From positions 22,430 through 76,915 of the forward strand of contig CAYIDD010000003.1 in assembly GCA_964362175.1 (NCBI GenBank): a stretch of DNA of 54,486 bases, written 5' to 3'. Position numbers and translations under genes: made by a program. The stretch is from an uncultured Candidatus Saccharibacteria bacterium. GTDB lineage: Bacteria > Patescibacteriota > Minisyncoccia > Phycocordibacterales > UBA2100. The notes beneath the pieces were generated by a model. It was not told where the DNA came from and ran no database searches. It saw only the letters and a list, made by a program, of their open reading frames with translations. Below, in pieces: positions 1 through 54,486 of the stretch; positions within the stretch are counted from its first letter, which is position 1; every line of letters starts with the position of its first letter.

Positions 1-37
1 CGGGGGGGGGCTTTGGGGGCAGATTTTTCTCATTGGA

Positions 38-772
38 GTGTGGGCGGCGCGGGCGCGCGCGCGCGCGGCAAACCCGCACTTCGGCGAAACAATTTTGGAA
101 ATTGGACCCGGTAAGGGAGCACTCACGAGAGAATTACTTGCAACAGGAGCACGTGTCGTTGCTGTGGAGAAAGACCCGATGTTGGTGCAACAACTCCATG
201 ATCAATTTACGAAATCAATCATCAAGAAAAGGCTTACTGTTGTTGAGGCTGACATCCGTGACTTCGATGCAATGAGGTCAGACCTCATTGCAGGAGAGTA
301 TGTAGTCGCGGCGAACATCCCGTACTACATCACCGGCGAGATCATCCGGCAATTTCTGACATCTGACATTCAGCCGCGCGCGATGGCGCTCCTTGTGCAA
401 AAAGAGGTTGCGGAGCGCATCATCGCGCGTGACCACAAGGAAAGTATCCTGTCCCTCTCGGTCAAAGCATACGGAACGCCGAAAATAGTCGCAAAAGTTT
501 CAAAAGGTAATTTCTCCCCGCCGCCCTCGGTCGACTCCGCAATACTTCTCATCGAAAACATCTCGAGAAACTTCTTCGAAGATATTGGCGAGAAAAGATT
601 CTTTGACGTTGTCCACGCGGGCTTCGCATCAAAGAGAAAGCAGCTATCGGGAAATCTGAAGAAACGATTTGGTACTTCGTCTGAACGAGCCGTCGCAGAC
701 CTTCCGGAAAAGGTTCGTGCAGAAGATGTAGATCTCGCTGGCTGGAAGAAACTCGTCCAACAACTACCTTGA
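38..772 (+). CDS. rsmA: 16S rRNA adenine dimethyltransferase RsmA/KsgA, 5'-truncated or mis-started at the contig edge
   Basis: SAM motif ILEIGPGKGALT, VAVEKD and catalytic ANIPYYIT are present. The usual N-terminal ~30 aa are replaced by poly-G/(GC)n sequence at nt 1-75. Confidence 0.8.
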   Translation: MWAARARARAANPHFGETILEIGPGKGALTRELLATGARVVAVEKDPMLVQQLHDQFTKSIIKKRLTVVEADIRDFDAMRSDLIAGEYVVAANIPYYITGEIIRQFLTSDIQPRAMALLVQKEVAERIIARDHKESILSLSVKAYGTPKIVAKVSKGNFSPPPSVDSAILLIENISRNFFEDIGEKRFFDVVHAGFASKRKQLSGNLKKRFGTSSERAVADLPEKVRAEDVDLAGWKKLVQQLP

Positions 773-1087
773 ACTCCCCATCATGGTTATATAGGTCCCC
801 GGCCAAACGATGACCGGTTGGATGGAGATGATGCAGTAGTAGGGCACGCTCGCGAGTCCCAAGAGCCACTGGCCCGCATGCGAGGGAGGGCCGAATTGAT
901 ACGTCTTTGTGCCGGTCGTCCAGATATATGGACCGCCGCGTGGAGGACCGAGATTCGCGTAAATCGCTTGGTTGTAACAAGGCTTCACAATATTTGCCTG
1001 ACCGCCGAAAGGGAACGCGTGCGCGAAAAAGGGGAACGAGGCAAGAAGGATGGTCGCCGTCGTAAAGGAAACGGATGTCCGAAACAT
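764..1087 (-). CDS. small secreted protein (107 aa) with a cleavable signal peptide
   Basis: ATG at 1087 gives MFRTSVSFTTATILLASFPFFAHA|FPFGGQ... The mature part carries FGG..PC..GPPRGG..W.LG..C..GSS and two Cys. Composition is protein-like, unlike the Arg-rich plus-strand reading of the same DNA. Confidence 0.55.
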   Translation of the reverse strand: MFRTSVSFTTATILLASFPFFAHAFPFGGQANIVKPCYNQAIYANLGPPRGGPYIWTTGTKTYQFGPPSHAGQWLLGLASVPYYCIISIQPVIVWPGTYITMMGSSR

Positions 1088-1270
1088 GCATACATCGTAG
1101 CACGGGGATGTAGACGCAACTTTTCGTCCCCACAAGGACTGCGATCTGTTGCCGCGCTGCGCGCGGACAAATCGGGAGCCCCACAGGGACTGCTGTTTGT
1201 AACCAATCGCTTTGCTCTTGGACAAACAGGGAGCTTGATACTTCAAGTGGTATACGGGATACTTACTCGA

Positions 1271-2158
1271 ATGGAATGGATCCGTGCCCACCCTTACGCG
1301 TATGCGCTGTGCGCAGCGGGCGTTCTCCTTGTCGGCGGGATCTTCATCGTACAAAAGCAAGGGTCAGCGACGGTGAGCGACAAAGCAGGGGCGTGGGATG
1401 GCGCCAATCTGGGCGTTTTGAATCCAACGTCGTACGGACCCACAGAGAACACGGGAACATCGAAAGAGGTGAACATCATGCAGCAGGTGCAAAACTCCGC
1501 GCCCTACACCTACATCCCTCCCGCGGTCGTTGGCGACTCAGAGGGAGGCGGGGGAAGCGGCTCGTTTGATCTGAACAGTTTCATTGCGATGCTTGGGCAG
1601 GGCTCGACCCCCCAAGTGGATCCGACCCAAGATGCATCCGCTCCAGACGCGTACTCACTCATACCGACCGGGCTCATGAGCACGACAACAGCGCAAAATT
1701 CCCGCACCACAACCCAACAAACGCTCTATGATTTCGGCAACGACATCGGCTCATACATTCAATCATTCGAGGAACAGCACCCGACAATGTCCTTTACACT
1801 GAAGGATCATGCCGAAGATCGCAACGACCCACAGAAAGCGGCGGCTGTCGGGCGCGTGGCGCAGGAGCTCAAGGGAGTGGGGCAGAGCCTCTTGAGCATA
1901 GAGACGGTCCCGTCGGGAATTGCGCCTGCGCACACAGCGCTCGCAAAAAGCTATGTCGCGGTTGGGACCAACCTCGCCCTCCTCGCAGAAGCGAAAGATG
2001 ATGCTGATTTTCTCCATGCAATAGAGGTTTACAATGCATCGGCCGATACATTCGTGAAAAATTACGTCGCCATCGCAACACTTTTCGGCGCGTACGGCGT
2101 CGTCTTCAGCCCCACCGACGCCGGAAGCGTTTTCACATTCACGCCCGCAAGCCTCTAG
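1271..2158 (+). CDS. membrane-anchored hypothetical protein, paralogue of the next gene
   Basis: An internal ATG at 1271 precedes one TM helix (YALCAAGVLLVGGIFIV). The C-terminal helical region (VP..H.AL...YN..AD) resembles the 2208-3032 product. The upstream 151 codons of ORF 818-2158 look non-coding. Confidence 0.55.
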   Translation: MEWIRAHPYAYALCAAGVLLVGGIFIVQKQGSATVSDKAGAWDGANLGVLNPTSYGPTENTGTSKEVNIMQQVQNSAPYTYIPPAVVGDSEGGGGSGSFDLNSFIAMLGQGSTPQVDPTQDASAPDAYSLIPTGLMSTTTAQNSRTTTQQTLYDFGNDIGSYIQSFEEQHPTMSFTLKDHAEDRNDPQKAAAVGRVAQELKGVGQSLLSIETVPSGIAPAHTALAKSYVAVGTNLALLAEAKDDADFLHAIEVYNASADTFVKNYVAIATLFGAYGVVFSPTDAGSVFTFTPASL

Positions 2159-2207
2159 CTTCGATTTCCCCTAAAAGCGCGGATATGCGCGTCCGGAGTC
2201 TTCTCTG

Positions 2208-3032
2208 GTGCGCTATACTTATTGCGTGGAAAACGAACGCTCGCACACAAGCGGCTTTTCGGCTATTGGGATCACTGCCGCCATCTCTGTGTTTGTGCTT
2301 GTCGCAGCCTTCGGTTGGGAGATCAGACAAACTATGCAAGGTACGGACACCCCGACTCCATACGCGGAAAGCGAGCCGGAGAAAAATCCTGCGATCACGG
2401 ATACAGCAACGATTCCTGCGATGGGAGACACGGAGGCGATCGCGCCATCGCCCGACGGTTTTTCATCCCTCGGCATTGCGGTCGTTGATGAACTTATTAC
2501 AAAATACGCTTCGCTTCAGGATCAGGGTCTGTACACCGAAGAGATCGGCCAGAAGGTCGCGGAAAAAATGGCGGCGACTCTCAAGCCGGCTGTTTCATAC
2601 GATCCACACGCTGTGACGGACATTCTCACGGACACCGATACTTCCTATGATCGGATGTTGCAGTATCGCTCCGATCTTCGTGGCTCGCTCGCCCCGCTTT
2701 TGAAAAATACGCAACCTGAATTCGAGATCTTCGCATACTACGTGGACACAAAAGATGAGAAATATTTGACGCTCCTCAAGGAGGTCGCGCAAAACTACCG
2801 CGACGCCGCGAGCAGAACGGCCCGCGTCATCGTGCCGCACGACGCCGTGAGGGAACACGTTGCGATATTGAACGCCATGGAACAATTCGCGGCAATGCTT
2901 GATGCAATGGTCGCGAACGCCGCCGATCCGTTCGCTTCCGTCGCACTCCTGCGTACCTACAATCAGGCTGAAGCAGACATGTTGCTCTCATTCAAAGCGC
3001 TCACGGTCTACTACAAACAAAAATCGGTATGA
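2208..3032 (+). CDS. membrane-anchored hypothetical protein
   Basis: GTG start and one N-terminal TM helix (FSAIGITAAISVFVLVAAFGW). The stop overlaps the next start (ATGA at 3029). Confidence 0.6.
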   Translation: MRYTYCVENERSHTSGFSAIGITAAISVFVLVAAFGWEIRQTMQGTDTPTPYAESEPEKNPAITDTATIPAMGDTEAIAPSPDGFSSLGIAVVDELITKYASLQDQGLYTEEIGQKVAEKMAATLKPAVSYDPHAVTDILTDTDTSYDRMLQYRSDLRGSLAPLLKNTQPEFEIFAYYVDTKDEKYLTLLKEVAQNYRDAASRTARVIVPHDAVREHVAILNAMEQFAAMLDAMVANAADPFASVALLRTYNQAEADMLLSFKALTVYYKQKSV

Positions 3033-4984
3033 AGACCGGACGATACCTTGCAGGATCGGGAGCACTTATTGCGCTTGGCGTGGTCCCGCTTCTCGCATTC
3101 GCTCAACCGGTAGACACATCGCCACCGACCGTTCCAACAAATCTCAATCCGGTAAGCGTATCTTCTTCGGCCATCGACCTTTCGTGGGGCGCCTCTACCG
3201 ACAATATCGGCGTGCAAGGCTATAAGGTGTACCGATCCGATGTGCAGATCGCCACGACGACGAGTGCTGCGTATCAGGATACCGGCCTTGCCGCTGCAAC
3301 AAATTACATATACAACGTCGCGGCCTTTGATGCCGCGGGAAATACATCTGCAAAATCTTTACCCTCTTCCACAGCTACCCAATCCGGCACAGGTACGGGA
3401 GGGGGTACCGGTGGTGTTGTACCTGCCCCTGCTCCTACACCCGCGCCCGGTGCGGCAGCGGCGCCCTACGATTTCAAGCGGCAGGGGATTTTCGACTGCA
3501 ACCAGAATGGTGCATACGCGATGAGTGTCGGTGCGCTCTCGGCAACGGGCGGCGTGTACGTCCCTGTCGCCGACAACACGGTCGAGCTCAACACCGGTAC
3601 GCTTGTCTATAAAGAGTGCGTCTTGCGTGAGGTGATAAACCGAGAGAGGGAGGCGGCAATGGCCGCGTACGGAAAAAGAGCGGTCGTCGCCATACAGACC
3701 GGCCGCAATGGCAATCCACAATATGTTGTCGATCAGAACCAGGAGTTGCTCGCATACGGGAGCGATCCGACTATGCTCGACTTTCTCCAAGATGGCACGT
3801 TGCAAAATCTCAATCCGGCATTTCAGTCACAGGTAACGCGGGCTACGGCTCTCGGCTATGAAACGCGGACGCGCGCGAAAGAGAGTGTTCTCCGATGCCC
3901 CTACAAGGGTGATCTGAAGACGGCGCTGACCGATCCTACGCGATCATTCAGCTGGGAGGAATTCCGTGCGCTCTCCGACCCCGCGTGTAACCCGCTCGGC
4001 GCATACTATCTTGCAAGAGACTTAGCTGACGCCCGCATCGCCCGATGCCAAGAATACTTGCAACAACAATGGGATTGGGGCCGTGGTTACTACGCCGCTT
4101 CTACCGATCCCAACAATCCCTGCCGCGGAAAGATCGTCACGCCCGCGGTGACCATGCAGGCATCGTTCCAAAACATTATCGACAGCCCCGTCCGTCAGCT
4201 TGAGAGCGCCAACGACATCGGCCAGATGATCAACGCGCTTTATGCCGGCATGACAACACAGATCATTTCCGACAACCAAGGTCTTGCAGGACTCATGCAA
4301 AGCACAGGTGGACGAGCTTCATACCTCGATCAGGTCGCATCAGAGTCCGCTTCGGGTCTGCGCAACGCAGCGCTCAATGTCGCGATCCAGGTCCTCACCG
4401 CGGCGCGGCAGGTGGAAGCTGCATATTTCCAAGCAGCCAACGCGATCGGCGCGACGCTCACACAAACGATGGCGCAGTTGCGCAGCGCAGAGAATCAGTG
4501 TTGGAAACTTATCATTCCGAAAGTGTGCACGAGCGAATTGAGTGCGCAGAATGAATGCACGGACGGTGATGGAAACACGTACAAGGTATCCACCTCGACC
4601 GCCGGATTCGCAGAAGCAGTCATAACCGCCCAGATCACACCGCTCGCTGCTCCCGCAAGCAATAACATCCGCGTATCGCAAAACGCGCTCCGGCTCATTG
4701 ATCAGTTGATCGTGGGCGTTACCAACACCGCTTCACTCGATGCGCAGCGCCTCGCACTCCAACAGCTCGATTCACTCGTCGCACAGAAACTTCTGCATGT
4801 AAAACCCGATGTCGATGGCACGAACGGCATCGTGAAGCAGCTCGACAACGTGCAAACGACAATGACAACGCTCGTCACGAACACCGTGAAGGCGTGGGCA
4901 GATGACCCAAGTCCCTCCACCGGTTGGTGCAACGTCAATAATCCCGCGGTAGTGCAGGGATGGAAGGATAGGTGGAAGAAATAA
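3029..4984 (+). CDS. secreted protein with an N-terminal fibronectin type III domain
   Basis: Signal peptide ends ...LLAFAQP. An FN3-like segment follows (PPTVPTNL..SSSAIDLSWGASTDNIGVQGYKVYR...NYIYNVAAFDAAGNTS), then a G/T/P/A linker and a ~480-aa domain of unknown function. Confidence 0.7.
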   Translation: MKTGRYLAGSGALIALGVVPLLAFAQPVDTSPPTVPTNLNPVSVSSSAIDLSWGASTDNIGVQGYKVYRSDVQIATTTSAAYQDTGLAAATNYIYNVAAFDAAGNTSAKSLPSSTATQSGTGTGGGTGGVVPAPAPTPAPGAAAAPYDFKRQGIFDCNQNGAYAMSVGALSATGGVYVPVADNTVELNTGTLVYKECVLREVINREREAAMAAYGKRAVVAIQTGRNGNPQYVVDQNQELLAYGSDPTMLDFLQDGTLQNLNPAFQSQVTRATALGYETRTRAKESVLRCPYKGDLKTALTDPTRSFSWEEFRALSDPACNPLGAYYLARDLADARIARCQEYLQQQWDWGRGYYAASTDPNNPCRGKIVTPAVTMQASFQNIIDSPVRQLESANDIGQMINALYAGMTTQIISDNQGLAGLMQSTGGRASYLDQVASESASGLRNAALNVAIQVLTAARQVEAAYFQAANAIGATLTQTMAQLRSAENQCWKLIIPKVCTSELSAQNECTDGDGNTYKVSTSTAGFAEAVITAQITPLAAPASNNIRVSQNALRLIDQLIVGVTNTASLDAQRLALQQLDSLVAQKLLHVKPDVDGTNGIVKQLDNVQTTMTTLVTNTVKAWADDPSPSTGWCNVNNPAVVQGWKDRWKK

Positions 4985-4986
4985 AT

Positions 4987-7509
4987 ATGCCGGAAAAAAA
5001 AGACTTCTTAGTGTTCGTAGAAACCAGGGCTGGTCTGCTCCTAGGGGCACTCGCGGTTTTCTCGGTACTGTTTTTTGCTTCTCCGGGCGTTGTACATGCC
5101 GCCGCAGCGAGACCTTCTAGCGTAAGCGTTCAATGTTATACCAATTACACGTCGGGGTCTTTGGAGGGCTGTACTCCGGCAGAGATTGCAGCGGCAGATG
5201 CGGCAAACGGTGTTGCGCCCCAAAATGATGCGGCGAATAGCCAAGGTCAAGCAGCTCAACTCATGAATCAGGGTGCCAATGCAGCCAACACCGCTGTACC
5301 ATACCAGCCTTCGGCAGCTGGCACAGCCGACTGCACACCGGCCTGGAGAAATATATCAGCCATTTTTAGCCCCAGATGCTGGATGCGAATGCTCGGGGCG
5401 CTTGTCACGAGCGTCTTCATCTGGATAGGGGTCATGACCCTCGAGATCGCTGGGCTTTTATTCAATTATCTGCTCGATTTTACGGTCATCAAATTCAGTA
5501 CCGCCATATACACGAATATAAAGGACGCGGTCGAGATCGGCTGGACCGTATTCCGAGATCTTGCAAACATCCTCATTATCGGGATATTCACCTTTATCGC
5601 AATTGGTACGATTTTGGGGCTAGAAAATTACAACGCAAAGAAGATGGTCGCGAAAGTTCTGATTATTGCGGTACTGATCAACTTCAGCCTCCTTTTTACC
5701 AAAATGATTATCGACGCATCAAACTTCACCGCTTCTCAGTTCTACTACGCGGCCCTCGGCCAGGTAGCAAGATCGTCTGCGCAGGGCACGAGCGTCAACG
5801 TGGCCCCGACTGGCGGGAGTATGCAGCAAGCAAGCGCTGGTACCAAAGGCATATCGGGCCAGTTCATGCAGGCAATCGGCATTACGGGATTTGGAGATTC
5901 TTATAATCAAATACGCGCGCGGCAAGAGAAGAGCGATAACGGACTTGTGGGAATCGGTTTCGGACTTCTCTCGCTCATATATCTCCTTGGTATGGCCATA
6001 GTATTTTTCTATGGCTGCTTCCTTCTTATTTCGCGGGCCATACTGCTCATATTCCTCATGATCACATCGTCCATCGCATTTGCCTCGTACCTCATTCCCC
6101 AGTGGGAAACGAGTAGCTATGGGTGGAAGACGTGGAAGGATTCGCTCGTAAAGAGCGCCGTGTTCGCCCCACTCCTCATGCTTTTCATCTGGGTAACTCT
6201 CCTGCTCGCGCAAGGACTTACGAAAATAACCAGTGGCTCAACGATCGGTGGAATAGTAGAGGCGCCAGCGGAGAGTATTCCCGCCGCTTTCGGCTACTTC
6301 ATGATTCTCGGTATGATTTTTCTCTCCTTCAGGCTCTCTTCAAGCTTTGCGAGCAAGATCGCCGGGTTCAGCATGGCTTCAATCGCTCCCGCGCTCGGAC
6401 TTGCCGCTGGGGCACGTGTAGCGGGACTCTTGGGTCGCTATGGTCTCGGGATCCCCGGCGGCATGGCCGCTCGCCGCCTAACTGCACTTGGTAAAGATCA
6501 AGAGGGAAGAGGTAATGTCCTCACTGGGAAGGGAATCCAGCGTTTCGCCAACCGTCTCCAGAGTGCCACTGAAAAACGCGATTTCAATCTTATGAATACG
6601 AGCCTCGGTAAGCAGATCACTGCCACGGCAGGACTCAAAGGCAAGTGGACAGGTGCGACAAAATTCGGCGGTATAGAGGGCGTGACGAAAAAACAAGCTG
6701 AGGGGTACGCAAAAGACGCTGAAAAAATGACGTTCACTCACGAGGAGAAAAGTAAAATGTTTGAAGAAGCTGCAAAAAATGTCGCTTCGAGACCAGAAAA
6801 TAAGGAGGATGCGCAGCGTCTAAAGGACATGCATGAAACCGCAAAGAAAACGCTGGAGCAAAGCGAGAGAGAGGCGAAGGAAAATAAGGAGCGGCACAAG
6901 GAATCCCTCAAACAAGCGAAGGAGCACCACGACGCCACCGAGAGAGACGCCCAGAGTCAGATCAAGTCTATCGAGAAGAGTTCGCAAGATACAATTTCTC
7001 GACTCGAGCGTGATAAAGAATACACGCCGGAGGGGTCTACCGCTCGCGAGGAGTTTGAAAAACAGATCGTCGCAGCTCGCGCGGATTCCGCCAGTAAAAT
7101 GAACGCCGAAAAGAACCGCATCGAAACTGCGCGTGCAGAAGTTACGCGGCTAAACAAGTTGATCGAGACCGAGGATCCGCAGGTGGTCGCAGCGAGGAAA
7201 AAACTTTCGGAGGCGGAAAAAGAAAAAGAGGAGTTTGGTAAGAAAATAAAAGAAATGGCCGAGACAGAGGTGAGATTGAAGTATCCAAACTTGGATAAAA
7301 CAACCGAGGAGATCGCTGGAAAGTTGGCGAACACGCGTGCAACAAATCTATTCGGAGCCCTTCAGAGCGAGGCAAACGACCACTTGGCAAAACTCACGAG
7401 AGATAAAGTAAAAGTTACCAAGGAAGACAAGCGACTCAAGAGGGTTCTTGAGAACTCATTGAAAGATGGCTCTGAGGAAGAAAAGCCGAAGGCCGAGGAA
7501 ACGCACTAA
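4987..7509 (+). CDS. polytopic membrane protein, VirB6/TrbL-like, with a ~330-aa charged coiled-coil tail
   Basis: It has an N-terminal signal/anchor, at least 6 predicted TM helices (aa ~130-480), and a K/E-rich heptad-like C-terminus. It sits in a VirB3/VirB4 cluster. An alternative start lies at 4972. Confidence 0.55.
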   Translation: MPEKKDFLVFVETRAGLLLGALAVFSVLFFASPGVVHAAAARPSSVSVQCYTNYTSGSLEGCTPAEIAAADAANGVAPQNDAANSQGQAAQLMNQGANAANTAVPYQPSAAGTADCTPAWRNISAIFSPRCWMRMLGALVTSVFIWIGVMTLEIAGLLFNYLLDFTVIKFSTAIYTNIKDAVEIGWTVFRDLANILIIGIFTFIAIGTILGLENYNAKKMVAKVLIIAVLINFSLLFTKMIIDASNFTASQFYYAALGQVARSSAQGTSVNVAPTGGSMQQASAGTKGISGQFMQAIGITGFGDSYNQIRARQEKSDNGLVGIGFGLLSLIYLLGMAIVFFYGCFLLISRAILLIFLMITSSIAFASYLIPQWETSSYGWKTWKDSLVKSAVFAPLLMLFIWVTLLLAQGLTKITSGSTIGGIVEAPAESIPAAFGYFMILGMIFLSFRLSSSFASKIAGFSMASIAPALGLAAGARVAGLLGRYGLGIPGGMAARRLTALGKDQEGRGNVLTGKGIQRFANRLQSATEKRDFNLMNTSLGKQITATAGLKGKWTGATKFGGIEGVTKKQAEGYAKDAEKMTFTHEEKSKMFEEAAKNVASRPENKEDAQRLKDMHETAKKTLEQSEREAKENKERHKESLKQAKEHHDATERDAQSQIKSIEKSSQDTISRLERDKEYTPEGSTAREEFEKQIVAARADSASKMNAEKNRIETARAEVTRLNKLIETEDPQVVAARKKLSEAEKEKEEFGKKIKEMAETEVRLKYPNLDKTTEEIAGKLANTRATNLFGALQSEANDHLAKLTRDKVKVTKEDKRLKRVLENSLKDGSEEEKPKAEETH

Positions 7510-7522
7510 CCACCCACTATTT

Positions 7523-8083
7523 ATGATCGCAACCAACATTGATAATGGACTCGACCAGGCCCTAAAAGAGCGGTTCGCAAAATTGCCGAAGGTGGTACAG
7601 GATGCGATTATGTCGGCAGATGTGGAGAAGCACATGCGCGAACTCGCCGAGACGCATAAACTACACCTCGATCAGTGGCAAACACTCGAAAACGAAGTCA
7701 TGCTGGCACTTCTCGGCGTCCAGAAAGCGGAAGATTTGGAGAAAAACATCAAGAGCGAGGTCGGCGTGCCTAATGACATTGCGAAAGCACTCACCGAAAA
7801 CATCTCGAAAATCGTCTTCGAGCCGATTCGCGCGGAGCTGGAGCGGGAGCTGGAGCATCCCGAGGCAAAGGCAGCTGAGGTGAGCGGGGTGGAGGCGGCG
7901 CGTGCGCAAGTCCTCGGGGAGAACGCTCCTGCTACCCCCGCAGTTGCGCCAGCAACACCTCCTGCGGAACCGCCAACACAGAAAGTCGAGCGCGCGCCCG
8001 TCTCGACCGCCTACAAGGGCGGCGAAACCTCCGCCGTGCGCGTCGCAGTCGCAGACGACCCGTACAGAGAGCCTCCGGCATGA
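7523..8083 (+). CDS. hypothetical soluble protein with an A/P-rich tail
   Basis: The ATG at 7523 follows the previous stop. The product has helical composition and no recognisable motif. Confidence 0.5.
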   Translation: MIATNIDNGLDQALKERFAKLPKVVQDAIMSADVEKHMRELAETHKLHLDQWQTLENEVMLALLGVQKAEDLEKNIKSEVGVPNDIAKALTENISKIVFEPIRAELERELEHPEAKAAEVSGVEAARAQVLGENAPATPAVAPATPPAEPPTQKVERAPVSTAYKGGETSAVRVAVADDPYREPPA

Positions 8084-8128
8084 ACAGTGACGGTGTGTGG
8101 CCCGGCGCACTGATATAATGATGGGGCT

Positions 8129-8650
8129 ATGCAATTTCAGGTTCCGCAGTTCATTGAGGTCGAAGACAAGATCTTCGGCCCCCTCACATTCAAGCAATTC
8201 GTCTATATCGGTGGGGGCTTGGGCGCGTGCTACATCATGTGGCGCGTGTTGCCCATCTACCTTGCAGGCCCGCTCGTGGCCATAATCGGAGGTCTCACCG
8301 CTGGCTTGGCATTTTTCCAGCTCAACGGCCGCCCCTTCATCATCGGACTCGAGAACGGTTTCTTTTTTCTTCTCCGCAGCAAACTCTATCTGTGGAACAA
8401 TGCGCGGAAAAAGAACGTCACGCCACCAGTCATCGGAAAGGCGGTTGCCGGAGCGGCGCAAATATATGTGCCGAAACTCTCGGAGGGAAAGTTGCATGAA
8501 TTATCCTGGAGCCTGGACATAAAAGAGCGTGTCGCGCAGGGGATCGCCAGTGACGATGATCGGCGCCTGATGCGAACTCCGCAAGACCTTGTGGCGCCCA
8601 TTCGTACGCCGCAACAGGAACTGGCGCGACTCACCGGAGAAAACTCCTAA
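8129..8650 (+). CDS. PrgI-family / VirB3-like small membrane protein
   Basis: The N-terminus MQFQVPQFIEVEDKIFGPLTFKQFVYIGGG followed by two TM helices is the typical PrgI-family signature. A TATAAT-like hexamer lies at 8113-8118. Confidence 0.7.
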   Translation: MQFQVPQFIEVEDKIFGPLTFKQFVYIGGGLGACYIMWRVLPIYLAGPLVAIIGGLTAGLAFFQLNGRPFIIGLENGFFFLLRSKLYLWNNARKKNVTPPVIGKAVAGAAQIYVPKLSEGKLHELSWSLDIKERVAQGIASDDDRRLMRTPQDLVAPIRTPQQELARLTGENS

Positions 8651-8659
8651 CGTAATCGT

Positions 8660-9328
8660 ATGCCGACAAAAGAGAAAGATACGAGTCCCCGCGCGAGCGC
8701 CCGATCCACACAGGAGTTCCTCCCGATATCCGAGGTGCGTGACGGCGTTATCGTGCTTAAGGACGGCGGACTGCGCGCCATTCTGCTCGCATCCTCGCTC
8801 AACTTCGCACTGAAATCAGAGGATGAGCAGACGGCGTTCATCGTCCAGTTCCAGAATTTTCTCAACTCGCTCGACTTTTCCTGCCAGATATTCGTGCAAT
8901 CGCGCATGCTCGACATCCGCCCGTACATCGCAACGCTTGAAGTGGCGTATAAGGAACAGCTCGACGATCTCATGCGCATCCAGATCCGCGAATACATTCA
9001 GTTCATCAAGAGTTTCACTGAGGCCGCAAACATCATGACCAAAAATTTCTTCGTCGTCGTGCCGTACTCCCCCTCGGTCGGGATGACTGGCAAGGGGATA
9101 TCGTCGCTCCTGCCGTTCGGCAAGAAACAGACCACGACAGAAGAATCGAATAGAACGTTCGCGGAACAGGTATCCCAGCTTGAGCAGCGTGTTGCGATCG
9201 TACAGCAGGGTCTGGTGCGCACTGGCGTGCGCACTGTACAACTCGGGACCGAAGAAGCGATCGAGCTCATGTACAAGATGTTCAACCCCGGCGAAGAAGG
9301 GAAGCCGATGCCGGTCGAGCAGAAATAA
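8660..9328 (+). CDS. T4SS-associated protein resembling the N-terminal domain of Gram-positive VirB4-type ATPases
   Basis: FLPISEVRDGVIVLKDGGLRAILLASSLNFALKSEDEQ... resembles the start of Tn916 Orf16 / TcpF-type ATPases (recalled from memory). No Walker motifs are present. It lies directly upstream of virB4. Confidence 0.5.
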   Translation: MPTKEKDTSPRASARSTQEFLPISEVRDGVIVLKDGGLRAILLASSLNFALKSEDEQTAFIVQFQNFLNSLDFSCQIFVQSRMLDIRPYIATLEVAYKEQLDDLMRIQIREYIQFIKSFTEAANIMTKNFFVVVPYSPSVGMTGKGISSLLPFGKKQTTTEESNRTFAEQVSQLEQRVAIVQQGLVRTGVRTVQLGTEEAIELMYKMFNPGEEGKPMPVEQK

Positions 9329-9333
9329 AACGT

Positions 9334-11271
9334 ATGGCGCTCCTTGACCTGTTCAGAACGAAGAAGCCCGACGAGAGCCCGAACGTGCTGCCCGTGCTGC
9401 CCGAGGAGATCTATAAAGCGGGCACGTTGGACTTGCAGGACGTCATCGCGCCGCACGCGCTCCGCATTTCCCCGCGCGAACTCGACCTTGGGGAGAAGAT
9501 TGCACGTACCTTTTTCGTGATCTCGTATCCGCGGTTCCTCACAACGGGGTGGTTTGCGCCGATCATCAACATGGACAAGGTCATCGATATCTCGATCTTT
9601 GTCCACCCGATGGACACCAACGAGATGCTCAGAAAATTCCAGAAGAAAGTCGCCGAGGTCCAGAGCCAGATATCGACACGCGAGGGGAAGGGGATGGTGC
9701 GCGACCCGATGCTCGACACCGCATATGCCGACCTTGAACAACTGCGTGATTCGTTGCAACAGGCGCAGGAGCGCATCTTCGAGGTGGGGCTCTACCTCAC
9801 AATCTACGGCGGCACGCGCGAGGAGATAGACAAAGTGGAGACCGAGGTACGCTCTATCCTTGAGTCGAGACTCGTTTACATCAGGCCGGCGCTCTTCCAG
9901 CAGGAACAGGGGTTCCGTTCCGTCCTGCCGCTCGCTACCGACGAGATCAACGTGCACACGAAGCTCAACTCCGCCCCCCTCTCCTCCATCTTCCCCTTCA
10001 TTTCGTTCGACCTCACGTCGGACAAGGGGATTCTCTACGGTATCAACCGCCACAATTCATCCCTCATCCTTTTCGATCGTTTCTCGCTTGAGAACTACAA
10101 TTCGGTGACGTTCGCAAAATCCGGCGCCGGCAAATCCTATACAACAAAACTCGAGATATTACGGAGCCTCATGTTCGATACCGAGGTCATCGTCATCGAC
10201 CCCGAACGCGAATATGAATACCTCGCGACCACCGTGGGCGGGCGCTACTTCAACATTTCGCTTTCTTCCGAGCACCACATCAATCCCTTCGATCTTCCCA
10301 TTCCGCGCGAAGATGAGAACCCGTCCGATATATTGCGCAGCAACATCATCACGCTCGTCGGACTCTTCCGCATCATGCTCGGCGGTCTCACGCCGGAAGA
10401 GGATGCGGTCATTGATCGCGCCATCACCGAAACGTACGCCCTGAAAGACATCACCGCGGACGCGAATTTCGCGCAGGTGGAACCTCCACTTCTCTCCGAC
10501 TTCGAGCTCGTACTCTCGGGCATGGAAGGTTCCGAGTCCCTCGTGGCGCGATTGAGCAAGTACACCAAAGGCACGTGGTCGGGATTTATGAACAGACCCA
10601 CCAACGTGGATATGAACAAAAAACTCGTCGTCTTTTCCGTACGCGACATGGAAGACGACCTCAAGCCCGTCGCCATGTACATCATCACGCACCACATCTG
10701 GAATACGGTGCGCAAAGAGCTTCGCAAACGCCTCCTCATCATCGACGAGGCGTGGTGGATGATGAAATCGCAGGACACGGCGTCATTCCTCTTCGGCATC
10801 GCAAAGCGCGGTCGTAAATACTACCTCGGGCTCTCGACCATCACGCAGGACGTCAACGACTTCCTCACCTCGCCCTACGGGACAGCGATGATTACCAACT
10901 CGTCGATCCAACTTCTCCTCCGGCAATCGCCCACATCGGTCGACCTCGTACAACAGACGTTCAAACTTTCCGACGAAGAGAAATATCTTCTGCTTGAATC
11001 AGATGTGGGTGAGGGTATTTTCTTCGCGGGTCTCAAACACGTCGCCATCAAGGTCATCGCGTCGTACACAGAAGATCAGATCATCACTTCGGACCCATCA
11101 CAGATATTGGCGATCAAGAAAGCGAAACAAGAGCTTGAAGCGTCCCGTGATGCCGGACCAAACGCCGCATCAGCGAACGCGGCAAATACCGCATCAGAGG
11201 CCGCACATATCCAATCGGCTCCCGTAAATTTCACTACCACACAGGCGGAGAACGTGGTTCCTAAACAATGA
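9334..11271 (+). CDS. virB4: type IV secretion ATPase VirB4/TrbE family
   Basis: Walker A KSGAGKSYTTK and Walker B RLLIIDEAWWM are present. Size (645 aa) and overall layout fit VirB4. Confidence 0.9.
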   Translation: MALLDLFRTKKPDESPNVLPVLPEEIYKAGTLDLQDVIAPHALRISPRELDLGEKIARTFFVISYPRFLTTGWFAPIINMDKVIDISIFVHPMDTNEMLRKFQKKVAEVQSQISTREGKGMVRDPMLDTAYADLEQLRDSLQQAQERIFEVGLYLTIYGGTREEIDKVETEVRSILESRLVYIRPALFQQEQGFRSVLPLATDEINVHTKLNSAPLSSIFPFISFDLTSDKGILYGINRHNSSLILFDRFSLENYNSVTFAKSGAGKSYTTKLEILRSLMFDTEVIVIDPEREYEYLATTVGGRYFNISLSSEHHINPFDLPIPREDENPSDILRSNIITLVGLFRIMLGGLTPEEDAVIDRAITETYALKDITADANFAQVEPPLLSDFELVLSGMEGSESLVARLSKYTKGTWSGFMNRPTNVDMNKKLVVFSVRDMEDDLKPVAMYIITHHIWNTVRKELRKRLLIIDEAWWMMKSQDTASFLFGIAKRGRKYYLGLSTITQDVNDFLTSPYGTAMITNSSIQLLLRQSPTSVDLVQQTFKLSDEEKYLLLESDVGEGIFFAGLKHVAIKVIASYTEDQIITSDPSQILAIKKAKQELEASRDAGPNAASANAANTASEAAHIQSAPVNFTTTQAENVVPKQ

Positions 11272-12338
11272 ATACTTCAAGAACGGACACAATGAAAGCC
11301 TGTATGGTGCGCGGTGCGTTCACCTTCATCGCGGTCTCTATCGTTCTCCTCACCGTAAGTCCCGCACACGCACAACTTGGTCTACCTTCAATAGAAAAGG
11401 CGGTCTCCATAAAATTCGAACCTCTGCACCCCGGGCCGGGAGATACGGTCCGTCTGGACGCTCACAGCGCAGTACTCGATCTTTCCACCAGCGAAATAGC
11501 CTGGCGCGCGAACGGGAAAACCATCGCGCAAGGAGTGGGGGTTGAGCGCGTCGAGGTCAACGCGGGTAGCCTCGGAAAGGAAACGGTCATTGATGTTTTT
11601 GTGCTCACCTCCGGTGGAGTAGCCGCGTCCGCAGAAGCGGCCATCATTCCGACCGAACTTGACCTCTTGATCGACGCCGATTCATATGTTCCGCCATTCT
11701 ATTTGGGGAGACCTCACGTTTCCGCCGGCAGCACCCTGCTCTTGCAGGCAGTTCCTCATTTCAAACGACCAGACGGGACGATGACAAAAGCGTCCGACGT
11801 GATCTACACGTGGAAGAAAAATGGCGAGGTGCTCGGTAGCATATCGGGGCGCGGAAGATCAAACGCCCGCATTCCGATACAACACCTATACGGTACCGAG
11901 AATATCTCCATTGAGGCACGCACATCGGATAATCTGCTCTCAAACGGATCAAGTCTGTCCATTTCTCCGATCCAACCCGTTCTTGTGCTCTATCAAGACC
12001 ATCCCCTCTACGGTGTTTTGTACCACCAGGCACTCGGCGTCGCTTCGTCTATCGCAGAATCTGAAGCGACGTTCGCTGCCACACCGTACTTCGCCGGAAT
12101 AACGGGGCAGAACGATCCCGCGCTCACCTTTGACTGGAGCGTGAACGGAAAAACGCTTCCCCAGAGTGCGACGAGGCCGGAGGCAATCACCATCAATGCC
12201 GACAATTCGAGCGGCATTGCGGTACTCAGACTCGAGCTCACACACGCGACCAACTTTTACATGGACGCGAAGGGTTTGTGGAACGTTACATTCTCAACAG
12301 CCGCGGTGAACAACCAGCTCGGGGTCTTTGGGCTATAA
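11268..12338 (+). CDS. secreted hypothetical protein
   Basis: The start overlaps the virB4 stop (ATGA). The signal peptide ends ...VSPAHA|QLG and the composition is beta-rich. Confidence 0.65.
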   Translation: MNTSRTDTMKACMVRGAFTFIAVSIVLLTVSPAHAQLGLPSIEKAVSIKFEPLHPGPGDTVRLDAHSAVLDLSTSEIAWRANGKTIAQGVGVERVEVNAGSLGKETVIDVFVLTSGGVAASAEAAIIPTELDLLIDADSYVPPFYLGRPHVSAGSTLLLQAVPHFKRPDGTMTKASDVIYTWKKNGEVLGSISGRGRSNARIPIQHLYGTENISIEARTSDNLLSNGSSLSISPIQPVLVLYQDHPLYGVLYHQALGVASSIAESEATFAATPYFAGITGQNDPALTFDWSVNGKTLPQSATRPEAITINADNSSGIAVLRLELTHATNFYMDAKGLWNVTFSTAAVNNQLGVFGL

Positions 12339-12342
12339 CCAT

Positions 12343-13716
12343 ATGAAGCTACGAACTGTTGCCATGTACGCACTCGTAGGGGTCACGGTCCTGATCCTGG
12401 GGGCACTTGCGGGTTGGTACTTTTTCATCAGTACGCAAACAAAAACAACAGTCGCCGAAGATACCGCGCGTGGGTACATTTCGGCGCCGCTTGCAGGAAA
12501 GGGGAGCGACGCGGGAGGAGCGACGTCTGTAGCCGGAACACTCCCCAAAAGTCCCGCCGCCGGAAAGGGGGTCTTCTCGCGCATATGGGATACCATCACG
12601 CGCCGCGACACCGGCGTGTCCGATCCATCCACATTTGCATCATTCAACCAAGATCAAGCGGGGTTTACCACCGATGCCTCACAGGCCACCGACCTGCCGG
12701 CGAAACTTTCGGGTGAGCGCCCGCCGCGGCTGTGGCACGTCGAGAAGAAGCCAGTTGCAGGCATGGCGTTCGTAAAAAACGGTTCGAGCGAGTACCTGCG
12801 ATACGTTGAGCGCGGGAGCGGCAATGTGTTCGAGGCCGACCCCAAGACAGGCGACACGACACGACTCACTAATACATTGATATCCCGCGTCTACGAGGCC
12901 ACCGTGACGGGAAGCGGTCGGGTCATCGGACGCTCAATTGATGAGATAGGTGTTGTAACGACATTTATCGGGTCCGTTGCGACGAGCTCCGAAGCCACCT
13001 CATCGGCACGAAGTCTTTTGACCGCGGATCTCCCGAAAAACATCGCGTACATCGTAGCGGACCCAAAAACAGACGCGCTCTTTTATCTCACCAGCGAAGC
13101 AGGTACTGCGGTGGGAATTCGCTCGGAGTGGAATGGGGCGAAGCCAAAGCGTATGTTCGGGTCTCCGATCATGCATTGGCGTCCCTGGTGGCTTGCCGAT
13201 GGTCGCATTGTGCTGGTGCAGGCGGCTGCCGACAGCGTGCCGGGCTACGCGTACGAACTTACGGGTGATGGATCGCTCGTCCCGCTTCTGCGCGCGATCC
13301 CGGGCCTCACGCTTCTGCCGCGCGCATCGGGTGCTATGCTCTACGGGCGCTCGGACAGCGGTACCCTGGCGCTCTTCGCGCAAATAAATGCGACCACGAC
13401 GGCAACAAGACTGCCGATAAAAACCATCGCCGATAAATGCGCGTGGAGTACGGGGAGGGACCCTGTTGCATATTGCGGAGTACCGCAGGGATTCGCCGCC
13501 CAAAACTTCCTCGACGATTGGTACCGCGGAATGGTCCACTCATCAGATGCCATCTGGCTCGTAGATGCGCGTGCGGGCAGCGCCGAGGTTCTCTATACCC
13601 CCGACTCCAGTTTGTCCCTTGATATTGCGCGGCCTGCCGTTGACAGCACGGGAGGATACATCGCATTTATAAACGCTGCCGACCAATCGCTCTGGATACT
13701 GCGTACAAAAGATTAA
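12343..13716 (+). CDS. membrane-anchored hypothetical protein, possibly beta-propeller-like
   Basis: ATG at 12343 (the ORF-track start at 12328 is TTG). One N-terminal TM helix is followed by a repetitive beta-rich C-terminal region. Confidence 0.6.
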   Translation: MKLRTVAMYALVGVTVLILGALAGWYFFISTQTKTTVAEDTARGYISAPLAGKGSDAGGATSVAGTLPKSPAAGKGVFSRIWDTITRRDTGVSDPSTFASFNQDQAGFTTDASQATDLPAKLSGERPPRLWHVEKKPVAGMAFVKNGSSEYLRYVERGSGNVFEADPKTGDTTRLTNTLISRVYEATVTGSGRVIGRSIDEIGVVTTFIGSVATSSEATSSARSLLTADLPKNIAYIVADPKTDALFYLTSEAGTAVGIRSEWNGAKPKRMFGSPIMHWRPWWLADGRIVLVQAAADSVPGYAYELTGDGSLVPLLRAIPGLTLLPRASGAMLYGRSDSGTLALFAQINATTTATRLPIKTIADKCAWSTGRDPVAYCGVPQGFAAQNFLDDWYRGMVHSSDAIWLVDARAGSAEVLYTPDSSLSLDIARPAVDSTGGYIAFINAADQSLWILRTKD

Positions 13717-13718
13717 TT

Positions 13719-14147
13719 ATGAGTGAGAGAATAAAATTATTCGTACGTTCGGCACTGATCTTGTGTACGCTTTCGCTCGTGTTGTTTTTTGCGATACTTG
13801 ATGTTGCTACCGCACAGGAATTCGTTCCGCTTGCAGAAACCCCCTCGGGATCGAAGCTCGGCCAGTTGTATAGCTCGGGAAGCATTTCCGATTTTATCAA
13901 CGGCCTCTTTAAATTCGCGATCACCATCGGTGCCGTCGCCGCCGTCCTGCGTATTGCCTATGCCGGCTACCTCTACATGGGACAGGCGGATATGTGGAGC
14001 AGCAAAGGGAAAGCAAAAGGGATCATCGCCGATGTGACGCTGGGGCTCCTCCTTCTCTTGGCGATCTACCTCATCCTCAACCAGATCAATCCGGCCATCC
14101 TAGAGTTGGACACGCTCAAAAACATCGCGCCGCCTTCGGGAAGTTGA
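13719..14147 (+). CDS. VirB2/TrbC-like T4SS pilin candidate
   Basis: 142 aa with a long signal/anchor ending ...VATAQE and two hydrophobic helices separated by a short charged loop (MGQADMWSSKGKAKG). It is the last gene of the VirB4 cluster. Confidence 0.55.
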   Translation: MSERIKLFVRSALILCTLSLVLFFAILDVATAQEFVPLAETPSGSKLGQLYSSGSISDFINGLFKFAITIGAVAAVLRIAYAGYLYMGQADMWSSKGKAKGIIADVTLGLLLLLAIYLILNQINPAILELDTLKNIAPPSGS

Positions 14148-14181
14148 AGGAGGGTCGGTAGTGGCTTTGAACGATTTCCGG

Positions 14182-14649
14182 TCATGCGGCGTATTTGATG
14201 ACGACTCTTCGATTTCTTCCCTCACCCTGCGATTCCGTCTTCACATTCGGCGCGTCCTGCAGCGTCGTATGGATGATGAGACGTTCGTACGCGCTCATGG
14301 GAGAAAGTTCGACATCGTACTGGAACGAGCGCGCGCGCTCCGCCATCATGAGGGCTTTTGCTTCCAGGTCCTTGATCTGTTTTGCGCGATAGTCGTTCAC
14401 GTCGACCAGAAACATCGGCACGCGTTCGTTGTCACCCTCTTTCGGGGGAGGGAGATTTTTTTCGTATATCTTTTTTACCAAGGTATCAAGGGCGTGGATA
14501 GTGTCGCCATGCATGCCGATGAGCGTGCGCGCGTCGTCAGTGCGGATCGAATATATTTCCTGGCCCGCGATCGACGTGTGTTCGATACCGGAGTAGGGAA
14601 CACCGAGTTTTGAAAGAATTTCTTTGAGGATATTTTCAACGGATTCCAT
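14182..14649 (-). CDS. jag: Jag/SpoIIIJ-associated RNA-binding protein (KH + R3H)
   Basis: It lies downstream of yidC. An R3H-like C-terminus is present (MSAYERLIIHTTL...GEGRNRRVVI). ATG at 14649; the ORF-track start at 14685 is TTG. Confidence 0.8.
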   Translation of the reverse strand: MESVENILKEILSKLGVPYSGIEHTSIAGQEIYSIRTDDARTLIGMHGDTIHALDTLVKKIYEKNLPPPKEGDNERVPMFLVDVNDYRAKQIKDLEAKALMMAERARSFQYDVELSPMSAYERLIIHTTLQDAPNVKTESQGEGRNRRVVIKYAA

Positions 14650-14697
14650 GCGGGGCACTATACCCCGCAGTACAAATCTCAGCAAACATTTGCTGCG

Positions 14698-15420
14698 TTA
14701 CCCCCTCCACCGCCGGCCCGCCGCAAATTCCTGACCTATCATAAAGAGATTACTCGTTATCCAATAGAGGGGGGCTGCAGCCGTGATCGTGTATCCGATC
14801 ACCCCGATCAGGATGGGAAGAACGTAGCGTGCCTGGAGATCAAAGCTCCTCGCCATATCGCTGGATAATGTTGCCTCCGTCGGGGTCTGCGAGCCGCGCG
14901 GTCCCATAGAGAGCCTGCTATATACCATCTGGGTTATCGCGGCAAGAACTGCGATGAGGAGGCTTCGTTGCCCCATATCAATGGCTCCGAGGAATTCCAT
15001 GTTTATCGCCGTGGGCATATGAACGAACGAATACAGAAGTGTCGGGTCCACCTGCGGAAGTCCACCCGCATAAAAGACCCAGTAGAGCCCGATCAGGACG
15101 GGAAATTGGATGAGTATGAGCCCAAAGCTCGCAAAGGGATGCACGTCGCGCTCGCGGTACAGCGCAAAGATAGCGCGACCCTGTTCTTCGCGGTTGTCCT
15201 TGTATTTTTCTTTGATCTTTTCGACTTCCGGAGTGATTTTTTTCATTGCCATCTGCGTCTGAATGGCCCGCTTCGATAGCGGGTAGATAATGATGCGTGC
15301 AACGATGGTAAGCGCGATCACGGCAAGCCCCATGTCATGCGAGGGGATAGCGCCGACGAGATAGACAAGCCCGTTGTAAAGGGGATCGTAGACGATCGTG
15401 TGAAATAGGTACGAAATCAT
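14698..15420 (-). CDS. yidC: membrane protein insertase YidC/Oxa1 (short form)
   Basis: A 5-TM short YidC layout with PLY.GL..L at the N-terminus, in conserved rnpA-yidC-jag synteny. Confidence 0.9.
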   Translation of the reverse strand: MISYLFHTIVYDPLYNGLVYLVGAIPSHDMGLAVIALTIVARIIIYPLSKRAIQTQMAMKKITPEVEKIKEKYKDNREEQGRAIFALYRERDVHPFASFGLILIQFPVLIGLYWVFYAGGLPQVDPTLLYSFVHMPTAINMEFLGAIDMGQRSLLIAVLAAITQMVYSRLSMGPRGSQTPTEATLSSDMARSFDLQARYVLPILIGVIGYTITAAAPLYWITSNLFMIGQEFAAGRRWRG

Positions 15421-15449
15421 TGTGTGGAATTGTATCCCGACCTGCGGGC

Positions 15450-15791
15450 TTACGCTAATACACCGGCGCGCGCGAGAAGCCCGTCGATATCTTTCCGGAT
15501 TTCTGGAAACGATGCCTTTGTCGCTTCACGTTTGGCGTGAAAGACGAGAGCAGTCGGCCTCCGTATGCGCGCCATGTGGGACCGGAGGCTCTCCCGACAG
15601 TAACGCTCTATTTTGTTGCGATCGACTGCGCGCGCAGCGACCTTTTTGGAGACAACCGACGCCATTTTCGGTCCGCTGCTCGAGGGAAGTGTGGTTATCG
15701 TGAGGAAAAAATAGGCTCCGTGGACCCGACGCGACTTCGCGCGGGAGAGACGGACAAAATCGGCGTGCGAAAGCCGGTATTTTTTTGGCAT
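15450..15791 (-). CDS. rnpA: ribonuclease P protein component
   Basis: A basic 113-aa protein (MPKKYRLSHADF..) placed between rpmH and yidC. Confidence 0.85.
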   Translation of the reverse strand: MPKKYRLSHADFVRLSRAKSRRVHGAYFFLTITTLPSSSGPKMASVVSKKVAARAVDRNKIERYCRESLRSHMARIRRPTALVFHAKREATKASFPEIRKDIDGLLARAGVLA

Positions 15792-15896
15792 GTTAGATTT
15801 CGTTGACGAACACAGTGAGTTTACGAAAACTTACACCCAGCCCCTTCGCGAAAGGTGCTGGTTAAGAAAAATATACTCGCTTTGCTCATTATTTTC

Positions 15897-16031
15897 CTAA
15901 ACCGAGAGCTTCGCTCGGCCCTTTCTGCGTCGGCGGCGCAGAACGTTGCGACCTGAAGTGCTTGCACTTCGCGCACGGAACCCGTGCGTCTTCACGCGCT
16001 TACGCTTCTTTGGCTGCCATGTTCGTTTCAT
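15897..16031 (-). CDS. rpmH: 50S ribosomal protein L34
   Basis: Hand translation of the minus strand gives [44 protein letters not shown] (44 aa). It is absent from the ORF track, which lists no ORF shorter than 60 aa. Confidence 0.92.
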
Positions 16032-16129
16032 GCGCCCACTATACTCATTTTTCCAATTAATACAACCTGTAGATGCTGCTCATATCGCCCCGAGAACATC
16101 TCGCAGCTCGCTCATCATCTCCACGCGAG

Positions 16130-16222
16130 GAAAATACCCTTGTGCCGTGTCTCGCAGGCCGACGGGCCGAGAGGCAGCGCTGCATCAGCAGATGCAGACA
16201 GCGACGGCACAAGGGTATTTTC
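16130..16222. repeat. 93-nt hairpin element with 19-bp perfect inverted arms
   Basis: gaaaatacccttgtgccgt (16130-16148) pairs with acggcacaagggtattttc (16204-16222). The 55-nt interior has a nested hairpin, ctgcatc-agca-gatgcag (16180-16197). Confidence 0.7.
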
Positions 16223-16332
16223 TGAGCACTTTCCCTCTCCCCACCCTATCCACACCTTATGAACAACACCGCGGACATTGCCCGTCCTTTCCTTAAGGAG
16301 TCCTGCGCGTATAATGTCCGAGCTTAGCCTGC

Positions 16333-17697
16333 ATGACTACCTTTCCTATGAGTAACCGAGAACTTTGGCAGAACGCCCTCGTCCAGATCGAGCTCGGCAC
16401 CTCTGAGGCATCGTTCCGAACATGGTTTCGGAACACCGATATCGCAAGCCGCGACGGGGGGACCGTTCATGTCGCGGTTCCTTCGAAGATCGTGAAAGAG
16501 TGGCTCATGGAGAAGCACCACAAACTCATCCTGAAGGCCCTGCGCGGTCTCGATAGCTCAGTCCGAACCGTCGAGTATGCTGTCCATCGGTCTGCAGCCG
16601 CTCCCGCCGAGCGAAAGACGCCCCGCCCGCAGGCCCCCGACAATACCGCGCTCGATCTCGGCAGCCTCTACATCGATAAGCGCGACAACCTGAACCCCCG
16701 TTATACATTTGAGACCTTCGTCGTCGGCCCCTTCAACGAACTCGCGCACGCCGCCGCAAAAGCGATCCTCGACAAACCCGGCCTCGCGTACAACCCGCTT
16801 TTCATCTACGGCTCTACCGGGCACGGAAAGACGCATCTCATTCAGGCGGTGGGGAATTATTTCAAGAAATTACACGCGAACAAAAAGGTTTTGTACGTTA
16901 CCTCCGAGCGTTTCTCGATCGACTACATCAATGCGGTGCGTGCGGGACATGCCAACAATTTCAAAGATCAATACCGCCAGTACGATGTCCTCATCATGGA
17001 CGACGTCCAGTTCATCGCGAATACCGAGAAGACGCAAGAAGAGCTGTTCCACCTCTTCAATGCAATGCGGGACAACAACAAACAAATCGTATTCTCCTCA
17101 GATAAGCATCCGGCGCTCCTCATGGGGCTTGAGGAACGTCTTAAGGGGCGCTTCGGGGCCGGCATGATCGCCGAGATCCCCGAGCCCGATGTGGAGTCGC
17201 GTATCGCCATCATCAAAGCGAAGATCGAGCAGCATGGGTTCTCGATACCCGAGGACATCATCCAATATATCGCTGAAAACCTACGTGGAAACATCCGCGA
17301 GCTTGAGGGGGTGCTCAACATGATCGTGTGTAAGTCCCAGCTGAAGGGGAAGGCCATCTCGCATGCAGATGTCCGCGCGCTTATTAAACACAATGTGAAG
17401 CCAAGTCGAGGTGTGTCTGTCGATGAGGTCGTTCGCCGTATCGCCCAGTATTACGACATTGCCGAGAAAAGCATTTATGAAAAGACGCGCAAGAAAGAAG
17501 TGGTGAAACCGCGGCAGATTATTATGTATATGTTGCGCGAAGAATTCAGTGTCTCGTACCCCTCGATAGGGGAGAAGCTTGGCGGCCGCGACCACACGAC
17601 GGTCATTCACTCATGCGAGAAGATAAAAGAGGAAATAAAATCAAACATCGCACTCGAACAAGAGATCGATCACATCCGCACACTCATCCACGCATAG
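16333..17697 (+). CDS. dnaA: chromosomal replication initiator DnaA
   Basis: AAA+ Walker A GSTGHGKTHL, Walker B LIMDDVQF, and the C-terminal DNA-binding helix (GGRDHTTVIHSCEKI). Confidence 0.97.
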   Translation: MTTFPMSNRELWQNALVQIELGTSEASFRTWFRNTDIASRDGGTVHVAVPSKIVKEWLMEKHHKLILKALRGLDSSVRTVEYAVHRSAAAPAERKTPRPQAPDNTALDLGSLYIDKRDNLNPRYTFETFVVGPFNELAHAAAKAILDKPGLAYNPLFIYGSTGHGKTHLIQAVGNYFKKLHANKKVLYVTSERFSIDYINAVRAGHANNFKDQYRQYDVLIMDDVQFIANTEKTQEELFHLFNAMRDNNKQIVFSSDKHPALLMGLEERLKGRFGAGMIAEIPEPDVESRIAIIKAKIEQHGFSIPEDIIQYIAENLRGNIRELEGVLNMIVCKSQLKGKAISHADVRALIKHNVKPSRGVSVDEVVRRIAQYYDIAEKSIYEKTRKKEVVKPRQIIMYMLREEFSVSYPSIGEKLGGRDHTTVIHSCEKIKEEIKSNIALEQEIDHIRTLIHA

Positions 17698-17927
17698 TGC
17701 TGTGTATAGAGTGTGAGTACGAGCAGAACAACTATCGGATAACTAAAGACTTATACACAGGGAAGAAATGTAAAAAACACTACCAACAAACTATTCCAAT
17801 TCTCCACAACACTTTTCAACATTAATTTACACTCAAAAAACCCAATACCCCCAACACAAAATCTACTTTCCCCCAATCTCCACACCTATAATAGTAGTAA
17901 TAGATCTTATATAGAATATAAAAGTAT
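17698..17927. promoter_or_regulatory. candidate oriC (DnaA-box cluster plus AT-rich unwinding element)
   Basis: Near-consensus DnaA boxes are ttatacaca (17751-17759) and ttctccaca (17800-17808), with weaker atctccaca (17876-17884). A very AT-rich tract at 17886-17927 runs up to the dnaN start. Confidence 0.5.
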
Positions 17928-19025
17928 ATGAAGATAACAACAATAAAAGAAAAAATACTGAACGCGGTTCTCTTGGCGGAACGTATCACAGGAAAGAAGG
18001 AGTCTCTCCCCGTACTTTCTTGTGTGTTGTTTAATGTGAAAAACGAACTTACTATTCTTGCGACCAATCTTGAGGCTGGTATCGAGGTAGTGGTGCCGTG
18101 TGAGATCAATGAGGGTGGGGTTATTGCGGTGTCCGCAACGGTGCTTTCACAAACATTACGATCTATTTCGGGGGAGAAGATCATATTGAGGTCGGAGGAG
18201 GGGAATCTCATTGTTGAGTCGCGGGGGACAAAGACACTCATAAAAGCGACACCTTATGAGGAATTTCCGGCACTTGGGGTGGCGAAGGTTGGGAAGGGGG
18301 TACGCGTCGCGCGGAAGGAACTCATATGGGGTATCCAGTCGGTCTCGTACGCAGCGTCTCCTTCAATGATCCGACCGGAGTTGGGGAGTGTGTATGTATC
18401 GATCAAACAAGGGGCGATCGTATGTGTTGCGACCGACTCTTTCCGTCTCGCCGAAAAAACGATCCCCGGTGTTACGGGCACACAGAGCACCGAACTCCTT
18501 ATTCCCCTCAAACATGCGCTCGAACTCGTCCATGTGTTGGAGCGTATTGACGCGGTGGAGGTGGAGTTATCCACGGACGATTCCCAAATGTCTGTTTTTG
18601 TGGACGGCGTGCGGTATATCTCGCGCATCGTTGATGGCACATTCCCGAATTACAAAGAAATATTACCGAAAAAGTTTACGACGGAGGCGACCCTCCTCAA
18701 GGGTGATTTTTCGGAGATGTTGAAGAAGGCACGTGTCTTTTCAGGTAACGACCAGCACGTGGGGCTGCATGTGTACCCGAAACGAAAGATATTCAGCGCG
18801 ACGGCGCGGAGCGCGGAGGTGGGCGAGATGTCGGATTCGGTGGACGCCGCGCTCACAGGCGAAGATCTCGACATTAATTTCCACATCGGATATCTCGCAG
18901 ACTGCCTTTCTGTCATCGGGTCAGATTCCATTAAGTTAGGTTTTTCCGGCGCGGGGAAGCCCCTCGTCATCAGTGGCGTATCCGACGCATCATTTACCTA
19001 CCTCGTGATGCCTTTGAATAGGTAG
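17928..19025 (+). CDS. dnaN: DNA polymerase III beta sliding clamp
   Basis: 365 aa with the typical three-domain length, directly downstream of dnaA. The C-terminus ends ...YLVMPLNR. Confidence 0.95.
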   Translation: MKITTIKEKILNAVLLAERITGKKESLPVLSCVLFNVKNELTILATNLEAGIEVVVPCEINEGGVIAVSATVLSQTLRSISGEKIILRSEEGNLIVESRGTKTLIKATPYEEFPALGVAKVGKGVRVARKELIWGIQSVSYAASPSMIRPELGSVYVSIKQGAIVCVATDSFRLAEKTIPGVTGTQSTELLIPLKHALELVHVLERIDAVEVELSTDDSQMSVFVDGVRYISRIVDGTFPNYKEILPKKFTTEATLLKGDFSEMLKKARVFSGNDQHVGLHVYPKRKIFSATARSAEVGEMSDSVDAALTGEDLDINFHIGYLADCLSVIGSDSIKLGFSGAGKPLVISGVSDASFTYLVMPLNR

Positions 19026-19069
19026 GACGCGGCCAAGTGGGCGGTGCATCAAGGAAGGCTCACTCAACC

Positions 19070-21499
19070 TCATTGTGCCTGGAACATGACGGTGTGCTCT
19101 TCGTTTGTTCCGTCGGTATGAAGCGCGACGGCGCGCAAAACCCCCGTCCCCCCGGCGTTGGGGATATATAATGTCTCGTAGGGCGGCTGCCAAGTAGTGC
19201 CGATCAGGGCACCGTTCACGTAATACGAAACATTTTTAATACTCTTGCTTTGTGGTGATGATGCACTGAGCGTAGTGGCTTTCCCGACGAGAATGACGGC
19301 GCCCGCGCGCGGCGACGTTATTTGGAATCCTCCCGAAAGGGGTGCGTTGACGCCTGGAGCGCCGGAGTTGGCGGCGGGCGTGTTCCATTGCGGATTCTGG
19401 CCTGCCCAGATCGCAACAGAATAGTCCCAGTATGCGAATTGCGGGTCACGCGATGGATTGAGCGGTCTGCCACCGCGCGGGTTGTCTTTGTCGATCCAGT
19501 AGAGGATCTCGTGCACCCCTTGTGCCGGGTCGGTGTTCCAGTTGCCGGAAAGGACGGGAGGCATCGAGGCAACATCGGAATCCGGTGCGGGCGGCGGGAA
19601 GGCATCCGACCCTGAAGAATATTTTTCAAGCGCATAGAGCATGAATTCATGCCACATCGGAGCGATGATGAATGCCGCGATCCTTTTTTCCATCGGCGTG
19701 TTGTCATTATTTCCCGCCCACGCACCGATCGATATACCCGGCGTGTAGCCCAAGATCCACACGTCGCGGTAATCGTTGGTAGTTCCCGTTTTGTCTGCAA
19801 CATCATAACCGGGGAAGTGCAGGGGGGAATCAGCCCCGAATTCCGGCGTGCGCGCGACATTGTCCGAGAGAACATCGTTGATCTGCCGTGCGATCTGGGG
19901 GTCAACAACCTGCGCGCCCTTTTCTTCGTAGCTTTCGAGGATCTTCCCGCCCTTTTCTTCTACGCGCAGAATGCCAGTCGGGGCGTTCCTCACGCCGTCA
20001 TTCGCGAACACGCCGTATGCCCCCGTCATCTCGAGGAGGTTCACCTCACCACCTCCAAGGACAAGCGTAAGGCCGTACCGGTTGGCATCACCGAGTGTCG
20101 TAATGCCGAGCGCCTTGGCGGTCGCGAGAGAGTCGGGAACACCCGCCAGATAGAGCGTTTTAATTGCGGGAATGTTCACGGACTGGGCAAGTGCGTCGCG
20201 AAGCTTTATGGGGCCTTGGAATTTTCCGTCAAAATTTTCGGGGGAGTAGCACGGCGGCGTGTCGTTTAGGATGTCCGTCGGGGCACAGTGCGTCGAGAAC
20301 TGGGTCTTAAGGTCGAAAACCACCGTGTCCGGTGTGTAGCCCCTTTGGAATGCGGTCGCGTACACGAACGGCTTGAATGAGGAGCCTGGCTGGCGATCCG
20401 AAAGCGCGACGTTCACCTTGCCATCGATCGTCTCGTCAAAGTAACCGCGCGAGCCCACCATCGCCAATATCTGTCCGGTCTTCGGGTCGACCGCGACCAT
20501 CGCCTCGTTTGATGCATTGAAATTCTGCTGCATCTGCGGTGCCCACTTGGCGATGACGTTCTCGGCTTTTTTCTGCAGATCGTAATCGAGCGTCGTCACG
20601 ACGTGCAGACCGCCGCTTGCGACTGCATCAACCCCATATTTTTGTTCGAGGTATTCCCGTATGTAAAAAACGAAATGGGGGGCTTTGATGCCGGCTTCGG
20701 ATGAATTTCGGAAGTCCACCGTTTCTTTCAGGGCATTTTCGTACTCCTCAATCGTGATAAGGCCGTGTTCCTTCATACGGGAGAGTACGAGGTTGTGCCG
20801 CGCATCAAGCGCATCGCGGTGGTTGCCGTAGGGGGAATAATACGTCGGCGCCTGCGGGAGTGCCGCCAGATACGCCGCCTGTGCTAGGTCGATATCTTTC
20901 GCGTCGACTCCGAAGAAAAATTGGCTCGCTTCCTGCACGCCGTAGATGGTGCCCCCGTACGGGTTTTCGTTGAGGTATGCGTTCAGTATCTGTTCCTTGC
21001 TGTAGATGCGTTCGAGCCGTATCGCGAGAATAATTTCTTTTACTTTCCGTAGTATCGACTTGTCCTGAGTGAGGAGGGCGTTCTTGACGACCTGCTGTGT
21101 GATCGTGGAGCCGCCTTGTCCCGCGTATCCCTCCCGCAAGTGGAGCTGCACAAGAACGGCGCGCAAAAATGCCATCGGCCGGAAACCGTTATGGCTGTAG
21201 AATGTATCGTCTTCGATCGCGATCGAGGCGCTCTGGATATAGGGTGATATTTCCTCGAGAGGTACGGAGGTGCGACGCATTGAGCCATGTACATCGTAGA
21301 GAACGATGTTGCCCGTGCGGTCGTATATTTTCGTAGACTCCGCAATGCGCCGGTTCTCGAAGCTCGTTATCGAAGGGATCGGAACGAACGATGCCCAAAG
21401 CACGACGATCCCCGCCCCCAGAAATCCGATAACGCCGGCGCCAAGTAGGGCTGTCTCAACCCAACGGGGAAGGCGCCGACCCCTTTTGTTTGCGCGCAT
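19070..21499 (-). CDS. class A penicillin-binding protein (glycosyltransferase + transpeptidase) with a C-terminal extension
   Basis: GT51 motifs EDDTFYSHNG and GGSTITQQ. Transpeptidase motifs SSFKP (SxxK), SVN (SxN) and KTGTT. About 130 extra C-terminal residues. Confidence 0.9.
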   Translation of the reverse strand: MRANKRGRRLPRWVETALLGAGVIGFLGAGIVVLWASFVPIPSITSFENRRIAESTKIYDRTGNIVLYDVHGSMRRTSVPLEEISPYIQSASIAIEDDTFYSHNGFRPMAFLRAVLVQLHLREGYAGQGGSTITQQVVKNALLTQDKSILRKVKEIILAIRLERIYSKEQILNAYLNENPYGGTIYGVQEASQFFFGVDAKDIDLAQAAYLAALPQAPTYYSPYGNHRDALDARHNLVLSRMKEHGLITIEEYENALKETVDFRNSSEAGIKAPHFVFYIREYLEQKYGVDAVASGGLHVVTTLDYDLQKKAENVIAKWAPQMQQNFNASNEAMVAVDPKTGQILAMVGSRGYFDETIDGKVNVALSDRQPGSSFKPFVYATAFQRGYTPDTVVFDLKTQFSTHCAPTDILNDTPPCYSPENFDGKFQGPIKLRDALAQSVNIPAIKTLYLAGVPDSLATAKALGITTLGDANRYGLTLVLGGGEVNLLEMTGAYGVFANDGVRNAPTGILRVEEKGGKILESYEEKGAQVVDPQIARQINDVLSDNVARTPEFGADSPLHFPGYDVADKTGTTNDYRDVWILGYTPGISIGAWAGNNDNTPMEKRIAAFIIAPMWHEFMLYALEKYSSGSDAFPPPAPDSDVASMPPVLSGNWNTDPAQGVHEILYWIDKDNPRGGRPLNPSRDPQFAYWDYSVAIWAGQNPQWNTPAANSGAPGVNAPLSGGFQITSPRAGAVILVGKATTLSASSPQSKSIKNVSYYVNGALIGTTWQPPYETLYIPNAGGTGVLRAVALHTDGTNEEHTVMFQAQ

Positions 21500-21568
21500 T
21501 GCGGAATTGTAGCGTTTTTCCTGCTTTTTTCCACTGTTTACCGCGCGCGGGCGTGCCTCGCCGAAGCT

Positions 21569-22042
21569 TCAGCGTTGGCGGGCTAAATGCGTCACCGCGA
21601 TCGCTATCGCGTCGTATTCATCGTCACGTTCGATCTCCTTGTCGATCTTCACAAGAGCGTGGAGCATCCGTGCCACCGCCTTTTTGTCCGCGCCACCCCA
21701 GCCGGCTGCAGCACTCTTTACTTCGCCGGGAGTGTACTCAAAAACTTCAAGTCCCGCACCACTCGCAGCAGAAATAAGCGCGCCGCGAACTTCCGCGACA
21801 CGCATCGCGGTCTTTTGATTTTTCTCGAAGTATAATTTTTCGAGCGCCACATATTCGGGCGAATATTTTTCCATGAGCCGTGCGCATTCGCCGACAACGA
21901 CGGCAAGTCGCGCAGGAAAATCCATTTTCGAGGACGTTTCGATGCAGGCGGAATACAGAAGCACTTCCTTTCCACCATTATTTTTCTCGACGACCGCGAC
22001 CCCGCACCTGCCGTATCCCGGGTCTATCGCAAGGACTTTCAT
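21569..22042 (-). CDS. ruvC: Holliday junction resolvase RuvC
   Basis: MKVLAIDPGYGRCGVAVV start, plus the ...EYTP..VK and DAIAIAVTH motifs. Confidence 0.9.
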   Translation of the reverse strand: MKVLAIDPGYGRCGVAVVEKNNGGKEVLLYSACIETSSKMDFPARLAVVVGECARLMEKYSPEYVALEKLYFEKNQKTAMRVAEVRGALISAASGAGLEVFEYTPGEVKSAAAGWGGADKKAVARMLHALVKIDKEIERDDEYDAIAIAVTHLARQR

Positions 22043-22103
22043 CCGGTCATCATAACAAGATGCCGCAGATTCCGAACCTCGGTTCCGGTGGTACTATATA
22101 GGC

Positions 22104-22601
22104 GTGCGTTTCTTAGACACGAAAGGCGCGCTCTATCTCCGCAATCTCGTTTTTGGCGTGGAGGACGGTATCGTCTCGACGGTAGGACTCCTTTCGGGTA
22201 TTGCGATCGCCGGCGTTCCACGTCCGACCATTTTTCTTACGGGCATTGTGCTCATTTTCGTCGAGGCGGTTTCGATGGCCGCCGGCAGTTTTCTTTCGGA
22301 AGCGTCCGTGGATGAGGTTTCCGGTATGCACGACACCCCGCGTCAGTCGTTGTCCGCAGGGGTCATCATGTTCGCGTCGTATTTTGTGGCGGGTTTTATT
22401 CCGCTTCTCCCGTACGTGCTGCTTCTTGACGTCGGGTATGCGCTCCCCGTGTCGATTGCTGCGGCATTCTGCACACTGTTCCTGCTCGGGTATTGGAGTG
22501 GTAGGAATTCGCACGCCGCGTGGCGCAAGGCGCTGCGCATGGTACTCGTCGGCGGCACCGCTATTTTAGTCGGCACCTTCGCAGGAAGCATCGTCGCCTG
22601 A
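22104..22601 (+). CDS. VIT1/CCC1-family membrane transporter-like protein
   Basis: LVFGVEDGIVSTVGLLSGIA motif and a multi-TM layout. GTG start. Confidence 0.7.
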   Translation: MRFLDTKGALYLRNLVFGVEDGIVSTVGLLSGIAIAGVPRPTIFLTGIVLIFVEAVSMAAGSFLSEASVDEVSGMHDTPRQSLSAGVIMFASYFVAGFIPLLPYVLLLDVGYALPVSIAAAFCTLFLLGYWSGRNSHAAWRKALRMVLVGGTAILVGTFAGSIVA

Positions 22602-23132
22602 TCACTCGGCGTTCGTGAAAACCTCCTCCACGTCGTCGTGCGAATCTATCTTTTCCAAAATTCCCATTAATTTTTCATTGTCGGATTCCGAGAGCGCGAC
22701 GGTCGTCTTGGGCATGTATGCCACCCCAGTCCTCTCAAACGCCCACAAGGCGCTTCCGGGGGAGGCAAGTGCGAGTCCCATCTCGGAAAGCAGGTGTTTA
22801 ATCTCCTGAGCCGTTCTGTTGCGGTTGTCGGTCAAGGCCTCGATGACTATCGCTGCGCCGCCGGGGCCGTATGTTTCGTAGGTGATGGCCTCGAGTGCCG
22901 CCGCATCCGCCGCTATGCCCTTGGCGATGGCGCGCTCTATCGTGTCTTTGGGCATGTTGGATTTTTTTGCGGTCTCAATGACGGCGCGCAGCGACGGCGC
23001 GTTCACATCGCCGTTTGCTTTTTTGCTCTCCATCGCGATGCGTTTGCCGAGCTTGCCCCACAAATTGCTTTTCGCCGCATCCGCCGCGCCTTTTTGCCGC
23101 TTAATTTGAGCCCATTTGTTGTGTCCTGACAT
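22602..23132 (-). CDS. YebC/PmpR-family transcriptional regulator (short form)
   Basis: N-terminus MSGHNKWAQIKRQKGAADAAKS. Confidence 0.85.
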   Translation of the reverse strand: MSGHNKWAQIKRQKGAADAAKSNLWGKLGKRIAMESKKANGDVNAPSLRAVIETAKKSNMPKDTIERAIAKGIAADAAALEAITYETYGPGGAAIVIEALTDNRNRTAQEIKHLLSEMGLALASPGSALWAFERTGVAYMPKTTVALSESDNEKLMGILEKIDSHDDVEEVFTNAE

Positions 23133-23442
23133 GAGGGCATTCTACACCGGACTTTTCCACAGTTCTATCCACCCGAAATCCACTATTTTCGGGGTTTGCA
23201 CGCGTGCACGCGGATTTTTTGATGTTGTATATTTTCCTTTATCGATGTGCCTAACCGTGCGTCGGTCGTCACCGAGAGGACGGGAGTAATCCCCGACAAA
23301 CAGGTGATAGTTCCTTGGGTCTGTCGGTGTTCGCATCGAGACATTGCAGGAATCGTTCGGTCAGTGCGGTGGGGTAGTGTGCAAAGTGTGTGGAGATCGT
23401 ATCAAGACACATGGAGCAGATTACGCGACTCCTTGAATGACC

Positions 23443-23481
23443 GAAAAAGCAGAGACCCTCCAGCAATGGAGGGTCTCTTGC
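23443..23481 (-). terminator. intrinsic terminator downstream of the doc operon
   Basis: Stem agagaccctcc / ggagggtctct with a 6-nt loop. It is followed on the minus strand by a U-run (plus-strand aaaaa at 23444-23448). Confidence 0.6.
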
Positions 23482-23560
23482 TTACCGTGCGCTGTGACTT
23501 CCATAGTACACGTCATTTCTCGCACAACCTCTCTTATCCCCACATGTTTCCTTTGCAGCA

Positions 23561-24007
23561 CTAACGGTCGGAAGCTGCGCGTCGAACAAGAAATTTTCTG
23601 ATAAAAGATCGAATTCGTCGGATTTCTTTCCGGTTATTTTCCGGAGGACTTTTAGCGACTTCATTTGCAAATAGGTACAGGTCATCGTTGTCTACGGCGA
23701 TCCACCATCCGTTTCTATAAAGAAAGTAAAGAAGGGTCATCACAGCAACGCGCTTGTTGCCGTTTTGGAATGGATGGTTCTTTATCATGAGGTAAAAGAG
23801 AATCGCTCCCTTGCCCACGTGCCCACGGTATAGACTTTTCCCACTAAATTTTTGAAAAGGAGTTTTTAAACAACTTTCCAATCGGTCTGGAAAGCGTGTA
23901 TTGAAGGCTGGTATCGGTTCGCCCCACTCCATCAGCTCCTGAGCAAGGGCGTGAGCAACGGTTTCGATTTGGCGTACCGATATTTCCACCAGGGTAGACC
24001 GAGCCAT
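23561..24007 (-). CDS. doc: Doc (death-on-curing) Fic-fold toxin
   Basis: Doc-type Fic motif HPFQNGNKRVAV. Confidence 0.85.
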   Translation of the reverse strand: MARSTLVEISVRQIETVAHALAQELMEWGEPIPAFNTRFPDRLESCLKTPFQKFSGKSLYRGHVGKGAILFYLMIKNHPFQNGNKRVAVMTLLYFLYRNGWWIAVDNDDLYLFANEVAKSPPENNRKEIRRIRSFIRKFLVRRAASDR

Positions 24008-24022
24008 ATATTTTCTCTCGCA

Positions 24023-24283
24023 CTACTCTTCCTTGCCGAGGCGACGAAAAGCCACATTGTATTGTTTTACGGCTTTTTTTACGACACGTTCAATTTCGTT
24101 TTTTTGCTCCGCAGAAACAGAGGAGCCAAGAATTGTCTCAAGGTCTGCTCGGGCTATAATGTAATTTCTACCAACCTTTTGTGCGCGAAGTCGCCCTGCA
24201 GTAATTTTCTTTAAAATGGCCACACGACTAACCCCCATAATTTTGGCGATCTCTGAAACGGAGAAGTGTGTTTTTTGAGTCAT
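24023..24283 (-). CDS. excisionase/MerR-type HTH protein, putative antitoxin to Doc
   Basis: FSVSEIAKIMGVSRVAILKKITAGRL is an Xis-family HTH. It lies 15 nt upstream of doc. ATG at 24283; the ORF-track start at 24289 is GTG. Confidence 0.65.
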   Translation of the reverse strand: MTQKTHFSVSEIAKIMGVSRVAILKKITAGRLRAQKVGRNYIIARADLETILGSSVSAEQKNEIERVVKKAVKQYNVAFRRLGKEE

Positions 24284-24344
24284 GTCCACAGGTTATCATA
24301 TGATAACCAATAGCACAAGATTTAATATGAGGTCTATTTTGGCC

Positions 24345-25355
24345 CTAAATAAGGGGCTTTTGTGCCCTAGGGGCTTCGGCGCCGACGTGTTCGTAGCCTT
24401 TCTTGGTGACGGTACGGCCGCGGGGGGTGCGGTCGAGGAGACCGAGCTGCATGAGGTACGGCTCGTTCACTTCCTCGATGGTCGCCTCTTCTTCGGAGAG
24501 CGACGCTGCGATGGTTTTGAGTCCCACCGGCCCGCCGCCGAATTTCTCCACGATGATAGAGAGAATATCGCGGTCGGTTTGGTTGAGCCCGCCTTCGTCT
24601 ATCTCCAAAAGCGCGAGTGCTTTTTTCACCGTCTTCAGATCCAATTTTTCTTCGTTCACCTCCGCAAAATCCCGTGCGCGTTTGAGGAGATAGTTGGCGG
24701 TGCGCGGAGTAGCACGGCTGCGGGTCGCGATTTCCTTGAGAGATTCGCCGTCAATTTCTATTTTAAGTATTTTTGCCGAGCGTTTCAGTATCTCTGCTAT
24801 TTCATCGTCGCTGTAGTACTGCAAACGGAACGTACCGCCGGAAAATCGGGAGCGTAAGGGTGCCGAGAGCATTGAGATGCGCGTGGTGGCGGCAATGAGC
24901 GTGAACGGAGGCAGTTCCAGCTGCACGGTGCGTGCGGAGGGGCCTTTGCCGATGACGATGTCGAGCACGCCCGCCTCCATCGCGGGGTACATGACCTCTT
25001 CTATAGTACGGTTGAGGCGGTGTATCTCGTCTATGAATAGAACGTCGCCGGCGGAGAGGTTGGTCAAGATGGCGGCAAGGTCGCCCACGCGTTCGATGGC
25101 GGGGCCGGAGGTGGAACGCATGTTGGCTCCTATCTCTTTGGTCATCAAATGCGCCAGCGTGGTCTTGCCGAGCCCCGGCGGGCCATAGAGGAGCACGTGT
25201 TCGGGCTGATGGTTGCGGCCTTTCGCTGCCGTGAGGAGGATGCGGAGGTTCTCTTTTATGCCGGATTGTCCCACGTATTCCTTCCAATTCTCAGGGCGTA
25301 GCGCCTGATCGAGGGAACGGGGGCTTTTTTCTATTGTTGATTGGTCCTTTGTCAT
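24345..25355 (-). CDS. ruvB: Holliday junction branch-migration helicase RuvB
   Basis: Walker A GPPGLGKTTLA and Walker B LFIDEIHRL. Likely start MTKDQ at 25355; the longer ORF extends to 25403. Confidence 0.95.
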   Translation of the reverse strand: MTKDQSTIEKSPRSLDQALRPENWKEYVGQSGIKENLRILLTAAKGRNHQPEHVLLYGPPGLGKTTLAHLMTKEIGANMRSTSGPAIERVGDLAAILTNLSAGDVLFIDEIHRLNRTIEEVMYPAMEAGVLDIVIGKGPSARTVQLELPPFTLIAATTRISMLSAPLRSRFSGGTFRLQYYSDDEIAEILKRSAKILKIEIDGESLKEIATRSRATPRTANYLLKRARDFAEVNEEKLDLKTVKKALALLEIDEGGLNQTDRDILSIIVEKFGGGPVGLKTIAASLSEEEATIEEVNEPYLMQLGLLDRTPRGRTVTKKGYEHVGAEAPRAQKPLI

Positions 25356-25411
25356 AGAGAGTAGGCTCTTGGCGCTCGGTTGGAAGCGGCCTTGAGGACT
25401 CAAGTGAGCTA

Positions 25412-25439
25412 TTGACTTTTATATTCTATGTGATATACT
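25412..25439 (+). promoter_or_regulatory. near-consensus sigma70-type promoter
   Basis: TTGACT (25412-25417), a 16-nt spacer, then TATACT (25434-25439). Confidence 0.45.
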
Positions 25440-25445
25440 CGCGCC

Positions 25446-25740
25446 CAGTGGATTTCTCATTTCTACTGACCCAGTAGGCGAATCGGCTGATTCGTGACTT
25501 GGCAATAAAATCCAACAAGAGAGGCGCGCAGTATCGGGCGATGGTGACTTTTCCGAGGACGCGGCAGTTCTGTCGCTTGCGGCAGCTTGCTTCCGCCATC
25601 CTTAGGTCCTAGTCGCAACTTTGCATAAAAGCATCGCCCGATAGTGCTCACCTCCGATCCGCAAGAACCGTCCCGAGCGAATTCGAAGGATCTCCTTCTC
25701 AACGATAGCACCGCATTGCCTCCGTGCAATGCGGTTTTGT
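25446..25740 (+). ncRNA. candidate structured ncRNA of ~290 nt, class unassigned, strand uncertain
   Basis: The unit is bounded by the promoter above and by a 9-bp hairpin (25711-25719 / 25726-25734) followed by TTTTGT. It has a 12-bp perfect long-range stem (25532-25543 / 25632-25643), a 5' three-way junction (ggattt/aaatcc enclosing two hairpins), and no convincing ORF. G.U evidence for strand is mixed. Confidence 0.4.
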
Positions 25741-25755
25741 GGTGTAAAGAACGCT

Positions 25756-27453
25756 CTAGTTCCCGATAGTTTCCAACATCACTTCATCGCGCAGGTCCAC
25801 GACGCGACCGAGTTCTTCGAGCGAGGTAACGCCCTGCAGCACCTTCGCCACGCCATCTTGCGCCATCCGGCGGATCTTCTGATGCGTCGCTGCTTTCCAA
25901 ATGTCGCGCTCGCTTGATGTTTTGTGGACCACCTCTTCGATCTCCTTGTCCATGAGCACGACTTCCACAACGGCAATGCGGCCCTTGTATCCCAAGCCCC
26001 CGCATTTCGGACAGCCCTTCGGCACCCACATCGTCTCGCGGTTCGCGGGCAATTCGTCGGCGTGGGGGATGTTGCGCAGGATCGGTTCGATCGTCTTTGC
26101 GTCTTCCGGTCCGATGGGTTGCGCCACGCGGCAGTGTGGGCAAAGGCGGCGCACGAGACGTTGCGCCATCGCGACCGTAAGCGCCGCGCCCAAAATGTCC
26201 GCATTCACGCCCATGTCGATGAGGCGGGGGAAGGTGCCGGCGGCATCGTTGGTGTGGAGCGTGGAGAAGACCAAGTGGCCGGTGAGAGAAGCGTGCACTG
26301 CCGTCGAGGCGACCTCCGCATCACGGATCTCGCCGACCATGATGACATCCGGATCCTGACGCAAGGTGGAGCGCAGACCGAGCGCGAAACTATAATCCTT
26401 GGACACCTGCGTTTGCACGATGCCGGGCAGGTGGTATTCGATCGGGTCTTCGATGGTAACGATCTTAATGCCGGGATTATGCACCTGGCGCAAGAATGCG
26501 TAGAGCGTCGTCGTTTTACCGGAACCCGTCGGGCCGGTGTTCAATATCATGCCGTTAGGCTTCGTGATCTCGCGCGCGAATATTTCCATCAAGTATTTGT
26601 CAAAGCCAAGCTCCTCCATCGGGAGCGCGATCGTGGTCGGATCGAGTACGCGCATCACGATCGTCTCGGCATAGGCGCCGGGGAGGATGGAGGTACGTAT
26701 CTCGATCTCTTTTTGATTGACGACGATGGAGAAGCGGCCATCCTGCGCCGCACTTTTTATGTTCAACTTGAGGCCGGAGAGTAGCTTGATGCGCGAGGAA
26801 ATGAGCGTGTACGTCGGCGCGTCGAACGTCGTGGCTTCTATGAGCACGCCATCAAGGCGGTAGCGCATGCGCACGGCCTCCTCCTCCGGTTCCAGATGGA
26901 TGTCGGATGCGCCCAGAGAAAGCGCGCCGCCCATGATGATCTCGAGCACGCGCGAGATGCGGTGCGTGTCCTTGGATCCGGAATGCGATTGTATCTCAAG
27001 CTGCACGTCCTCGAGCGTTTTCAGCTTTTGAAGCATCTGCTGGATGGTTTCGTTGGAAAGCGTGAGAATGCCGGCCTCTGTTTCGGTGGCGTACGAGAGG
27101 TCATGGTAACGGTCCCACGCGTGCTCAAGTGATGCCTTGGACACCATGAAGCGTCGTACCGCATAGCCCAGCCGCTCAAGATCCGCCACCACCTGCAGCG
27201 CATCCTGCCGTTCGGGCGCGCGCATGGCGACGAAAAGTTGTTTGTTGACCTTGCGGAACGCCGCGATCTCGGCGGCGCGCGCGCGCTTTTCATCGATGAG
27301 TCGTAGCGAGTCGGTGTCGATGGATTTTGAGGTGAGGTCCACGTACTCGATGCCGTACTTGCTTGAGAGCATTTCCGCGAGCTGCTCCTCCTCGCGGCTG
27401 CGGAGCTCCGAGAGCCGCTCCTCCTGCTTCTTTTCGTTGAACTGTGTGGCCAT
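25756..27453 (-). CDS. pilB: type IV pilus / type II secretion assembly ATPase (PilB/GspE family)
   Basis: Walker A GPTGSGKTTT, the Asp/His boxes, and the tetracysteine motif CPHC...CPKC. ATG at 27453 (MATQFNEKK). Confidence 0.88.
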   Translation of the reverse strand: MATQFNEKKQEERLSELRSREEEQLAEMLSSKYGIEYVDLTSKSIDTDSLRLIDEKRARAAEIAAFRKVNKQLFVAMRAPERQDALQVVADLERLGYAVRRFMVSKASLEHAWDRYHDLSYATETEAGILTLSNETIQQMLQKLKTLEDVQLEIQSHSGSKDTHRISRVLEIIMGGALSLGASDIHLEPEEEAVRMRYRLDGVLIEATTFDAPTYTLISSRIKLLSGLKLNIKSAAQDGRFSIVVNQKEIEIRTSILPGAYAETIVMRVLDPTTIALPMEELGFDKYLMEIFAREITKPNGMILNTGPTGSGKTTTLYAFLRQVHNPGIKIVTIEDPIEYHLPGIVQTQVSKDYSFALGLRSTLRQDPDVIMVGEIRDAEVASTAVHASLTGHLVFSTLHTNDAAGTFPRLIDMGVNADILGAALTVAMAQRLVRRLCPHCRVAQPIGPEDAKTIEPILRNIPHADELPANRETMWVPKGCPKCGGLGYKGRIAVVEVVLMDKEIEEVVHKTSSERDIWKAATHQKIRRMAQDGVAKVLQGVTSLEELGRVVDLRDEVMLETIGN

Positions 27454-27567
27454 TGCCCCCCATTGTAGCGCATTAAAAATGGGGGGCGGGGGCCGGAGCA
27501 CCCTCTCCGCTCTCGCCTCGTTTCGGTGCCGCAAGCGGAGTCAAACCCGCGCGTGTACAATGTCGGC

Positions 27568-28002
27568 ATGGACCACGGACCGGAGGAATTTGCATCGGAG
27601 GCACGACGTTTTGCCAGGGCACTTACTCCACATCCGGAGCATGCGACTGTCGTGGTTTTATCCGGTGAGCTCGGCGCGGGCAAGACGACGTTCGTACAGG
27701 AAATGGCAACGGCTCTCGGTGTTGCGGAGACGGTAACAAGCCCGACATTCGTGCTCGAAAAGATCTATCAACTCAAGGGACAAAAGTTTCCGCACCTCAT
27801 CCACATCGATGCGTATCGCCTGAAAGGTGCGCACGAACTTGAGGCATTGGGGTGGAAAGAGCTTCTGCAAAATGTCGGCAACCTCATTGTTCTCGAATGG
27901 CCGGAGCGGGTTGCGGATCGCGTGCCTGAAGACGCGATACGGATTACACTGACGGGCTCAGGGGATACACGGAAAATCTCGTATGGCTCAAAAGAAACCT
28001 AA
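27568..28002 (+). CDS. tsaE: tRNA t6A37 biosynthesis ATPase TsaE
   Basis: P-loop GELGAGKTTFVQ, SPTF and H.D.YR motifs. ATG at 27568; the ORF-track start at 27526 is GTG. Confidence 0.8.
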   Translation: MDHGPEEFASEARRFARALTPHPEHATVVVLSGELGAGKTTFVQEMATALGVAETVTSPTFVLEKIYQLKGQKFPHLIHIDAYRLKGAHELEALGWKELLQNVGNLIVLEWPERVADRVPEDAIRITLTGSGDTRKISYGSKET

Positions 28003-30388
28003 CACCTCAGAAAGACCAAAGCGGCTCTTGCTGCTGGACTCGCACGCGATCCTCCATCGCGCGTATCACGCATTGCCCGATCTTTCTTCCTCCGATGGCG
28101 CGCCGACGGGTGCCCTGTACGGGCTCATGACGATGCTGCTCAAATCCATTGCCGATCTAAAGCCCGATTACATCGTCGCGGCGCGTGATCGCGCGGAAAA
28201 GACGCATCGGCACGAGCTATTTGAGGATTACAAGGGGACACGCGCAAAGACGGAGGATGCATTAGTGGAGCAGCTGAAGCGGGCGAACAGCGTATTCGAC
28301 GCGTTCGGTATTCCGGTACTCGATGCAGTGGGTTTTGAGGCAGATGACGTCGTGGGGACGATAGCCACCCAAGTCGCGAGAAGAGAAGATCTGGAAACCA
28401 TCATTCTTACGGGCGACATGGACATGCTCCAGCTCATCGTCAACGGGCGCGTGACCGTCTATCGGCTCCTCACGGGGATCTCGAACATGAAATTCTACGA
28501 TGAGGATGCGGTCAAGGAGCGATACGGATTCGGGCCGGAACACATCACCGACTACAAAGGCATGTGCGGCGACCAGTCCGACAATATAAAAGGTATCAAG
28601 GGTATCGGAGAAAAGACGGCGACCGAGCTCATTCAAGCGTTCGGTTCCATCGAGCAGATATACAAAACGCTGAACAAGCATCCGGAGGAGTTCGCGAAAA
28701 AGGGTATCAAGCCGCGCACGGTGAAGCTTTTGGAGGAGGGTAGAGATGCGGCGCTTTTCTCGAAGCAACTCGCGACCATCCGCCGCGATGTCCCCGTCAC
28801 GTTCGAGCTGCCGGATCATCCGTGGCGCATGAGCGATCATGCGGAGGGGATCGTAGCGCTCTGCGACACGCTCGAATTTCGCTCGCTCAAAGAGCGTGTT
28901 CGTTCTGCGGAGAATAATGCGTCTGAGAAGACTCAGGTGGTGCAACTCGCGGGAGAACGGCCCGCGGTGGACGAAACGGCGCTGCGCGAGACCGCGCTTG
29001 CGCTGTGGCTTTTGCATTCAGACACCACGAACCCGACACTGGGGGATATCTTGGAAGAGGCACACACAGAGGATTTCGAGAAAGCGCGCACAGTGATATT
29101 CAAAGATCTGCGCTCGACGGGCCGCCTGCGCGAGGTATTCGAGAAAATAGAGCGGCCACTCATCCCGATAGTGCAGAGAATGAATGCCTCGGGCGTGTAC
29201 GTCGATGCGCCGCACCTCAAGGATCTGGCCAGGGAGTATGGCAAAGAGCTCGGCGTGCTTGCGGGGAAGATCTATCGGCACGCAGGGCACGAGTTCAATA
29301 TCAACTCACCGAAACAGCTCGGCGTTATTTTGTACGACGAGCTCAAGATAAATCCGGTGCGCCAGAAAAAGACGGCGGGCGGCGCGCGCACGACGAAGGA
29401 AAGCGAGCTCGAAAAACTCTCCGACCTGCATCCCATCATCGCCGACATCCTTGCATACCGTGAACTCCAGAAACTCCTCTCCACCTACATCGAGAAGATG
29501 CCCGCGCTTCTCGGGAGCGACAGTCGTTTACGTGCTGAATTTTTGCAGGCAGGCACGACAACGGGTCGTATGTCCTCCCAAAACCCGAACTTGCAGAATA
29601 TTCCCATCAAATCGGATCTGGGGCGCCGGATCCGCTCGGCGTTCGCGGCGCCTGAAGGGCGGGTTTTGGTCGCGCTCGATTACTCGCAGATAGAGCTGCG
29701 CATCGCGGCGGGTCTCTCGGGCGACAAAAAACTCGTCGACGTGTTCAAGAAGGGGGGAGATGTGCACTCTGCAGTCGCGGCAGAGGTGTTTGGTGTGCCG
29801 GCTGAGATGGTGGATTACGAAATGCGCCGACGCGCGAAGGTCATCAATTTCGGCATTCTCTACGGTATGGGCGTGAACGCGCTCCGTGCCAATCTTGGTG
29901 AGACAGTTTCACGCGATGAAGCCGCGAAATTCCTCTCAGAATATTTCAAGAATTTTTCAGGGCTTGCACGCTACATTGAGCACACAAAATCCGAAGCCAC
30001 ACGGCTCGGGTATACGGAAACGCTCTTCGGGCGGCGGAGATATTTTCCCGCACTCAAGTCGTCGATCCCCGGACTCAAGGCGCAGGCGGAGCGTATGGCC
30101 ATGAATGCGCCGATGCAGGGCACGCAGGCGGACATCATCAAACTCGCGATGATAGAGGTCGATACACAGATCGAGAAGAATGGATGGCGCGGTCGCGTCG
30201 AGCTCGTGCTGCAAGTGCACGACGAGCTCGTGTATGAGGTCGACGAGAAAATCGCCGAAGAGGCGGCGCATGTGATACGCAAGGTGATGGAGTCAGTGGT
30301 GCCGCGCGAGAAACTCTCGCATGTTCCGATCCTTGCGGAGGCGGTAGTGGGGAAGAATTGGGGGGCCCTCACGAGAATATCACGTTGA
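27983..30388 (+). CDS. polA: DNA polymerase I
   Basis: 5'-nuclease N-terminus (LLLLDSHAILHRAYHA), pol motif A DYSQIELRI, motif B RRRAKVINFGILYG and motif C QVHDELV. Confidence 0.95.
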   Translation: MAQKKPNTSERPKRLLLLDSHAILHRAYHALPDLSSSDGAPTGALYGLMTMLLKSIADLKPDYIVAARDRAEKTHRHELFEDYKGTRAKTEDALVEQLKRANSVFDAFGIPVLDAVGFEADDVVGTIATQVARREDLETIILTGDMDMLQLIVNGRVTVYRLLTGISNMKFYDEDAVKERYGFGPEHITDYKGMCGDQSDNIKGIKGIGEKTATELIQAFGSIEQIYKTLNKHPEEFAKKGIKPRTVKLLEEGRDAALFSKQLATIRRDVPVTFELPDHPWRMSDHAEGIVALCDTLEFRSLKERVRSAENNASEKTQVVQLAGERPAVDETALRETALALWLLHSDTTNPTLGDILEEAHTEDFEKARTVIFKDLRSTGRLREVFEKIERPLIPIVQRMNASGVYVDAPHLKDLAREYGKELGVLAGKIYRHAGHEFNINSPKQLGVILYDELKINPVRQKKTAGGARTTKESELEKLSDLHPIIADILAYRELQKLLSTYIEKMPALLGSDSRLRAEFLQAGTTTGRMSSQNPNLQNIPIKSDLGRRIRSAFAAPEGRVLVALDYSQIELRIAAGLSGDKKLVDVFKKGGDVHSAVAAEVFGVPAEMVDYEMRRRAKVINFGILYGMGVNALRANLGETVSRDEAAKFLSEYFKNFSGLARYIEHTKSEATRLGYTETLFGRRRYFPALKSSIPGLKAQAERMAMNAPMQGTQADIIKLAMIEVDTQIEKNGWRGRVELVLQVHDELVYEVDEKIAEEAAHVIRKVMESVVPREKLSHVPILAEAVVGKNWGALTRISR

Positions 30389-30389
30389 T

Positions 30390-31031
30390 ATGCTGTACTT
30401 TTTTTCAGGTACTGATAGAGAGAAGGCGCGCGCGGCGCTGAATGCGGCGCTGGAAAAGGCGGCAAAAAAGGTGTCGAGGATTGCGCGTGTCACCGATGCG
30501 AATACGCGCGCTGATCTGCAATCGGTGCTTCAGGGTGGGGGAATGTTCGGGGAGACGCGCACGATCGTGTTTGACGGCACACTGGCGAATGAAGAAATGC
30601 GCGATCTCGTGACCAATTCGCTCCCCGCTCTCAAAGAATCTCGGGAGACTTTCTTCATTCTCGAAGAGAGGCCTGATGCGGATACAAGGAAACGGATAGA
30701 AAAGTATGCGGAAAGATCGGAACGATTTGATACTGCGGGAAAAAGGCGGGACGGGAGCGTATTTGCGATGGCGAACGCACTCGCGAAACGCGACAAGCGC
30801 GCACTCTGGTTGAATTATCAAGGGGAACTCGCCAAAGGCACGGCACCCGAGGCTATTCATGGGGTGCTTTTTTGGGGCGCCAAGGATATGCTGCTGAGAT
30901 CTCGCGTGGGGGGATCGAGTGAACGCGCACAAAAACTGGTCGCGGCGCTTGCTGAACTGCCGCACGAGTCCCGTCGTCGTGGAGAGGAGCTCGAATATGC
31001 ACTTGAGCGATTTGTTCTCTCAGGGCTGTGA
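30390..31031 (+). CDS. short DNA polymerase III delta-subunit-like protein
   Basis: The N-terminal pattern (MLYFFSGTD...GGGMFGETRTIVFDG) resembles HolA, but the protein is only 213 aa. Confidence 0.45.
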   Translation: MLYFFSGTDREKARAALNAALEKAAKKVSRIARVTDANTRADLQSVLQGGGMFGETRTIVFDGTLANEEMRDLVTNSLPALKESRETFFILEERPDADTRKRIEKYAERSERFDTAGKRRDGSVFAMANALAKRDKRALWLNYQGELAKGTAPEAIHGVLFWGAKDMLLRSRVGGSSERAQKLVAALAELPHESRRRGEELEYALERFVLSGL

Positions 31032-31044
31032 TAGAATTGTCGGC

Positions 31045-32319
31045 ATGGAGAGGCGGCATTCCGCGCAGGTTTTCGTCTTTTGTTTTCCTGCCCTCATACT
31101 CAGCTTATTCGTGGTGACATTTTTCCCGCGTGCCTTGTTTGCTCTGGACATGCAAGCAGATTCACAATGCATCCCGGTCATTCAACAATGCGGATGCGGC
31201 CAAATAATGGGTCCGAAGGGGTGTACGGGGGGCGCGAACAAGTTCATGTGTCCTTGCGTAGACATGACGAGTGGCTTTGCCACGAAGGGGATATGCGTGT
31301 CTAACTTTACGTGCAAAGCTACATCTGCGGCCGATGGCAAACTAGATCCCGGCATGGCACAGCTCGGAAAAATTCTCAGCGATCTCATGCAAAAGCTCAT
31401 GCAGGGCGGGCAAGGTGGAGCGGGCGACAGCCCACCGCCACCAATTACGGGGACGCAAGGTTGCACGCAGTATTTCCAGACGTCCGATATCTCGCAGGTC
31501 TCGAATCCGTGCGCGCAGTATGTACCGGCCGTTTCCGAGGGCATCACTACTACAGACTCAAATGGTTGCGATCCCTTGAGCGCGGTACTCGGCATGTGTG
31601 GAGGGGAAAATGCCAACACGAACGCAAACATCAATACGGGCAGTTCTACGGGCACGAGTGTAAGGCCCGCCGCTACGACGACTCCGCGTATCATTTTTCA
31701 ACCCACAGGTGTCGGCGGCATAGGAGTACCGGGTGGTTTCCGCGGCGATATTCTCACTCGCGACAGGGGGGCGACCGCCATTGCCGGAGCACGCGATGAA
31801 AAGAGTAATGTCGAGGTCGCGGGGTTCTATGGCTCCGATACCTTCGGCGGGCAATCGGCTGGTCTCATGGCGCGGTGGTGTCGGGAGCGGCCGTGGGCGA
31901 GCAATTTTCTCGGAAAGATCGTTGACCCCGGGGTTTTCGATGTGTTGTGCAAAGCGCGCGGCTATCAAGTCGGCGAACCGCCGCCTCCTTCGCAGGGGAC
32001 AGTGGTCAGAGTGAATAAGGCGCCTGTCGCAACATCGACACCCAAGGCTGCAACATCAACACCGACCGTTAAGCCAAAAGTAGACATCTGGGCGGTCCCG
32101 GCCTCGGTGCCACTCGGCGCTCGCACATCGATTTTCTGGAGCGCGCAGGGTGTCGTGAGTTGCGTGGAAACATCGACCGATGGCAGCTTCAATCAGAGAT
32201 CTCTTTCAGGGGGTGCCGCGACGGTGCCGATTACGATGGCAACCACCTTTACTATCGAGTGCGATGTCTCTGACGGTACAAAAATACGCGGGTCGGCGAC
32301 CGTCAATCTAAAGATCTGA
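31045..32319 (+). CDS. secreted Cys-rich protein with a C-terminal Ig-like domain
   Basis: ATG at 31045 precedes a hydrophobic signal (VFVFCFPALILSLFVVTFF). The N-terminal half has many Cys. The C-terminal ~80 aa resemble the C-terminal repeats of the 45928-48078 product. Confidence 0.6.
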   Translation: MERRHSAQVFVFCFPALILSLFVVTFFPRALFALDMQADSQCIPVIQQCGCGQIMGPKGCTGGANKFMCPCVDMTSGFATKGICVSNFTCKATSAADGKLDPGMAQLGKILSDLMQKLMQGGQGGAGDSPPPPITGTQGCTQYFQTSDISQVSNPCAQYVPAVSEGITTTDSNGCDPLSAVLGMCGGENANTNANINTGSSTGTSVRPAATTTPRIIFQPTGVGGIGVPGGFRGDILTRDRGATAIAGARDEKSNVEVAGFYGSDTFGGQSAGLMARWCRERPWASNFLGKIVDPGVFDVLCKARGYQVGEPPPPSQGTVVRVNKAPVATSTPKAATSTPTVKPKVDIWAVPASVPLGARTSIFWSAQGVVSCVETSTDGSFNQRSLSGGAATVPITMATTFTIECDVSDGTKIRGSATVNLKI

Positions 32320-32490
32320 TGCGATGAACGCGTTTTTTGATGAGGTGCAAAAGCACTTGAGCGGTTTGAAGAAGCCCTGAAACTCGCCGTCTAAGCGCTC
32401 CGGTGCTATATTTTCGGTACCCGCCCATGTGTTCATATGGACGGGGCAGTCGGAGAATATGAAAGTGAACTTTCATATTGCTCCTCTTTG

Positions 32491-32563
32491 CCGCCCATAG
32501 CTCAGTTGGTAGAGCGGCTCCCTTTTAAGGAGAAGGTCCCAGGTTCGAATCCTGGTGGGCGGA
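32491..32563 (+). tRNA. tRNA-Lys(UUU), no encoded CCA
   Basis: Acceptor ccgccca/tgggcgg, D-arm gctc-agttggta-gagc, anticodon loop cTTTTaa, T-arm ccagg-ttcgaat-cctgg, discriminator A. Confidence 0.9.
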
Positions 32564-34153
32564 CACGATAGGACTGGACTCGTATAACGAGTCGAAATGT
32601 CCTTGTTTACTTGCCTTTTTCGTAGGTTCTAACGGTTCGTGGAGGATAGCCACCTCTGCGGCTAGCTTTTTCATTGGTAGAAGCATATTCGCCCCATCGA
32701 ATATGACTTTTCTGTCTTTCAGGGTCAGGTTCGAACCGAGCGCGAGAAAGATGCCTCTACGTTCAACGGGTGTGCCGTTCTTGAATTTGTTGCGCGCATT
32801 GGTCACGAACGACAACGCGAATTCCATATTGTCAGCCCATGTGTTGAACCTGCCGTCTGTATCTGCAAGCGACTCGCTGAGACGCTCCTTTTCTTCCATG
32901 GCGGCTACTTTCTTCTCGCGTAGCTCGTCCTCGGTGATCTCGTTATTGGCTCGCATATCTATAAGGCGCTCGATTTTGAGAATCGTGGAGTTGTAAGCTC
33001 GCTGCTGTGCTTCAATCGCCGCACCGCGAGATCCACGATCCTTTTCGATCTCTTTTCGGATCCACTTCATGCCCCAAAGGTGGAATGACTCTGGGATCTC
33101 CAAGGACGCGAGCTCGGCATCAATCTGAGATTCAAGGACTTTTTCCTCTACCGCACCCTGCGAGCAAGGGATCTTGCTCCGCTTAGTGCAGTGATAGTAG
33201 ACATAGCGGTGAGTGTTTCCATTCTTTTGGGCCTTCTTCTTTTCCTCGGCAGTAATCGACATGGCACATTCGCCGCATTTCATCATGCCGGTAAATGCGA
33301 ATACGTGGGTTTGCGGGCGCGGCCTGCCTTTTCTACCGAGAAGAATCTGCACCCTGTCATACTCTGCTTCTGTAATCATCGCTTCATGCAACCCTTGATA
33401 CCAAGTCCCGCTGTTTCTCGGAAACTCGTATTTACCATAATAGAACGGGTTCGTAAAAAGATAATAGATATTGCTTCGCGACATCTTTCGTCCCTTGCGA
33501 GAACGCAGACCCCATTGCTCCGTTGCGATTTCTAGAAGCGAGGATGGATTGTGAACACCTCTCAACATTTCGTCCCACAGCTTGCGAACGATCTCGAAAC
33601 GCTCGGCATCCTTATATATCGTGTTGCTTCCCTTGGCGTTCGTCTTGGTATTGAGATAGCCAATCGGCGGCTGTACCGGATACCAACCCATCTCTGCTTT
33701 CTTCTTGAGGCCTCTTGTGACGTTGACCGCGAGATCGCGCGAGTATTGATTGGCCATACCGAACTCGACACTCATCAGCAGCACGTTGTCTTGGGGGTAG
33801 TAGCTGCGCTCATATGATCGGATGTGTCGAATCGCGCTCATCTGTAGCATGTTGATTACTCGTCCGCCGTCCACCATATTTCGCGCGAGGCGGTCAAGTT
33901 TCCAACACAAAATTCCGTCTGCCTCGCCTCTCTCCATCTGGTCGAGCATATCCTTGAAGACAGGTCGTCCGAGTGCTTTTGCAGACTTTGATTCTTCGAA
34001 GACGCGGACGATGCGCAGATTTTCTAGCCGTGCGATTTTCTCAAGTTCACTTACTTGAGATTCGATGGAAAGCACCTGGCGGTCTTCCGACTCAGTAGAT
34101 TTCCGGGCATAGAGAAAATACCTGGGCGACTTACTACTTTTCATGTTCATCAT
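32525..34153 (-). CDS. large serine recombinase (integrase)
   Basis: Resolvase-type N-terminus YARKSTESEDRQVLSIESQ, a recombinase domain, a zinc ribbon (CGECAMS...YYHCTKR) and a coiled-coil region. The last 12 codons plus the stop run antisense through tRNA-Lys. Confidence 0.9.
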   Translation of the reverse strand: MMNMKSSKSPRYFLYARKSTESEDRQVLSIESQVSELEKIARLENLRIVRVFEESKSAKALGRPVFKDMLDQMERGEADGILCWKLDRLARNMVDGGRVINMLQMSAIRHIRSYERSYYPQDNVLLMSVEFGMANQYSRDLAVNVTRGLKKKAEMGWYPVQPPIGYLNTKTNAKGSNTIYKDAERFEIVRKLWDEMLRGVHNPSSLLEIATEQWGLRSRKGRKMSRSNIYYLFTNPFYYGKYEFPRNSGTWYQGLHEAMITEAEYDRVQILLGRKGRPRPQTHVFAFTGMMKCGECAMSITAEEKKKAQKNGNTHRYVYYHCTKRSKIPCSQGAVEEKVLESQIDAELASLEIPESFHLWGMKWIRKEIEKDRGSRGAAIEAQQRAYNSTILKIERLIDMRANNEITEDELREKKVAAMEEKERLSESLADTDGRFNTWADNMEFALSFVTNARNKFKNGTPVERRGIFLALGSNLTLKDRKVIFDGANMLLPMKKLAAEVAILHEPLEPTKKASKQGHFDSLYESSPIVSAHQDSNLGPSP

Positions 34154-34230
34154 AGTGCCGTGGTTGATTGGTCTTGTAAGCGGGTGCCTGTTGCTTGCCG
34201 CGCCCTATAGGGCATAACGAGCAACAGGCA

Positions 34231-36138
34231 TTATTCTGCTGGTGGATCTCCCAGCCAGTTTTCGTCGGGTAAGAGATGGTAGAGGTTTTGATTCGGCGCG
34301 CCTCCCGTACTCTTGATTGTTAGCCCCTTCGACACCGCTTCTTTCCGTGTTTTCATTTCGGCATAGCCCTGGCTCACTAGGTCTCTAAGCGCAGACCTGA
34401 CGGTTGAGGTACCTCCGACTCCAAGAGAGACCAGGTCTTCAACAGAAAGCCACGTATCTTCTGCGCCGAGCGCATCAGTAACTCTTTCGGTCACTTTGCT
34501 TTCTTCGCGTTCCTCGTCCTTGTGGGGGCGATAGATAAACCCCCAAGGTGATGAACTCACAAGCAGTTCAAATGGATTGATTTTCTCATCAGCTTTCAGC
34601 TTTTGCTGTCGAGCGACTATAAACGTCTCTCCCTTTTCACTTTGAGCGTAGAGCGACAGGTGACCGTGCACAGCCGCATTGATCGCGCTGCTCCCTCTAG
34701 TTTCCTCGCCATCGTTTTTATTCCCACCAAATGGAGGCTTTTTTCTGTTGTGATGCGTGAAGATTACAGTGAGACCTTTTTGCGTGAATTTCTTCAACTG
34801 GTCGATTACCGACTGCATTTCCTGCGAGCTGTTTTCCTCCTTGTCGTGTACGCTCCGCAAAGAATCGAAAATAATCATCGTGATGCCTTTTGATTCGGCT
34901 TCAGCAAGCAGTTTGGTCACGTATGCGTCCGTCAGCTTTATTCCTTCGAGTACATGAAAGAAGATGGGCAAACCAACGAACTCATCAGCAAGCATCTTCA
35001 TTCTGTTTTGGATGAGACGCTCGCTATCCTCCTCGTTCACGACCATCACCAATTGCTTCGTTGTCTCGAATGTCCCCCAAAGCATCGATCCCTTCGCCGT
35101 CGCGAGCGCGATTTCCAAGATCACCCAGCTTTTGTAGTGATTCGGAGGGGCGCTAATCATATTGATCGTGCCTGACTCGAACAGTTTTTCGACAGCCCAC
35201 TGTGCCGCGGGAAACTCCCGCGTCATGAGCTCATCGAGAGAAAATGCCGGCCGGAATGCTCTCCCTTCCTGAGGTTCGGTGTGAGGTATTCGGGGATTTG
35301 CTCGCACCCGGCCCCACGCTGACTCGAATTGTTTGTCCGCTTCTCCGCCCGCCGCGTGGAAGTTATCTCCGATCTCGAAGTTCTTATCGATGACAGCGCG
35401 ATACATCGTGTGGGCAATGTCCCGCGAGCCAAGGTCGCCAAACTGGTTGCATATTTTCAGGGCGAGACGGAAAGACTTCAAATGTCTTTCCCCCTGCTTC
35501 GCATACAGAACTTCTTCCATTGGAAGAAAAGTCTTTTTGTGTCCGATGATATCATGCTGCGGAAGCAGTCCTGCGAAGTCTGATTCGCTGTACCTATTGT
35601 CAGTCACGTTGCCGAGCTTCATTTCTTTTCCTGAGCCGTCCTTCCAGTACTTTCCAAAAGGGATGCGGAGAATCCGAGCGATGTCTCGCGCCGCCTTGTC
35701 GCCGTCGAAAGCTTGAGTGAGAGCGTCTTGAATACGCTCGTACTCGCGCTTCTGGTCGTCCGTCGGGTTTATGATTGGCTCTTTCAGAATCCAGTACCCG
35801 TGAACCCCGCGCCCCGTCTCGACCATAGCGGTGAAAGGGATGCCTTTTTCTGCTGCCAACAACGCTGCCTCGTTCTTAATATCGCGCACGGGTTTATCTG
35901 GGTTATCGATTTCAACAAAGTGTGCATTGAGCGAGGTAACGAACTCGATTTTTCGGTGGCGATTTCGAGGGAAATTCGCGAATCCGTTCACCGTGAAATA
36001 CGCGCCCCATCGGCCATAGTTATTCAACTCAATCACATCTCGCAGTTCACTCTTGTGACGGGGAGGGTGTTCCTTTTTCTCATCAAGACTAACGAACACA
36101 GGGTCACGAAACATCTTCAGGAATTCTTCTTGCGTCAT
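34231..36138 (-). CDS. primase-polymerase (AEP) fused to a RecA-like/AAA_25 ATPase and a C-terminal wHTH
   Basis: AEP motifs HFVEIDNPD, TGRGVHGYW and ARILRIPF. A P-loop-like SAPPNHYKSW is followed by VMVVNEEDS and IIFDSLRS. ATG at 36138; the ORF-track start at 36159 is GTG. Confidence 0.75.
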   Translation of the reverse strand: MTQEEFLKMFRDPVFVSLDEKKEHPPRHKSELRDVIELNNYGRWGAYFTVNGFANFPRNRHRKIEFVTSLNAHFVEIDNPDKPVRDIKNEAALLAAEKGIPFTAMVETGRGVHGYWILKEPIINPTDDQKREYERIQDALTQAFDGDKAARDIARILRIPFGKYWKDGSGKEMKLGNVTDNRYSESDFAGLLPQHDIIGHKKTFLPMEEVLYAKQGERHLKSFRLALKICNQFGDLGSRDIAHTMYRAVIDKNFEIGDNFHAAGGEADKQFESAWGRVRANPRIPHTEPQEGRAFRPAFSLDELMTREFPAAQWAVEKLFESGTINMISAPPNHYKSWVILEIALATAKGSMLWGTFETTKQLVMVVNEEDSERLIQNRMKMLADEFVGLPIFFHVLEGIKLTDAYVTKLLAEAESKGITMIIFDSLRSVHDKEENSSQEMQSVIDQLKKFTQKGLTVIFTHHNRKKPPFGGNKNDGEETRGSSAINAAVHGHLSLYAQSEKGETFIVARQQKLKADEKINPFELLVSSSPWGFIYRPHKDEEREESKVTERVTDALGAEDTWLSVEDLVSLGVGGTSTVRSALRDLVSQGYAEMKTRKEAVSKGLTIKSTGGAPNQNLYHLLPDENWLGDPPAE

Positions 36139-36140
36139 GA

Positions 36141-36281
36141 TTATTTTTCGCCGATGCACACGGCACGATAAAGATTGATAAGTGCCTGCGCGCGAGCAGC
36201 GGCTTCTTCAAAAGAAAGTTCCACGCCGTACCGTTCTTGGTACAGCTTTCTGAACTCCTCGATTGCATCTCGCGGAAGCAT
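36141..36281 (-). CDS. small helical protein (46 aa), possibly coupled to the primase gene
   Basis: Hand translation gives MLPRDAIEEFRKLYQERYGVELSFEEAAARAQALINLYRAVCIGEK*. The stop lies 2 nt before the primase ATG. It is too short for the ORF track. Confidence 0.35.
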   Translation of the reverse strand: MLPRDAIEEFRKLYQERYGVELSFEEAAARAQALINLYRAVCIGEK

Positions 36282-36326
36282 GTCCGCGATAATATCGACC
36301 AGGGCGTTGACTCAATTTCGGGTCAA

Positions 36327-37001
36327 CTAGTAATTGCGGCAGAGTGCCTTATTTCTCCATGAGATTAGTCGGTCTTTTGTGCCGTACTTTTTTTGCACTC
36401 GTTCGTTTAGGTTGTACATGGCATCTCGTACAGGGGGCATATGTTTCTTGACGTCTAGACGTCGCGTATCGAGCCCGGTCATGTACGCCGCGACGTTCTC
36501 CCAGGAGATCGCCGCCCCAACAGGTTCGCGAAAAATGACTTCGCAAAGATCAGCTTCATTCTTGTGCGGCGGGAGCGGACAAGGGGTACCGTTTACGAGC
36601 AGAGAAGATGTCCTCGCGTCAAAAGATATTTCGCAATCTACAAGGCGTACCTTTTCTATGGGAATGTTCAGGCTCTCTCGAATCTTTTTTGCGAGGGTTT
36701 TGAAGTCCAACGAGACCTCAAGTCTAGCGAGTGTGTGATATTTTACGTCTAATTCTGGCGGCTCAATCGGGCGCTCCTTGTTCCTGTAGTGGAGCACCCA
36801 GAACTTCTTTATCGTGACGGGGTGGTTCGCAGCCAGGGAGCGAAGCGCATCGCCCAGCTCTTCTAGCCGAATATGGTTCTGTTGCAGGTCGTTGAGAGTG
36901 ATTGCAATATCTTGAAAGCCCGAAGGGTTTTTTACGCCAAAAGTGAACCTGTATTCCAAGACATCTAGAATCTTTTCCATAAGGATAGCGGGGGCATCCA
37001 T
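36327..37001 (-). CDS. island protein with a C-terminal OmpR/PhoB-type winged-helix DNA-binding domain
   Basis: LLVNGTPCPLPPHKNEADLCEVIFREPVGAAISWENVAAYM...RLISWRNKALCRN matches the trans_reg_C pattern by eye. Confidence 0.5.
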   Translation of the reverse strand: MDAPAILMEKILDVLEYRFTFGVKNPSGFQDIAITLNDLQQNHIRLEELGDALRSLAANHPVTIKKFWVLHYRNKERPIEPPELDVKYHTLARLEVSLDFKTLAKKIRESLNIPIEKVRLVDCEISFDARTSSLLVNGTPCPLPPHKNEADLCEVIFREPVGAAISWENVAAYMTGLDTRRLDVKKHMPPVRDAMYNLNERVQKKYGTKDRLISWRNKALCRNY

Positions 37002-37070
37002 GAGGTCGTCATGATACGCGCTTATGCCCTTCGGCTCAATGTTTGCGGGACCGTGCTAGTTTCTGGGCTC

Positions 37071-37155
37071 CCACGGCCTCCCCGGAAGCTAGTTTTGGCC
37101 TAGTTTAGCTGGTTTATCACAGAGTCCATCCGGAGAGCCTCCGGGGCTGCCGTGG
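37071..37155. repeat. GC-rich imperfect inverted repeat (14/16 bp arms) in the island control region
   Basis: ccacggcctccccgga (37071-37086) pairs with tccggggctgccgtgg (37140-37155). The interior has a ctagttt direct repeat and a ccgga/tccgg hairpin. Confidence 0.55.
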
Positions 37156-37177
37156 TGAGCCACGGGACGTTCCGGGC

Positions 37178-37315
37178 TTGATAGAACAAGCAATATCAGG
37201 TTCTTTAGGTTAAAAACCTAAGCATTTTTGATTAACTTGATATTTAATCAATCTTTTTGGAGCCTGATATAACAGCTCATTATCAGTTCCCGTTGATAGA
37301 ACAGCGCGATATCAG
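37178..37315. promoter_or_regulatory. direct repeats (operator- or iteron-like) in the divergent island control region
   Basis: ttgatagaaca-agca-atatcag (37178-37199) and ttgatagaaca-gcgcg-atatcag (37293-37315). An inverted half-site ctgatat lies at 37264-37270 and a palindrome taggttaaaaaccta at 37206-37220. Confidence 0.5.
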
Positions 37316-37575
37316 CAGCCATTCCTATATCTCCCAGAAAGGGCTAATATGGCTGGACACACCCAATATGGGAGCGACAGCTCCAAAGACCTAAACTTCG
37401 GCGACGAGGCATGGTCTAAAAGTCGGATAAGGCGCAGAGAACCCGTCATGTGGTTGCCTTATCCGCCGTATCGGGAAACCGGTGCGTTCGCGCAAGCGAA
37501 GACCCGTGGCGGGCTTTGTGCTTTCGAGAAGCATGGGCTCGCTAGGTTTATCCGTTAGAAATCTAGCAGTCCGGT

Positions 37576-37905
37576 ATGACATTCATCGGTGCATTTTTGG
37601 CCGCGTTGGTATTGATATATATTTTGAGCGTCTTCACGTGGCGAGGATTACTTTTGGCCGGATTCTGTGCCCTAATTTTTATGGCTTTGGGTATCGGCCC
37701 CGGTATCTTCGTCTTGGCATTACTAGCCGCACTCGCCTTCGTCTGCTACGCCGTCGTGTACTTCATCAAATGGCTTTTTGCTGAAAAGCCTGTCGAGCGA
37801 ACACAGGAAGAGAAAGATAAGATGGCCGAAGTGATGGCCGGTCTAGAGCTCGAACATGGAATTGGAAGAGATTCTAGGGAGTACTCTCGACCAGAAGACG
37901 AATAA
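37576..37905 (+). CDS. small 3-TM membrane protein with an acidic tail
   Basis: Three hydrophobic helices in the first ~70 aa, followed by a charged C-terminus. Confidence 0.55.
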   Translation: MTFIGAFLAALVLIYILSVFTWRGLLLAGFCALIFMALGIGPGIFVLALLAALAFVCYAVVYFIKWLFAEKPVERTQEEKDKMAEVMAGLELEHGIGRDSREYSRPEDE

Positions 37906-37970
37906 AAAGGCTCGCGCAACAACGAGGGGAAGCCGTTGATATTTCATGAAAACAGGAATACTCTGCCCCT

Positions 37971-39620
37971 ATGGCAGAGAATCCCGCAGGCTTTACTTTC
38001 AGTCTCTCCCTGAGTGTCCTTAATCACTTGGGTCGGAATCTATATCGTAGCTTCACCACAGTTCTCGGCGAAGCCATTTCAAACTCTTGGGATGCTGACG
38101 CAAAGGATGTTTGGGTATACATCGACAAAAAGCAGAACAATCTAATCGTCAAAGACAACGGCGTAGGGATGGATGCACTCGATTTTCAAAACAAGTTCCT
38201 CAAGATCGGCTACTCCAAGCGCAAAGATGGCAAAGCCGTATCGGCAAAGAAAAGGCCGTTCATCGGACGCAAAGGAATCGGGAAACTCGCACTACTTTCT
38301 TGTGCCGCTCGCATAACGGTAATTTCAAAAGTAAAAGGTGGTGATTATGTCGGTGGCGTGATCGACAATACGGGCCTCGACAAGGCAATCACGGACGACA
38401 TGTCTCCTCAGGAATATTCTCTCGAAGGGGCGGACATGGCGGCACTGAAGAAGTACACCGACGACCATAAGCACGGAACAATCATTCGATTCGAAGGCAT
38501 ACACGAGGGCATCAAACCGCACTTTGGATTTTTGAATAAGGTCGTCGCGCTCTATTTCCGATTTTCGCTCATAGACGGCTCTTTCAAGATCCACATAAAC
38601 GACGAAACAATCACCCACAGACATCTCGAAGAACTGGCGAAGAAGACGCAGTTCGTATGGCACACGCAAGGACTCAAAGACCCATTTCTCAGCAGAGGAC
38701 TCAAGAACGCGAAAGAAAAGAGAACCATAACGCTTGGGAAGGGAGTGCGCGGCTTCATCGCGTCCGTTGAGACGCCTAAAGACCTGAGCATCTACTCCAC
38801 CGGAGAACGAGTGAGCATTGACTTGTTCGTAAACGGCAGATTACGGGAAACCGACATCGTAAAACACCTCTCTATTGCGAAAGTCGCGGAGAATTATCTA
38901 TACGGTCAGATACACATCGACGACCTCGATGGGTCTGTCGATCGCTTTACTACAAGTCGCGAAGGAATTATTGCTGACGATCAGAAATATGAGGCGCATC
39001 TGAAGACCTTCAGAAAAGCTCTCGATAAAATCATTCGCGAATGGGACGTTCTTCGTCGCAAATACAGACTCGACGGGAATCCCGAAGACCCCATCTTATC
39101 GAAAAGGGAACGGAAATCAGGTGAGCTCTATAACGTGGTCGCCGGTGAATACAACCCGCCAAAGAAAGGGAGGAAGCCTAATCTGGTTGACGGCTGGGTC
39201 AACGACCTGGCGGAGGACGCACGTTTCAATTTCGGTTCGTATGCTGAATGCTTTATGTCGGAGAACCTGATCAGGAAGCTTGCGCAGAAAAAGAAAATCT
39301 CGCTGTCGAAAGAAGCGAAAGAAGAAGTCGCCAAGTGGAAGAAAGTTGAGAAAGAAATGAAGGGCAAAGGCAATCTCAGTATCGGTATAAGACAAGCGAG
39401 TTCCGATCTGGGATACTTGTCGATGAGCCACCTCGCGAATCTTGTCGACAAGAAAGATCCCGCAAAAGAAGCGTGTCTGGCTCGTGACGCGAACGAATAC
39501 CGCCCGATTAGAGACGCTCTTGCGCACACGGCACTTTTGACCGACGTTGCAAAGAAGAAGCTCACGAGCGTATTCGAGAATGTCAGGGGGCGTGTTCAGA
39601 CTCTGATTGCGGGCAAATAA
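37971..39620 (+). CDS. GHKL (MORC/HATPase_c_3-type) ATPase with a C-terminal HEPN-like Rx4H domain
   Basis: N-box LGEAISNSWDA, G1 VKDNGVGMD, G2 GRKGIGKLALLS and GTIIRF. The C-terminal YRPIRDALAHT contains R514-x4-H519 (nt 39510-39527). Confidence 0.7.
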   Translation: MAENPAGFTFSLSLSVLNHLGRNLYRSFTTVLGEAISNSWDADAKDVWVYIDKKQNNLIVKDNGVGMDALDFQNKFLKIGYSKRKDGKAVSAKKRPFIGRKGIGKLALLSCAARITVISKVKGGDYVGGVIDNTGLDKAITDDMSPQEYSLEGADMAALKKYTDDHKHGTIIRFEGIHEGIKPHFGFLNKVVALYFRFSLIDGSFKIHINDETITHRHLEELAKKTQFVWHTQGLKDPFLSRGLKNAKEKRTITLGKGVRGFIASVETPKDLSIYSTGERVSIDLFVNGRLRETDIVKHLSIAKVAENYLYGQIHIDDLDGSVDRFTTSREGIIADDQKYEAHLKTFRKALDKIIREWDVLRRKYRLDGNPEDPILSKRERKSGELYNVVAGEYNPPKKGRKPNLVDGWVNDLAEDARFNFGSYAECFMSENLIRKLAQKKKISLSKEAKEEVAKWKKVEKEMKGKGNLSIGIRQASSDLGYLSMSHLANLVDKKDPAKEACLARDANEYRPIRDALAHTALLTDVAKKKLTSVFENVRGRVQTLIAGK

Positions 39621-39625
39621 CGACT

Positions 39626-40144
39626 ATGCGTAAATACAACAGCAAGGACGCCTATAATTTCTACAAGAAGTTTATTTACAACGAGGAGAAACAGTCTCTC
39701 TTTAAGCAGCACAACTTGCCGATAGCTGGCAGCATCCCATCAATCGACTGGGAGCTTTTCGGTGCCATCCTCACGGGAGATGACCATAAAACCAGGTACG
39801 GCTCGGACTTGGAACACCACGAGATCAAGTCATCGGTGGGAGTATCGAGTTTTGAGTATCAATATCACTTGCACGGCGGTATTCAAAAGTTGGCCGACGA
39901 CATGAAAGTAGACCACATATTTATTTCCTACAGTCCCGACTACAAGAATATTGAGGTTCGGATGATTGAAGGCGCCGCCCTAAAAGAGAAGTTTGAAAGC
40001 TGGCTTCCAGGATTGAAGGCCAATTACGAAGGGGCGAACCGCAAACAAAGATACCGCCGTAGCATTGCCTACGGGATAGTGAAAAGAATCGGAAAAACTA
40101 TAATGAAAGTTGAGGGCGGCGAGCTGACGGGACTTCTAGAGTAG
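39626..40144 (+). CDS. putative restriction endonuclease (weak PD-(D/E)xK signature)
   Basis: TGDD(51-53)...GSDLEHHEIK(61-68) could supply a D...ExK site. It starts 5 nt after the GHKL gene and is convergent with, and overlaps by 47 nt, the methyltransferase gene. Confidence 0.4.
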   Translation: MRKYNSKDAYNFYKKFIYNEEKQSLFKQHNLPIAGSIPSIDWELFGAILTGDDHKTRYGSDLEHHEIKSSVGVSSFEYQYHLHGGIQKLADDMKVDHIFISYSPDYKNIEVRMIEGAALKEKFESWLPGLKANYEGANRKQRYRRSIAYGIVKRIGKTIMKVEGGELTGLLE

Positions 40145-41270
40145 GTTGTAGGAACGGGTTCAGATAGTGCTTTCCTATCCATTCTAGAGCAGGGACACAC
40201 ACGGCGTCGCCAAAACCAAATAGGACCTGGTTCAGTGAGAGCGTCGAATCAATTTTGAAGTCGCCAGCGCCCATTAGACGCGCTGCCTCCTTTTCATTTA
40301 TGAGCCGCGCATCGAATCGATTGCGTCCCACTCGGACTATGATTTGCCGCGCGCTCCCGCCTTTAGGGGTACGAAGACAGCCAGCAATTCCGTCTGTCCT
40401 GAGTTCGGCGGTAGATTGAGAAGTGCCGTCGCGCAAGCGCATGCGCCTGAAAGCCGAGTAGTATGAGTATTTCCTTTGTGCCATCTGGCTATCGATCAAT
40501 TCGCGATGATGGCTGTGCATCTGGTCGTATAGGTATTGTGACCTATCCTCAGTCCACCACTGTGCTGTGTAATCTACGATGTCTTCCAATACCGAGTTCC
40601 GCTTTGGTAAGTTTGGCAGCTGTTGGAAGAACCACCGGAGATCGCGGTTCTTGACGATGAAGTCGATTATCTTTTGCGGCCTAGCGTCAGAGCTTCTCAT
40701 TTGATACTCCTGCATGAGGTCGTCGCGGTCTACTTTCCCGATAACACTTCCGTGCACGCCCACCATAAATAGCCGTACTCTGCTCTGTGGTACGAAGTTT
40801 GACGCATCTACTCTTAGCAAGTCTACGTGATAGCCGAGATCGTTGAGGGTTCTGAGTACTAGGCGAAGGTCGTTTCCGTCGTCAGATGTGAGAAGTCCCT
40901 CTACGTTCTCCAATAATACGAAAGGGGGTGACGTTTTCATCTCATTTAAAATCCTAGCGAAGTGCCAAAAAGCGGATGACTCGCCTTTGTGAATACCTCC
41001 TCGCGCGCCTGCGACAGATAGATCTGTGCATGGGAACGAAGCATGCGCCAACATCACGCACGGCACATTCGCGCCCTGTGTCTGTGCGATATCCTCCGTG
41101 AGATAGTGACCTTCGCCGAAATGATTGTTGTAAGCTGCCGCCTTGTCCTTGTCGTAATCAAGTGCATACACAGTTTTCCAACCGGCACGCTCAAGCCCCA
41201 TGCTGACTAGACCGATCCCTGCGAAGAAGTCGGCTACTGTCCTGCTCTCAAAATTAAGCATCCGACGCAT
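40098..41270 (-). CDS. DNA (cytosine-5)-methyltransferase
   Basis: Motif I DFFAGIGL, motif IV SFPCTDLS, motif VI LLENV, motif VIII QSRVRLF, motif X-like GFGDAV. Confidence 0.92.
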   Translation of the reverse strand: MRRMLNFESRTVADFFAGIGLVSMGLERAGWKTVYALDYDKDKAAAYNNHFGEGHYLTEDIAQTQGANVPCVMLAHASFPCTDLSVAGARGGIHKGESSAFWHFARILNEMKTSPPFVLLENVEGLLTSDDGNDLRLVLRTLNDLGYHVDLLRVDASNFVPQSRVRLFMVGVHGSVIGKVDRDDLMQEYQMRSSDARPQKIIDFIVKNRDLRWFFQQLPNLPKRNSVLEDIVDYTAQWWTEDRSQYLYDQMHSHHRELIDSQMAQRKYSYYSAFRRMRLRDGTSQSTAELRTDGIAGCLRTPKGGSARQIIVRVGRNRFDARLINEKEAARLMGAGDFKIDSTLSLNQVLFGFGDAVCVPALEWIGKHYLNPFLQPTLEVPSARRPQLSL

Positions 41271-41391
41271 TTAGTTAATTGTACCGCACGCATGCGAACG
41301 TTTGGTGAACGGTGTGTACATCAAACGCTTGGTATTGCGGGATTTGCGAACGGCGAGGGCGTAGAAAGTGAGGTTCTAACGTCGTACAATA

Positions 41392-41401
41392 GGGCGGACC
41401 A
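41392..41401 (+). other. displaced 3' terminus of tRNA-Lys (putative attR core plus CCA)
   Basis: gggcgg-a-cca is followed 3 nt later by aggaaattgcaag. The same flank follows the CCA of tRNA-Arg(UCU) at 53466. Confidence 0.55.
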
Positions 41402-41478
41402 GACAGGAAATTGCAAGCCGGAAAGAGCCGCCTCGCTTCGCTCGGCGGCGCGGCAGGTTCGGGCTATTTCAAGTATTT
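41402..41478 (+). repeat. intergenic repeat family, copy A
   Basis: aggaaattgcaag..gccgcctcgc..ggcggcg..caggttcgggctatttcaagtattt. The 5' part is shared with copy B and the 3' part with copy C. Confidence 0.6.
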
Positions 41479-41493
41479 ATTCGGGACTAAAGA

Positions 41494-41841
41494 CTAAAGC
41501 GGCAGATCGAACGAGAGGGCACCGGGGCCAGTGACGACAAGGGAGATCGCCATTACAAGGGCCAAAAGTGCGGTACCGAATGCGACGGCGCGCAAACGCG
41601 GTAAGGCAAGTTCTGCAATAAGTATCATGCTTGCGCCGAGTGCGGCGGGCTGCGTCCATGCTCCTACCCCGATCGCTACGGCCGCTGCAATTTCGAGTGC
41701 GCCGAGCGTACGTTTGCTTGTGTCAGCGTCGGAAGAGAAGTGGCGCCAAGCGGAGTATGCCAGTGTGAATGCGAGCGCGACACGAAAGAAAAAGACCGAG
41801 AATGGTGCCAGGAAGAGAATGTCTGGGAAGAATGAAAGCAT
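41494..41841 (-). CDS. DoxX-like small membrane protein
   Basis: 115 aa with 3-4 TM helices. The pattern RVALAFTLAYSAWRH...ALGASMIL..E is similar to the DoxX family. Confidence 0.55.
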   Translation of the reverse strand: MLSFFPDILFLAPFSVFFFRVALAFTLAYSAWRHFSSDADTSKRTLGALEIAAAVAIGVGAWTQPAALGASMILIAELALPRLRAVAFGTALLALVMAISLVVTGPGALSFDLPL

Positions 41842-41877
41842 GCGACGATTATATCATCCCTGTGATATGGTGCCGAC

Positions 41878-42345
41878 ATGAAGGAGGTGGCCGTATTGCT
41901 CCACAATGTCCGGAGTTCTCACAACGTCGGTTCGATATTCCGTACAGCAGACGCGGCGGGTGTTTCCCACATGTATCTGTCGGGATACACGCCGCGTCCC
42001 GTCGATCGATTCGGGCGCGTGCAGAAGGGGATAGCCAAAACCGCGCTCGGTGCGGAGCGTTATATCCCATGGGAATACAACAAGACTCCCGATGCTTTTT
42101 TATCGCGCTTGAAAAAGGAAGGCTGGACGATCGTCGGTGTCGAACAGGATGCGCGGGCGCGGGATTATCGTGCGTTCAGAACAAAAAAGCTGGTGCTGTT
42201 TATTTTCGGCAACGAGGTACGCGGCGTCTCGCGAGAGATTCGTCGTCGATGCGATGCTCTGATAGAAATTCCCATGCACGGGAAGAAAGAGTCGCTCAAT
42301 GTATCGGTGGCCGCAGGAATTATTTTGTTCAATGCTGTTCAGTAG
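41878..42345 (+). CDS. SpoU/TrmH-family RNA 2'-O-methyltransferase
   Basis: NVGSIFRTADAAGV, LFIFGNEVRGVS and IPMHGKKESLNVSVAAGIILF motifs. Confidence 0.85.
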   Translation: MKEVAVLLHNVRSSHNVGSIFRTADAAGVSHMYLSGYTPRPVDRFGRVQKGIAKTALGAERYIPWEYNKTPDAFLSRLKKEGWTIVGVEQDARARDYRAFRTKKLVLFIFGNEVRGVSREIRRRCDALIEIPMHGKKESLNVSVAAGIILFNAVQ

Positions 42346-43334
42346 GTGAACACGTCGACGATCTGTCCCTGATCATCAAGCAGGCGGATCACATCGTGCG
42401 TGTTCCGCCACAATTCTGTGCGGAACCCCAAGTAGACGCGCCACGAGGGAAGTCTGAACGTTGGATCATTGCGGTGTATGTTCGTGCAACCATTGTACGA
42501 GAAATTGTTGGCGATGAATGAGCGGCACGCGGGGGAAAGTGTGGCGGGAACGGTCGGAGGGAAGTGGCATGACTGAAGTGTACGTATGTAATCAATGCAG
42601 TTGTCGCCGTAGATGCGGATGTTGTCGGCCGTTACGGGCATTGCTTCTGACGGTGAGGGGCATTCCGCGGAGAGTTCGGGCGTGAAAGATTGGAGTTCGT
42701 TGAGGTATCCCGTGCATATATTTTCCTGGAACGATGTGCCGACGGGGGAGGTGCCTGTGAGAACGGTGGCTGACGCGCCGGGTTCAAGGGAGATCGATTG
42801 TACATTGTTTACGACACCGAGCATGAAGTGCGGTGCTCCGAGAGGGATGTTCACGCGCAGTCCGGAAACCGCGCTTTGCAGGAACCAACCCGCAAGCGAG
42901 ATCGGGACGCTATTGTTGGGCGGTGCAGCAAGTCCTACGTATTCCCCCGCGGTGTCACTCTCAGTCGCGTTGCTGTCGGTAATCATGACCTTTCCCACAT
43001 ACGGTGAGGGATCGCCGAATGTCTGCGCTTTTGCGATGTCCGGCCCGTATTGCGCTTCGATGGCGGCACGCTCTTCTTCCTGCGTATCCTGATTGATGCG
43101 ATCTGCTTCGCCCACGTAGTCTGAAATATCCGGTCCGCGCGTGAGAGAATCGGATTGCCACGGCAAGGTGATCGCCATGCCGGTGGAACTGCCGTTGCCG
43201 AGGATGATATTAACGGGATTTACGAAATCTTTGGCGGTGCGAGCGGCGGCCGATAGGCCGCCGCTCCAGAGCCAAAAGATAATGAGGGCGATAATGAAGA
43301 TGGAAAGCGAGATGACAAGGACCCGTTTGATCAT
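42339..43334 (-). CDS. membrane-anchored hypothetical protein, possible lamin-tail-like domain
   Basis: N-terminal TM helix. GEYVGLAAPPNNSVPISLAGWFLQS resembles the LTD pattern EYVEL.N....V.L.GW.L. Confidence 0.45.
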   Translation of the reverse strand: MIKRVLVISLSIFIIALIIFWLWSGGLSAAARTAKDFVNPVNIILGNGSSTGMAITLPWQSDSLTRGPDISDYVGEADRINQDTQEEERAAIEAQYGPDIAKAQTFGDPSPYVGKVMITDSNATESDTAGEYVGLAAPPNNSVPISLAGWFLQSAVSGLRVNIPLGAPHFMLGVVNNVQSISLEPGASATVLTGTSPVGTSFQENICTGYLNELQSFTPELSAECPSPSEAMPVTADNIRIYGDNCIDYIRTLQSCHFPPTVPATLSPACRSFIANNFSYNGCTNIHRNDPTFRLPSWRVYLGFRTELWRNTHDVIRLLDDQGQIVDVFTY

Positions 43335-43378
43335 ACGGATCTTGTCTGCGAGCGTAGCAAGTAGCTAGAAAATCGAGC

Positions 43379-43477
43379 ACCCGGCACCTTTTCGAAAAAA
43401 CGGGACCTCATATCGGTTTTGAATAGAAGCACACTCATTGTACCACTCGGGATTGTCGTGCGGAAAAGGTGCCGGGT
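43379..43477. repeat. 99-nt element with 14-bp perfect terminal inverted repeats
   Basis: acccggcacctttt (43379-43392) pairs with aaaaggtgccgggt (43464-43477). It lies between the Mur ligase stop and the next minus-strand gene start. Confidence 0.65.
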
Positions 43478-43491
43478 AACAGATCTCTGAT

Positions 43492-44745
43492 TCACGTCGT
43501 TCGTAAGAGCTTTGTTAGTTCTTCGCGGGCGATATCGGCATCACTCCACGGGATCTTCTCGCCGCGCGGCCCGCAAATGCACGGATCGGTACCTTTGCCG
43601 GTGATGAGGACCGCATCTCCCGTATGTGCGAGCTCAAGTCCGCGCCGTATGGCCGCGCGGCGATCCATGATGATCTCCGGCGCGCGCTTCATGCCTTCGG
43701 CGAGCGCGTCGACGATCGCGCGCGGGTCTTCGTCGTACGGATCTTCGTTGGCGAGAATGACCCGGTCACAGTGAGTATCGGCAAGACTTCCCATGACGGG
43801 ACGTTTCCACGTATCACGCCCCCCGCCCGTTGCCCCCATGACGCAGATCTTTCGTGTGCTCTTGTACGCGTCATACAGTGCCTCAAGCGAATCGGGCGTG
43901 TGCGCGTAATCGATGACGACAGCGAAATCTTGCCCCGCTTCCACCCGCTCCGCGCGACCGGGAATGCGCGCGACGTTCTCAAGCGCACGTGCGATCACCG
44001 GAGATGCAATACCAAATGCGTGTGCCACGGTAGCGGCAGCAAGCGCGTTCTTGAGCGAGAATTCTCCGGGAAGACGCATCGTAATCCTCGTGCCCCCGAA
44101 CGTAAAATATCCACCACGCTCATCGGCAAACCACGGCAAATGTCGGGTAAGTGAAAAGGGGAGTGAGCATTCAACGGGCAGTGCCAGATACCGACCGCTC
44201 TCCTCGTCGTCGGCATTCGCCACAATGATGCGGGGGCGCTTTCGTGATCGCACGAGCTGACGTCCGATCTCGAACTTGGCATTCGCATACGCTTCGTACG
44301 AGCCATGCGATTCGATGTGTTCGGGCGCAAGGTTGGTAAAGACGAGCGCGTCGAACTCAATAGCGCGGTGGCGGTATTGCTTCGCGCCTTCCGAAGTCAT
44401 CTCAAGGATCGCGACCGTACATTTTTTGTTGAGCGCGTTGCGGAGGAAACGTTGGATAAAAAATCTTCCCGGCATCGACATCCGCATCGTATTCGGCGCT
44501 GTATCTCCCCCGATCTTGATGCGGATTGAGTTGAGAAGCGCCGTTGCATGACCCGCTTCTTCAAAGATCGCGCTGATGAGTTCGGTTGTCGATGACTTTC
44601 CTTTTGTGCCCGTAACGGCGATGAGGGTGAGTTTGCGGGAGGGGAATCCGTATCGCAGAGCGCCGATGTGCGCAAGAGCAAAATGGTACGCAGATACCAC
44701 GAATGCAGGTGTCACCTTTTTCAAAAATCTTTTCACGTGTGCCAT
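43492..44745 (-). CDS. Mur ligase family protein (MurE-like, short N-terminus)
   Basis: ATP-binding VTGTKGKSST, DYAHTPDSL, and a C-terminal domain with GKGTD. Confidence 0.85.
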   Translation of the reverse strand: MAHVKRFLKKVTPAFVVSAYHFALAHIGALRYGFPSRKLTLIAVTGTKGKSSTTELISAIFEEAGHATALLNSIRIKIGGDTAPNTMRMSMPGRFFIQRFLRNALNKKCTVAILEMTSEGAKQYRHRAIEFDALVFTNLAPEHIESHGSYEAYANAKFEIGRQLVRSRKRPRIIVANADDEESGRYLALPVECSLPFSLTRHLPWFADERGGYFTFGGTRITMRLPGEFSLKNALAAATVAHAFGIASPVIARALENVARIPGRAERVEAGQDFAVVIDYAHTPDSLEALYDAYKSTRKICVMGATGGGRDTWKRPVMGSLADTHCDRVILANEDPYDEDPRAIVDALAEGMKRAPEIIMDRRAAIRRGLELAHTGDAVLITGKGTDPCICGPRGEKIPWSDADIAREELTKLLRTT

Positions 44746-44750
44746 TGGCG

Positions 44751-45323
44751 TTATTTTCTGCCGAGAAGGCGCAGGGCTTCGCGCAAGCGCTCGCTCGAAT
44801 GCTCTATCTCGCGCGGTACTTTCCGCAGCGCATCGCGCGCCTCGGCCTGGGAGTATCCGAGCGCACGCATCGCTTCGAGCGCCTCTCCATCGCCCTTGAG
44901 CGCTGCCGCAGCCCCCTCGGTCGATGCACCTACTTTTTCCTGCAACTCAAGCACGATCTTTTCCGCGGTCTTTCTCCCGATGCCGGAGACTTTCGTCAGG
45001 TACGACGCGTTGCCTCCCGCGATCGCACTGCGCAACGTTTCGACCGTCGCGATATCGAGAATAGCGAGCGCGGATTTTGGTCCGATACCCGAGACGGTGA
45101 GCAGGAGTTCGAACAGCCGGAGTTCCTCCTCAGAAACGAACCCGTACAGATCAAGGGCGTTTTCCCGTACGGCCAGATGGGTCCAGAATGCGGCGTCCTT
45201 TTCGGGTTTCAGTGTAGCGAGTATCTCGCGCGTCATTGACACCTTGTATCCGACACCTCCCGCCGAAATTATCGCAAATCCGGTGCGTACTGCCGACACG
45301 GTGCCCTCCAAATGTCCGATCAT
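44751..45323 (-). CDS. ruvA: Holliday junction DNA-binding protein RuvA
   Basis: MIGHLEGTV start at ATG 45323, with HhH motifs GIGPKSA and VSGIGRKTAEKI. Confidence 0.9.
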   Translation of the reverse strand: MIGHLEGTVSAVRTGFAIISAGGVGYKVSMTREILATLKPEKDAAFWTHLAVRENALDLYGFVSEEELRLFELLLTVSGIGPKSALAILDIATVETLRSAIAGGNASYLTKVSGIGRKTAEKIVLELQEKVGASTEGAAAALKGDGEALEAMRALGYSQAEARDALRKVPREIEHSSERLREALRLLGRK

Positions 45324-45380
45324 GTGCCCATCATAGCGCAATTTGCACCGTCCCCGCATCTCGTGTACTATGCGCGCGAA

Positions 45381-45644
45381 ATGGCAAACACGAGTTCGGC
45401 AAAGAAGGCACAACGGGTGGCAGAGCGCCGCCGTGTAATTAATGTGCGTCACAAAAAGACGGTCAAGGATGCCTCCAAGCAGCTTGAAAAGCTTGTTGCG
45501 ACAAAGAACGCAAAACAGTCTGCTGCCGCGCTCTCTGCTCTCTATCAGGCAATCGACAAAGCTGTGAAGACGGGAATTCTCAAGAAAAACACCGCTGCGC
45601 GGATGAAGTCCCGGGCCGCAAAGCAGGTGAGGTCCGTCTCCTAG
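45381..45644 (+). CDS. rpsT: 30S ribosomal protein S20
   Basis: MANTSSAKKAQRVAERRRVINVRHKK from the ATG at 45381. Confidence 0.9.
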   Translation: MANTSSAKKAQRVAERRRVINVRHKKTVKDASKQLEKLVATKNAKQSAAALSALYQAIDKAVKTGILKKNTAARMKSRAAKQVRSVS

Positions 45645-45688
45645 GGGATGAGGTTCCAGTAGGGATCGTCTCTTGCCGTTACGTTTTG

Positions 45689-45760
45689 TGCTCCCGGTAG
45701 GAATCGAACCTACATTTCAACCTCCGCAAGGTTATGTCCTATCCATTGAACGACGGGAGC
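45689..45760 (-). tRNA. tRNA-Arg(GCG)
   Basis: The reverse complement folds as acceptor gctcccg/cgggagc, anticodon stem taacc/ggttg, loop ttGCGga and T-arm gtagg-ttcgatt-cctac. No CCA is encoded. Confidence 0.85.
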
Positions 45761-45927
45761 TATGGAGGAGTGACATGTGAAAGCTTTGCTTTCACATGTT
45801 CTCCGACTGACGCTTCCGCACGGGCGTACGGGAGCTAACGAAAGAAATGTAACATATTTTCTCGTTTCTCCACATTTTTCATGAATTCGGTATTGCGGAG
45901 AGGTCTCTGTGGCCCCATGATTGCGAT

Positions 45928-48078
45928 ATGTTCCGATCCGCAAAACGCGGCTACTCTGTATTGCCTGCACTGGTTCTCGTTGCGGTCTTGGGGTTTGTGG
46001 CGGCGGGAGTGGAGTATGGATCTCCAACGATCAACAAGGCCGCACTCACCGCCGCCGTCGATGCAAATGTTGGAACTCCGGCAACTACCCCAGCGCCCAG
46101 CAGTGAAAAAGTCGATTTGAAGGCCGAGACCGTTACTTGTAACGGGGCGCAAGTCACCGTTGGGTATGCATGTACTCAAAAGGGGAAAACATCCGAATTG
46201 AAAACTTTACAGCAGACATGCCAGCCTGGGTTTTCGTATGAAATACGCGAGAAAGATGGCGAGGCCACAATAACGCCCAAAGCTGACAGACCCACTTCAT
46301 GCGGACGTGTGGCGAAATGCCCTGACAGGTCCGAAGCGAGGCGGGGAATTGTGGAAATTGGGCAGAAATGTGAAGTGAAGTACTGTCCCCCTGAAGGGAT
46401 AAAAGGTGACTGCAAAAAGGTGGGGGATGTTAATCCTGGCGAGAATTTGGGAGTGGCGGATAAAAGGGCGACCGGTCTTGCCAGTTTAATTAAGGACTCA
46501 ACTCCCGAGGATGCTCAAAAGATCATGCAACAAGTCCCGGCAGCTGATCGGCCTGGTTTAAGGGATGCTTTTGCTGCCGAGGGAGCAAAAATCGAGGATG
46601 CGCGGACGGCAAAGGCTGCAGACGTTGCCTCGGCGCAACAGAGACTAGAACAAATCATCAAGAACTGTGAGTTCGATGGAGCGGTTTGTACTCCCGAGGC
46701 CAACCCTTCAGTGAAAGAGGCGCAGGATGGGTTGGATGCAGAGAATAAACGGCTTAAGGAACTTGAGCAGCAGAAGGACAGGCTTGCAGCGGCGCAGGTA
46801 GCTCTCCAGCCGGGTCGGCCAGACCCCAACAAGCCTTACTATTTGGAACAAACGGACGAGAGCGGTCGAAAACTGTGGTGCGATCAGAACGGGAATTGCA
46901 AACCCGCAGACCAATTTACTCCGCCTCCCGGACAAGGCGGATCTTCGTCGGGGGCCGGTGGATGTCAAGACGGCAAATGCACAGCGGGAGATATCGTACC
47001 AAAAGATTTTCATTGTATTAGGAGCGTACAGCCGGTCATTGTTCATCCGGTTAAGGCGGGCTCGGTATTTCCTACAGGCTGTTACAACGATCGCAATGCA
47101 CCGCCGATCAGCACATTTCCGTCTGGTCCCCGCAATACCACCGGGTTTGGGGGCGGTTCCGGCGCTGGTTCCCTAGGCTCGCTCTTGAGCGGTCTTGCGA
47201 AAGCGCTGGGTGGGGCGATGGGCGCACCTCAACCGCCGAAACAGCCCCCACAGACGTGTTCGACCGACCCGAATATCTACGCGCAGCAACAACAGCAATA
47301 TCAGCAGGCGCAACAGCAGTACAACTACCAGTTGCAGCAGTACAACTATCAGCAACAGATGCAACGGTACAACAGTAGTTACTACGGTTCTCAGAACTAC
47401 ACATCACTGCCACCGCAGCCTGTACAGCCGCAGCCCTGTAACCCATCGACAGGCCAGCAGTGCACCGCGCAGCCTGCGCAACCGCCCGCGTCCAGTTGCT
47501 CCGTTGGCTATTGGAAACCGACGTACAATGGCGTCTGTATAACGAACTGGCAGTGCACATCGGTCGAGCAGCTCAAGGCCGAGATCTCCTGCCAGCCCAA
47601 AGTCGCTGATGCCGGTATGACCCTCGCTATCTCGTACGCATGTTCCTCAGGCACCGCGACGAGCAGCGCATTTCAAGTCACGACACAACCATCCGGCTCG
47701 GCGACGACGACCGTCGCCTCGCCCCCCGCTGGCACCAATGCCGCTACCTACGGAATCACCTGTGTTGACGGGGGCAAAACCGCAGGCGCCCAGTGTTCGA
47801 TACAGGTAAGTAAGGCGTTCATCATTCTCGTGGGTAATCCAAAGACCGTGAAAGCGAACGGTACCTCGCTCCTCGGCTGGATCACGACCGGTATGAAATC
47901 ATGCGTCGTATCGAGCCCCGATCAGGCGGATTTCACCGCGCGCAATTTCTTCAATACGAGTCCGAGCGGCACCGCGACGACTTCACCGATTTCTTCGCAG
48001 GCAACATTCCTTTTGCACTGCGAGACTCTCGCTGGTGGTACGAAAGATGCGACGACCACGATCTCGATCGCTCAGTAG
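45928..48078 (+). CDS. large secreted protein with a Q/N/Y-rich tract and C-terminal Ig-like repeats
   Basis: N-terminal anchor VLPALVLVAVLGFVAAGV, Cys-rich segments, a Q/N-rich tract at nt 47281-47400, and two C-terminal repeats of the pattern ..SC.V.S....SGSAT......C... Confidence 0.65.
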   Translation: MFRSAKRGYSVLPALVLVAVLGFVAAGVEYGSPTINKAALTAAVDANVGTPATTPAPSSEKVDLKAETVTCNGAQVTVGYACTQKGKTSELKTLQQTCQPGFSYEIREKDGEATITPKADRPTSCGRVAKCPDRSEARRGIVEIGQKCEVKYCPPEGIKGDCKKVGDVNPGENLGVADKRATGLASLIKDSTPEDAQKIMQQVPAADRPGLRDAFAAEGAKIEDARTAKAADVASAQQRLEQIIKNCEFDGAVCTPEANPSVKEAQDGLDAENKRLKELEQQKDRLAAAQVALQPGRPDPNKPYYLEQTDESGRKLWCDQNGNCKPADQFTPPPGQGGSSSGAGGCQDGKCTAGDIVPKDFHCIRSVQPVIVHPVKAGSVFPTGCYNDRNAPPISTFPSGPRNTTGFGGGSGAGSLGSLLSGLAKALGGAMGAPQPPKQPPQTCSTDPNIYAQQQQQYQQAQQQYNYQLQQYNYQQQMQRYNSSYYGSQNYTSLPPQPVQPQPCNPSTGQQCTAQPAQPPASSCSVGYWKPTYNGVCITNWQCTSVEQLKAEISCQPKVADAGMTLAISYACSSGTATSSAFQVTTQPSGSATTTVASPPAGTNAATYGITCVDGGKTAGAQCSIQVSKAFIILVGNPKTVKANGTSLLGWITTGMKSCVVSSPDQADFTARNFFNTSPSGTATTSPISSQATFLLHCETLAGGTKDATTTISIAQ

Positions 48079-48085
48079 CCGCGAT

Positions 48086-48556
48086 CTATAGTCCGAAAAA
48101 TTCCAGTATCTTGTGTGCGATCGGCTCTTTCATCGGTACCTCATTCGCGTGTTCGCGGAGGTATGTGCGCACTGCATGAGGATCGATATTCTCAAGGGGG
48201 ATAACAAGGTTGGGCGCCATGATCTTGGTGGTGTCGACGAGCAGCGTCGGATGCGCTCCGTTCTCTTCTTCAACCCAGAATGAAATAATTTCCTCAAAAC
48301 GGTGCAAAGTGCCTCCGACGCGTATCCCGCGGTCGGAAACCTCGAACTGTACGAGGTTCGGCGGCACTTTGGCGAGCATACCGAGCACGGTCGCCGCGAT
48401 GAGAATGAGTAGCCCGAACAGAATGTCGTGGAAAAGAACGCTGGTGAGTGCAACGGAAACCGCCACGATCCCGAGCGCCCAAAACCAGTCACTCCCGCGC
48501 GGGATGTGTTCGTGTTCGTATGCGCTCCAGCGCAGCACCGTTCGTGATGGCGGCAT
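48086..48556 (-). CDS. hypothetical membrane protein (2 TM)
   Basis: Two adjacent hydrophobic helices (WFWALGIVAVSVALTSVLF and ILFGLLILIAATVLGML) followed by a soluble C-terminal domain. Confidence 0.55.
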   Translation of the reverse strand: MPPSRTVLRWSAYEHEHIPRGSDWFWALGIVAVSVALTSVLFHDILFGLLILIAATVLGMLAKVPPNLVQFEVSDRGIRVGGTLHRFEEIISFWVEEENGAHPTLLVDTTKIMAPNLVIPLENIDPHAVRTYLREHANEVPMKEPIAHKILEFFGL

Positions 48557-48617
48557 GACAAAATCATTCTATCATTCTGCGCATGCGCGGGATCGGCTAA
48601 CATGGTACAACGATGCC

Positions 48618-48707
48618 GGAGGGGTGCCAGAGTGGTCTAATGGAACAGTCTTGAAAACTGTCGTCTCGGAAACGGGACCGTGAGTTCGAATCTCACCCCC
48701 TCCGCCA
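48618..48707 (+). tRNA. tRNA-Ser(UGA) with encoded CCA
   Basis: Acceptor ggagggg/cccctcc, anticodon loop ctTGAaa, long variable arm, T-arm gtgag-ttcgaat-ctcac, then g-cca. Confidence 0.9.
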
Positions 48708-49175
48708 ATGAAAGAAAAACCGAATGAAATAAGAATATCTTGGGCTCGGCTTGAGAAGCTTGCGGACGTGCTTGTCGCGCAGGTCACGGGAAGCGGTTTT
48801 AAACCCGATCACATAATCGGCATTTCAATGGGCGGACTTATTCCGCTTGCGCTCGTTGCAAGAAAACTCGGCATAGGAAGTGTTTCGACAGTGTCGGCTT
48901 CTTCGTACCATGAAAACACAAAAGAGAAGGGAGAGGTCGTCGTAACAGGTTTCTCCGATACGTTTGTGCGCGGGAAACGCATTCTCCTTGTGGACGAGAT
49001 CGCTGATACGGGGGAGACGCTCAAGGCGGTATCAAAGATCCTGAAGGAGCAGTGTGGCGCACACGATCTGCGCACGGGAACGCTCACGGTGAACAAGGCG
49101 CACTGCCGCACGCATCCGGATTTCTCTGCTCTTGAAGTAGACGCATGGGTCGTTTTCCCATGGGATACGAAATAG
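48708..49175 (+). CDS. purine phosphoribosyltransferase (Gpt/Hpt-like)
   Basis: PRPP-binding motif ILLVDEIADTGETL. It starts immediately after the tRNA-Ser CCA. Confidence 0.8.
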   Translation: MKEKPNEIRISWARLEKLADVLVAQVTGSGFKPDHIIGISMGGLIPLALVARKLGIGSVSTVSASSYHENTKEKGEVVVTGFSDTFVRGKRILLVDEIADTGETLKAVSKILKEQCGAHDLRTGTLTVNKAHCRTHPDFSALEVDAWVVFPWDTK

Positions 49176-49177
49176 AT

Positions 49178-49519
49178 ATGAACACCTACGGTGGCATTGT
49201 GCAAAAGGGCACGAAGCGCGCGGCAGATCTTGGATATCGTACGATCAATATTCCTTTGAACGACAGAACGGTGTCAGGGATCTATGTGGCGAAGGTAAAA
49301 GTGGGCGATGAGGAATATGAAGCCGCCGCGTATGCCGATCGAAAAAGGAAGGTCTTGGAAGCGCACCTGCTCGATTTTTCGGCTGACCTCTATGGATGGA
49401 ATGTGACAATAGAATTGTTGAAGAAAATACGGGGACACAAGAAATTTACAGATGGCGGGGATTTGCGGAGAGCTATCACGGACGACGTCGCCGCAGTCCG
49501 CGCGTATTTTCGAAAGTAG
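49178..49519 (+). CDS. stand-alone riboflavin kinase domain protein
   Basis: G.V..G...[10 protein letters not shown]...SGIYV..V......Y........[15 protein letters not shown] matches the RibF C-terminal domain pattern. ATG at 49178. Confidence 0.72.
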
Positions 49520-49644
49520 AACGGAACTATGTCGACATGACGCCTTGTCGCGATGCTGAAGCTCTCCCGCGTGAAATCGAGATGAGAAGCGGGGTACGAC
49601 CGCACGGGTGTGACGTGGCGAAGCACACGGTGTACTCTAGTCCA

Positions 49645-50052
49645 ATGACCCGCATTATGGTTTTTGGTACATTTGATATGGTCCACGAAGGCCATGCAGA
49701 TCTTTTCAGGCAGGCGCGTTCGCTGGCCGAAGATCCGCATCTGATAGTTTCCGTCGCGCGCGATTCAAGTGTTGTGCGGGTGAAAGGTGCGATGCCAAAG
49801 CACGGAGAGGTTGAACGTCTTGCGATCGTACAAAACAGCGCACTCGTCGACGAAACGGTGCTCGGCGATGAAGTGGGATATCTCGCGCACATTCTTGCGG
49901 CAAACCCGGACATCATTGCGCTCGGCTACGATCAGGAAGGGGAATATGTCGAAAGTTTGCAGCGTGACTTGGGAAATGCCGACCTTTCGACGAAAGTGGT
50001 GAGATTGGAAGCCTATCAGCCGGACAAATTTAAGACTTCGAAGCTCATATGA
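49645..50052 (+). CDS. cytidylyltransferase-fold FMN adenylyltransferase, archaeal RibL-like
   Basis: [15 protein letters not shown] (HxGH motif), LIVSVARD and [11 protein letters not shown] closely parallel my recollection of M. jannaschii RibL. ATG at 49645. Confidence 0.7.
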
Positions 50053-50444
50053 AATACCTCGGTATAGACTATGGTTCAAGGCGTGTCGGTGTTGCCGTTT
50101 CGGATGCTGAAGGCACGATCGCGTTCCCACGCATGACCCTCGTGAATGACGATCAACTCTTCGCACGTCTTCGCGAGGTGATAGAAAAAGAACACATCGG
50201 AATGCTCGTCGTTGGCGACACGCGCTCGCATGGCGGCGTCGATAATCCCGTTACTCCGGAAGCCGAAGCATTTGTCGCGACGCTCGAGCGGGAAACAAAA
50301 CTGCCCGTTGAGCGCGTGTGGGAAATGTGGAGTTCTATTGAAGCCTCGCGCTATGCTCCCGAAGGGAAGGAGCACGACGACGCGGCCGCGGCGGCTATTA
50401 TCTTGCAGCGGTATTTAGATATTCGCTCTGGTACGGTAGAGTGA
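50049..50444 (+). CDS. ruvX: YqgF/RuvX putative pre-16S rRNA nuclease
   Basis: [19 protein letters not shown] start. The gene start overlaps the previous stop (ATGA). Confidence 0.9.
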
Positions 50445-50448
50445 TCTT

Positions 50449-50781
50449 ATGACAGACGAGATCTCATACGACGATTTTGCGAAGCTCGATATCAGGATCG
50501 GAACGGTTGTGGCTGCGGAATTGGTGCCGGAGACCGATAAACTCATCAAATGCACGATCGATTTTGGAGACATGGGGCAGCGGACGATCGTTTCGGGGAT
50601 CGCGCAGTGGAAAAAACCGGAGGAGCTTGTAGGGCGTCAGTTGCCCTACATCGTGAACCTCGCCCCGCGGACACTCCGCGGGATTGAAAGTCAGGGCATG
50701 TTGCTTGCGGCAAGCGATGAGAATGGTGTCGCGCTCATTAATCCGGAACGCACCGTCCTCGCTGGCACCAAGTTGCGCTGA
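50449..50781 (+). CDS. tRNA-binding (CsaA/EMAP-type OB-fold) protein
   Basis: F.KLDIRIGTVVAAE......KLIKC.IDFG....RTIVSGIA pattern. Confidence 0.8.
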   Translation: MTDEISYDDFAKLDIRIGTVVAAELVPETDKLIKCTIDFGDMGQRTIVSGIAQWKKPEELVGRQLPYIVNLAPRTLRGIESQGMLLAASDENGVALINPERTVLAGTKLR

Positions 50782-50803
50782 TTCGTTGCTATACTTATTG
50801 ACG

Positions 50804-51940
50804 ATGAAGTTGTTTGGTCCGACCTCCCAAGCCGCAGAGAGTATACATAAGGCTTCGCACACGCTTGCGCGATGGTTTCCTACGCCCGAGCTCATACTCC
50901 CGCGCGCAGCGGGCATCGATATTTCGGATGCGTCCGTGAAATGGATCGTACTTGCCCCGCGTAGTGACGGGTATTGCGTTGAGACATACGGAGAGGAGCC
51001 GATCCCGCCGGGGACGGTCGTCAACGGCAACGTCAAGAATGTTGAGGTGCTCGGACAGAGTCTTCGGAATGTCAAAAAACGTCTTGGCGGTATCGAATGC
51101 GCTCACTCAGCGTTGCCAGAGGAAACAGCGTACATCTTTGAGATGAATGTGCCCGAAGGGTCATCACGTAAAGAGATCATGAATATGATCGAATTTGAGT
51201 TTGAGGGCCGCGTTCCGATCGGCCCAGATGCCGCGGTATTTGATTTTGATGTTATCCCCGAGCGCGGGGTGGGAAAAGAGATCGGGGTTGTGGTGTTTCC
51301 GCGCGAGCTTGCCGAAAGTTATGGGGCGGCGTTTGGCGCAGCAGGCATCAACCTTCTCTCTCTTGAAGTCGAGGCACGTTCTATCGCGCGTGCGGTCTCA
51401 AAAAACATTCCCAATGAGCCCATCACACTGCTCGTCGATTTTGGTCGCGCACGCACCGGTTTTGCCGTATTAAAACGCGGTATTCCGATATTTACTTCGA
51501 CCGTTGAGGTGGGTGGTGACACGGTCACGAAGGCGCTCAGGGAGAAACTATCGCTCTCCGAGCAGGATTCCGTTACTTTCAAAAATGAGCAGGGACTCCA
51601 GTCTACGGGCAACGCAAAATCCCCGGGGCTTGAGGCCGTTACCGCAGCCGCTTCCGTACTTGCCGACGAGGTAGCACGCCACTACCACTATTGGGACACT
51701 CGTCGCAACGACCAGGGGGAACGCATGACGCCGGTAGGACAGGTAATTCTGGTCGGAGGGAGTTCAAATTTGAAGGGACTCTCGGATTATATTGCGGGAC
51801 GTATTCAGGCCAACACCACGCTTGGAAATGTGTGGCAGCACGTATGTTCTTTTGAAGAATACATTCCTCCGATCAACAAACGTGCGTCACTTCAGTACGC
51901 GACAGCCATAGGCTTGGCGCTGCGCCAATATTCTTTATGA
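50804..51940 (+). CDS. pilM: type IV pilus assembly protein PilM (actin-like ATPase fold)
   Basis: ATG at 50804. AGIDISDASVKWIVL, LLVDFGRARTGFAV and ILVGGSSNLKGL motifs. Confidence 0.8.
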   Translation: MKLFGPTSQAAESIHKASHTLARWFPTPELILPRAAGIDISDASVKWIVLAPRSDGYCVETYGEEPIPPGTVVNGNVKNVEVLGQSLRNVKKRLGGIECAHSALPEETAYIFEMNVPEGSSRKEIMNMIEFEFEGRVPIGPDAAVFDFDVIPERGVGKEIGVVVFPRELAESYGAAFGAAGINLLSLEVEARSIARAVSKNIPNEPITLLVDFGRARTGFAVLKRGIPIFTSTVEVGGDTVTKALREKLSLSEQDSVTFKNEQGLQSTGNAKSPGLEAVTAAASVLADEVARHYHYWDTRRNDQGERMTPVGQVILVGGSSNLKGLSDYIAGRIQANTTLGNVWQHVCSFEEYIPPINKRASLQYATAIGLALRQYSL

Positions 51941-52461
51941 GCAATGTGCTCCCCCGTGATATGCAAAAGACGGTATGGCGGATGTATCGCGCACGGTTCA
52001 TTGTGGCGGGATCATTGATCGCGCTCGGAACGGCGCTCATTGCGGGGTTAGCGCTCCTGCCGATATATGTAGCACTTCATGCGGGAGAAGTCTCAACATC
52101 GGCGTCTTCGCGTGAAGTAAAAAATTCCGAAGTGCAAGCGGTCCGCACGGAAATCCTGCGTGCCCAATCTCTTCTTTCGACACTCGCCCCGTTTGCGCCG
52201 GCCACCACGACCCCCTCCGAGGCAATTGGCGCGGCGCTCTCACTTCGTCCCAAGGGTATCTTGGTCGATCGCATCAGCTATACGCCGGACATTCGGGGCG
52301 AAATTGTGATCGTCGGACTCGCGCCGACGCGCGACGCGATCAATGTGTATCGACAGACGCTTCAGGCGGACCGGCATTTTAAAACTGTCTCGGTCCCTAT
52401 TGGCGATCTTGCCGGTACCCAGGACGGCCGGTTTTCCGTGACGTTGCTCGGTGATTTTTGA
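51937..52461 (+). CDS. PilN-like bitopic membrane protein
   Basis: ATGA overlap with pilM, one N-terminal TM helix, and the position typical of pilN. Confidence 0.5.
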   Translation: MSNVLPRDMQKTVWRMYRARFIVAGSLIALGTALIAGLALLPIYVALHAGEVSTSASSREVKNSEVQAVRTEILRAQSLLSTLAPFAPATTTPSEAIGAALSLRPKGILVDRISYTPDIRGEIVIVGLAPTRDAINVYRQTLQADRHFKTVSVPIGDLAGTQDGRFSVTLLGDF

Positions 52462-52465
52462 TGAT

Positions 52466-53023
52466 ATGAAACTCGACCTCAGATACATTGGATGGCCCCT
52501 GCTTTTGCTCACGGTACTCGTGTGGGTGGGTGTGGGTATGTTCGCACAGACTATTCTCGCTGATGAAGAGAGTCAGGTTTTTCGAATGCAGCAAACGCAG
52601 GAGGCGGAGAATAAAGATGCAAGCACCATACGATTGCACGCGCTCGCGCAGGACACAGAGCAGAAACGCGGGCAGCTCGATGCCATTCTCCGCGTGGACG
52701 TTGTCTCCATCGTGGATATGATCGAGGCCGCGGGAAAGGCGGCCGGAGTAAAGCTCATCGTGAATAATGCGCAGCCCGAGAACACACCACTTCCGCAGAC
52801 GGCAAACGGGACTCAGGTGATCGTTACCGGCTTTGTTGTTGAAGCGCAGGGCACGTTTGCCTCGCTCATGCACCTCATTCGGTTATTCGAGACATTTCCG
52901 CTGCCCTCAAAGATCGGGCGATTTGACATGGAGCGCATAAGCGCCACGGGTCCGGGAACATCAGGAGGATGGCGCATAAATGCCCATATCCGCATTTTAA
53001 CAACCTCAGACACCTCCTCATGA
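52466..53023 (+). CDS. PilO-like bitopic membrane protein
   Basis: ATG at 52466 (the ORF-track start at 52451 is GTG). One TM helix and a coiled-coil segment, in a position after pilN. Confidence 0.45.
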   Translation: MKLDLRYIGWPLLLLTVLVWVGVGMFAQTILADEESQVFRMQQTQEAENKDASTIRLHALAQDTEQKRGQLDAILRVDVVSIVDMIEAAGKAAGVKLIVNNAQPENTPLPQTANGTQVIVTGFVVEAQGTFASLMHLIRLFETFPLPSKIGRFDMERISATGPGTSGGWRINAHIRILTTSDTSS

Positions 53024-53352
53024 AATTTGATATCAGCATGTTGGGCGCATTTGGTAGTGCGGTATCACATCGCCACGAACCCGAAGGGATCCGCGTGTTG
53101 TCCAATGTGTACTGGCGCGCGCTCATCGTCACGGCATTTCTCGTGACCGCATGCGTGCTTCTCTACAGCATCTGGGGGCTTATGCGGGTTTTGAATAATC
53201 TTGGCGCGACATCCGGCGCGTCCGCTCCACCACCATCCGCGCTCGATCGGGCGGCGCTTGATGCAACGGTGGCCGGATTTGAAAAGCGACAGGAGCAATT
53301 TGATCTGCTCAAAAAGAATCGGGGAACAGCGATCCCTGATCCCTCGCGTTGA
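53020..53352 (+). CDS. small bitopic membrane protein at the end of the pilMNO operon
   Basis: ATGA overlap at 53020 and one TM helix (ALIVTAFLVTACVLLYSIWGL). Confidence 0.45.
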   Translation: MKFDISMLGAFGSAVSHRHEPEGIRVLSNVYWRALIVTAFLVTACVLLYSIWGLMRVLNNLGATSGASAPPPSALDRAALDATVAGFEKRQEQFDLLKKNRGTAIPDPSR

Positions 53353-53390
53353 CCGCGGTGTCTTGTGCGGCTAGGATTGGGAAGCTCGCC

Positions 53391-53465
53391 GCCCTCGTAG
53401 TTCAATGGATAGAACTGCGGACTTCTAAGCCGTCAATGTTGGTTCGATTCCAACCGAGGGCACCA
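53391..53465 (+). tRNA. tRNA-Arg(UCU) with encoded CCA
   Basis: Acceptor gccctcg/cgagggc, D-arm gttc-aatggata-gaac, anticodon loop ctTCTaa (stem has one A.G and one G.U), T-arm gttgg-ttcgatt-ccaac, then a-cca. Confidence 0.82.
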
Positions 53466-53537
53466 CATAGGAAATTGCAAGGTGGAGCTCGCCGCCTCGC
53501 AGGGCGCGGCGGCTAAAACCCATTGCAGTTTCGGGCT
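53466..53537 (+). repeat. intergenic repeat family, copy B
   Basis: It starts 3 nt after the tRNA CCA with aggaaattgcaag, then gccgcctcgc..gcggcggc..ttgcagtttcgggct. gaaattgcaa pairs with ttgcagtttc to close a ~60-nt hairpin. Confidence 0.6.
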
Positions 53538-53639
53538 GAATTCGAATTGGCGATTTCGCTTTTGGGAAAAAGAAAACTTTTTGTCATACAGAATCAAAAA
53601 TTTTGAGTTTGTAATTTGCCAGCCCGCGACTACGTTTGT

Positions 53640-53667
53640 TTGACGTATCTAAAAATCATGGTATGAT
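53640..53667 (+). promoter_or_regulatory. extended -10 promoter
   Basis: TTGACG (53640-53645), a 16-nt spacer containing TGg, then TATGAT (53662-53667). Confidence 0.5.
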
Positions 53668-53747
53668 GACACTAGCTGTACCGTGGTGGTGCGGCTCTTT
53701 CAGAACTCGGAGAGTTCAAAGGAGCGGAGCTCCAGAAAGGACGTGTC

Positions 53748-54194
53748 ATGCAGTTCTTCAATAGGAAATCAAACGACGAGAAATTGCGGGACGAGTTGCC
53801 GTGGCTGTGGGCCCTCGACGATATGTGGTCGCCGCGCGCCAGAATCACGATGAATGACCTTACCGCTTCTTGGGAAACCTGGCTCGGTAATCCTTGGCGT
53901 AAGGGGGGCGAATGGTGGGCCAAGGCGCAATTCGGCGTTCTACATTGCGTCAGAAAACTCGAACTGGTGGGTGATCAGCAACGTCTAAGCTCTGAGGCTT
54001 TTCCGCCGCCCTTCAGTATTGCAAAGGCTGCGCTTGAAGCCTTCCCGCTCGGCGACGACATCGAATACGTCGTGTTGAAAACACTCTACGAGGTATCTGA
54101 CGGCAAATTCTACGAATATGTCGTCTTTCGTGCCCCACGACGCGGAGTGGAAAATCTAAGAAAGATTTTCGAACGGCTGACCATGGCCGTCTGA
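53748..54194 (+). CDS. orphan hypothetical protein (148 aa, W-rich N-terminal half)
   Basis: An aaagga RBS lies 6 nt upstream of the ATG. The gene has its own promoter and terminator and no recognisable motif. Confidence 0.5.
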   Translation: MQFFNRKSNDEKLRDELPWLWALDDMWSPRARITMNDLTASWETWLGNPWRKGGEWWAKAQFGVLHCVRKLELVGDQQRLSSEAFPPPFSIAKAALEAFPLGDDIEYVVLKTLYEVSDGKFYEYVVFRAPRRGVENLRKIFERLTMAV

Positions 54195-54246
54195 TCTCGA
54201 ACCGCACGCCGCCTGACATGTTGTGCAGGTCGCTCGGAGAATTCTC

Positions 54247-54275
54247 GTCCCCGGCTTCGGTCGGGGACTTTTTTG
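54247..54275 (+). terminator. intrinsic terminator
   Basis: gtccccg-gcttcggt-cggggac followed by ttttttg. Confidence 0.75.
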
Positions 54276-54321
54276 TGAAAGAACAAAATTGTGCGCTCTG
54301 CGCTCAAACCTAGTCCGCCAA

Positions 54322-54431
54322 AGAAAAACTTGATATTGTCAGCGGTGCGGCTTCGCCGCTCCGTTTTCCTGCGGGGGTTTTGCGCCGCCGGTGGGGGAGG
54401 GGTGCCAGGTTCGAGCTATTTCAAGTATTTT
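54322..54431 (+). repeat. intergenic repeat family, copy C
   Basis: GC-rich hairpins (gcggcttcgccgc; gcgccgccgg) are followed by caggttcgagctatttcaagtattt. That segment matches copy A at 24/25 positions. Confidence 0.55.
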
Positions 54432-54450
54432 GCACATCTTAAAAATGCGG

Positions 54451-54486
54451 TGGGCGGTACAGGACTCGAACCTGTGACCTTTCGCG
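54451..54486 (-). tRNA. partial tRNA (3' half only, cut by the window end), identity undetermined
   Basis: The reverse complement shows T-arm acagg-ttcgagt-cctgt, acceptor 3' strand accgccc and discriminator A. Confidence 0.6.

Follow-up and report, generated by a model that had tools for sequence, protein, structure and literature searches.

A type IV secretion gene cluster without DNA-transfer genes beside the replication origin of a Kaiserbacteria-like bacterium

A Kaiserbacteria-like (CPR) bacterium from groundwater has a block of genes resembling a type IV secretion system (T4SS) beside its replication origin, which raises the question whether the block belongs to a mobile element or to the fixed equipment of the chromosome, and what such a machine might transport. 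We analysed it within a 54,486 nt stretch of contig CAYIDD010000003.1 (in the following called the window; all positions refer to it). The block, at 764–14147, is a real type IV secretion cluster lacking DNA-transfer genes. With a probability of about 0.8, we consider it a chromosomal, vertically inherited Patescibacteria T4SS in its Paceibacteria (Kaiserbacteria-like) form, which would derive from monoderm MPF_FATA conjugation machinery whose DNA-processing parts were lost.

Gene arrangement beside the replication origin

The block consists of 11 tightly packed genes on the plus strand (g1–g11) and one small conserved gene on the minus strand (g0). The initial annotation had described twelve co-directional genes, the first starting near 764 or 818; eleven do share their direction, whereas the twelfth is g0 on the opposite strand, and g1 starts at 1271. 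The ATGA start/stop overlaps it had reported at 3029 and 11268 join g2 to g3 and g8 to g9, and the remaining gaps between g1 and g11 measure 2–49 nt. The features are:

38–772, plus: ksgA, flanking context outside the apparatus
764–1087, minus: g0, 107-aa secreted protein between ksgA and g1, called as a gene on the source contig
1271–2158, plus: g1, 295-aa bitopic protein, paralog of g2
2208–3032, plus: g2, 274-aa bitopic protein with a GTG start, paralog of g1
3029–4984, plus: g3, 651-aa secreted protein with FN3 domain and helical core
4987–7509, plus: g4, 840-aa polytopic membrane protein, extended VirB6-like
7523–8083, plus: g5, 186-aa soluble protein
8129–8650, plus: g6, 173-aa PrgI/VirB3-family protein with a TM hairpin
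8660–9328, plus: g7, 222-aa TrsD-like protein
9334–11271, plus: g8, 645-aa VirB4 ATPase (middle and C-terminal ATPase domains)
11268–12338, plus: g9, 356-aa secreted or anchored protein with three Ig-like beta-sandwich repeats
12364–13716, plus: g10, 450-aa protein with N-terminal TM anchor and TolB-like beta-propeller
13719–14147, plus: g11, 142-aa VirB2-type T4SS pilin
14182–14685, minus: jag (Pfam), context outside the apparatus
14698–15420, minus: yidC (Pfam), context outside the apparatus
15450–15791, minus: rnpA (Pfam), context outside the apparatus
15897–16031, minus: rpmH (translation), context outside the apparatus
16333–17697, plus: dnaA (Pfam), context outside the apparatus
17928–19025, plus: dnaN (Pfam), context outside the apparatus

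The block is thus bracketed by ksgA on one flank and jag-yidC-rnpA-rpmH/dnaA-dnaN on the other, which bears out the chromosomal-core location proposed before and adds dnaN to it. The cumulative GC-skew minimum falls at 16–18 kb, and the operon is transcribed head-on toward the replication origin. About 3.5 kb upstream of the block, the source contig also carries a LysM-M23 peptidase gene. A search of RNA runs found none containing this sequence.

Components of the apparatus

Sequence comparisons identify a membrane translocon, predicted to combine an extended VirB6 (g4) with PrgI/VirB3 (g6), a split VirB4 motor (g7 and g8) and a VirB2-type pilin (g11). The proposed PrgI/VirB3 and VirB4 assignments both hold: g6, with a hydrophobic hairpin at residues 36–63, matches PrgI PF12666 (3.3e-8, 34.4 bits; cut-off 27) and was found in 76/80 loci, and g8 exceeds the cut-off of the NCBIfam CD1110 family (9.5e-108, 361 bits; cut-off 325). 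Its Walker A (AKSGAGKS) and Walker B (LLIIDEAW) motifs are intact, it matches P-loop_TraG (4.4e-24), AAA_10 and DUF87 in Pfam, and its PDB matches include the Gram-positive VirB4 4ag5 (2.9e-43) and TrwK (4.8e-7). One of three proteins initially left as unknowns, g7, is a VirB4 N-terminal domain with a gene of its own: it matches NCBIfam TrsD (1.2e-5), aligns to VirB4_CagE positions 2–179 and CD1110 positions 8–118, and has a precomputed annotation as PF26593 TraC-like. It was found in 78/80 loci, mostly with lengths of 209–231 aa.

The VirB6-like and pilin assignments are carried mainly by orthologs. At its N-terminus the g4 protein has a signal/TM segment, which is followed by an outer loop with Cys, about six TM helices (residues 130–460) and a Lys/Glu-rich cytoplasmic tail of ~330 aa. 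It has no Pfam match itself, but 10 of 57 orthologs match TrbL/VirB6 (best 6e-5). A Foldseek search of the PDB with its AF2 model (pLDDT 79) placed R388 TrwI/VirB6 at ranks 1, 2, 3 and 5, though weakly (probability 0.72–0.96, E 0.08–0.29, TM 0.36–0.42), so that for g4 itself the VirB6 reading is a weak one. Similarly, g11 stays below the cut-off of T4SS_pilin PF18895 (5.8e-4, 20.3 bits; cut-off 26.6), but 17/18 orthologs match this family (best 5.9e-10) and three also match TrbC/VirB2. This pilin gene, single-copy in the window, encodes a signal peptide, two hydrophobic helices with a basic loop between them and an invariant I-N-P motif.

Around this core, the sequences point to a co-conserved extracytoplasmic set formed by g1/g2, g3, g9 and g10 (plus g0 in close relatives) and to the soluble g5. 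N-terminal signal or TM segments occur in g1, g2, g3, g9, g10 and g11. In g1, the TM segment (residues 9–27) is combined with a C-terminal helical domain of ~140 aa, and the ortholog profiles of g1 and g2 align to each other over 139 columns (hhalign probability 95.9%, E 6e-9); g2 had no match in Pfam, NCBIfam or PDB. The FN3 surface protein noted initially is g3 (fn3: 1.4e-6, 28.8 bits; cut-off 25), in which a signal peptide, the FN3 domain (residues 36–115) and a linker precede a conserved, Cys-containing core of ~500 aa. The core consists of long helices of up to 68 residues (AF2 model, pLDDT 83), its family comprises 2347 representative clusters at E<=1e-3, and the g3 sequence had no match in the PDB. 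The N-terminal module is missing or swapped for a different domain in other orthologs: among the matches listed, most homologs lack FN3 and one has cupredoxin domains in its place. At its C-terminus, one ortholog has F5/8-C and Ig-like domains.

The two beta-rich secreted or anchored proteins of the initial annotation correspond to g9 and g10. Each of the three g9 repeats contains a W-x-x-N-G motif; the protein matches Hoc Ig-like in the PDB (6.5e-4), and its orthologs weakly match BiPBP_C, Ig_3 and PKD. The g10 profile matched 12 TolB chains (best 4.3e-4), 4/50 orthologs match PD40, and translation could alternatively start from a TTG at 12328. The g5 protein, for which TM prediction gave no segment and searches of Pfam and PDB no match, joins a helical N-domain and a Pro/Ala-rich linker to an invariant DPYRE motif. 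In about 60 orthologs this motif stands 2–4 residues before the C-terminus, and no other protein of the examined loci has it. Finally, g0 has a signal peptide and two Cys in its mature part, without a match in Pfam or PDB; in about 17 close loci its amino acid identity is 56–92% and exceeds the DNA identity. The roles suggested below for g1–g3, g5, g9 and g10 are proposals drawn solely from co-conservation, topology and fold class.

Conservation and mobility of the locus

For synteny we compared the 80 Paceibacteria species representatives with the best matches, all of which keep the order ksgA-[block]-jag-yidC-rnpA-dnaA-dnaN. Counting g1–g5 and g9–g11 in loci with enough flank, we found a g1/g2-type gene in 51/54, the g3 core in 51/56, g4 in 60/62, g5 in 67/69, g9 in 76/76, g10 in 66/66 and g11 in 63/66. 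VirB4 (g8), with 74–94% identity across the 80 species, is the most conserved protein of the region (median identity 77% versus 56% for DnaA); its conservation exceeds that of DnaA in 58/59 loci and that of DnaN, KsgA and YidC in all comparisons. Such conservation suits a housekeeping-grade role.

Could the block nevertheless be an ordinary integrative conjugative element (ICE) or its decaying remnant? Its VirB4 family is otherwise known from conjugative elements, and a tRNA-Lys 18 kb away is accompanied by genes for a serine recombinase, a primase and a methylase. This island is, however, separated from the block by the core genes dnaA, dnaN, PBP, ruvC, ruvB, pilB and polA, and all ORFs of the block are intact and strongly conserved. 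As stated initially, VirD4/TraG, relaxase, VirB11 and VirB8-10 are missing: profiles for relaxase, T4CP, VirB11 and VirB8-10 matched no sizeable ORF of the window, and neither the window nor the 7 kb upstream on the source contig yielded a relaxase, coupling protein, VirB11 or VirB7-10. Nor did we find an integrase, relaxase or T4CP flanking the block. The missing relaxase and T4CP, the flanks fixed in 80 species and a GC content equal to that of the surrounding sequence contradict an ICE or ICE remnant, which we regard as very improbable. The synteny, normal GC content, VirB4 conservation and lack of a flanking relaxase, T4CP or integrase instead point to a vertically inherited chromosomal apparatus, in agreement with the domesticated, non-conjugative system suggested at the outset.

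A VirB2 filament used purely for host attachment, without translocation, is improbable as well. The pilin and the FN3/Ig-like surface proteins would suit it, and separate T4P genes (PilB, PilM) are also encoded in the window. T4P mediates attachment in Saccharibacteria. Adhesion and motility would, however, already be covered by T4P, and the VirB4 motor and VirB6 channel are conserved to an extreme degree, beyond what an adhesin alone should need.

Published counterparts and direction of transport

The kind of system, its origin-proximal position and the missing relaxase are not new. T4SS-like gene sets had already been noted in CPR genomes, and this very system, with its pilins and near-dnaA position, can be found in Wang et al. 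2023 (Cell, PMC10633639), Quinonero-Coronel et al. 2025 (Microb Genom, PMC12102498) and a 2025 FEMS review. Published work on Patescibacteria has likewise concluded that their T4SS is domesticated and non-conjugative (PMC12102498, PMC10633639, PMC12857230). The phylum-wide survey (PMC12102498) reports the same composition: a monoderm-type VirB4, TrsD as a separate gene, PrgI/VirB3 and VirB6, with a VirB2-like pilin close to virB4 and neither relaxase nor T4CP in the vicinity. For Paceibacteria it also gives the dnaA/dnaN/rnpA/ksgA/rpmH neighbourhood. We see no essential difference; in most Patescibacteria genomes of that survey, VirD4-like genes lie far from virB4, and a T4CP or relaxase may likewise be encoded elsewhere in the genome studied here. 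The survey reports VirB1 homologues near virB4 in Paceibacteria, whereas no VirB1-like or VirB8-like protein was recognised in the window block. Our additions are small: neighbour genes left unannotated there (g3, g5, g9, g10 and g1/g2) match the core in conservation, g1 is a paralog of g2, g5 carries DPYRE, and the operon is oriented head-on.

In Southlakia epibionticum ML1, the cluster SEML1_0004-0019 is almost entirely essential by Tn-seq for epibiotic growth (PMC10633639). Both loci share the core order extended VirB6 - PrgI - TrsD-like - VirB4, PF18895 pilins, the origin-proximal position (by its locus tags in S. epibionticum) and a cluster without relaxase or T4CP. S. epibionticum has six pilin genes and two VirB6-like proteins against one of each in the window, as well as a lysozyme (0006), a 1113-aa protein (0007), a PEGA Ig-like and an NTF2-like (VirB8-like) protein; neither lysozyme nor NTF2-like protein was detected in the window block, which has instead the triple Ig-like protein, the TolB-like propeller, the helical FN3 protein and g5.

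Among MPF_FATA systems (pGO1 TrsD/TrsE, pCF10 PrgH/PrgI/PrgJ, CTn2 CD1110), the likeness lies in the CD1110-type VirB4, PrgI, the lack of an outer-membrane core complex and, for pGO1, the separate TrsD. Unlike them, the window cluster is chromosomally fixed and non-mobile, lacks relaxase, T4CP, a recognisable VirB8-like (PrgL/TraM) protein and a PrgB-type adhesin, and has a VirB2-type pilin, which is missing from Gram-positive systems. R388 Trw (MPF_T; PDB 7o3v, 8rt9, 8rtd, 7o41) shares a VirB2 pilin, the TrwK-like ATPase domain and the best model match for g4; the similarity is distant, g4 is three times as long as TrwI with its long cytoplasmic tail added, and VirB5 and VirB7-11 are absent from the window.

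In the chromosomal T4SS proposed here, VirB4 would dock via PrgI on the VirB6 channel and drive extraction and polymerisation of the pilin into a tube or stalk through the monoderm wall. The wall-spanning or host-contact part may be built from anchored proteins (the Ig-like, the propeller and the helical FN3 protein), which would replace the VirB8/adhesin parts of Gram-positive systems. Such a machine would serve contact-dependent exchange with the host cell, needed by these reduced-genome bacteria; its job would not be conjugation, and either import or export is conceivable. Cryo-EM of a cultivated relative shows tubes where parasite and host meet; these have been suggested to be T4SS pili (bioRxiv 10.64898/2026.06.21.733656).

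Import, a refinement that leaves the identity of the system unchanged, is a tentative option: an uptake channel comparable to ComB of H. pylori or to archaeal Ced would draw macromolecules, such as nucleic acids of the host, into a cell unable to make nucleotides. This would suit the lack of an adjacent coupling protein or relaxase, the finding that in S. epibionticum competence is dispensable and the T4SS essential, making it a candidate nucleotide-acquisition route (PMC11665869), and host-RNA feeding together with a monophyletic VirB4 in a 2026 preprint (bioRxiv 10.64898/2026.06.21.733656). The g8 protein resembles CedB/CedD weakly and partially, but a CedB match of 33 bits against a cut-off of 700 sets it outside Ced; ComB-type VirB7-10 proteins are missing, and Pfam and NCBIfam searches found no nuclease or nucleic-acid-binding domain among the block proteins.

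Sequence cannot tell the direction of transport, and export is a similarly tentative option, in which effectors or lytic or pore-forming factors would be delivered into or onto the host cell, as by the T4CP-less protein-secreting T4SSs Bordetella Ptl and Brucella VirB. No effector candidate emerged, and DPYRE, unique to g5, is not a signal common to many substrates. Nevertheless, T4CP-less protein exporters are known (PMC12102498), Wang et al. suggested protein export or an alternative role (PMC10633639), and the invariant motif at the extreme C-terminus of the soluble g5 could be a secretion or docking signal.

Arrangement and chromosomal position of the T4SS gene cluster

The T4SS gene cluster (window 764-14147) contains 11 open reading frames on the plus strand (g1-g11, 1271-14147), spaced by -4 to 49 nt. 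Public gene calls for the source contig, which derives from Hainich groundwater well H43 (assembly ERZ1292629), place them at the same coordinates and add g0 as a twelfth gene. The initial annotation had described twelve co-directional genes; eleven of them are, and the twelfth, g0, lies on the opposite strand. The ATGA start/stop overlaps it had noted at 3029 and 11268 were borne out by the ORF analysis. Genes of the cluster treated individually and the flanking genes are:

38-772, ksgA, flanking the cluster
764-1087, minus strand, g0, secreted protein of 107 amino acids with a signal peptide and two cysteines, between ksgA and the T4SS operon
7523-8083, plus strand, g5, soluble protein with a Pro/Ala-rich linker followed by a C-terminal DPYRE
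8660-9328, plus strand, g7, TrsD-like N-terminal domain of VirB4 as a gene of its own
9334-11271, plus strand, g8, VirB4 ATPase
14182-16031, minus strand, jag, yidC, rnpA and rpmH, the other flank, with dnaA and dnaN beyond

The location in the chromosomal core beside jag-yidC-rnpA-rpmH/dnaA, as initially proposed, agrees with Pfam matches, the rpmH translation and synteny. The GC content of the cluster (0.52-0.57) does not differ from that of the remainder of the window, and the cumulative GC skew has its minimum at 16-18 kb. Because DnaA boxes were not above chance (11 counted versus 7.1 expected), we place the origin by its gene context and the GC skew. The g1-g11 operon reads toward rpmH/dnaA on the plus strand, convergent with jag-yidC-rnpA-rpmH (window 1271-16333). 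An oriC at rpmH/dnaA would make the operon head-on to replication; every related locus with dnaA included shows the identical orientation.

Promoter and terminator scans gave no more sites than in shuffled sequence, and a search for RNA-seq runs yielded none containing the sequence of the locus. Rfam, applied to the whole window, gave no match inside the 498-nt gap between ksgA and g1, which is occupied by g0 instead. On the source contig, the 7 kb upstream encode a DksA-type zinc-finger protein, a ComM-like ATPase, PurA, a LysM-M23 peptidase, UvrD and ksgA. The peptidase may substitute for the wall hydrolase VirB1, which is absent from the cluster:

3609-4703 (numbering of the source-contig locus L081; upstream of the window), minus strand, LysM-LysM-Peptidase_M23 protein, ~3.5 kb upstream of g1, past UvrD and ksgA

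Core components and the absence of DNA-transfer genes

The motor of the system is encoded by two adjacent genes. The larger product, g8, is a monoderm-type VirB4 ATPase with both Walker motifs intact (AKSGAGKS and LLIIDEAW). It scores 361 bits against the NCBIfam CD1110 family (cut-off 325), also matches the Pfam models P-loop_TraG, AAA_10 and DUF87, and is 88-94% identical to proteins recorded under Kaiserbacteria and Parcubacteria. Its closest solved relative in the PDB is the Gram-positive VirB4 4ag5 (2.9e-43), with R388 TrwK far behind (4.8e-7). The adjoining g7 matches NCBIfam TrsD (1.2e-5), and PF26593 is precomputed for it on the source contig. In model alignments g7 covers positions 2-179 of the VirB4 models and g8 covers them from ~180-280 onward. 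The proteins first listed as unknowns may have included g7, which this alignment assigns as the TrsD-like N-terminal domain of VirB4. The separate TrsD-like gene next to virB4 is kept in 78 of 80 relatives.

Two further core components lie near virB4. The g6 protein belongs to the PrgI/VirB3 family (PF12666, 34.4 bits, cut-off 27). The g11 protein has the VirB2 topology of a signal peptide and two helices, and it is a VirB2-like pilin (PF18895/PF04956). The window protein alone reaches 20.3 bits against PF18895, under the cut-off of 26.6, and 17 of 18 orthologs match this family (best 5.9e-10).

The 840-amino-acid g4 protein is probably an "extended VirB6". It is polytopic with a long Lys/Glu-rich cytoplasmic tail and has itself no Pfam match; TrbL/VirB6 is matched by 10 of 57 orthologs (best 6e-5). 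Its AlphaFold model (pLDDT 79) finds R388 TrwI/VirB6 at ranks 1, 2, 3 and 5 of a Foldseek search of the PDB, with weak scores (E 0.08-0.29, TM 0.36-0.42). These lines of evidence point the same way, yet they stay under customary thresholds.

Profile searches of the window and the upstream 7 kb agree with the initial statement that a relaxase, a T4CP, VirB11 and VirB8-10 are missing. No sizeable ORF of the window matched the relaxase, T4CP, VirB11 or VirB7-10 families. Relaxase (MOB) families were found neither in the scanned window ORFs of at least 130 amino acids nor in the upstream genes of the contig, and a coupling protein (VirD4/TcpA) neither in the window nor in the 7 kb upstream. Beside virB4 there is no relaxase or T4CP gene, and dnaA, dnaN, rnpA, ksgA and rpmH are close by.

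We rejected a conjugative element (ICE or plasmid), as neither a relaxase nor a T4CP was found in the window or the upstream contig genes. Against an ICE also stand the flanks, formed by ksgA and jag-yidC in each of 80 species (the best 80 of 576 loci), with no integrase flanking the cluster; the sole recombinase is 18 kb off at tRNA-Lys, with core genes intervening. The cluster is a vertically inherited, strongly constrained and non-mobile T4SS. A DNA-uptake T4SS of the Helicobacter pylori ComB type was discarded, its VirB7-10 homologs not being matched in the cluster, as was the archaeal Ced system, with a partial CedB match of 33 bits (cut-off 700) and 12 bits for CedD (cut-off 600).

The recombinase belongs to an island at tRNA-Lys (window 32491-41270) with a low GC content of 0.48-0.51, separated from the T4SS cluster by dnaA, dnaN, PBP, ruvC, ruvB, pilB and polA. 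A search for an att repeat at the island found none. Its features are:

32525-34153, minus strand, serine recombinase, overlapping the tRNA 3′ end
34231-36159, minus strand, RepB-primase/AAA_25 protein
37388-37500, LOOT RNA (Rfam, 69.9 bits)
37971-39620, HATPase_c_3 protein
40098-41270, minus strand, C5 cytosine methylase

Conservation in Paceibacteria and the accessory proteins

Scanning one genome per species, we identified 576 loci with a VirB4 relative and analyzed the best 80. These stem from Kaiserbacteria, Nomurabacteria, Campbellbacteria, Taylorbacteria, Adlerbacteria and other Paceibacteria, with VirB4 identities of 74-94%. The gene order ksgA-[T4SS cluster]-jag-yidC-rnpA-dnaA-dnaN is retained throughout the best 80 of the 576. 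Several records among these 80 loci are labeled "Saccharibacteria" as deposited, with VirB4 proteins 75-94% identical to g8.

VirB4 has the highest median identity in the region (77%), compared with 56% for DnaA, 50% for KsgA, 45% for YidC and 41% for DnaN. Its identity exceeds that of DnaA in 58 of 59 loci, a gap that is somewhat inflated by the choice of loci by VirB4 similarity, which cannot explain all of it. The slower evolution of VirB4 relative to DnaA in this lineage speaks for a core role in the cell that extends beyond Saccharibacteria.

The accessory genes g3, g5, g9, g10 and g1/g2, previously unannotated, are conserved to the same degree as the recognizable core. Counting by profile search only loci with enough flank, we detected g9 in 76 of 76, g10 in 66 of 66, g5 in 67 of 69 and g3 in 51 of 56, compared with 60 of 62 for g4 and 63 of 66 for the pilin. 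A g1/g2-type gene occurs in 51 of 54 loci and is duplicated in 17 of these. Among the more distant Paceibacteria (loci L021-L080), 43 loci have the pilin gene between g9 and g10 instead of after g10. Many loci also show a much longer pilin ORF (200-580 amino acids) with Cys-rich C-terminal extensions.

In the g3 protein, a signal peptide and a single FN3 domain are followed by a conserved, Cys-containing core of ~500 amino acids with very long helices (AF2 pLDDT 83). This core family is large (2347 representative clusters at E ≤ 1e-3); no PDB relative was found by sequence. Most of the g3 homologs listed have no FN3 domain, and one of them carries cupredoxin domains in its place; the C-terminus of one ortholog bears F5/8-C and Ig-like domains. 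Judged from the sequences, this domain swapping is the pattern of a putative surface-binding protein. Foldseek searches of PDB and viral structures with the full-length model returned FN3 matches only, masking the helical core. A DUF4141 match in one ortholog was dismissed, as it spans 34 residues only and is under the cut-off.

The other accessory proteins are g9 with three Ig-like repeats, g10, an anchored TolB-like beta-propeller, and g1 and g2, distant paralogs (hhalign probability 95.9%, E 6e-9) with one N-terminal transmembrane segment each. In ~60 orthologs of g5 the DPYRE motif is invariant, 2-4 residues from the C-terminus, and it almost never occurs elsewhere in the loci examined. 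By analogy, this C-terminal layout is reminiscent of docking tips like the C-terminal tail of SSB. When the profiles of g2, g3, g4 and g5 were searched against PDB sequences, nothing meaningful emerged, and g7 and g0 had no match there.

The g0 ORF is a real, conserved small gene. Its product is 56-92% identical in ~17 related genomes, exceeding the DNA identity, and had no Pfam or PDB match. At one related locus (L003) it lies on the operon's own strand.

Relation to published systems and possible mode of action

Patescibacteria (CPR), which live off other cells, account for a large fraction of bacterial diversity. A homologous cluster was found in Southlakia epibionticum by Wang et al. 2023 (PMC10633639), where it is essential by Tn-seq. 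Like the cluster described here, it has the core order VirB6ext-PrgI-TrsD-like-VirB4 and PF18895 pilins without a relaxase or T4CP (PMC10633639). No T4SS before it had been shown to be essential for the survival of its bearer (PMC12857230). Quinonero-Coronel et al. 2025 surveyed 3,035 genomes and found the Patescibacteria VirB4 clade to be monophyletic inside MPF_FATA, with TrsD, PrgI, VirB6 and VirB2-like components, relaxases nearly absent, and in Paceibacteria a T4SS close to dnaA, dnaN, rnpA, ksgA and rpmH (PMC12102498). In its VirB4, TrsD-like, PrgI and pilin genes, its lack of a neighboring relaxase or T4CP gene and its position, the cluster described here agrees with this MPF_FATA-derived type.

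The initial reading of a domesticated, non-conjugative apparatus is correct, though already published (PMC10633639, PMC12102498). System type, components, missing relaxase and near-origin position are known. The locus introduces no further kind of system, though it is a clean example from Paceibacteria. Besides the conservation of the accessory genes, our analysis adds the g1/g2 paralogy, the DPYRE tip of g5, g0, the slower evolution of VirB4 than DnaA and the transcription toward the origin. The conserved g3, g5, g9, g10 and g1/g2 can be named as candidates for studying structure and interactions.

From homology, topology and co-conservation we infer how the machine may be assembled. The split VirB4 motor (g7 and g8) would dock via PrgI on the extended VirB6 channel, and a VirB2-type filament would be built across the monoderm envelope. 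The host-contact and wall-spanning parts would come from g1/g2, g3, g9 and g10, which are anchored or secreted. Putative T4SS pili where parasite and host meet are described in a 2026 preprint (bioRxiv 10.64898/2026.06.21.733656), and the functions discussed include a pilus as conduit and nucleotide uptake (2025 FEMS review PMC12857230; 2024 PNAS perspective PMC11665869). Import of host material by the machine is a tentative suggestion, and export of proteins is an equally tentative one. Quite improbable is a far-reaching proposal, in which a conserved Paceibacteria module would replace VirB8/adhesin and T4CP functions. The T4SS would then have a structurally new architecture and serve as an essential feeding pilus that takes up macromolecules of the host. 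The module would comprise the Cys-rich helical protein g3, whose N-terminal binding domains would be swappable, g9 with its three Ig-like repeats, the TolB-like g10, the paralogs g1 and g2, and the soluble, DPYRE-tipped g5.

Two large ORFs of the window, both on the plus strand, had no Pfam match at E ≤ 0.001 (45928-48078, 716 amino acids; 30919-32319, 466 amino acids). A type IV pilus (T4P/T2SS-like) identity of the cluster was rejected, as it contains no PilB/PilC/PilM-type assembly protein or type IV prepilin. The type IV pilus genes of the window are a machine apart from the T4SS. They and a small Fic/DOC-family gene lie outside the cluster:

23561-24007, minus strand, small Fic/DOC-family protein of 148 amino acids (Pfam 2.1e-9), amid ruvC, yebC and ruvB
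25756-27534, minus strand, PilB (PilB-like T2SSE ATPase)
50684-51940, plus strand, PilM

Follow-up and report, generated by a model that had tools for sequence, protein, structure and literature searches.

The window analysed here, a stretch of 54,486 nucleotides from a groundwater Kaiserbacteria-like (CPR) genome, carries an 8,835-bp island (32565-41399) that lies directly 3' of a tRNA-Lys(UUU) gene and is bounded by two copies of an 8-bp core, GGGCGGAC. The attL copy (32557..32564, + strand) marks the left boundary and the attR copy (41392..41399, +) the right one; the first-pass annotation had placed gggcggac at the tRNA-Lys 3' end and again at 41392-41399, and both copies were found. The block of identity between the two cores is exactly 8 bp, with t/a as the neighbouring bases on its left and a/c on its right. 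Taken by itself, the 8-mer has no significance (4 copies in the window vs 2.4 expected); that of the repeat comes from its context rather than from its count. The GC content of the island is 50.0%, compared to 55.0% for the remainder of the window, and none of the 112 equal-sized windows outside the island falls below 53.3%. The tetranucleotide distance peaks within the island, and the compositional break coincides exactly with the two cores, so that both the A/T-richness suspected from the letters and the GC/k-mer plot proposed as a check gave the anticipated result.

The tRNA-Lys(UUU) gene, the integration target, occupies 32491..32563 (+; ARAGORN; Rfam 71.6 bits), with an end that can also be read as 32564. 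The gene is complete and retains its native upstream region (about 32386-32490), as indicated by orthology to the tRNA and upstream sequence of a related genome, L090. Its terminus reads ...cctggtGGGCGG-A-Cac, i.e., A73-C-A-C in place of A73-C-C-A, in agreement with the earlier statement that the encoded CCA is now missing. The loss is tolerable, since tRNA-Arg(GCG) likewise has no encoded CCA. At the far end, the attR core is followed by CA, then by gac and the 13-mer AGGAAATTGCAAG, which recurs at 53469-53481, 3 nt past the encoded CCA of tRNA-Arg(UCU). These are the only two exact copies of the 13-mer in the window, and about 80 nt downstream of both can also be aligned; the shared flank of attR and tRNA-Arg(UCU) had been recognised from the start. 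The segment at 41397..41493 (+) represents the B' side, namely the displaced native tRNA-Lys end (G72-A73-CCA) and its trailer, which contains the hairpin-forming 13-mer element (41405-41417) and stops at the stop codon of p115, a 115-aa gene.

The gene at the left junction encodes a large serine recombinase (LSR) of 542 aa (32525..34153, − strand) with resolvase, recombinase and zinc-ribbon domains. The N-terminal resolvase catalytic domain matches PF00239 (E=3.1e-21), and its catalytic motif YARKSTESEDRQ (residues 15-26) is conserved across 27 relatives. C-terminal of this domain, PF07508 (E=1.4e-7) and PF13408 (E=2.1e-8) both match past their cut-offs. The protein matches the PHROG integrase family phrog_95 and aligns with SPbeta SprA over residues 15-423; to solved LSRs it is only distantly similar (best E=1.5e-9). 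The ORF crosses attL, and its last 13 codons lie antisense to tRNA nt about 36-74. No candidate for a recombination directionality factor was found among the small ORFs of the island with Pfam, NCBIfam and PHROG.

The remaining genes form a replication-like module and a cargo module. The gene at 34231..36159 (−) encodes a replication protein in which profile searches identify a solid C-terminal AAA_25 (DnaB/RepA-like) ATPase; the N-terminal primase part is weak (RepB_primase E=3e-4; PHROG primase matches at residues 52-221). An AAA_25 gene occupies the same position in two related islands (L006 and L094), and this protein would provide the replication function of the island. It is followed by a 46-aa ORF that is called in the public assembly and has no family match (36141..36281, −), and by a 224-aa protein (36327..37001, −), possibly a winged-helix regulator (MCM4_WHD E=4e-4, below the cut-off). 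The gene content listed in the first-pass annotation is thus upheld for the recombinase and the ATPase; its primase part and winged-helix regulator correspond to weak matches. On the opposite strand, the cargo-side transcription unit is headed by a LOOT RNA (Rfam RF03000; 37388..37500, +), which lies in the divergent intergenic region and matches the model over its full length (positions 1-121; 69.9 bits vs a gathering score of 46.4). Six related islands also contain a LOOT RNA above the gathering score, and within CPR serine-recombinase islands it is usually antisense to the recombinase operon. Downstream are a 109-aa ORF without a family match (37576..37905, +) and a GHKL-ATPase-type restriction enzyme (37971..39620, +), whose N-terminal 369 aa match the BbrUII/HgiDII family (NF050001, E=1.4e-81), with 275 bits vs a cut-off of 550 and coverage of model positions 1-368 of 659. 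A 172-aa ORF with no family match (39626..40144, +) and a C5 cytosine DNA methyltransferase of the Dcm type (40098..41270, −; TIGR00675, 156.8 vs 100.65) complete the set. PADLOC reports REase_II, MTase_II, a weak MzaB-like match and nothing further on the island. The cargo, earlier described only as defence-type, is a type II restriction-modification system, and its family resemblance hints at a GTCGAC recognition site like that of HgiDII or SalI.

Each of the four att forms could be located: the window contains attL and attR, L093 supplies attP, and L090 has an unoccupied site. The sister element L093 has a recombinase 87% identical to that of the island, and the predicted attP junction is contiguous there. 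The predicted junction of a circle or tandem array is gttctaacgtcgtacaataGGGCGGACacgataggactgg, and the circle junction written out in the first-pass annotation (...gtcgtacaata-gggcggac-acgatWggac...) runs uninterrupted through this 2.5-kb fragment, as a circle or a tandem. Given the length of the fragment, its junction could reflect a tandem array instead of a free circle. An attP-like junction also occurs inside a chromosome in L009, and in L094 the P' arm of the island is joined to tRNA-Lys(CUU).

Island-free relatives preserve the target site. Three of them (L090, L091 and L092) share the gene order of the window, T2SSE-TsaE-PolI-holA-p370 ... p115-SpoU-LTD-Mur-RuvA, with an unoccupied tRNA-Lys and no island genes. 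The proper comparison locus is L090, reached via the left-flank protein; its tRNA-Lys differs from that of the window by 3 nt, and the unoccupied orthologous site reads GGGCGG-A-CAAGAACGAAGTG. The predicted empty-site junction is ggttcgaatcctggtGGGCGGACcagacaggaaattgcaag. The literal empty site proposed earlier (tRNA-Lys...ggaccagacaggaaattgcaag) had no usable match in genome or metagenome collections, so the expectation of an empty site in relatives was borne out by an orthologous unoccupied tRNA-Lys and not by the exact sequence. The pattern of tRNA end, CCA, NNN and 13-mer had no match in genome contigs, and its sole match in a metagenome contig (L005) is due to chance, lying inside a coding region with no tRNA. 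A degenerate attP pattern had no genuine match in IMG/VR; one match (L089) lies within an ORF with neither a recombinase nor a P arm and was dismissed as chance. Three further loci picked by SpoU identity (L086-L088) contain no island and were rejected as empty sites, as their tRNA-Lys differs in sequence and is oppositely oriented. Exact look-ups of two flanking proteins returned Hainich contigs only, every one with the island, and in the three assemblies from Hainich well H43, ERZ1292626, ERZ1292629 and ERZ1292632, this exact element was found only in the integrated form, with neither an empty site nor a circle. One contig (L003) ends just past the 13-mer and was judged uninformative.

The locus has also been rearranged. 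Compared to its counterpart in the island-free relatives, the entire tRNA cassette of the window is in inverted orientation, and the GDH (glutamate dehydrogenase) gene beside it has been lost; therefore, the locus does not differ from its nearest relatives by one clean insertion. The inversion broke at the GDH remnant and the p115 stop codon rather than at the cores, and on this ground the recombinase was rejected as the cause of the inversion. Older scars, 16-17 nt duplications of the tRNA 3' end, are visible at the locus in L090 and L091.

The sequences beside both cores are conserved in the elements of other hosts, with cgtcgtacaata at the far end and acgataggact at the tRNA end. The P arm of attR, gttctaacgtcgtacaata (41373..41391, +), is identical in L093 and conserved in the related elements L006, L007, L009, L011 and L012; in the far-end sites of the closest relatives, the same P arm stands directly 5' of the core. 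The P' half-site on the element side, gaCACGATAGGACTGGACTCGTATA (32562..32586, +), contains a GGAC (32571-32574) that mirrors the tRNA T-arm, and also encodes the recombinase motif ...SSPIVSA. From the symmetry with the P' arm, the B half-site of attL corresponds to tRNA nt 47-71, i.e., the T-arm and the acceptor 3' strand, and includes GGTTCGAATCC (32537..32561, +). The centre of the B / P' symmetry falls between tRNA nt 71 and 72, suggesting that the crossover dinucleotide is GG at 32561-32562 (tRNA nt 71-72). The corresponding dinucleotide predicted in Lys-group relatives is GC, a palindrome, which is awkward for orientation control. In reconstructed attP sites, dyad symmetry has a single sharp peak, which falls on the same centre as that of B / P' (46% vs 10-32%), and the B' half-sites are little conserved.

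The arms resemble the target tRNA. In 36 loci, nt 80-85 of the P' arm are complementary to nt 58-63 of the tRNA, with 53-94% agreement at the individual positions, and the P' positions co-vary with the T-stem (67/108 vs 47.3 ± 4.1, with a maximum of 61 in 2000 permutations). The P arm contains a T-loop-like GGTTCTAAC, 5 bp farther from the centre than the GGTTCGAA of the tRNA, which lies 13-20 bp from the centre. GGTTCT(A/G)AC is found 18-25 bp from the centre in six of the seven P arms, with a divergent GGTGCGAGC in L006, and the P' and B' arms have no clear motif of this kind. The assignment of these motifs to recombinase domains, such as that of the outer motif to the zinc ribbon, is conjectural.

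The attP site lies within the 3' end of the recombinase gene, and integration therefore exchanges the C-terminal tail of the protein. The recombinase of L093 has 552 aa and ends in the tail that had been predicted, ...SPIVSA-LLYDVRT; the tail past ...SPIVSA amounts to 10 aa in the integrated form vs 20-23 aa in the free form. In the integrated form the tail measures between 1 aa, as in L094, and about 20 aa, according to the tRNA, and free-form tails diverge beyond the 7 residues encoded by the P arm. Given this variable integrated length and the divergence of the free tails, the tail swap is unlikely to be a regulatory switch.

Association with tRNA genes is a general feature of the recombinase group. 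Among the 80 genome loci of recombinase relatives examined (mostly from CPR bacteria; the full set comprises 577 confirmed genome loci), the stop codon of the recombinase ORF lies within a convergent tRNA in at least 55, and nearly all overlaps use a single reading frame. In most of the other loci, this position is taken by a tRNA 3' fragment. The group abounds in CPR/Patescibacteria and occurs in Elusimicrobia, Bdellovibrionales, Rickettsiales, Omnitrophota and others, and its named targets are the tRNAs for Lys, Asn, Gln, His, Ser, Trp, Arg, Leu, Met and Ala. The literature searched contained no description of serine integrases targeting tRNA ends. We give about even chances to a broader proposal, namely that these LSRs form a group, undescribed in that literature, which is specialised on tRNA 3' ends and uses the universal T-arm as an attB half-site. 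Its features would be a co-varying T-arm mirror in P', a shifted T-loop mimic in P, an attP inside the recombinase ORF and, in many members, a LOOT RNA, and few attP changes might suffice for target switching.

These observations suggest a mechanism for integration. The attB would consist of the T-arm, the acceptor 3' strand and the trailer of tRNA-Lys(UUU), and the recombinase may read the near-universal T-loop/T-stem sequence as one half-site. The P' arm of the element would be a mirror copy of this sequence, tuned to the target tRNA, and the P arm would present the T-loop-like motif at the 5-bp-shifted spacing typical of attP. Crossover would take place at tRNA nt 71-72, within the 8 bp common to attP and attB. 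Integration would leave tRNA nt 1-74 as before and turn the encoded C75-A76 into A-C, so that CCA would need to be added enzymatically, and the insertion would shift the native tRNA-Lys end and its trailer 8.8 kb away. The idea that the element supplied a replacement end is thus partly retained: nt 72-74 come from the element, but only 2-3 nt are involved, their bases are identical and the CCA is lost.

The island is very probably an integrative and likely self-replicating, plasmid-like element that entered through its own LSR at tRNA-Lys. The integration reading draws on the compositional break, the conserved arms, the attP junction of L093 and the unoccupied tRNA-Lys in syntenic relatives, four independent lines that favour the original proposal of insertion at the tRNA-Lys terminus by the adjacent serine recombinase. 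The element may still be mobile. It is unlikely, though worth weighing, that the island is real but has become a fixed, immobile remnant, with the cassette inversion and GDH loss as post-integration decay: the three replicate assemblies with the integrated form only, the lack of a recognised directionality factor in the island proteins and the rearrangement relative to L090 and L091 would fit, but the 542-aa recombinase ORF is intact and retains its catalytic motif, the cores do not differ from each other, the P and P' arms match those of L093 fully or almost fully, and the composition has not drifted towards that of the host. A degraded prophage or phage satellite is improbable. The integrase falls in phrog_95, and primase-helicase modules are common in satellites and prophages; however, no capsid, tail, terminase, lysis or packaging gene was matched in the island ORFs scanned; apart from one family of unknown function, these ORFs match only integrase, primase/helicase and methyltransferase families in PHROG. 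In the related islands, 6.7-9.7 kb long, the genes are likewise confined to the recombinase, an AAA_25 ATPase and variable cargo, and IMG/VR yielded no matching attP. No relaxase or type IV secretion family was found among the Pfam, NCBIfam and PHROG matches of the island proteins.

Two further explanations concern the recombinase itself. Its main activity could be that of an invertase or resolvase working on the tRNA cassette, which is inverted compared to relatives, leaving the 8.8 kb without att sites and the statistically ordinary 8-mer as a coincidence. The distance of the breakpoints from the cores, the conservation of the core-flanking arms in other hosts, their contiguity in L093 and the position of the GC break on the cores make this highly improbable. 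Least credible is a tyrosine-integrase tRNA island that has lost its integrase and carries the serine recombinase as cargo. Although tRNA 3' ends are classical targets of tyrosine integrases and the scars in L090 and L091 duplicate 16-17 nt of a tRNA 3' end, no Phage_integrase-family tyrosine recombinase was matched in the island ORFs scanned, the repeat is just 8 bp, and at least 55 independent loci have the serine recombinase ORF physically joined to the junction.

The island can be compared with several known systems. Its recombinase shares the resolvase, recombinase and zinc-ribbon architecture of phiC31, Bxb1, A118/LI integrase, SPbeta SprA and SCCmec Ccr, and its short att sites, small common core and dyad-symmetric attP are those of serine-integrase elements. 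The common core of Bxb1 is likewise 8 bp, and Rutherford et al. 2013 reportedly placed an outer motif 5 bp farther from the centre in attP than in attB. Serine integrases studied in detail are known to enter protein-coding genes or intergenic regions; in contrast, the target here is the tRNA 3' end, throughout a group of related recombinases, and attP lies inside the recombinase ORF. A small core of this kind is also reported for a serine-integrase prophage, and 8 bp is within the normal range for such prophages (PMC9303363); a large LSR survey sorts targets by protein gene and leaves tRNA unmentioned (bioRxiv 10.1101/2021.11.05.467528). With tyrosine-integrase tRNA islands (P4-like elements, pSAM2-type AICEs and mycobacteriophage Ms6/L5), the island shares insertion at a tRNA 3' end, an adjoining integrase gene, a functional tRNA, a displaced 3' fragment at the far end and defence-type cargo. 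Those islands, however, use another enzyme family and chemistry, have a repeat of about 15-60 bp vs 8 bp here, and restore the whole 3' segment, whereas this island restores nt 72-74 only, with no encoded CCA. An attP inside a gene is also known from the tyrosine integrases of SSV-type archaeal viruses and of mycobacteriophages with integration-dependent immunity; SSV integration splits the gene in two, and the mycobacteriophage case removes a degradation tag with a demonstrated regulatory effect. As in these systems, attP lies in coding sequence and the product differs between the free and integrated forms, but only a short, poorly conserved tail changes here; as this tail may be no longer than 1 aa, a regulatory role for the change is doubtful.

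The LOOT RNA was reportedly described at first as an sRNA candidate from metagenomic sequence, of unknown function and with no assigned host or context; here it has a defined context, CPR serine-recombinase islands, and this orphan RNA thus gains a genetic setting for functional tests. Short sites are all that serine integrases require, and host factors are dispensable. With an attB present in every bacterium and a specificity that apparently resides in a few attP mirror positions, the group could yield retargetable integration tools, possibly including tools for CPR organisms, where engineering is still difficult. In textbooks, tRNA genes are assigned to the tyrosine integrases, and serine integrases are mostly portrayed as inserting into protein-coding genes; a serine-integrase group that recognises the T-arm and acceptor end would, if real, alter that picture of targets. 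It would also account for the spread of small defence-carrying elements among the reduced genomes of CPR bacteria.

The island behind tRNA-Lys(UUU), 8,835 bp between two copies of an 8-bp core, was very probably integrated by its own large serine recombinase (LSR), with attP in the 3' end of the recombinase gene and attB at the 3' end of the tRNA gene. ARAGORN and Rfam place tRNA-Lys at 32491–32563. It closes with TGGGCGG-A-C (acceptor 3' strand, discriminator and one more base), after which AC stands in place of CA. As the first-pass annotation had claimed, the core (32557–32564) recurs at 41392–41399, where GGGCGGAC runs on into CA, gac and then AGGAAATTGCAAG. That annotation was also right that the functional tRNA-Lys lacks an encoded CCA and that the right-hand flank is shared with tRNA-Arg(UCU): the 13-mer AGGAAATTGCAAG has two exact copies in the window, the other one 3 nt past the encoded CCA of that tRNA. 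The native tRNA-Lys had an encoded CCA, which the integrated one lacks. The tRNA-Arg(GCG) of the same window also lacks it, so enzymatic CCA addition must be available. The 8-mer core by itself is unremarkable, with four copies in the window against 2.4 expected, and the case for integration therefore rests on context. GC content is 50.0% between the cores and 55.0% in the rest of the window, none of 112 equal-sized windows outside the island falls below 53.3%, and tetranucleotide distance is maximal inside it, which bears out the A/T-richness earlier judged by eye.

The displaced tRNA-Lys end and tRNA-Arg(UCU) are each followed, at a distance of exactly 3 nt from the encoded CCA, by a hairpin-forming element (41405–41480 and 53469–53545) that begins with AGGAAATTGCAAG, and about 80 nt of the two copies can be aligned. 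Its folding z-scores are only −2.1 and −2.35. The element is not in the trailers of the window's other two tRNAs, and the 13-mer was missing from 89 of 89 fetched comparison loci outside Hainich, the groundwater source of window-like assemblies. It may be a lineage-specific tRNA trailer or terminator repeat.

Both attachment sites can be seen in relatives. A 2.5-kb JGI metagenome contig (L093), whose recombinase is 87% identical to the window's, reads gttctaacgtcgtacaata-GGGCGGAC-acgattggactggactcgtata uninterrupted and without a tRNA; the predicted circular junction was thus found, in a sister element. Its 552-aa recombinase ends in ...SPIVSA-LLYDVRT..., matching the end of the 555-aa product predicted from joining the window's two ends. 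In another locus (L094, recombinase 72% identical), the same P' arm, the element side at the tRNA end, is fused to tRNA-Lys(CUU). On the chromosomal side, three loci retrieved via the left-flank protein (L090–L092; named hits, Candidatus Kaiserbacteria) share the window's gene order, T2SSE-TsaE-PolI-holA-p370 ... p115-SpoU-LTD-Mur-RuvA, in which p115 is the 115-aa gene right of the island, and carry none of the island genes. The tRNA-Lys of L090 differs from the window's by 3 nt, its 100-nt upstream region aligns, and it is unoccupied, reading GGGCGG-A-CAAGAACGAAGTG; compared by eye, 8 of 12 positions of its trailer agree with the displaced trailer in the window (CCAGACAGGAAAT). The literal empty site that had been predicted did not turn up in the collections scanned.

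Targeting of tRNA 3' ends extends across the recombinase group. Database relatives of the LSR number thousands at 50–87% identity, and a profile built from 27 of them gave 577 confirmed loci in species-representative genomes. The best 80 of these, which were examined, come mostly from Patescibacteria, and also from Elusimicrobia, Bdellovibrionales, Rickettsiales, Omnitrophota, Aminicenantes and others. The recombinase ORF ends within a convergent tRNA gene in at least 55 of the 80 loci (Lys, Asn, Gln, His, Ser, Trp, Arg, Leu, Met, Ala and one called Ile), with overlaps clustering at 10–13, 28–31, 40, 52 and 61–64 nt, essentially in a single reading frame relative to the tRNA. Where no tRNA was called, at least nine loci still show the T-arm and acceptor of one, a 3' fragment joined to the same element-side sequence. 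The window's LSR fits this rule, its last 13 codons (HQDSNLGPSP and the preceding VSA) being antisense to tRNA-Lys. The L010 element lies in a tRNA-Arg(GCG) 3' fragment of 23 nt, 150 nt past the complete copy of that tRNA (L010 7900–8130), suggesting that the 3' 23 nt of a tRNA are sufficient on that side. Its recombinase shares 57% identity with the window's, its P' arm is the same as in L009, where the element targets tRNA-Lys, and its core departs from the Lys core at one base, which looks like a near-cognate secondary site in use.

The far ends of the closest relatives lie 6.7 kb (L006), 8.3 kb (L007) and 9.6 kb (L012) from the tRNA, and C(G/T)TC(G/A)T(A/T)CAATA stands directly 5' of the core in all far ends (window 41380–41391). 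L011 has two copies of the far-end (P) arm plus core 1.2 kb apart, at 9.7 and 10.9 kb, and L009 has P arm, core and P' arm contiguous within the chromosome; this attP-like junction, about 9.5 kb away from the tRNA, is a sign of tandem elements. One and the same tRNA therefore collects arrays or remnants. At the tRNA end, the sequence after the discriminator is C-A-N5-GGA(T/C)TT in 36 loci (the window and 35 genome loci), in which P' arm nucleotides 80–85 are the reverse complement of tRNA nucleotides 58–63 at 53–94% per position. This match tracks variable T-stem bases (67 of 108, against 47.3 ± 4.1 and a maximum of 61 in 2000 permutations), and its symmetry centre lies between tRNA nucleotides 71 and 72. 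Independently of this, the attP reconstructed from seven far-end/tRNA-end junction pairs at six loci is an imperfect palindrome with a single sharp maximum at that centre, 46% complementary against 10–32% in other registers. A T-loop-like GGTTCT(A/G)AC lies 18–25 bp from the centre in six of the seven P arms (L006 has diverged, GGTGCGAGC), and the tRNA's own GGTTCGAA lies at 13–20 bp. An outer motif shifted 5 bp outward in attP relative to attB is reportedly a hallmark of serine-integrase sites. A second subgroup of 14 loci, mostly at tRNA-His, differs in its P' arm and retains CCA at the junction.

In the window, the symmetry centre is the GG at 32561–32562, within the core, where crossover would take place; the att motifs may likewise be assigned to protein domains of the recombinase. 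In the att cores of the tRNA-Lys-targeting L007, L009, L011 and L012 (GGGCGCAC), the putative central dinucleotide is the palindrome GC. In characterised serine integrases, orientation control is lost when the centre is palindromic; in these four loci, the centre lies one base to the side, or else polarity loss is tolerated or exploited. A swap of the C-terminal tail upon integration could be imagined as a regulatory switch. This is unlikely, because the tail of the integrated form can be as short as 1 aa (L094) or as long as about 20 aa, and that of the free form diverges once the P-arm-encoded stretch ends.

Besides integration, the locus was rearranged, and one clean insertion does not account for its present state. 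The tRNA-Lys lies opposite to the window's orientation relative to p115-SpoU in all island-free relatives (L078, L086–L088, L090–L092) and in the island-bearing L007; the window's orientation is found in three of four island-bearing loci with synteny (window, L009, L012) against none of seven island-free ones. Comparison of window 32320–32490 with L090 10500–10880 and L091 7860–8220 indicates by eye that some 45 nt from the 3' end of the glutamate dehydrogenase (GDH) gene survive in the window near 32340–32385, the gene being complete in relatives. It follows from the opposite orientation and this remnant that the window's lineage also went through a deletion in GDH and an inversion of its tRNA cassette (upstream region, tRNA and trailer). 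The inversion breakpoints lie at the GDH remnant and the p115 stop codon, away from the att cores.

The island-free L090 (10541–10670) has a second partial tRNA-Lys 3' end 107 nt downstream of the tRNA, identical at 16 of 18 positions, and L091 (7899–8090) a 17-nt repeat about 165 nt downstream; both resemble scars left by previous integrative elements, which would make tRNA-Lys a recurrent integration hot spot. At the same locus in L088 (5540–6471), a LAGLIDADG homing-endonuclease gene abuts the tRNA-Lys 3' end. Elsewhere in the window, dnaA and dnaN border its lowest-GC stretch (0.46, 16333–19025), which coincides with the cumulative GC-skew minimum; this probable chromosomal origin lies some 15 kb away from the island. 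A second low-GC patch (0.47–0.49, about 23560–24290) between yebC and ruvB holds a Fic-domain and an HTH_17 gene, which may be a small acquired toxin-antitoxin-like pair.

Genomic islands at tRNA 3' ends are a known kind of feature, which this island resembles in its insertion site. As far as established, a serine recombinase acting group-wide at tRNA ends, T-arm mimicry in attP and an attP inside the recombinase gene make it a new variant. A full-text literature search returned no description of serine-recombinase targeting of tRNA ends, and extensive catalogues of islands, TIGER/Islander among them, may hold uncommented cases. The largest LSR survey consulted sorts targets by protein gene and never mentions tRNA (bioRxiv 10.1101/2021.11.05.467528).

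The gene content proposed earlier largely stands. The 542-aa LSR (minus strand) combines resolvase, recombinase and zinc-ribbon domains and carries YARKSTESEDRQ as its catalytic motif; among solved relatives SPbeta SprA comes nearest, with an E-value of only 1.5e-9. The next protein, of 642 aa, contains a solid AAA_25 (DnaB/RepA-like) ATPase, its proposed primase part, in the N-terminal region, being weakly supported; then come a 46-aa ORF and a 224-aa ORF, the latter with a proposed winged-helix match that is sub-threshold. The defence cargo was upheld: counted from the tRNA, a 109-aa ORF, a GHKL-type restriction enzyme (N-terminal 369 aa matching the BbrUII/HgiDII family) and a 172-aa ORF on the plus strand are followed by a Dcm-type C5 methyltransferase on the minus strand. 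The island genes gave no match to virion, packaging, relaxase or tyrosine-integrase families. Replication would depend on the primase-helicase, and the island may still be mobile today. The 575-nt divergent intergenic region holds a full-length LOOT RNA (RF03000; 37388–37500, plus strand; 69.9 bits against 46.4). LOOT RNA was found in 7 of 16 islands scanned, namely the window's, L006 (7377–7496), L012 (6245–6360), L030 (4610–4735), L032 (5003–5124), L037 (7280–7398) and L039 (5484–5603), and six of these seven copies are antisense to the recombinase. In two of the islands, the window's and L006's, the RNA stands in the divergent intergenic region as the first feature of the cargo-side operon. 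LOOT, an orphan sRNA candidate, thereby gains a genetic context.

Follow-up and report, generated by a model that had tools for sequence, protein, structure and literature searches.

The window (the whole 54,486-nt stretch of DNA that was analyzed) contains a block of four genes which an initial annotation had proposed as a single unnamed defense system carried as cargo on a mobile element. The block lies in a region of low GC content (0.48–0.53 over 32–41 kb versus 0.55–0.58 in the flanks), with the following features:

32491–32564, plus strand: tRNA-Lys(UUU), at the left edge of the low-GC island (ARAGORN; Rfam tRNA, 71.6 bits)
32525–34153, minus strand: large serine recombinase, the island integrase (Pfam Resolvase, 3.1e-21; Recombinase; Zn_ribbon_recom)
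34231–36159, minus strand: primase/helicase-like replication protein (Pfam AAA_25, 1.4e-24; RepB_primase, 3e-4)
36327–37001, minus strand: 224-aa island protein, function not assigned, possible winged-helix domain
37388–37500, plus strand: LOOT RNA motif (Rfam RF03000; 69.9 bits, E 3.6e-11)
37576–37905, plus strand: 109-aa hydrophobic ORF with 2–3 transmembrane (TM) segments (the 3-TM ORF)
37971–39620, plus strand: 549-aa paraMORC-type protein (GHKL ATPase, S5/transducer and helical C-terminal domain)
37992–39077, plus strand: GHKL + S5 module, aa 8–369, common to BbrUII/HgiDII-family restriction enzymes
39183–39611, plus strand: helical C-terminal domain, aa 405–547, HEPN-like candidate effector
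39510–39527, plus strand: R514-D-A-L-A-H519 (Rx4H), closing helix 503–519
39626–40144, plus strand: 172-aa predicted type II restriction endonuclease of PvuII fold
40098–40144, no strand: 47 nt over which the convergent endonuclease and methyltransferase genes overlap at their 3′ ends, from the sequence
40098–41270, minus strand: C5 cytosine DNA methyltransferase, 390 aa (PF00145, E 6e-47, full-length)

The four ORFs, the 5-nt gap, the 47-nt overlap and the R-D-A-L-A-H motif at 39510–39527 were all reproduced from the sequence, and the genomic setting bears out the status of mobile-element cargo. Specifically, the block sits within the low-GC island, and the serine recombinase adjoins tRNA-Lys(UUU), which the 3′ end of the recombinase ORF overlaps by 40 nt. 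The replication protein combines an N-terminal RepB-primase domain with AAA_25 (Pfam), and the 224-aa protein gave a weak Pfam match to MCM4_WHD, below the cutoff, and no match in PADLOC, NCBIfam or PHROG. The island of ~8.8 kb, with its serine recombinase and primase, is an integrated small mobile element beside tRNA-Lys that carries the block.

At the upstream end of the block, the description of the 3-TM protein as heading the operon holds for its position only, and the LOOT RNA sits further upstream (37388–37500, plus). This RNA matches the full model against a gathering score of 46.4, lies on the operon strand 76 nt before the 3-TM ORF, and is present too in three related islands (L006, L008 and L017). 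Residues 1–65 of the ORF are strongly hydrophobic and compatible with 2–3 TM segments. A single homolog was found among 5.8 billion proteins, 74–80% identical and in an unrelated context, and conservation between the two is highest in the annotated frame. The gene was absent from related loci (0/80 for the GHKL family, 0/61 for the 172-aa family). It is probably a real small gene, yet an orphan outside any conserved module; with respect to both restriction modules it is an unrelated passenger.

The 172-aa protein had been proposed as a PD-(D/E)xK-like nuclease, and structure prediction supports this. Its AF2 model has a pLDDT of 92.5, and the 12 best PDB matches by Foldseek were all PvuII (E 2.5e-5, TM 0.53–0.58), with the fold spanning nearly the whole length of the protein; HMMER detected no sequence-level homology to PvuII. 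Alignment of homologs revealed invariant D61, E66, K68, E77, Q79 and H81, and hhalign placed E66-x-K68 on E68-x-K70 of PvuII. The suggested GDD...E-I-K site is thereby retained in its second half, in that E66 and K68 are invariant; the acidic pair of GDD is not conserved, being replaced by GSQ or GSK in several homologs. The predicted catalytic residues are D61, E66 and K68, with D61 more likely than the GDD pair to supply the catalytic Asp. The spacing to the ExK pair is then shorter than in PvuII (D61...E66 versus D58...E68).

Further resemblance to PvuII-type type IIP restriction–modification (R-M) systems comes from the adjoining cognate methyltransferase and from the HTH controller gene found in some loci of the 172-aa family. 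M.PvuII is an N4-cytosine enzyme, whereas the partner here is a C5 methyltransferase, which also matches PADLOC MTase_II (3e-101). The initial annotation's pairing of the 172-aa gene with a convergent Dcm-type methyltransferase is supported: methyltransferases of the window type accompany the 172-aa family in 38/48 loci, with no other methyltransferase lineage, and overlapping 3′ ends are typical of this R-M family (35 of the 38 loci, median 35 nt). The window enzyme is 61–72% identical to the partner methyltransferases of five related loci (L006, L008, L010, L013 and L017); it is the cognate of the 172-aa endonuclease, and its lineage also partners the closest relatives of the GHKL gene. In this first, type IIP module, the endonuclease would cleave unmethylated targets by way of D61/E66/K68, the methyltransferase would shield host DNA, and the overlapping 3′ ends probably couple expression via convergent transcription.

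The GHKL ATPase of the 549-aa protein is genuine and MORC/Hsp90-like, with motifs as originally described. Pfam HATPase_c_3 matches at E 4.8e-20, every one of 30 homologs retains E34, N38, D62, G64, G66, G99, G102 and G104, and Foldseek aligns the GHKL + S5 module with Hsp90/TRAP1, MORC2 and SMCHD1 at E about 1e-10. In PADLOC the same module is recognized by models for REase_II (E 7.7e-33 and 5.8e-31), and it matches positions 1–368 of the 659 in NCBIfam NF050001 (E 1.4e-81), the model of BbrUII/HgiDII (paraMORC3-like GHKL + PD-(D/E)xK) enzymes. A C5 methyltransferase neighbor is common to both groups, and the canonical methyltransferases of the 549-aa family are 46–57% identical to those beside true BbrUII/HgiDII members. 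However, the 549-aa protein scores 275 bits on NF050001 against a cutoff of 550, and in place of the ~290-aa Shedu-like nuclease C-terminus it carries an unrelated helical Rx4H domain of ~180 aa. Paralogs scoring 729–778 bits bear an SduA_C-like (Shedu-like) PD-(D/E)xK C-terminus, and another paralog of this ATPase module bears TIR_2. The C-terminus of the module thus looks like a swappable effector, because paralogs swap in Shedu-like PD-(D/E)xK or TIR domains.

The C-terminal domain itself is all-helical in the AF2 model, at moderate confidence (pLDDT 53–84), and is confined to the 549-aa family (242 representatives among 1.84 billion). Across 30 homologs R514, H519, E431, N432 and R435 are invariant, as are the further polar residues D416, N420, E460, K464, N468, R474, D493, R505 and D506. 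As for the claim that this is a HEPN domain, the position of Rx4H and the predicted helix topology agree with the published HEPN definition (PMC3710099), but a profile or fold match was not obtained: no HEPN profile from Pfam, NCBIfam, PADLOC or PDB sequence HMMs matched, Foldseek gave no link to HEPN, and Pfam PF09509 (Hypoth_Ymh) and TIGR02391 failed to match even at E up to 10. A Cas13a fragment model matched in 1/19 sequences only (E 0.003), and weak PDC-M34B matches appeared in 5/19. HEPN is a candidate identity, suggested by motif and predicted topology.

The combination of GHKL and HEPN, which had been put forward as unrecognized, has computational precedents in R-M contexts. A 2008 catalog (PMC2441816, Orlowski & Bujnicki) lists R.NmeAIP, which combines GHKL with Hypoth_Ymh, and paraMORC-Ymh HEPN fusions, proposed as functional analogs of PrrC/RloC, were reported in 2013 (PMC3710099, Anantharaman et al.). 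Like ours, these proteins begin with a GHKL/paraMORC ATPase, end in a helical Rx4-6H domain and lie in an R-M neighborhood; in contrast to theirs, the 549-aa C-terminus forms a separate domain family that PF09509 and TIGR02391 do not match.

The same domain could instead be a novel DNase or DNA-recognition domain rather than a HEPN RNase, making the 549-aa protein an ATP-dependent, DNA-cleaving restriction endonuclease; the window would then hold two DNA-level restriction enzymes and one methyltransferase. We consider this unlikely, although it draws on the homology of the N-terminal 370 aa to BbrUII/HgiDII restriction enzymes (the region recognized by REase_II), on the endonuclease slot that the family occupies beside methyltransferases, on the true DNase domain at the equivalent position in paralogs, on invariant polar residues far exceeding a minimal HEPN site, and on the lack of HEPN profile matches. 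The domain is nevertheless all-helical, with no PD-(D/E)xK, HNH, GIY-YIG or PLD beta-sheet core, both Rx4H and its placement agree with HEPN, and a near-constant sequence beside different methyltransferase families disfavors a sequence-reading domain.

With respect to distribution, the 549-aa family has >4600 homologs of 51–76% identity (about 60%) across bacterial and archaeal phyla. A C5 methyltransferase lies ≤400 nt away in 75/80 genome loci and 74/80 viral-contig loci, and Vsr occurs in 42/80 loci, mostly directly downstream, giving the usual cassette of Dcm, GHKL protein and Vsr. The partner methyltransferases belong to two families, ~25% identical, whose target-recognition regions cannot be aligned. 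In the clade closest to the window (70–76% identity; L006, L008, L010 and L245), the GHKL gene occupies the endonuclease slot, with no 172-aa gene, and is convergent with, and abuts or overlaps, a window-type methyltransferase.

E. coli MutL stimulates Vsr, and the canonical operon invites a comparison in which the 549-aa protein would be a MutL-like accessory of very-short-patch repair in mobile Dcm cassettes, not a defense effector, its ATPase stimulating Vsr nicking at T:G mismatches that arise from 5-methylcytosine deamination. The MutL/VSR parallel was pointed out by Iyer et al. (PMC2292703), and independence of methyltransferase family together with housekeeping-like conservation would suit a sequence-independent helper. 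We nonetheless judge such a role improbable: Vsr is missing from about half of the loci, from the whole window clade, in which the gene takes an endonuclease's position, and, by tblastn, from the window. Moreover, true restriction enzymes are among the paralogs of the ATPase module, whose effectors are nuclease or TIR domains, and the invariant, catalytic-looking Rx4H domain would be left without a role.

These neighborhoods also bear on the integrated model of the initial annotation, in which the 3-TM, GHKL-HEPN, nuclease and methyltransferase genes would combine restriction with membrane-linked abortive infection. Tight one-strand packing (gaps of 65 nt from the 3-TM ORF to the 549-aa ORF and 5 nt from there to the 172-aa ORF), one common methyltransferase and an arrangement intact in three sibling contigs speak for it. 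However, the siblings are 100% identical, representing one population, the only one in which the three-gene stack was seen; the 3-TM gene is missing at all 80 + 61 related loci, its sole homolog lying elsewhere, and the GHKL and 172-aa genes were never seen together elsewhere (172-aa gene at 0/80 GHKL loci; GHKL gene upstream at 0/39 172-aa loci). Co-conservation thus fails for the four-gene architecture, and we regard the model as highly improbable.

Taken together, the block is an ordinary PvuII-like R-M pair with a widespread, uncharacterized ATPase-effector "restriction" protein stacked on its cytosine methyltransferase, not a new four-gene system. Our preferred reading, held at a probability of roughly 0.6, is that two independent restriction-type modules depend on one C5 methyltransferase and are carried by the ~8.8-kb island. 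We count the folds, motifs, neighborhood statistics and modular architecture as established, and from these we infer methylation gating, clamp behavior and the C-terminal substrate. By analogy, the GHKL ATPase and S5 transducer of the second module would dimerize on ATP into a DNA clamp, with the HEPN-like helical domain and its invariant Rx4H as effector. The 549-aa protein may accordingly be a second, methylation-gated and ATP-driven effector restrained by the same methyltransferase, its output most likely nucleic-acid cleavage via R514/H519, on RNA if the domain is a true HEPN. Any functional cooperation between the 549-aa and 172-aa modules is hypothetical.

Two characterized systems offer points of comparison. 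VcSduA (paraMORC3; Shedu type I-D, GHKL + DUF4263), a functional analog, is experimentally anti-phage and requires both its ATPase and nuclease residues (PMC12137116). As in the 549-aa protein, one chain joins a GHKL ATPase to a clamp-like middle domain and a C-terminal effector. VcSduA, however, functions with no methyltransferase partner and carries a PD-(D/E)xK DNase as effector, whereas the 549-aa protein has no such domain and is almost always coupled to Dcm. A functional analogy may also exist with the PrrC/RloC anticodon nucleases, in which an NTPase-regulated HEPN-type RNase inside an R-M locus forms a second line of defense. Those enzymes have ABC-type ATPases and a type I association, no sequence relationship to the 549-aa protein was found, and RNase activity is only putative here.

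Two features of the GHKL family deserve separate mention. One highly conserved protein accompanies two methyltransferase families with different methylation patterns, which counts against methylation gating, and its strong sequence conservation, unusual in an arms race, counts against a toxin role.

The block comprises four ORFs, and their positions, the 5-nt gap between the second and third and the 47-nt overlap of the convergent third and fourth were all borne out on sequence:

37576-37905, + strand, 109-aa ORF (3-TM)
37971-39620, + strand, 549-aa ORF (GHKL protein)
39510-39527, within the 549-aa ORF, R514-D-A-L-A-H519 motif (Rx4H)
39626-40144, + strand, 172-aa ORF (PvuII-like endonuclease)
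40098-41270, - strand, 390-aa ORF (C5 methyltransferase)

The initial annotation had read these genes as one unnamed defence system. Its observations were correct for the most part, but the four-gene reading fails, as the co-conservation on which it hung is absent elsewhere (0/80 loci in a census of the GHKL protein and 0/39 in one of the 172-aa protein). The window thus holds no new kind of defence system. The block is an ordinary type II restriction-modification (R-M) pair and a member of a GHKL-effector family, unusually stacked. The 109-aa ORF, strongly hydrophobic over residues 1-65, stands outside any conserved module. A search of 5.8 billion proteins gave it a single homologue (74% identity), whose 1.7-kb contig otherwise carries genes with no relation to the island. 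The best-conserved frame is that of the ORF itself, so a genuine small gene is probable. The same island occurs on three sibling contigs from a groundwater fraction (0.1 um), a source consistent with a CPR host; being 100% identical, they represent one population and give no dN/dS signal for this ORF.

With respect to the 172-aa protein, structure prediction agrees with the nuclease fold originally suggested for it. Specifically, the 12 top Foldseek matches of its AF2 model (pLDDT 92.5) in the PDB are all PvuII (~150 columns, E 2.5e-5, TM 0.53-0.58), followed by DpnI, NhoI and RecU, which points to a PD-(D/E)xK fold of the PvuII type. The family, of about 209 members, matches no Pfam, PADLOC or NCBIfam model and no PDB sequence, and a HMMER search of the PDB with its profile did not reach PvuII. 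A weak hhalign alignment (E 0.077) to a PvuII sequence validated against the PDB places E66-I-K68-S on the PvuII catalytic E68-L-K70-S. Among 33 family sequences D61, E66, K68, E77, Q79 and H81 are invariant, and D61 is predicted to be the catalytic Asp. Of the nuclease site first proposed, E66 and K68 are therefore upheld, whereas its 'GDD' varies among homologues.

The adjoining 390-aa protein is a Dcm-type methyltransferase, as had been proposed, matching PF00145 over its full length (Pfam E 6e-47) and MTase_II in PADLOC (3e-101). Its similarity to M.HhaI and M.HaeIII is confined to the catalytic core and gives no pointer to its recognition site. Gene calls on the sibling contigs start it 9 nt downstream (window 41262-41270), giving 387 aa as against the 390 of the longest ORF. 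This pairing with the 172-aa gene recurs widely. Six loci reached from two 172-aa homologues all have a C5 methyltransferase of ~395 aa downstream, convergent with the homologue and overlapping it; some also have an HTH controller gene 5′ of the homologue, and none has a GHKL gene. Across a census of 61 metagenome loci (48 with room downstream and 39 with room upstream), a window-type C5 methyltransferase lies directly 3′ of the 172-aa gene in 38/48, and no GHKL gene lies 5′ of it in any of the 39. The 3′ ends overlap in 35 of the 38 convergent pairs (median 35 nt); overlap is thus a trait of this R-M family, for which the 47 nt of the window is typical. Taken together, the fold model and these neighbourhoods identify the 172-aa protein and the methyltransferase as a classical type II R-M pair, with predicted roles in cleavage and protection, respectively.

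The GHKL ATPase assigned to the 549-aa protein was confirmed by Pfam (HATPase_c_3, PF13589, E 4.8e-20). Bergerat motifs I-IV are intact, and 30 homologues show no variation at the ATP-binding residues E34, N38, D62, G64, G66, G99, G102, G104, G169 and T170. The AlphaFold model (pLDDT 74.6) is alpha/beta to about residue 330 and all-helical over 338-547. Its front part matches the N and middle domains of Hsp90/TRAP1 and the ATPase modules of MORC2 and SMCHD1 over 400-470 columns (Foldseek, E ~1e-10), which places an S5-fold transducer after the GHKL domain. Residues 8-369 also match positions 1-368 of the 659 in NF050001 ('BbrUII/HgiDII family restriction enzyme'; E 1.4e-81), and the total of 275 bits against a cutoff of 550 falls short of full-length membership. 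Two PADLOC REase_II models likewise match the GHKL part only. Since no PADLOC model matches the PvuII-like endonuclease, automated annotation of this type would probably return 'RM type II' with the GHKL gene mislabelled as the type II endonuclease and the PvuII-like one missed. Other identities considered for the 549-aa protein were rejected: Shedu (no match to SduA_C/DUF4263, a domain found only in paralogues), MzaB (23-29 bits against a cutoff of 850, in the GHKL domain only) and MutL proper.

In IMG/VR contigs we found eight full-length family members together with about 65 paralogues of 650-690 aa that share only the GHKL and S5 parts. A C5 methyltransferase adjoins 74/80 of these viral-contig loci, and in nearly all it shares 46-57% identity with the family's canonical partners of ~350 aa. 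The 650-690-aa paralogues are true NF050001 members (729-778 bits) whose C-terminus carries a D...ExK signature ('D-I-A-Y...E-M-K') with weak similarity to SduA_C (Shedu). The C-terminus of the 549-aa protein is all-helical and unrelated to this PD-(D/E)xK (SduA_C-like) domain. A further GHKL-S5 paralogue of 686 aa (IMG/VR loci L229/L230) ends in TIR_2 (Pfam E 1.2e-6) with no methyltransferase directly adjoining, and corresponds to the architecture termed paraMORC4 in Iyer et al. 2008. Given that the paralogues carry D...ExK or TIR C-termini, sequence comparison suggests that the 549-aa protein is one variant of a modular series with a common GHKL-S5 engine and a swappable C-terminal effector.

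Such proteins have been described computationally. The 2008 paper of Iyer, Abhiman and Aravind, correctly cited in the initial annotation for GHKL proteins in R-M operons, described paraMORC1-5 as GHKL and S5 proteins in operons with Dcm and Vsr, some with C-terminal nuclease or TIR domains (PMC2292703). In the same year, Orlowski and Bujnicki reported five REBASE endonuclease subfamilies with an N-terminal GHKL domain, including R.HgiDII and R.NmeAIP, the latter with a Hypoth_Ymh C-terminus (PMC2441816). Anantharaman et al. 2013 subsequently classified Ymh as HEPN, reported that it is fused to paraMORCs in R-M neighbourhoods and suggested a parallel with PrrC/RloC (PMC3710099). The initial annotation recognised no characterised system with GHKL and HEPN in one polypeptide beside a type II-like R-M pair and a membrane protein; the GHKL-HEPN combination in R-M neighbourhoods has computational precedents (PMC2441816, PMC3710099). 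VcSduA (paraMORC3) has been validated experimentally as a defence protein, with both its ATPase and its nuclease required (PMC12137116). For the 549-aa GHKL-S5-Rx4H family itself, our literature search found no characterising paper.

[quoted passage not shown] By definition, a HEPN domain carries Rx4-6H where core helix 3 ends and the loop towards helix 4 begins; helix 2 has a conserved acidic or polar residue, and an insert separates helices 2 and 3 (PMC3710099). The Rx4H motif (R514, H519) fits this pattern, and across 30 sequences drawn from many phyla neither it nor E431, N432 and R435 varies. The AF2 secondary structure places a helix at 422-440 (containing E431, N432 and R435), an insert at 441-502, a helix at 503-519 ending in R514...H519, a loop and a helix at 525-547, a predicted topology in agreement with the HEPN definition at the level of secondary structure (pLDDT there 53-84). 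Profile and fold searches returned no HEPN family match. In Pfam, 19 domain sequences (aa 372-549) gave no HEPN-clan match at E up to 10, PF09509 (Ymh) included; Ymh was considered as an identity and rejected, with no match to PF09509 or TIGR02391. NCBIfam gave no match, PHROGs no significant assignment, and the 19-sequence profile no HMM match among PDB sequences. PADLOC produced a hit to a Cas13a fragment model (E 0.003) in 1/19 sequences and weak PDC-M34B hits in 5/19. Foldseek with the full-length model against PDB and BFVD returned only GHKL/Hsp90/RIIA/topoisomerase matches, which swamp the C-terminal domain. An exhaustive HMMER search of 1.84 billion representatives with the C-terminal profile recovered the domain's own family alone (242 matches), and so offers no transitive link to other families. 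The HEPN claim thus stands as to motif and helix arrangement and not as to family membership; the domain is probably HEPN-like, a candidate assignment that would entail metal-independent RNase activity.

We next consider the neighbours of the GHKL family, which has more than 4600 homologues in public data from many phyla; the best 120 of these are 59-76% identical to the 549-aa protein over their full length. Our census covered 80 loci from named genomes (51-63% identity) of CPR groups, Nitrospirota, Bacteroidota, Planctomycetota, Chloroflexi, Thaumarchaeota, Woesearchaeota, Iainarchaeota and Thermoplasmata. A C5 methyltransferase lies within 400 nt in 75/80 loci, almost always directly 5′ on the same strand with a gap of -7 to +30 nt, and a Vsr homologue is present in 42/80, mostly directly 3′ of the GHKL gene. 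Neither the 172-aa gene nor the 3-TM gene occurs in any of the 80. From this census, the usual cassette of the family is Dcm – GHKL protein – (Vsr), a conserved neighbourhood of the kind that marks R-M GHKL/paraMORC ATPases (DNA methylase and/or Vsr). An annotated example is found on Paracoccus plasmid pBM153, where a 'DNA cytosine methyltransferase' is followed by an 'ATP-binding protein'. Around three individual homologues (P0067, P0018 and P0089), the C5 methyltransferase alone is constant, and Vsr or Mrr appears at times. In Candidatus Falkowbacteria CP066698 (L003), an Rfam group I intron (4791-5020, 84.7 bits, full model) is located just 5′ of an Mrr - GHKL - methyltransferase cluster and outside every called rRNA or tRNA gene.

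A less likely rival explanation, in keeping with the Vsr neighbours, is that the 549-aa protein is a MutL-like helper in Vsr repair; about half of the census loci lack Vsr, and tblastn with two Vsr proteins found none in the window. The 172-aa protein, which takes the Vsr position of the canonical cassette, was itself considered as Vsr and rejected, having no PF03852 match.

The closest GHKL relatives of the 549-aa protein (70-76% identity) are arranged differently from the canonical cassette. In four independent loci of this clade, the GHKL gene is convergent with a window-type methyltransferase, with gaps of 9, 1 and 8 nt and an overlap of 41 nt, and none of the four has a 172-aa gene. The GHKL protein therefore fills the exact position of the PvuII-like endonuclease in this clade. 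The window methyltransferase is 70-72% identical to those adjoining these relatives (L006, L008 and L010) and 61-68% identical to the partners of the 172-aa endonuclease (L013 and L017), whereas it shares only ~25% identity, in the catalytic core alone, with the ~350-aa methyltransferases of canonical cassettes, for which an M.HgiDII-like specificity (GTCGAC) is predicted. The window clade has thus changed its methyltransferase partner. Here the GHKL protein displaces the classical endonuclease next to a methyltransferase of one and the same lineage, and the window, the sole sampled locus with both the GHKL and 172-aa genes, keeps the state in which both are present.

In terms of mechanism, the best-supported reading is one of two restriction-type modules with one common methyltransferase. 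The PvuII-like enzyme would restrict unmethylated DNA, and the GHKL-S5 protein would serve as a second effector, ATP-driven and restrained by methylation, with the C-terminal Rx4H domain as its output. A rival explanation is that the Rx4H domain cleaves DNA. Members of the GHKL-S5 series carry a DNase, TIR or Rx4H effector, almost always next to Dcm; the Rx4H motif and its position fit HEPN, and a true HEPN domain would act on RNA. Returning to the two-module reading, the target-recognition regions of the GHKL family's two methyltransferase partner families are non-alignable. We speculate that the GHKL protein borrows target recognition from the methyltransferase, which would explain how so conserved a protein can operate beside methyltransferase families that are unrelated.

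A bolder proposal is that GHKL-S5-Rx4H proteins constitute a distinct methylation-gated restriction class, in which an ATP clamp senses a missing Dcm mark and fires a HEPN-type RNase; we regard this as unlikely, with a probability of about one in five. If it were true, the response would be abortive infection rather than DNA cutting, and in the window the 549-aa protein would back up a PvuII-like endonuclease that responds to that mark as well; such a two-tier defence would still hold against a phage that inhibits only the endonuclease. The family is in any case known computationally, and its >4600 members, which range from Thaumarchaeota to CPR bacteria at 51-63% identity, make it very large and strongly conserved. 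None of Pfam, NCBIfam and PADLOC sees its C-terminal domain, and pipelines label its members "ATP-binding protein" or "DNA mismatch repair protein". The modular GHKL-S5 series offers a handle on how a MORC-like ATPase couples DNA methylation state to an effector, a question that also bears on eukaryotic MORCs reading epigenetic marks.

The low-GC stretch that contains the block (0.48-0.53 versus 0.55-0.58) opens at tRNA-Lys (32491-32564), after which come genes for a large serine recombinase, a primase/AAA_25 protein and a 224-aa protein. The recombinase ORF is on the strand opposite the tRNA, and its 3′ end shares 40 nt (32525-32564) with the 3′ half of tRNA-Lys, which suggests that the element integrated into the tRNA-Lys gene and rebuilt its end. 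A search for attachment sites found no second tRNA-Lys 3′ end, displaced to the far end or otherwise, and no flanking direct repeat; the right boundary of the island is set by the GC shift only. A single-sequence genome scan and a scan of viral contigs with the island primase gave no match, and promoter and terminator scans gave no more matches than in shuffled sequence.

Upstream of the block, 76 nt 5′ of the 3-TM ORF, is a LOOT RNA (RF03000), which was found at the following positions:

window 37388-37500, + strand, LOOT RNA (Rfam, full-length, 69.9 bits; gathering score 46.4)
L006 4119-4233, + strand, LOOT RNA copy
L008 3227-3344, - strand, LOOT RNA copy
L017 10122-10244, + strand, LOOT RNA copy

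Its stems show compensatory changes. Among ~240 fetched loci (2 Mb) it occurs in these four independent islands only, all with the window-type methyltransferase lineage, and it follows the mobile-element backbone. In the window it covers a mechanical 69-aa ORF at 37349-37558. Between the 224-aa gene and the LOOT RNA, positions 37071-37315 hold three TTGATAGAACA-like 11-mers (37178, 37264 and 37293), two of them followed by GC(A/G)ATATCAG, and a 20-nt inverted repeat (37071-37090 / 37136-37155); together these could be iterons or operators for the island primase or a regulator. The island with the closest 172-aa/methyltransferase pair (L017) also encodes, at 7344-9306 and directly 3′ of its methyltransferase, a patatin and SMODS (CBASS-like) pair and a LexA-like S24 peptidase; the same LexA-like gene comes after the methyltransferase in L013-L018.
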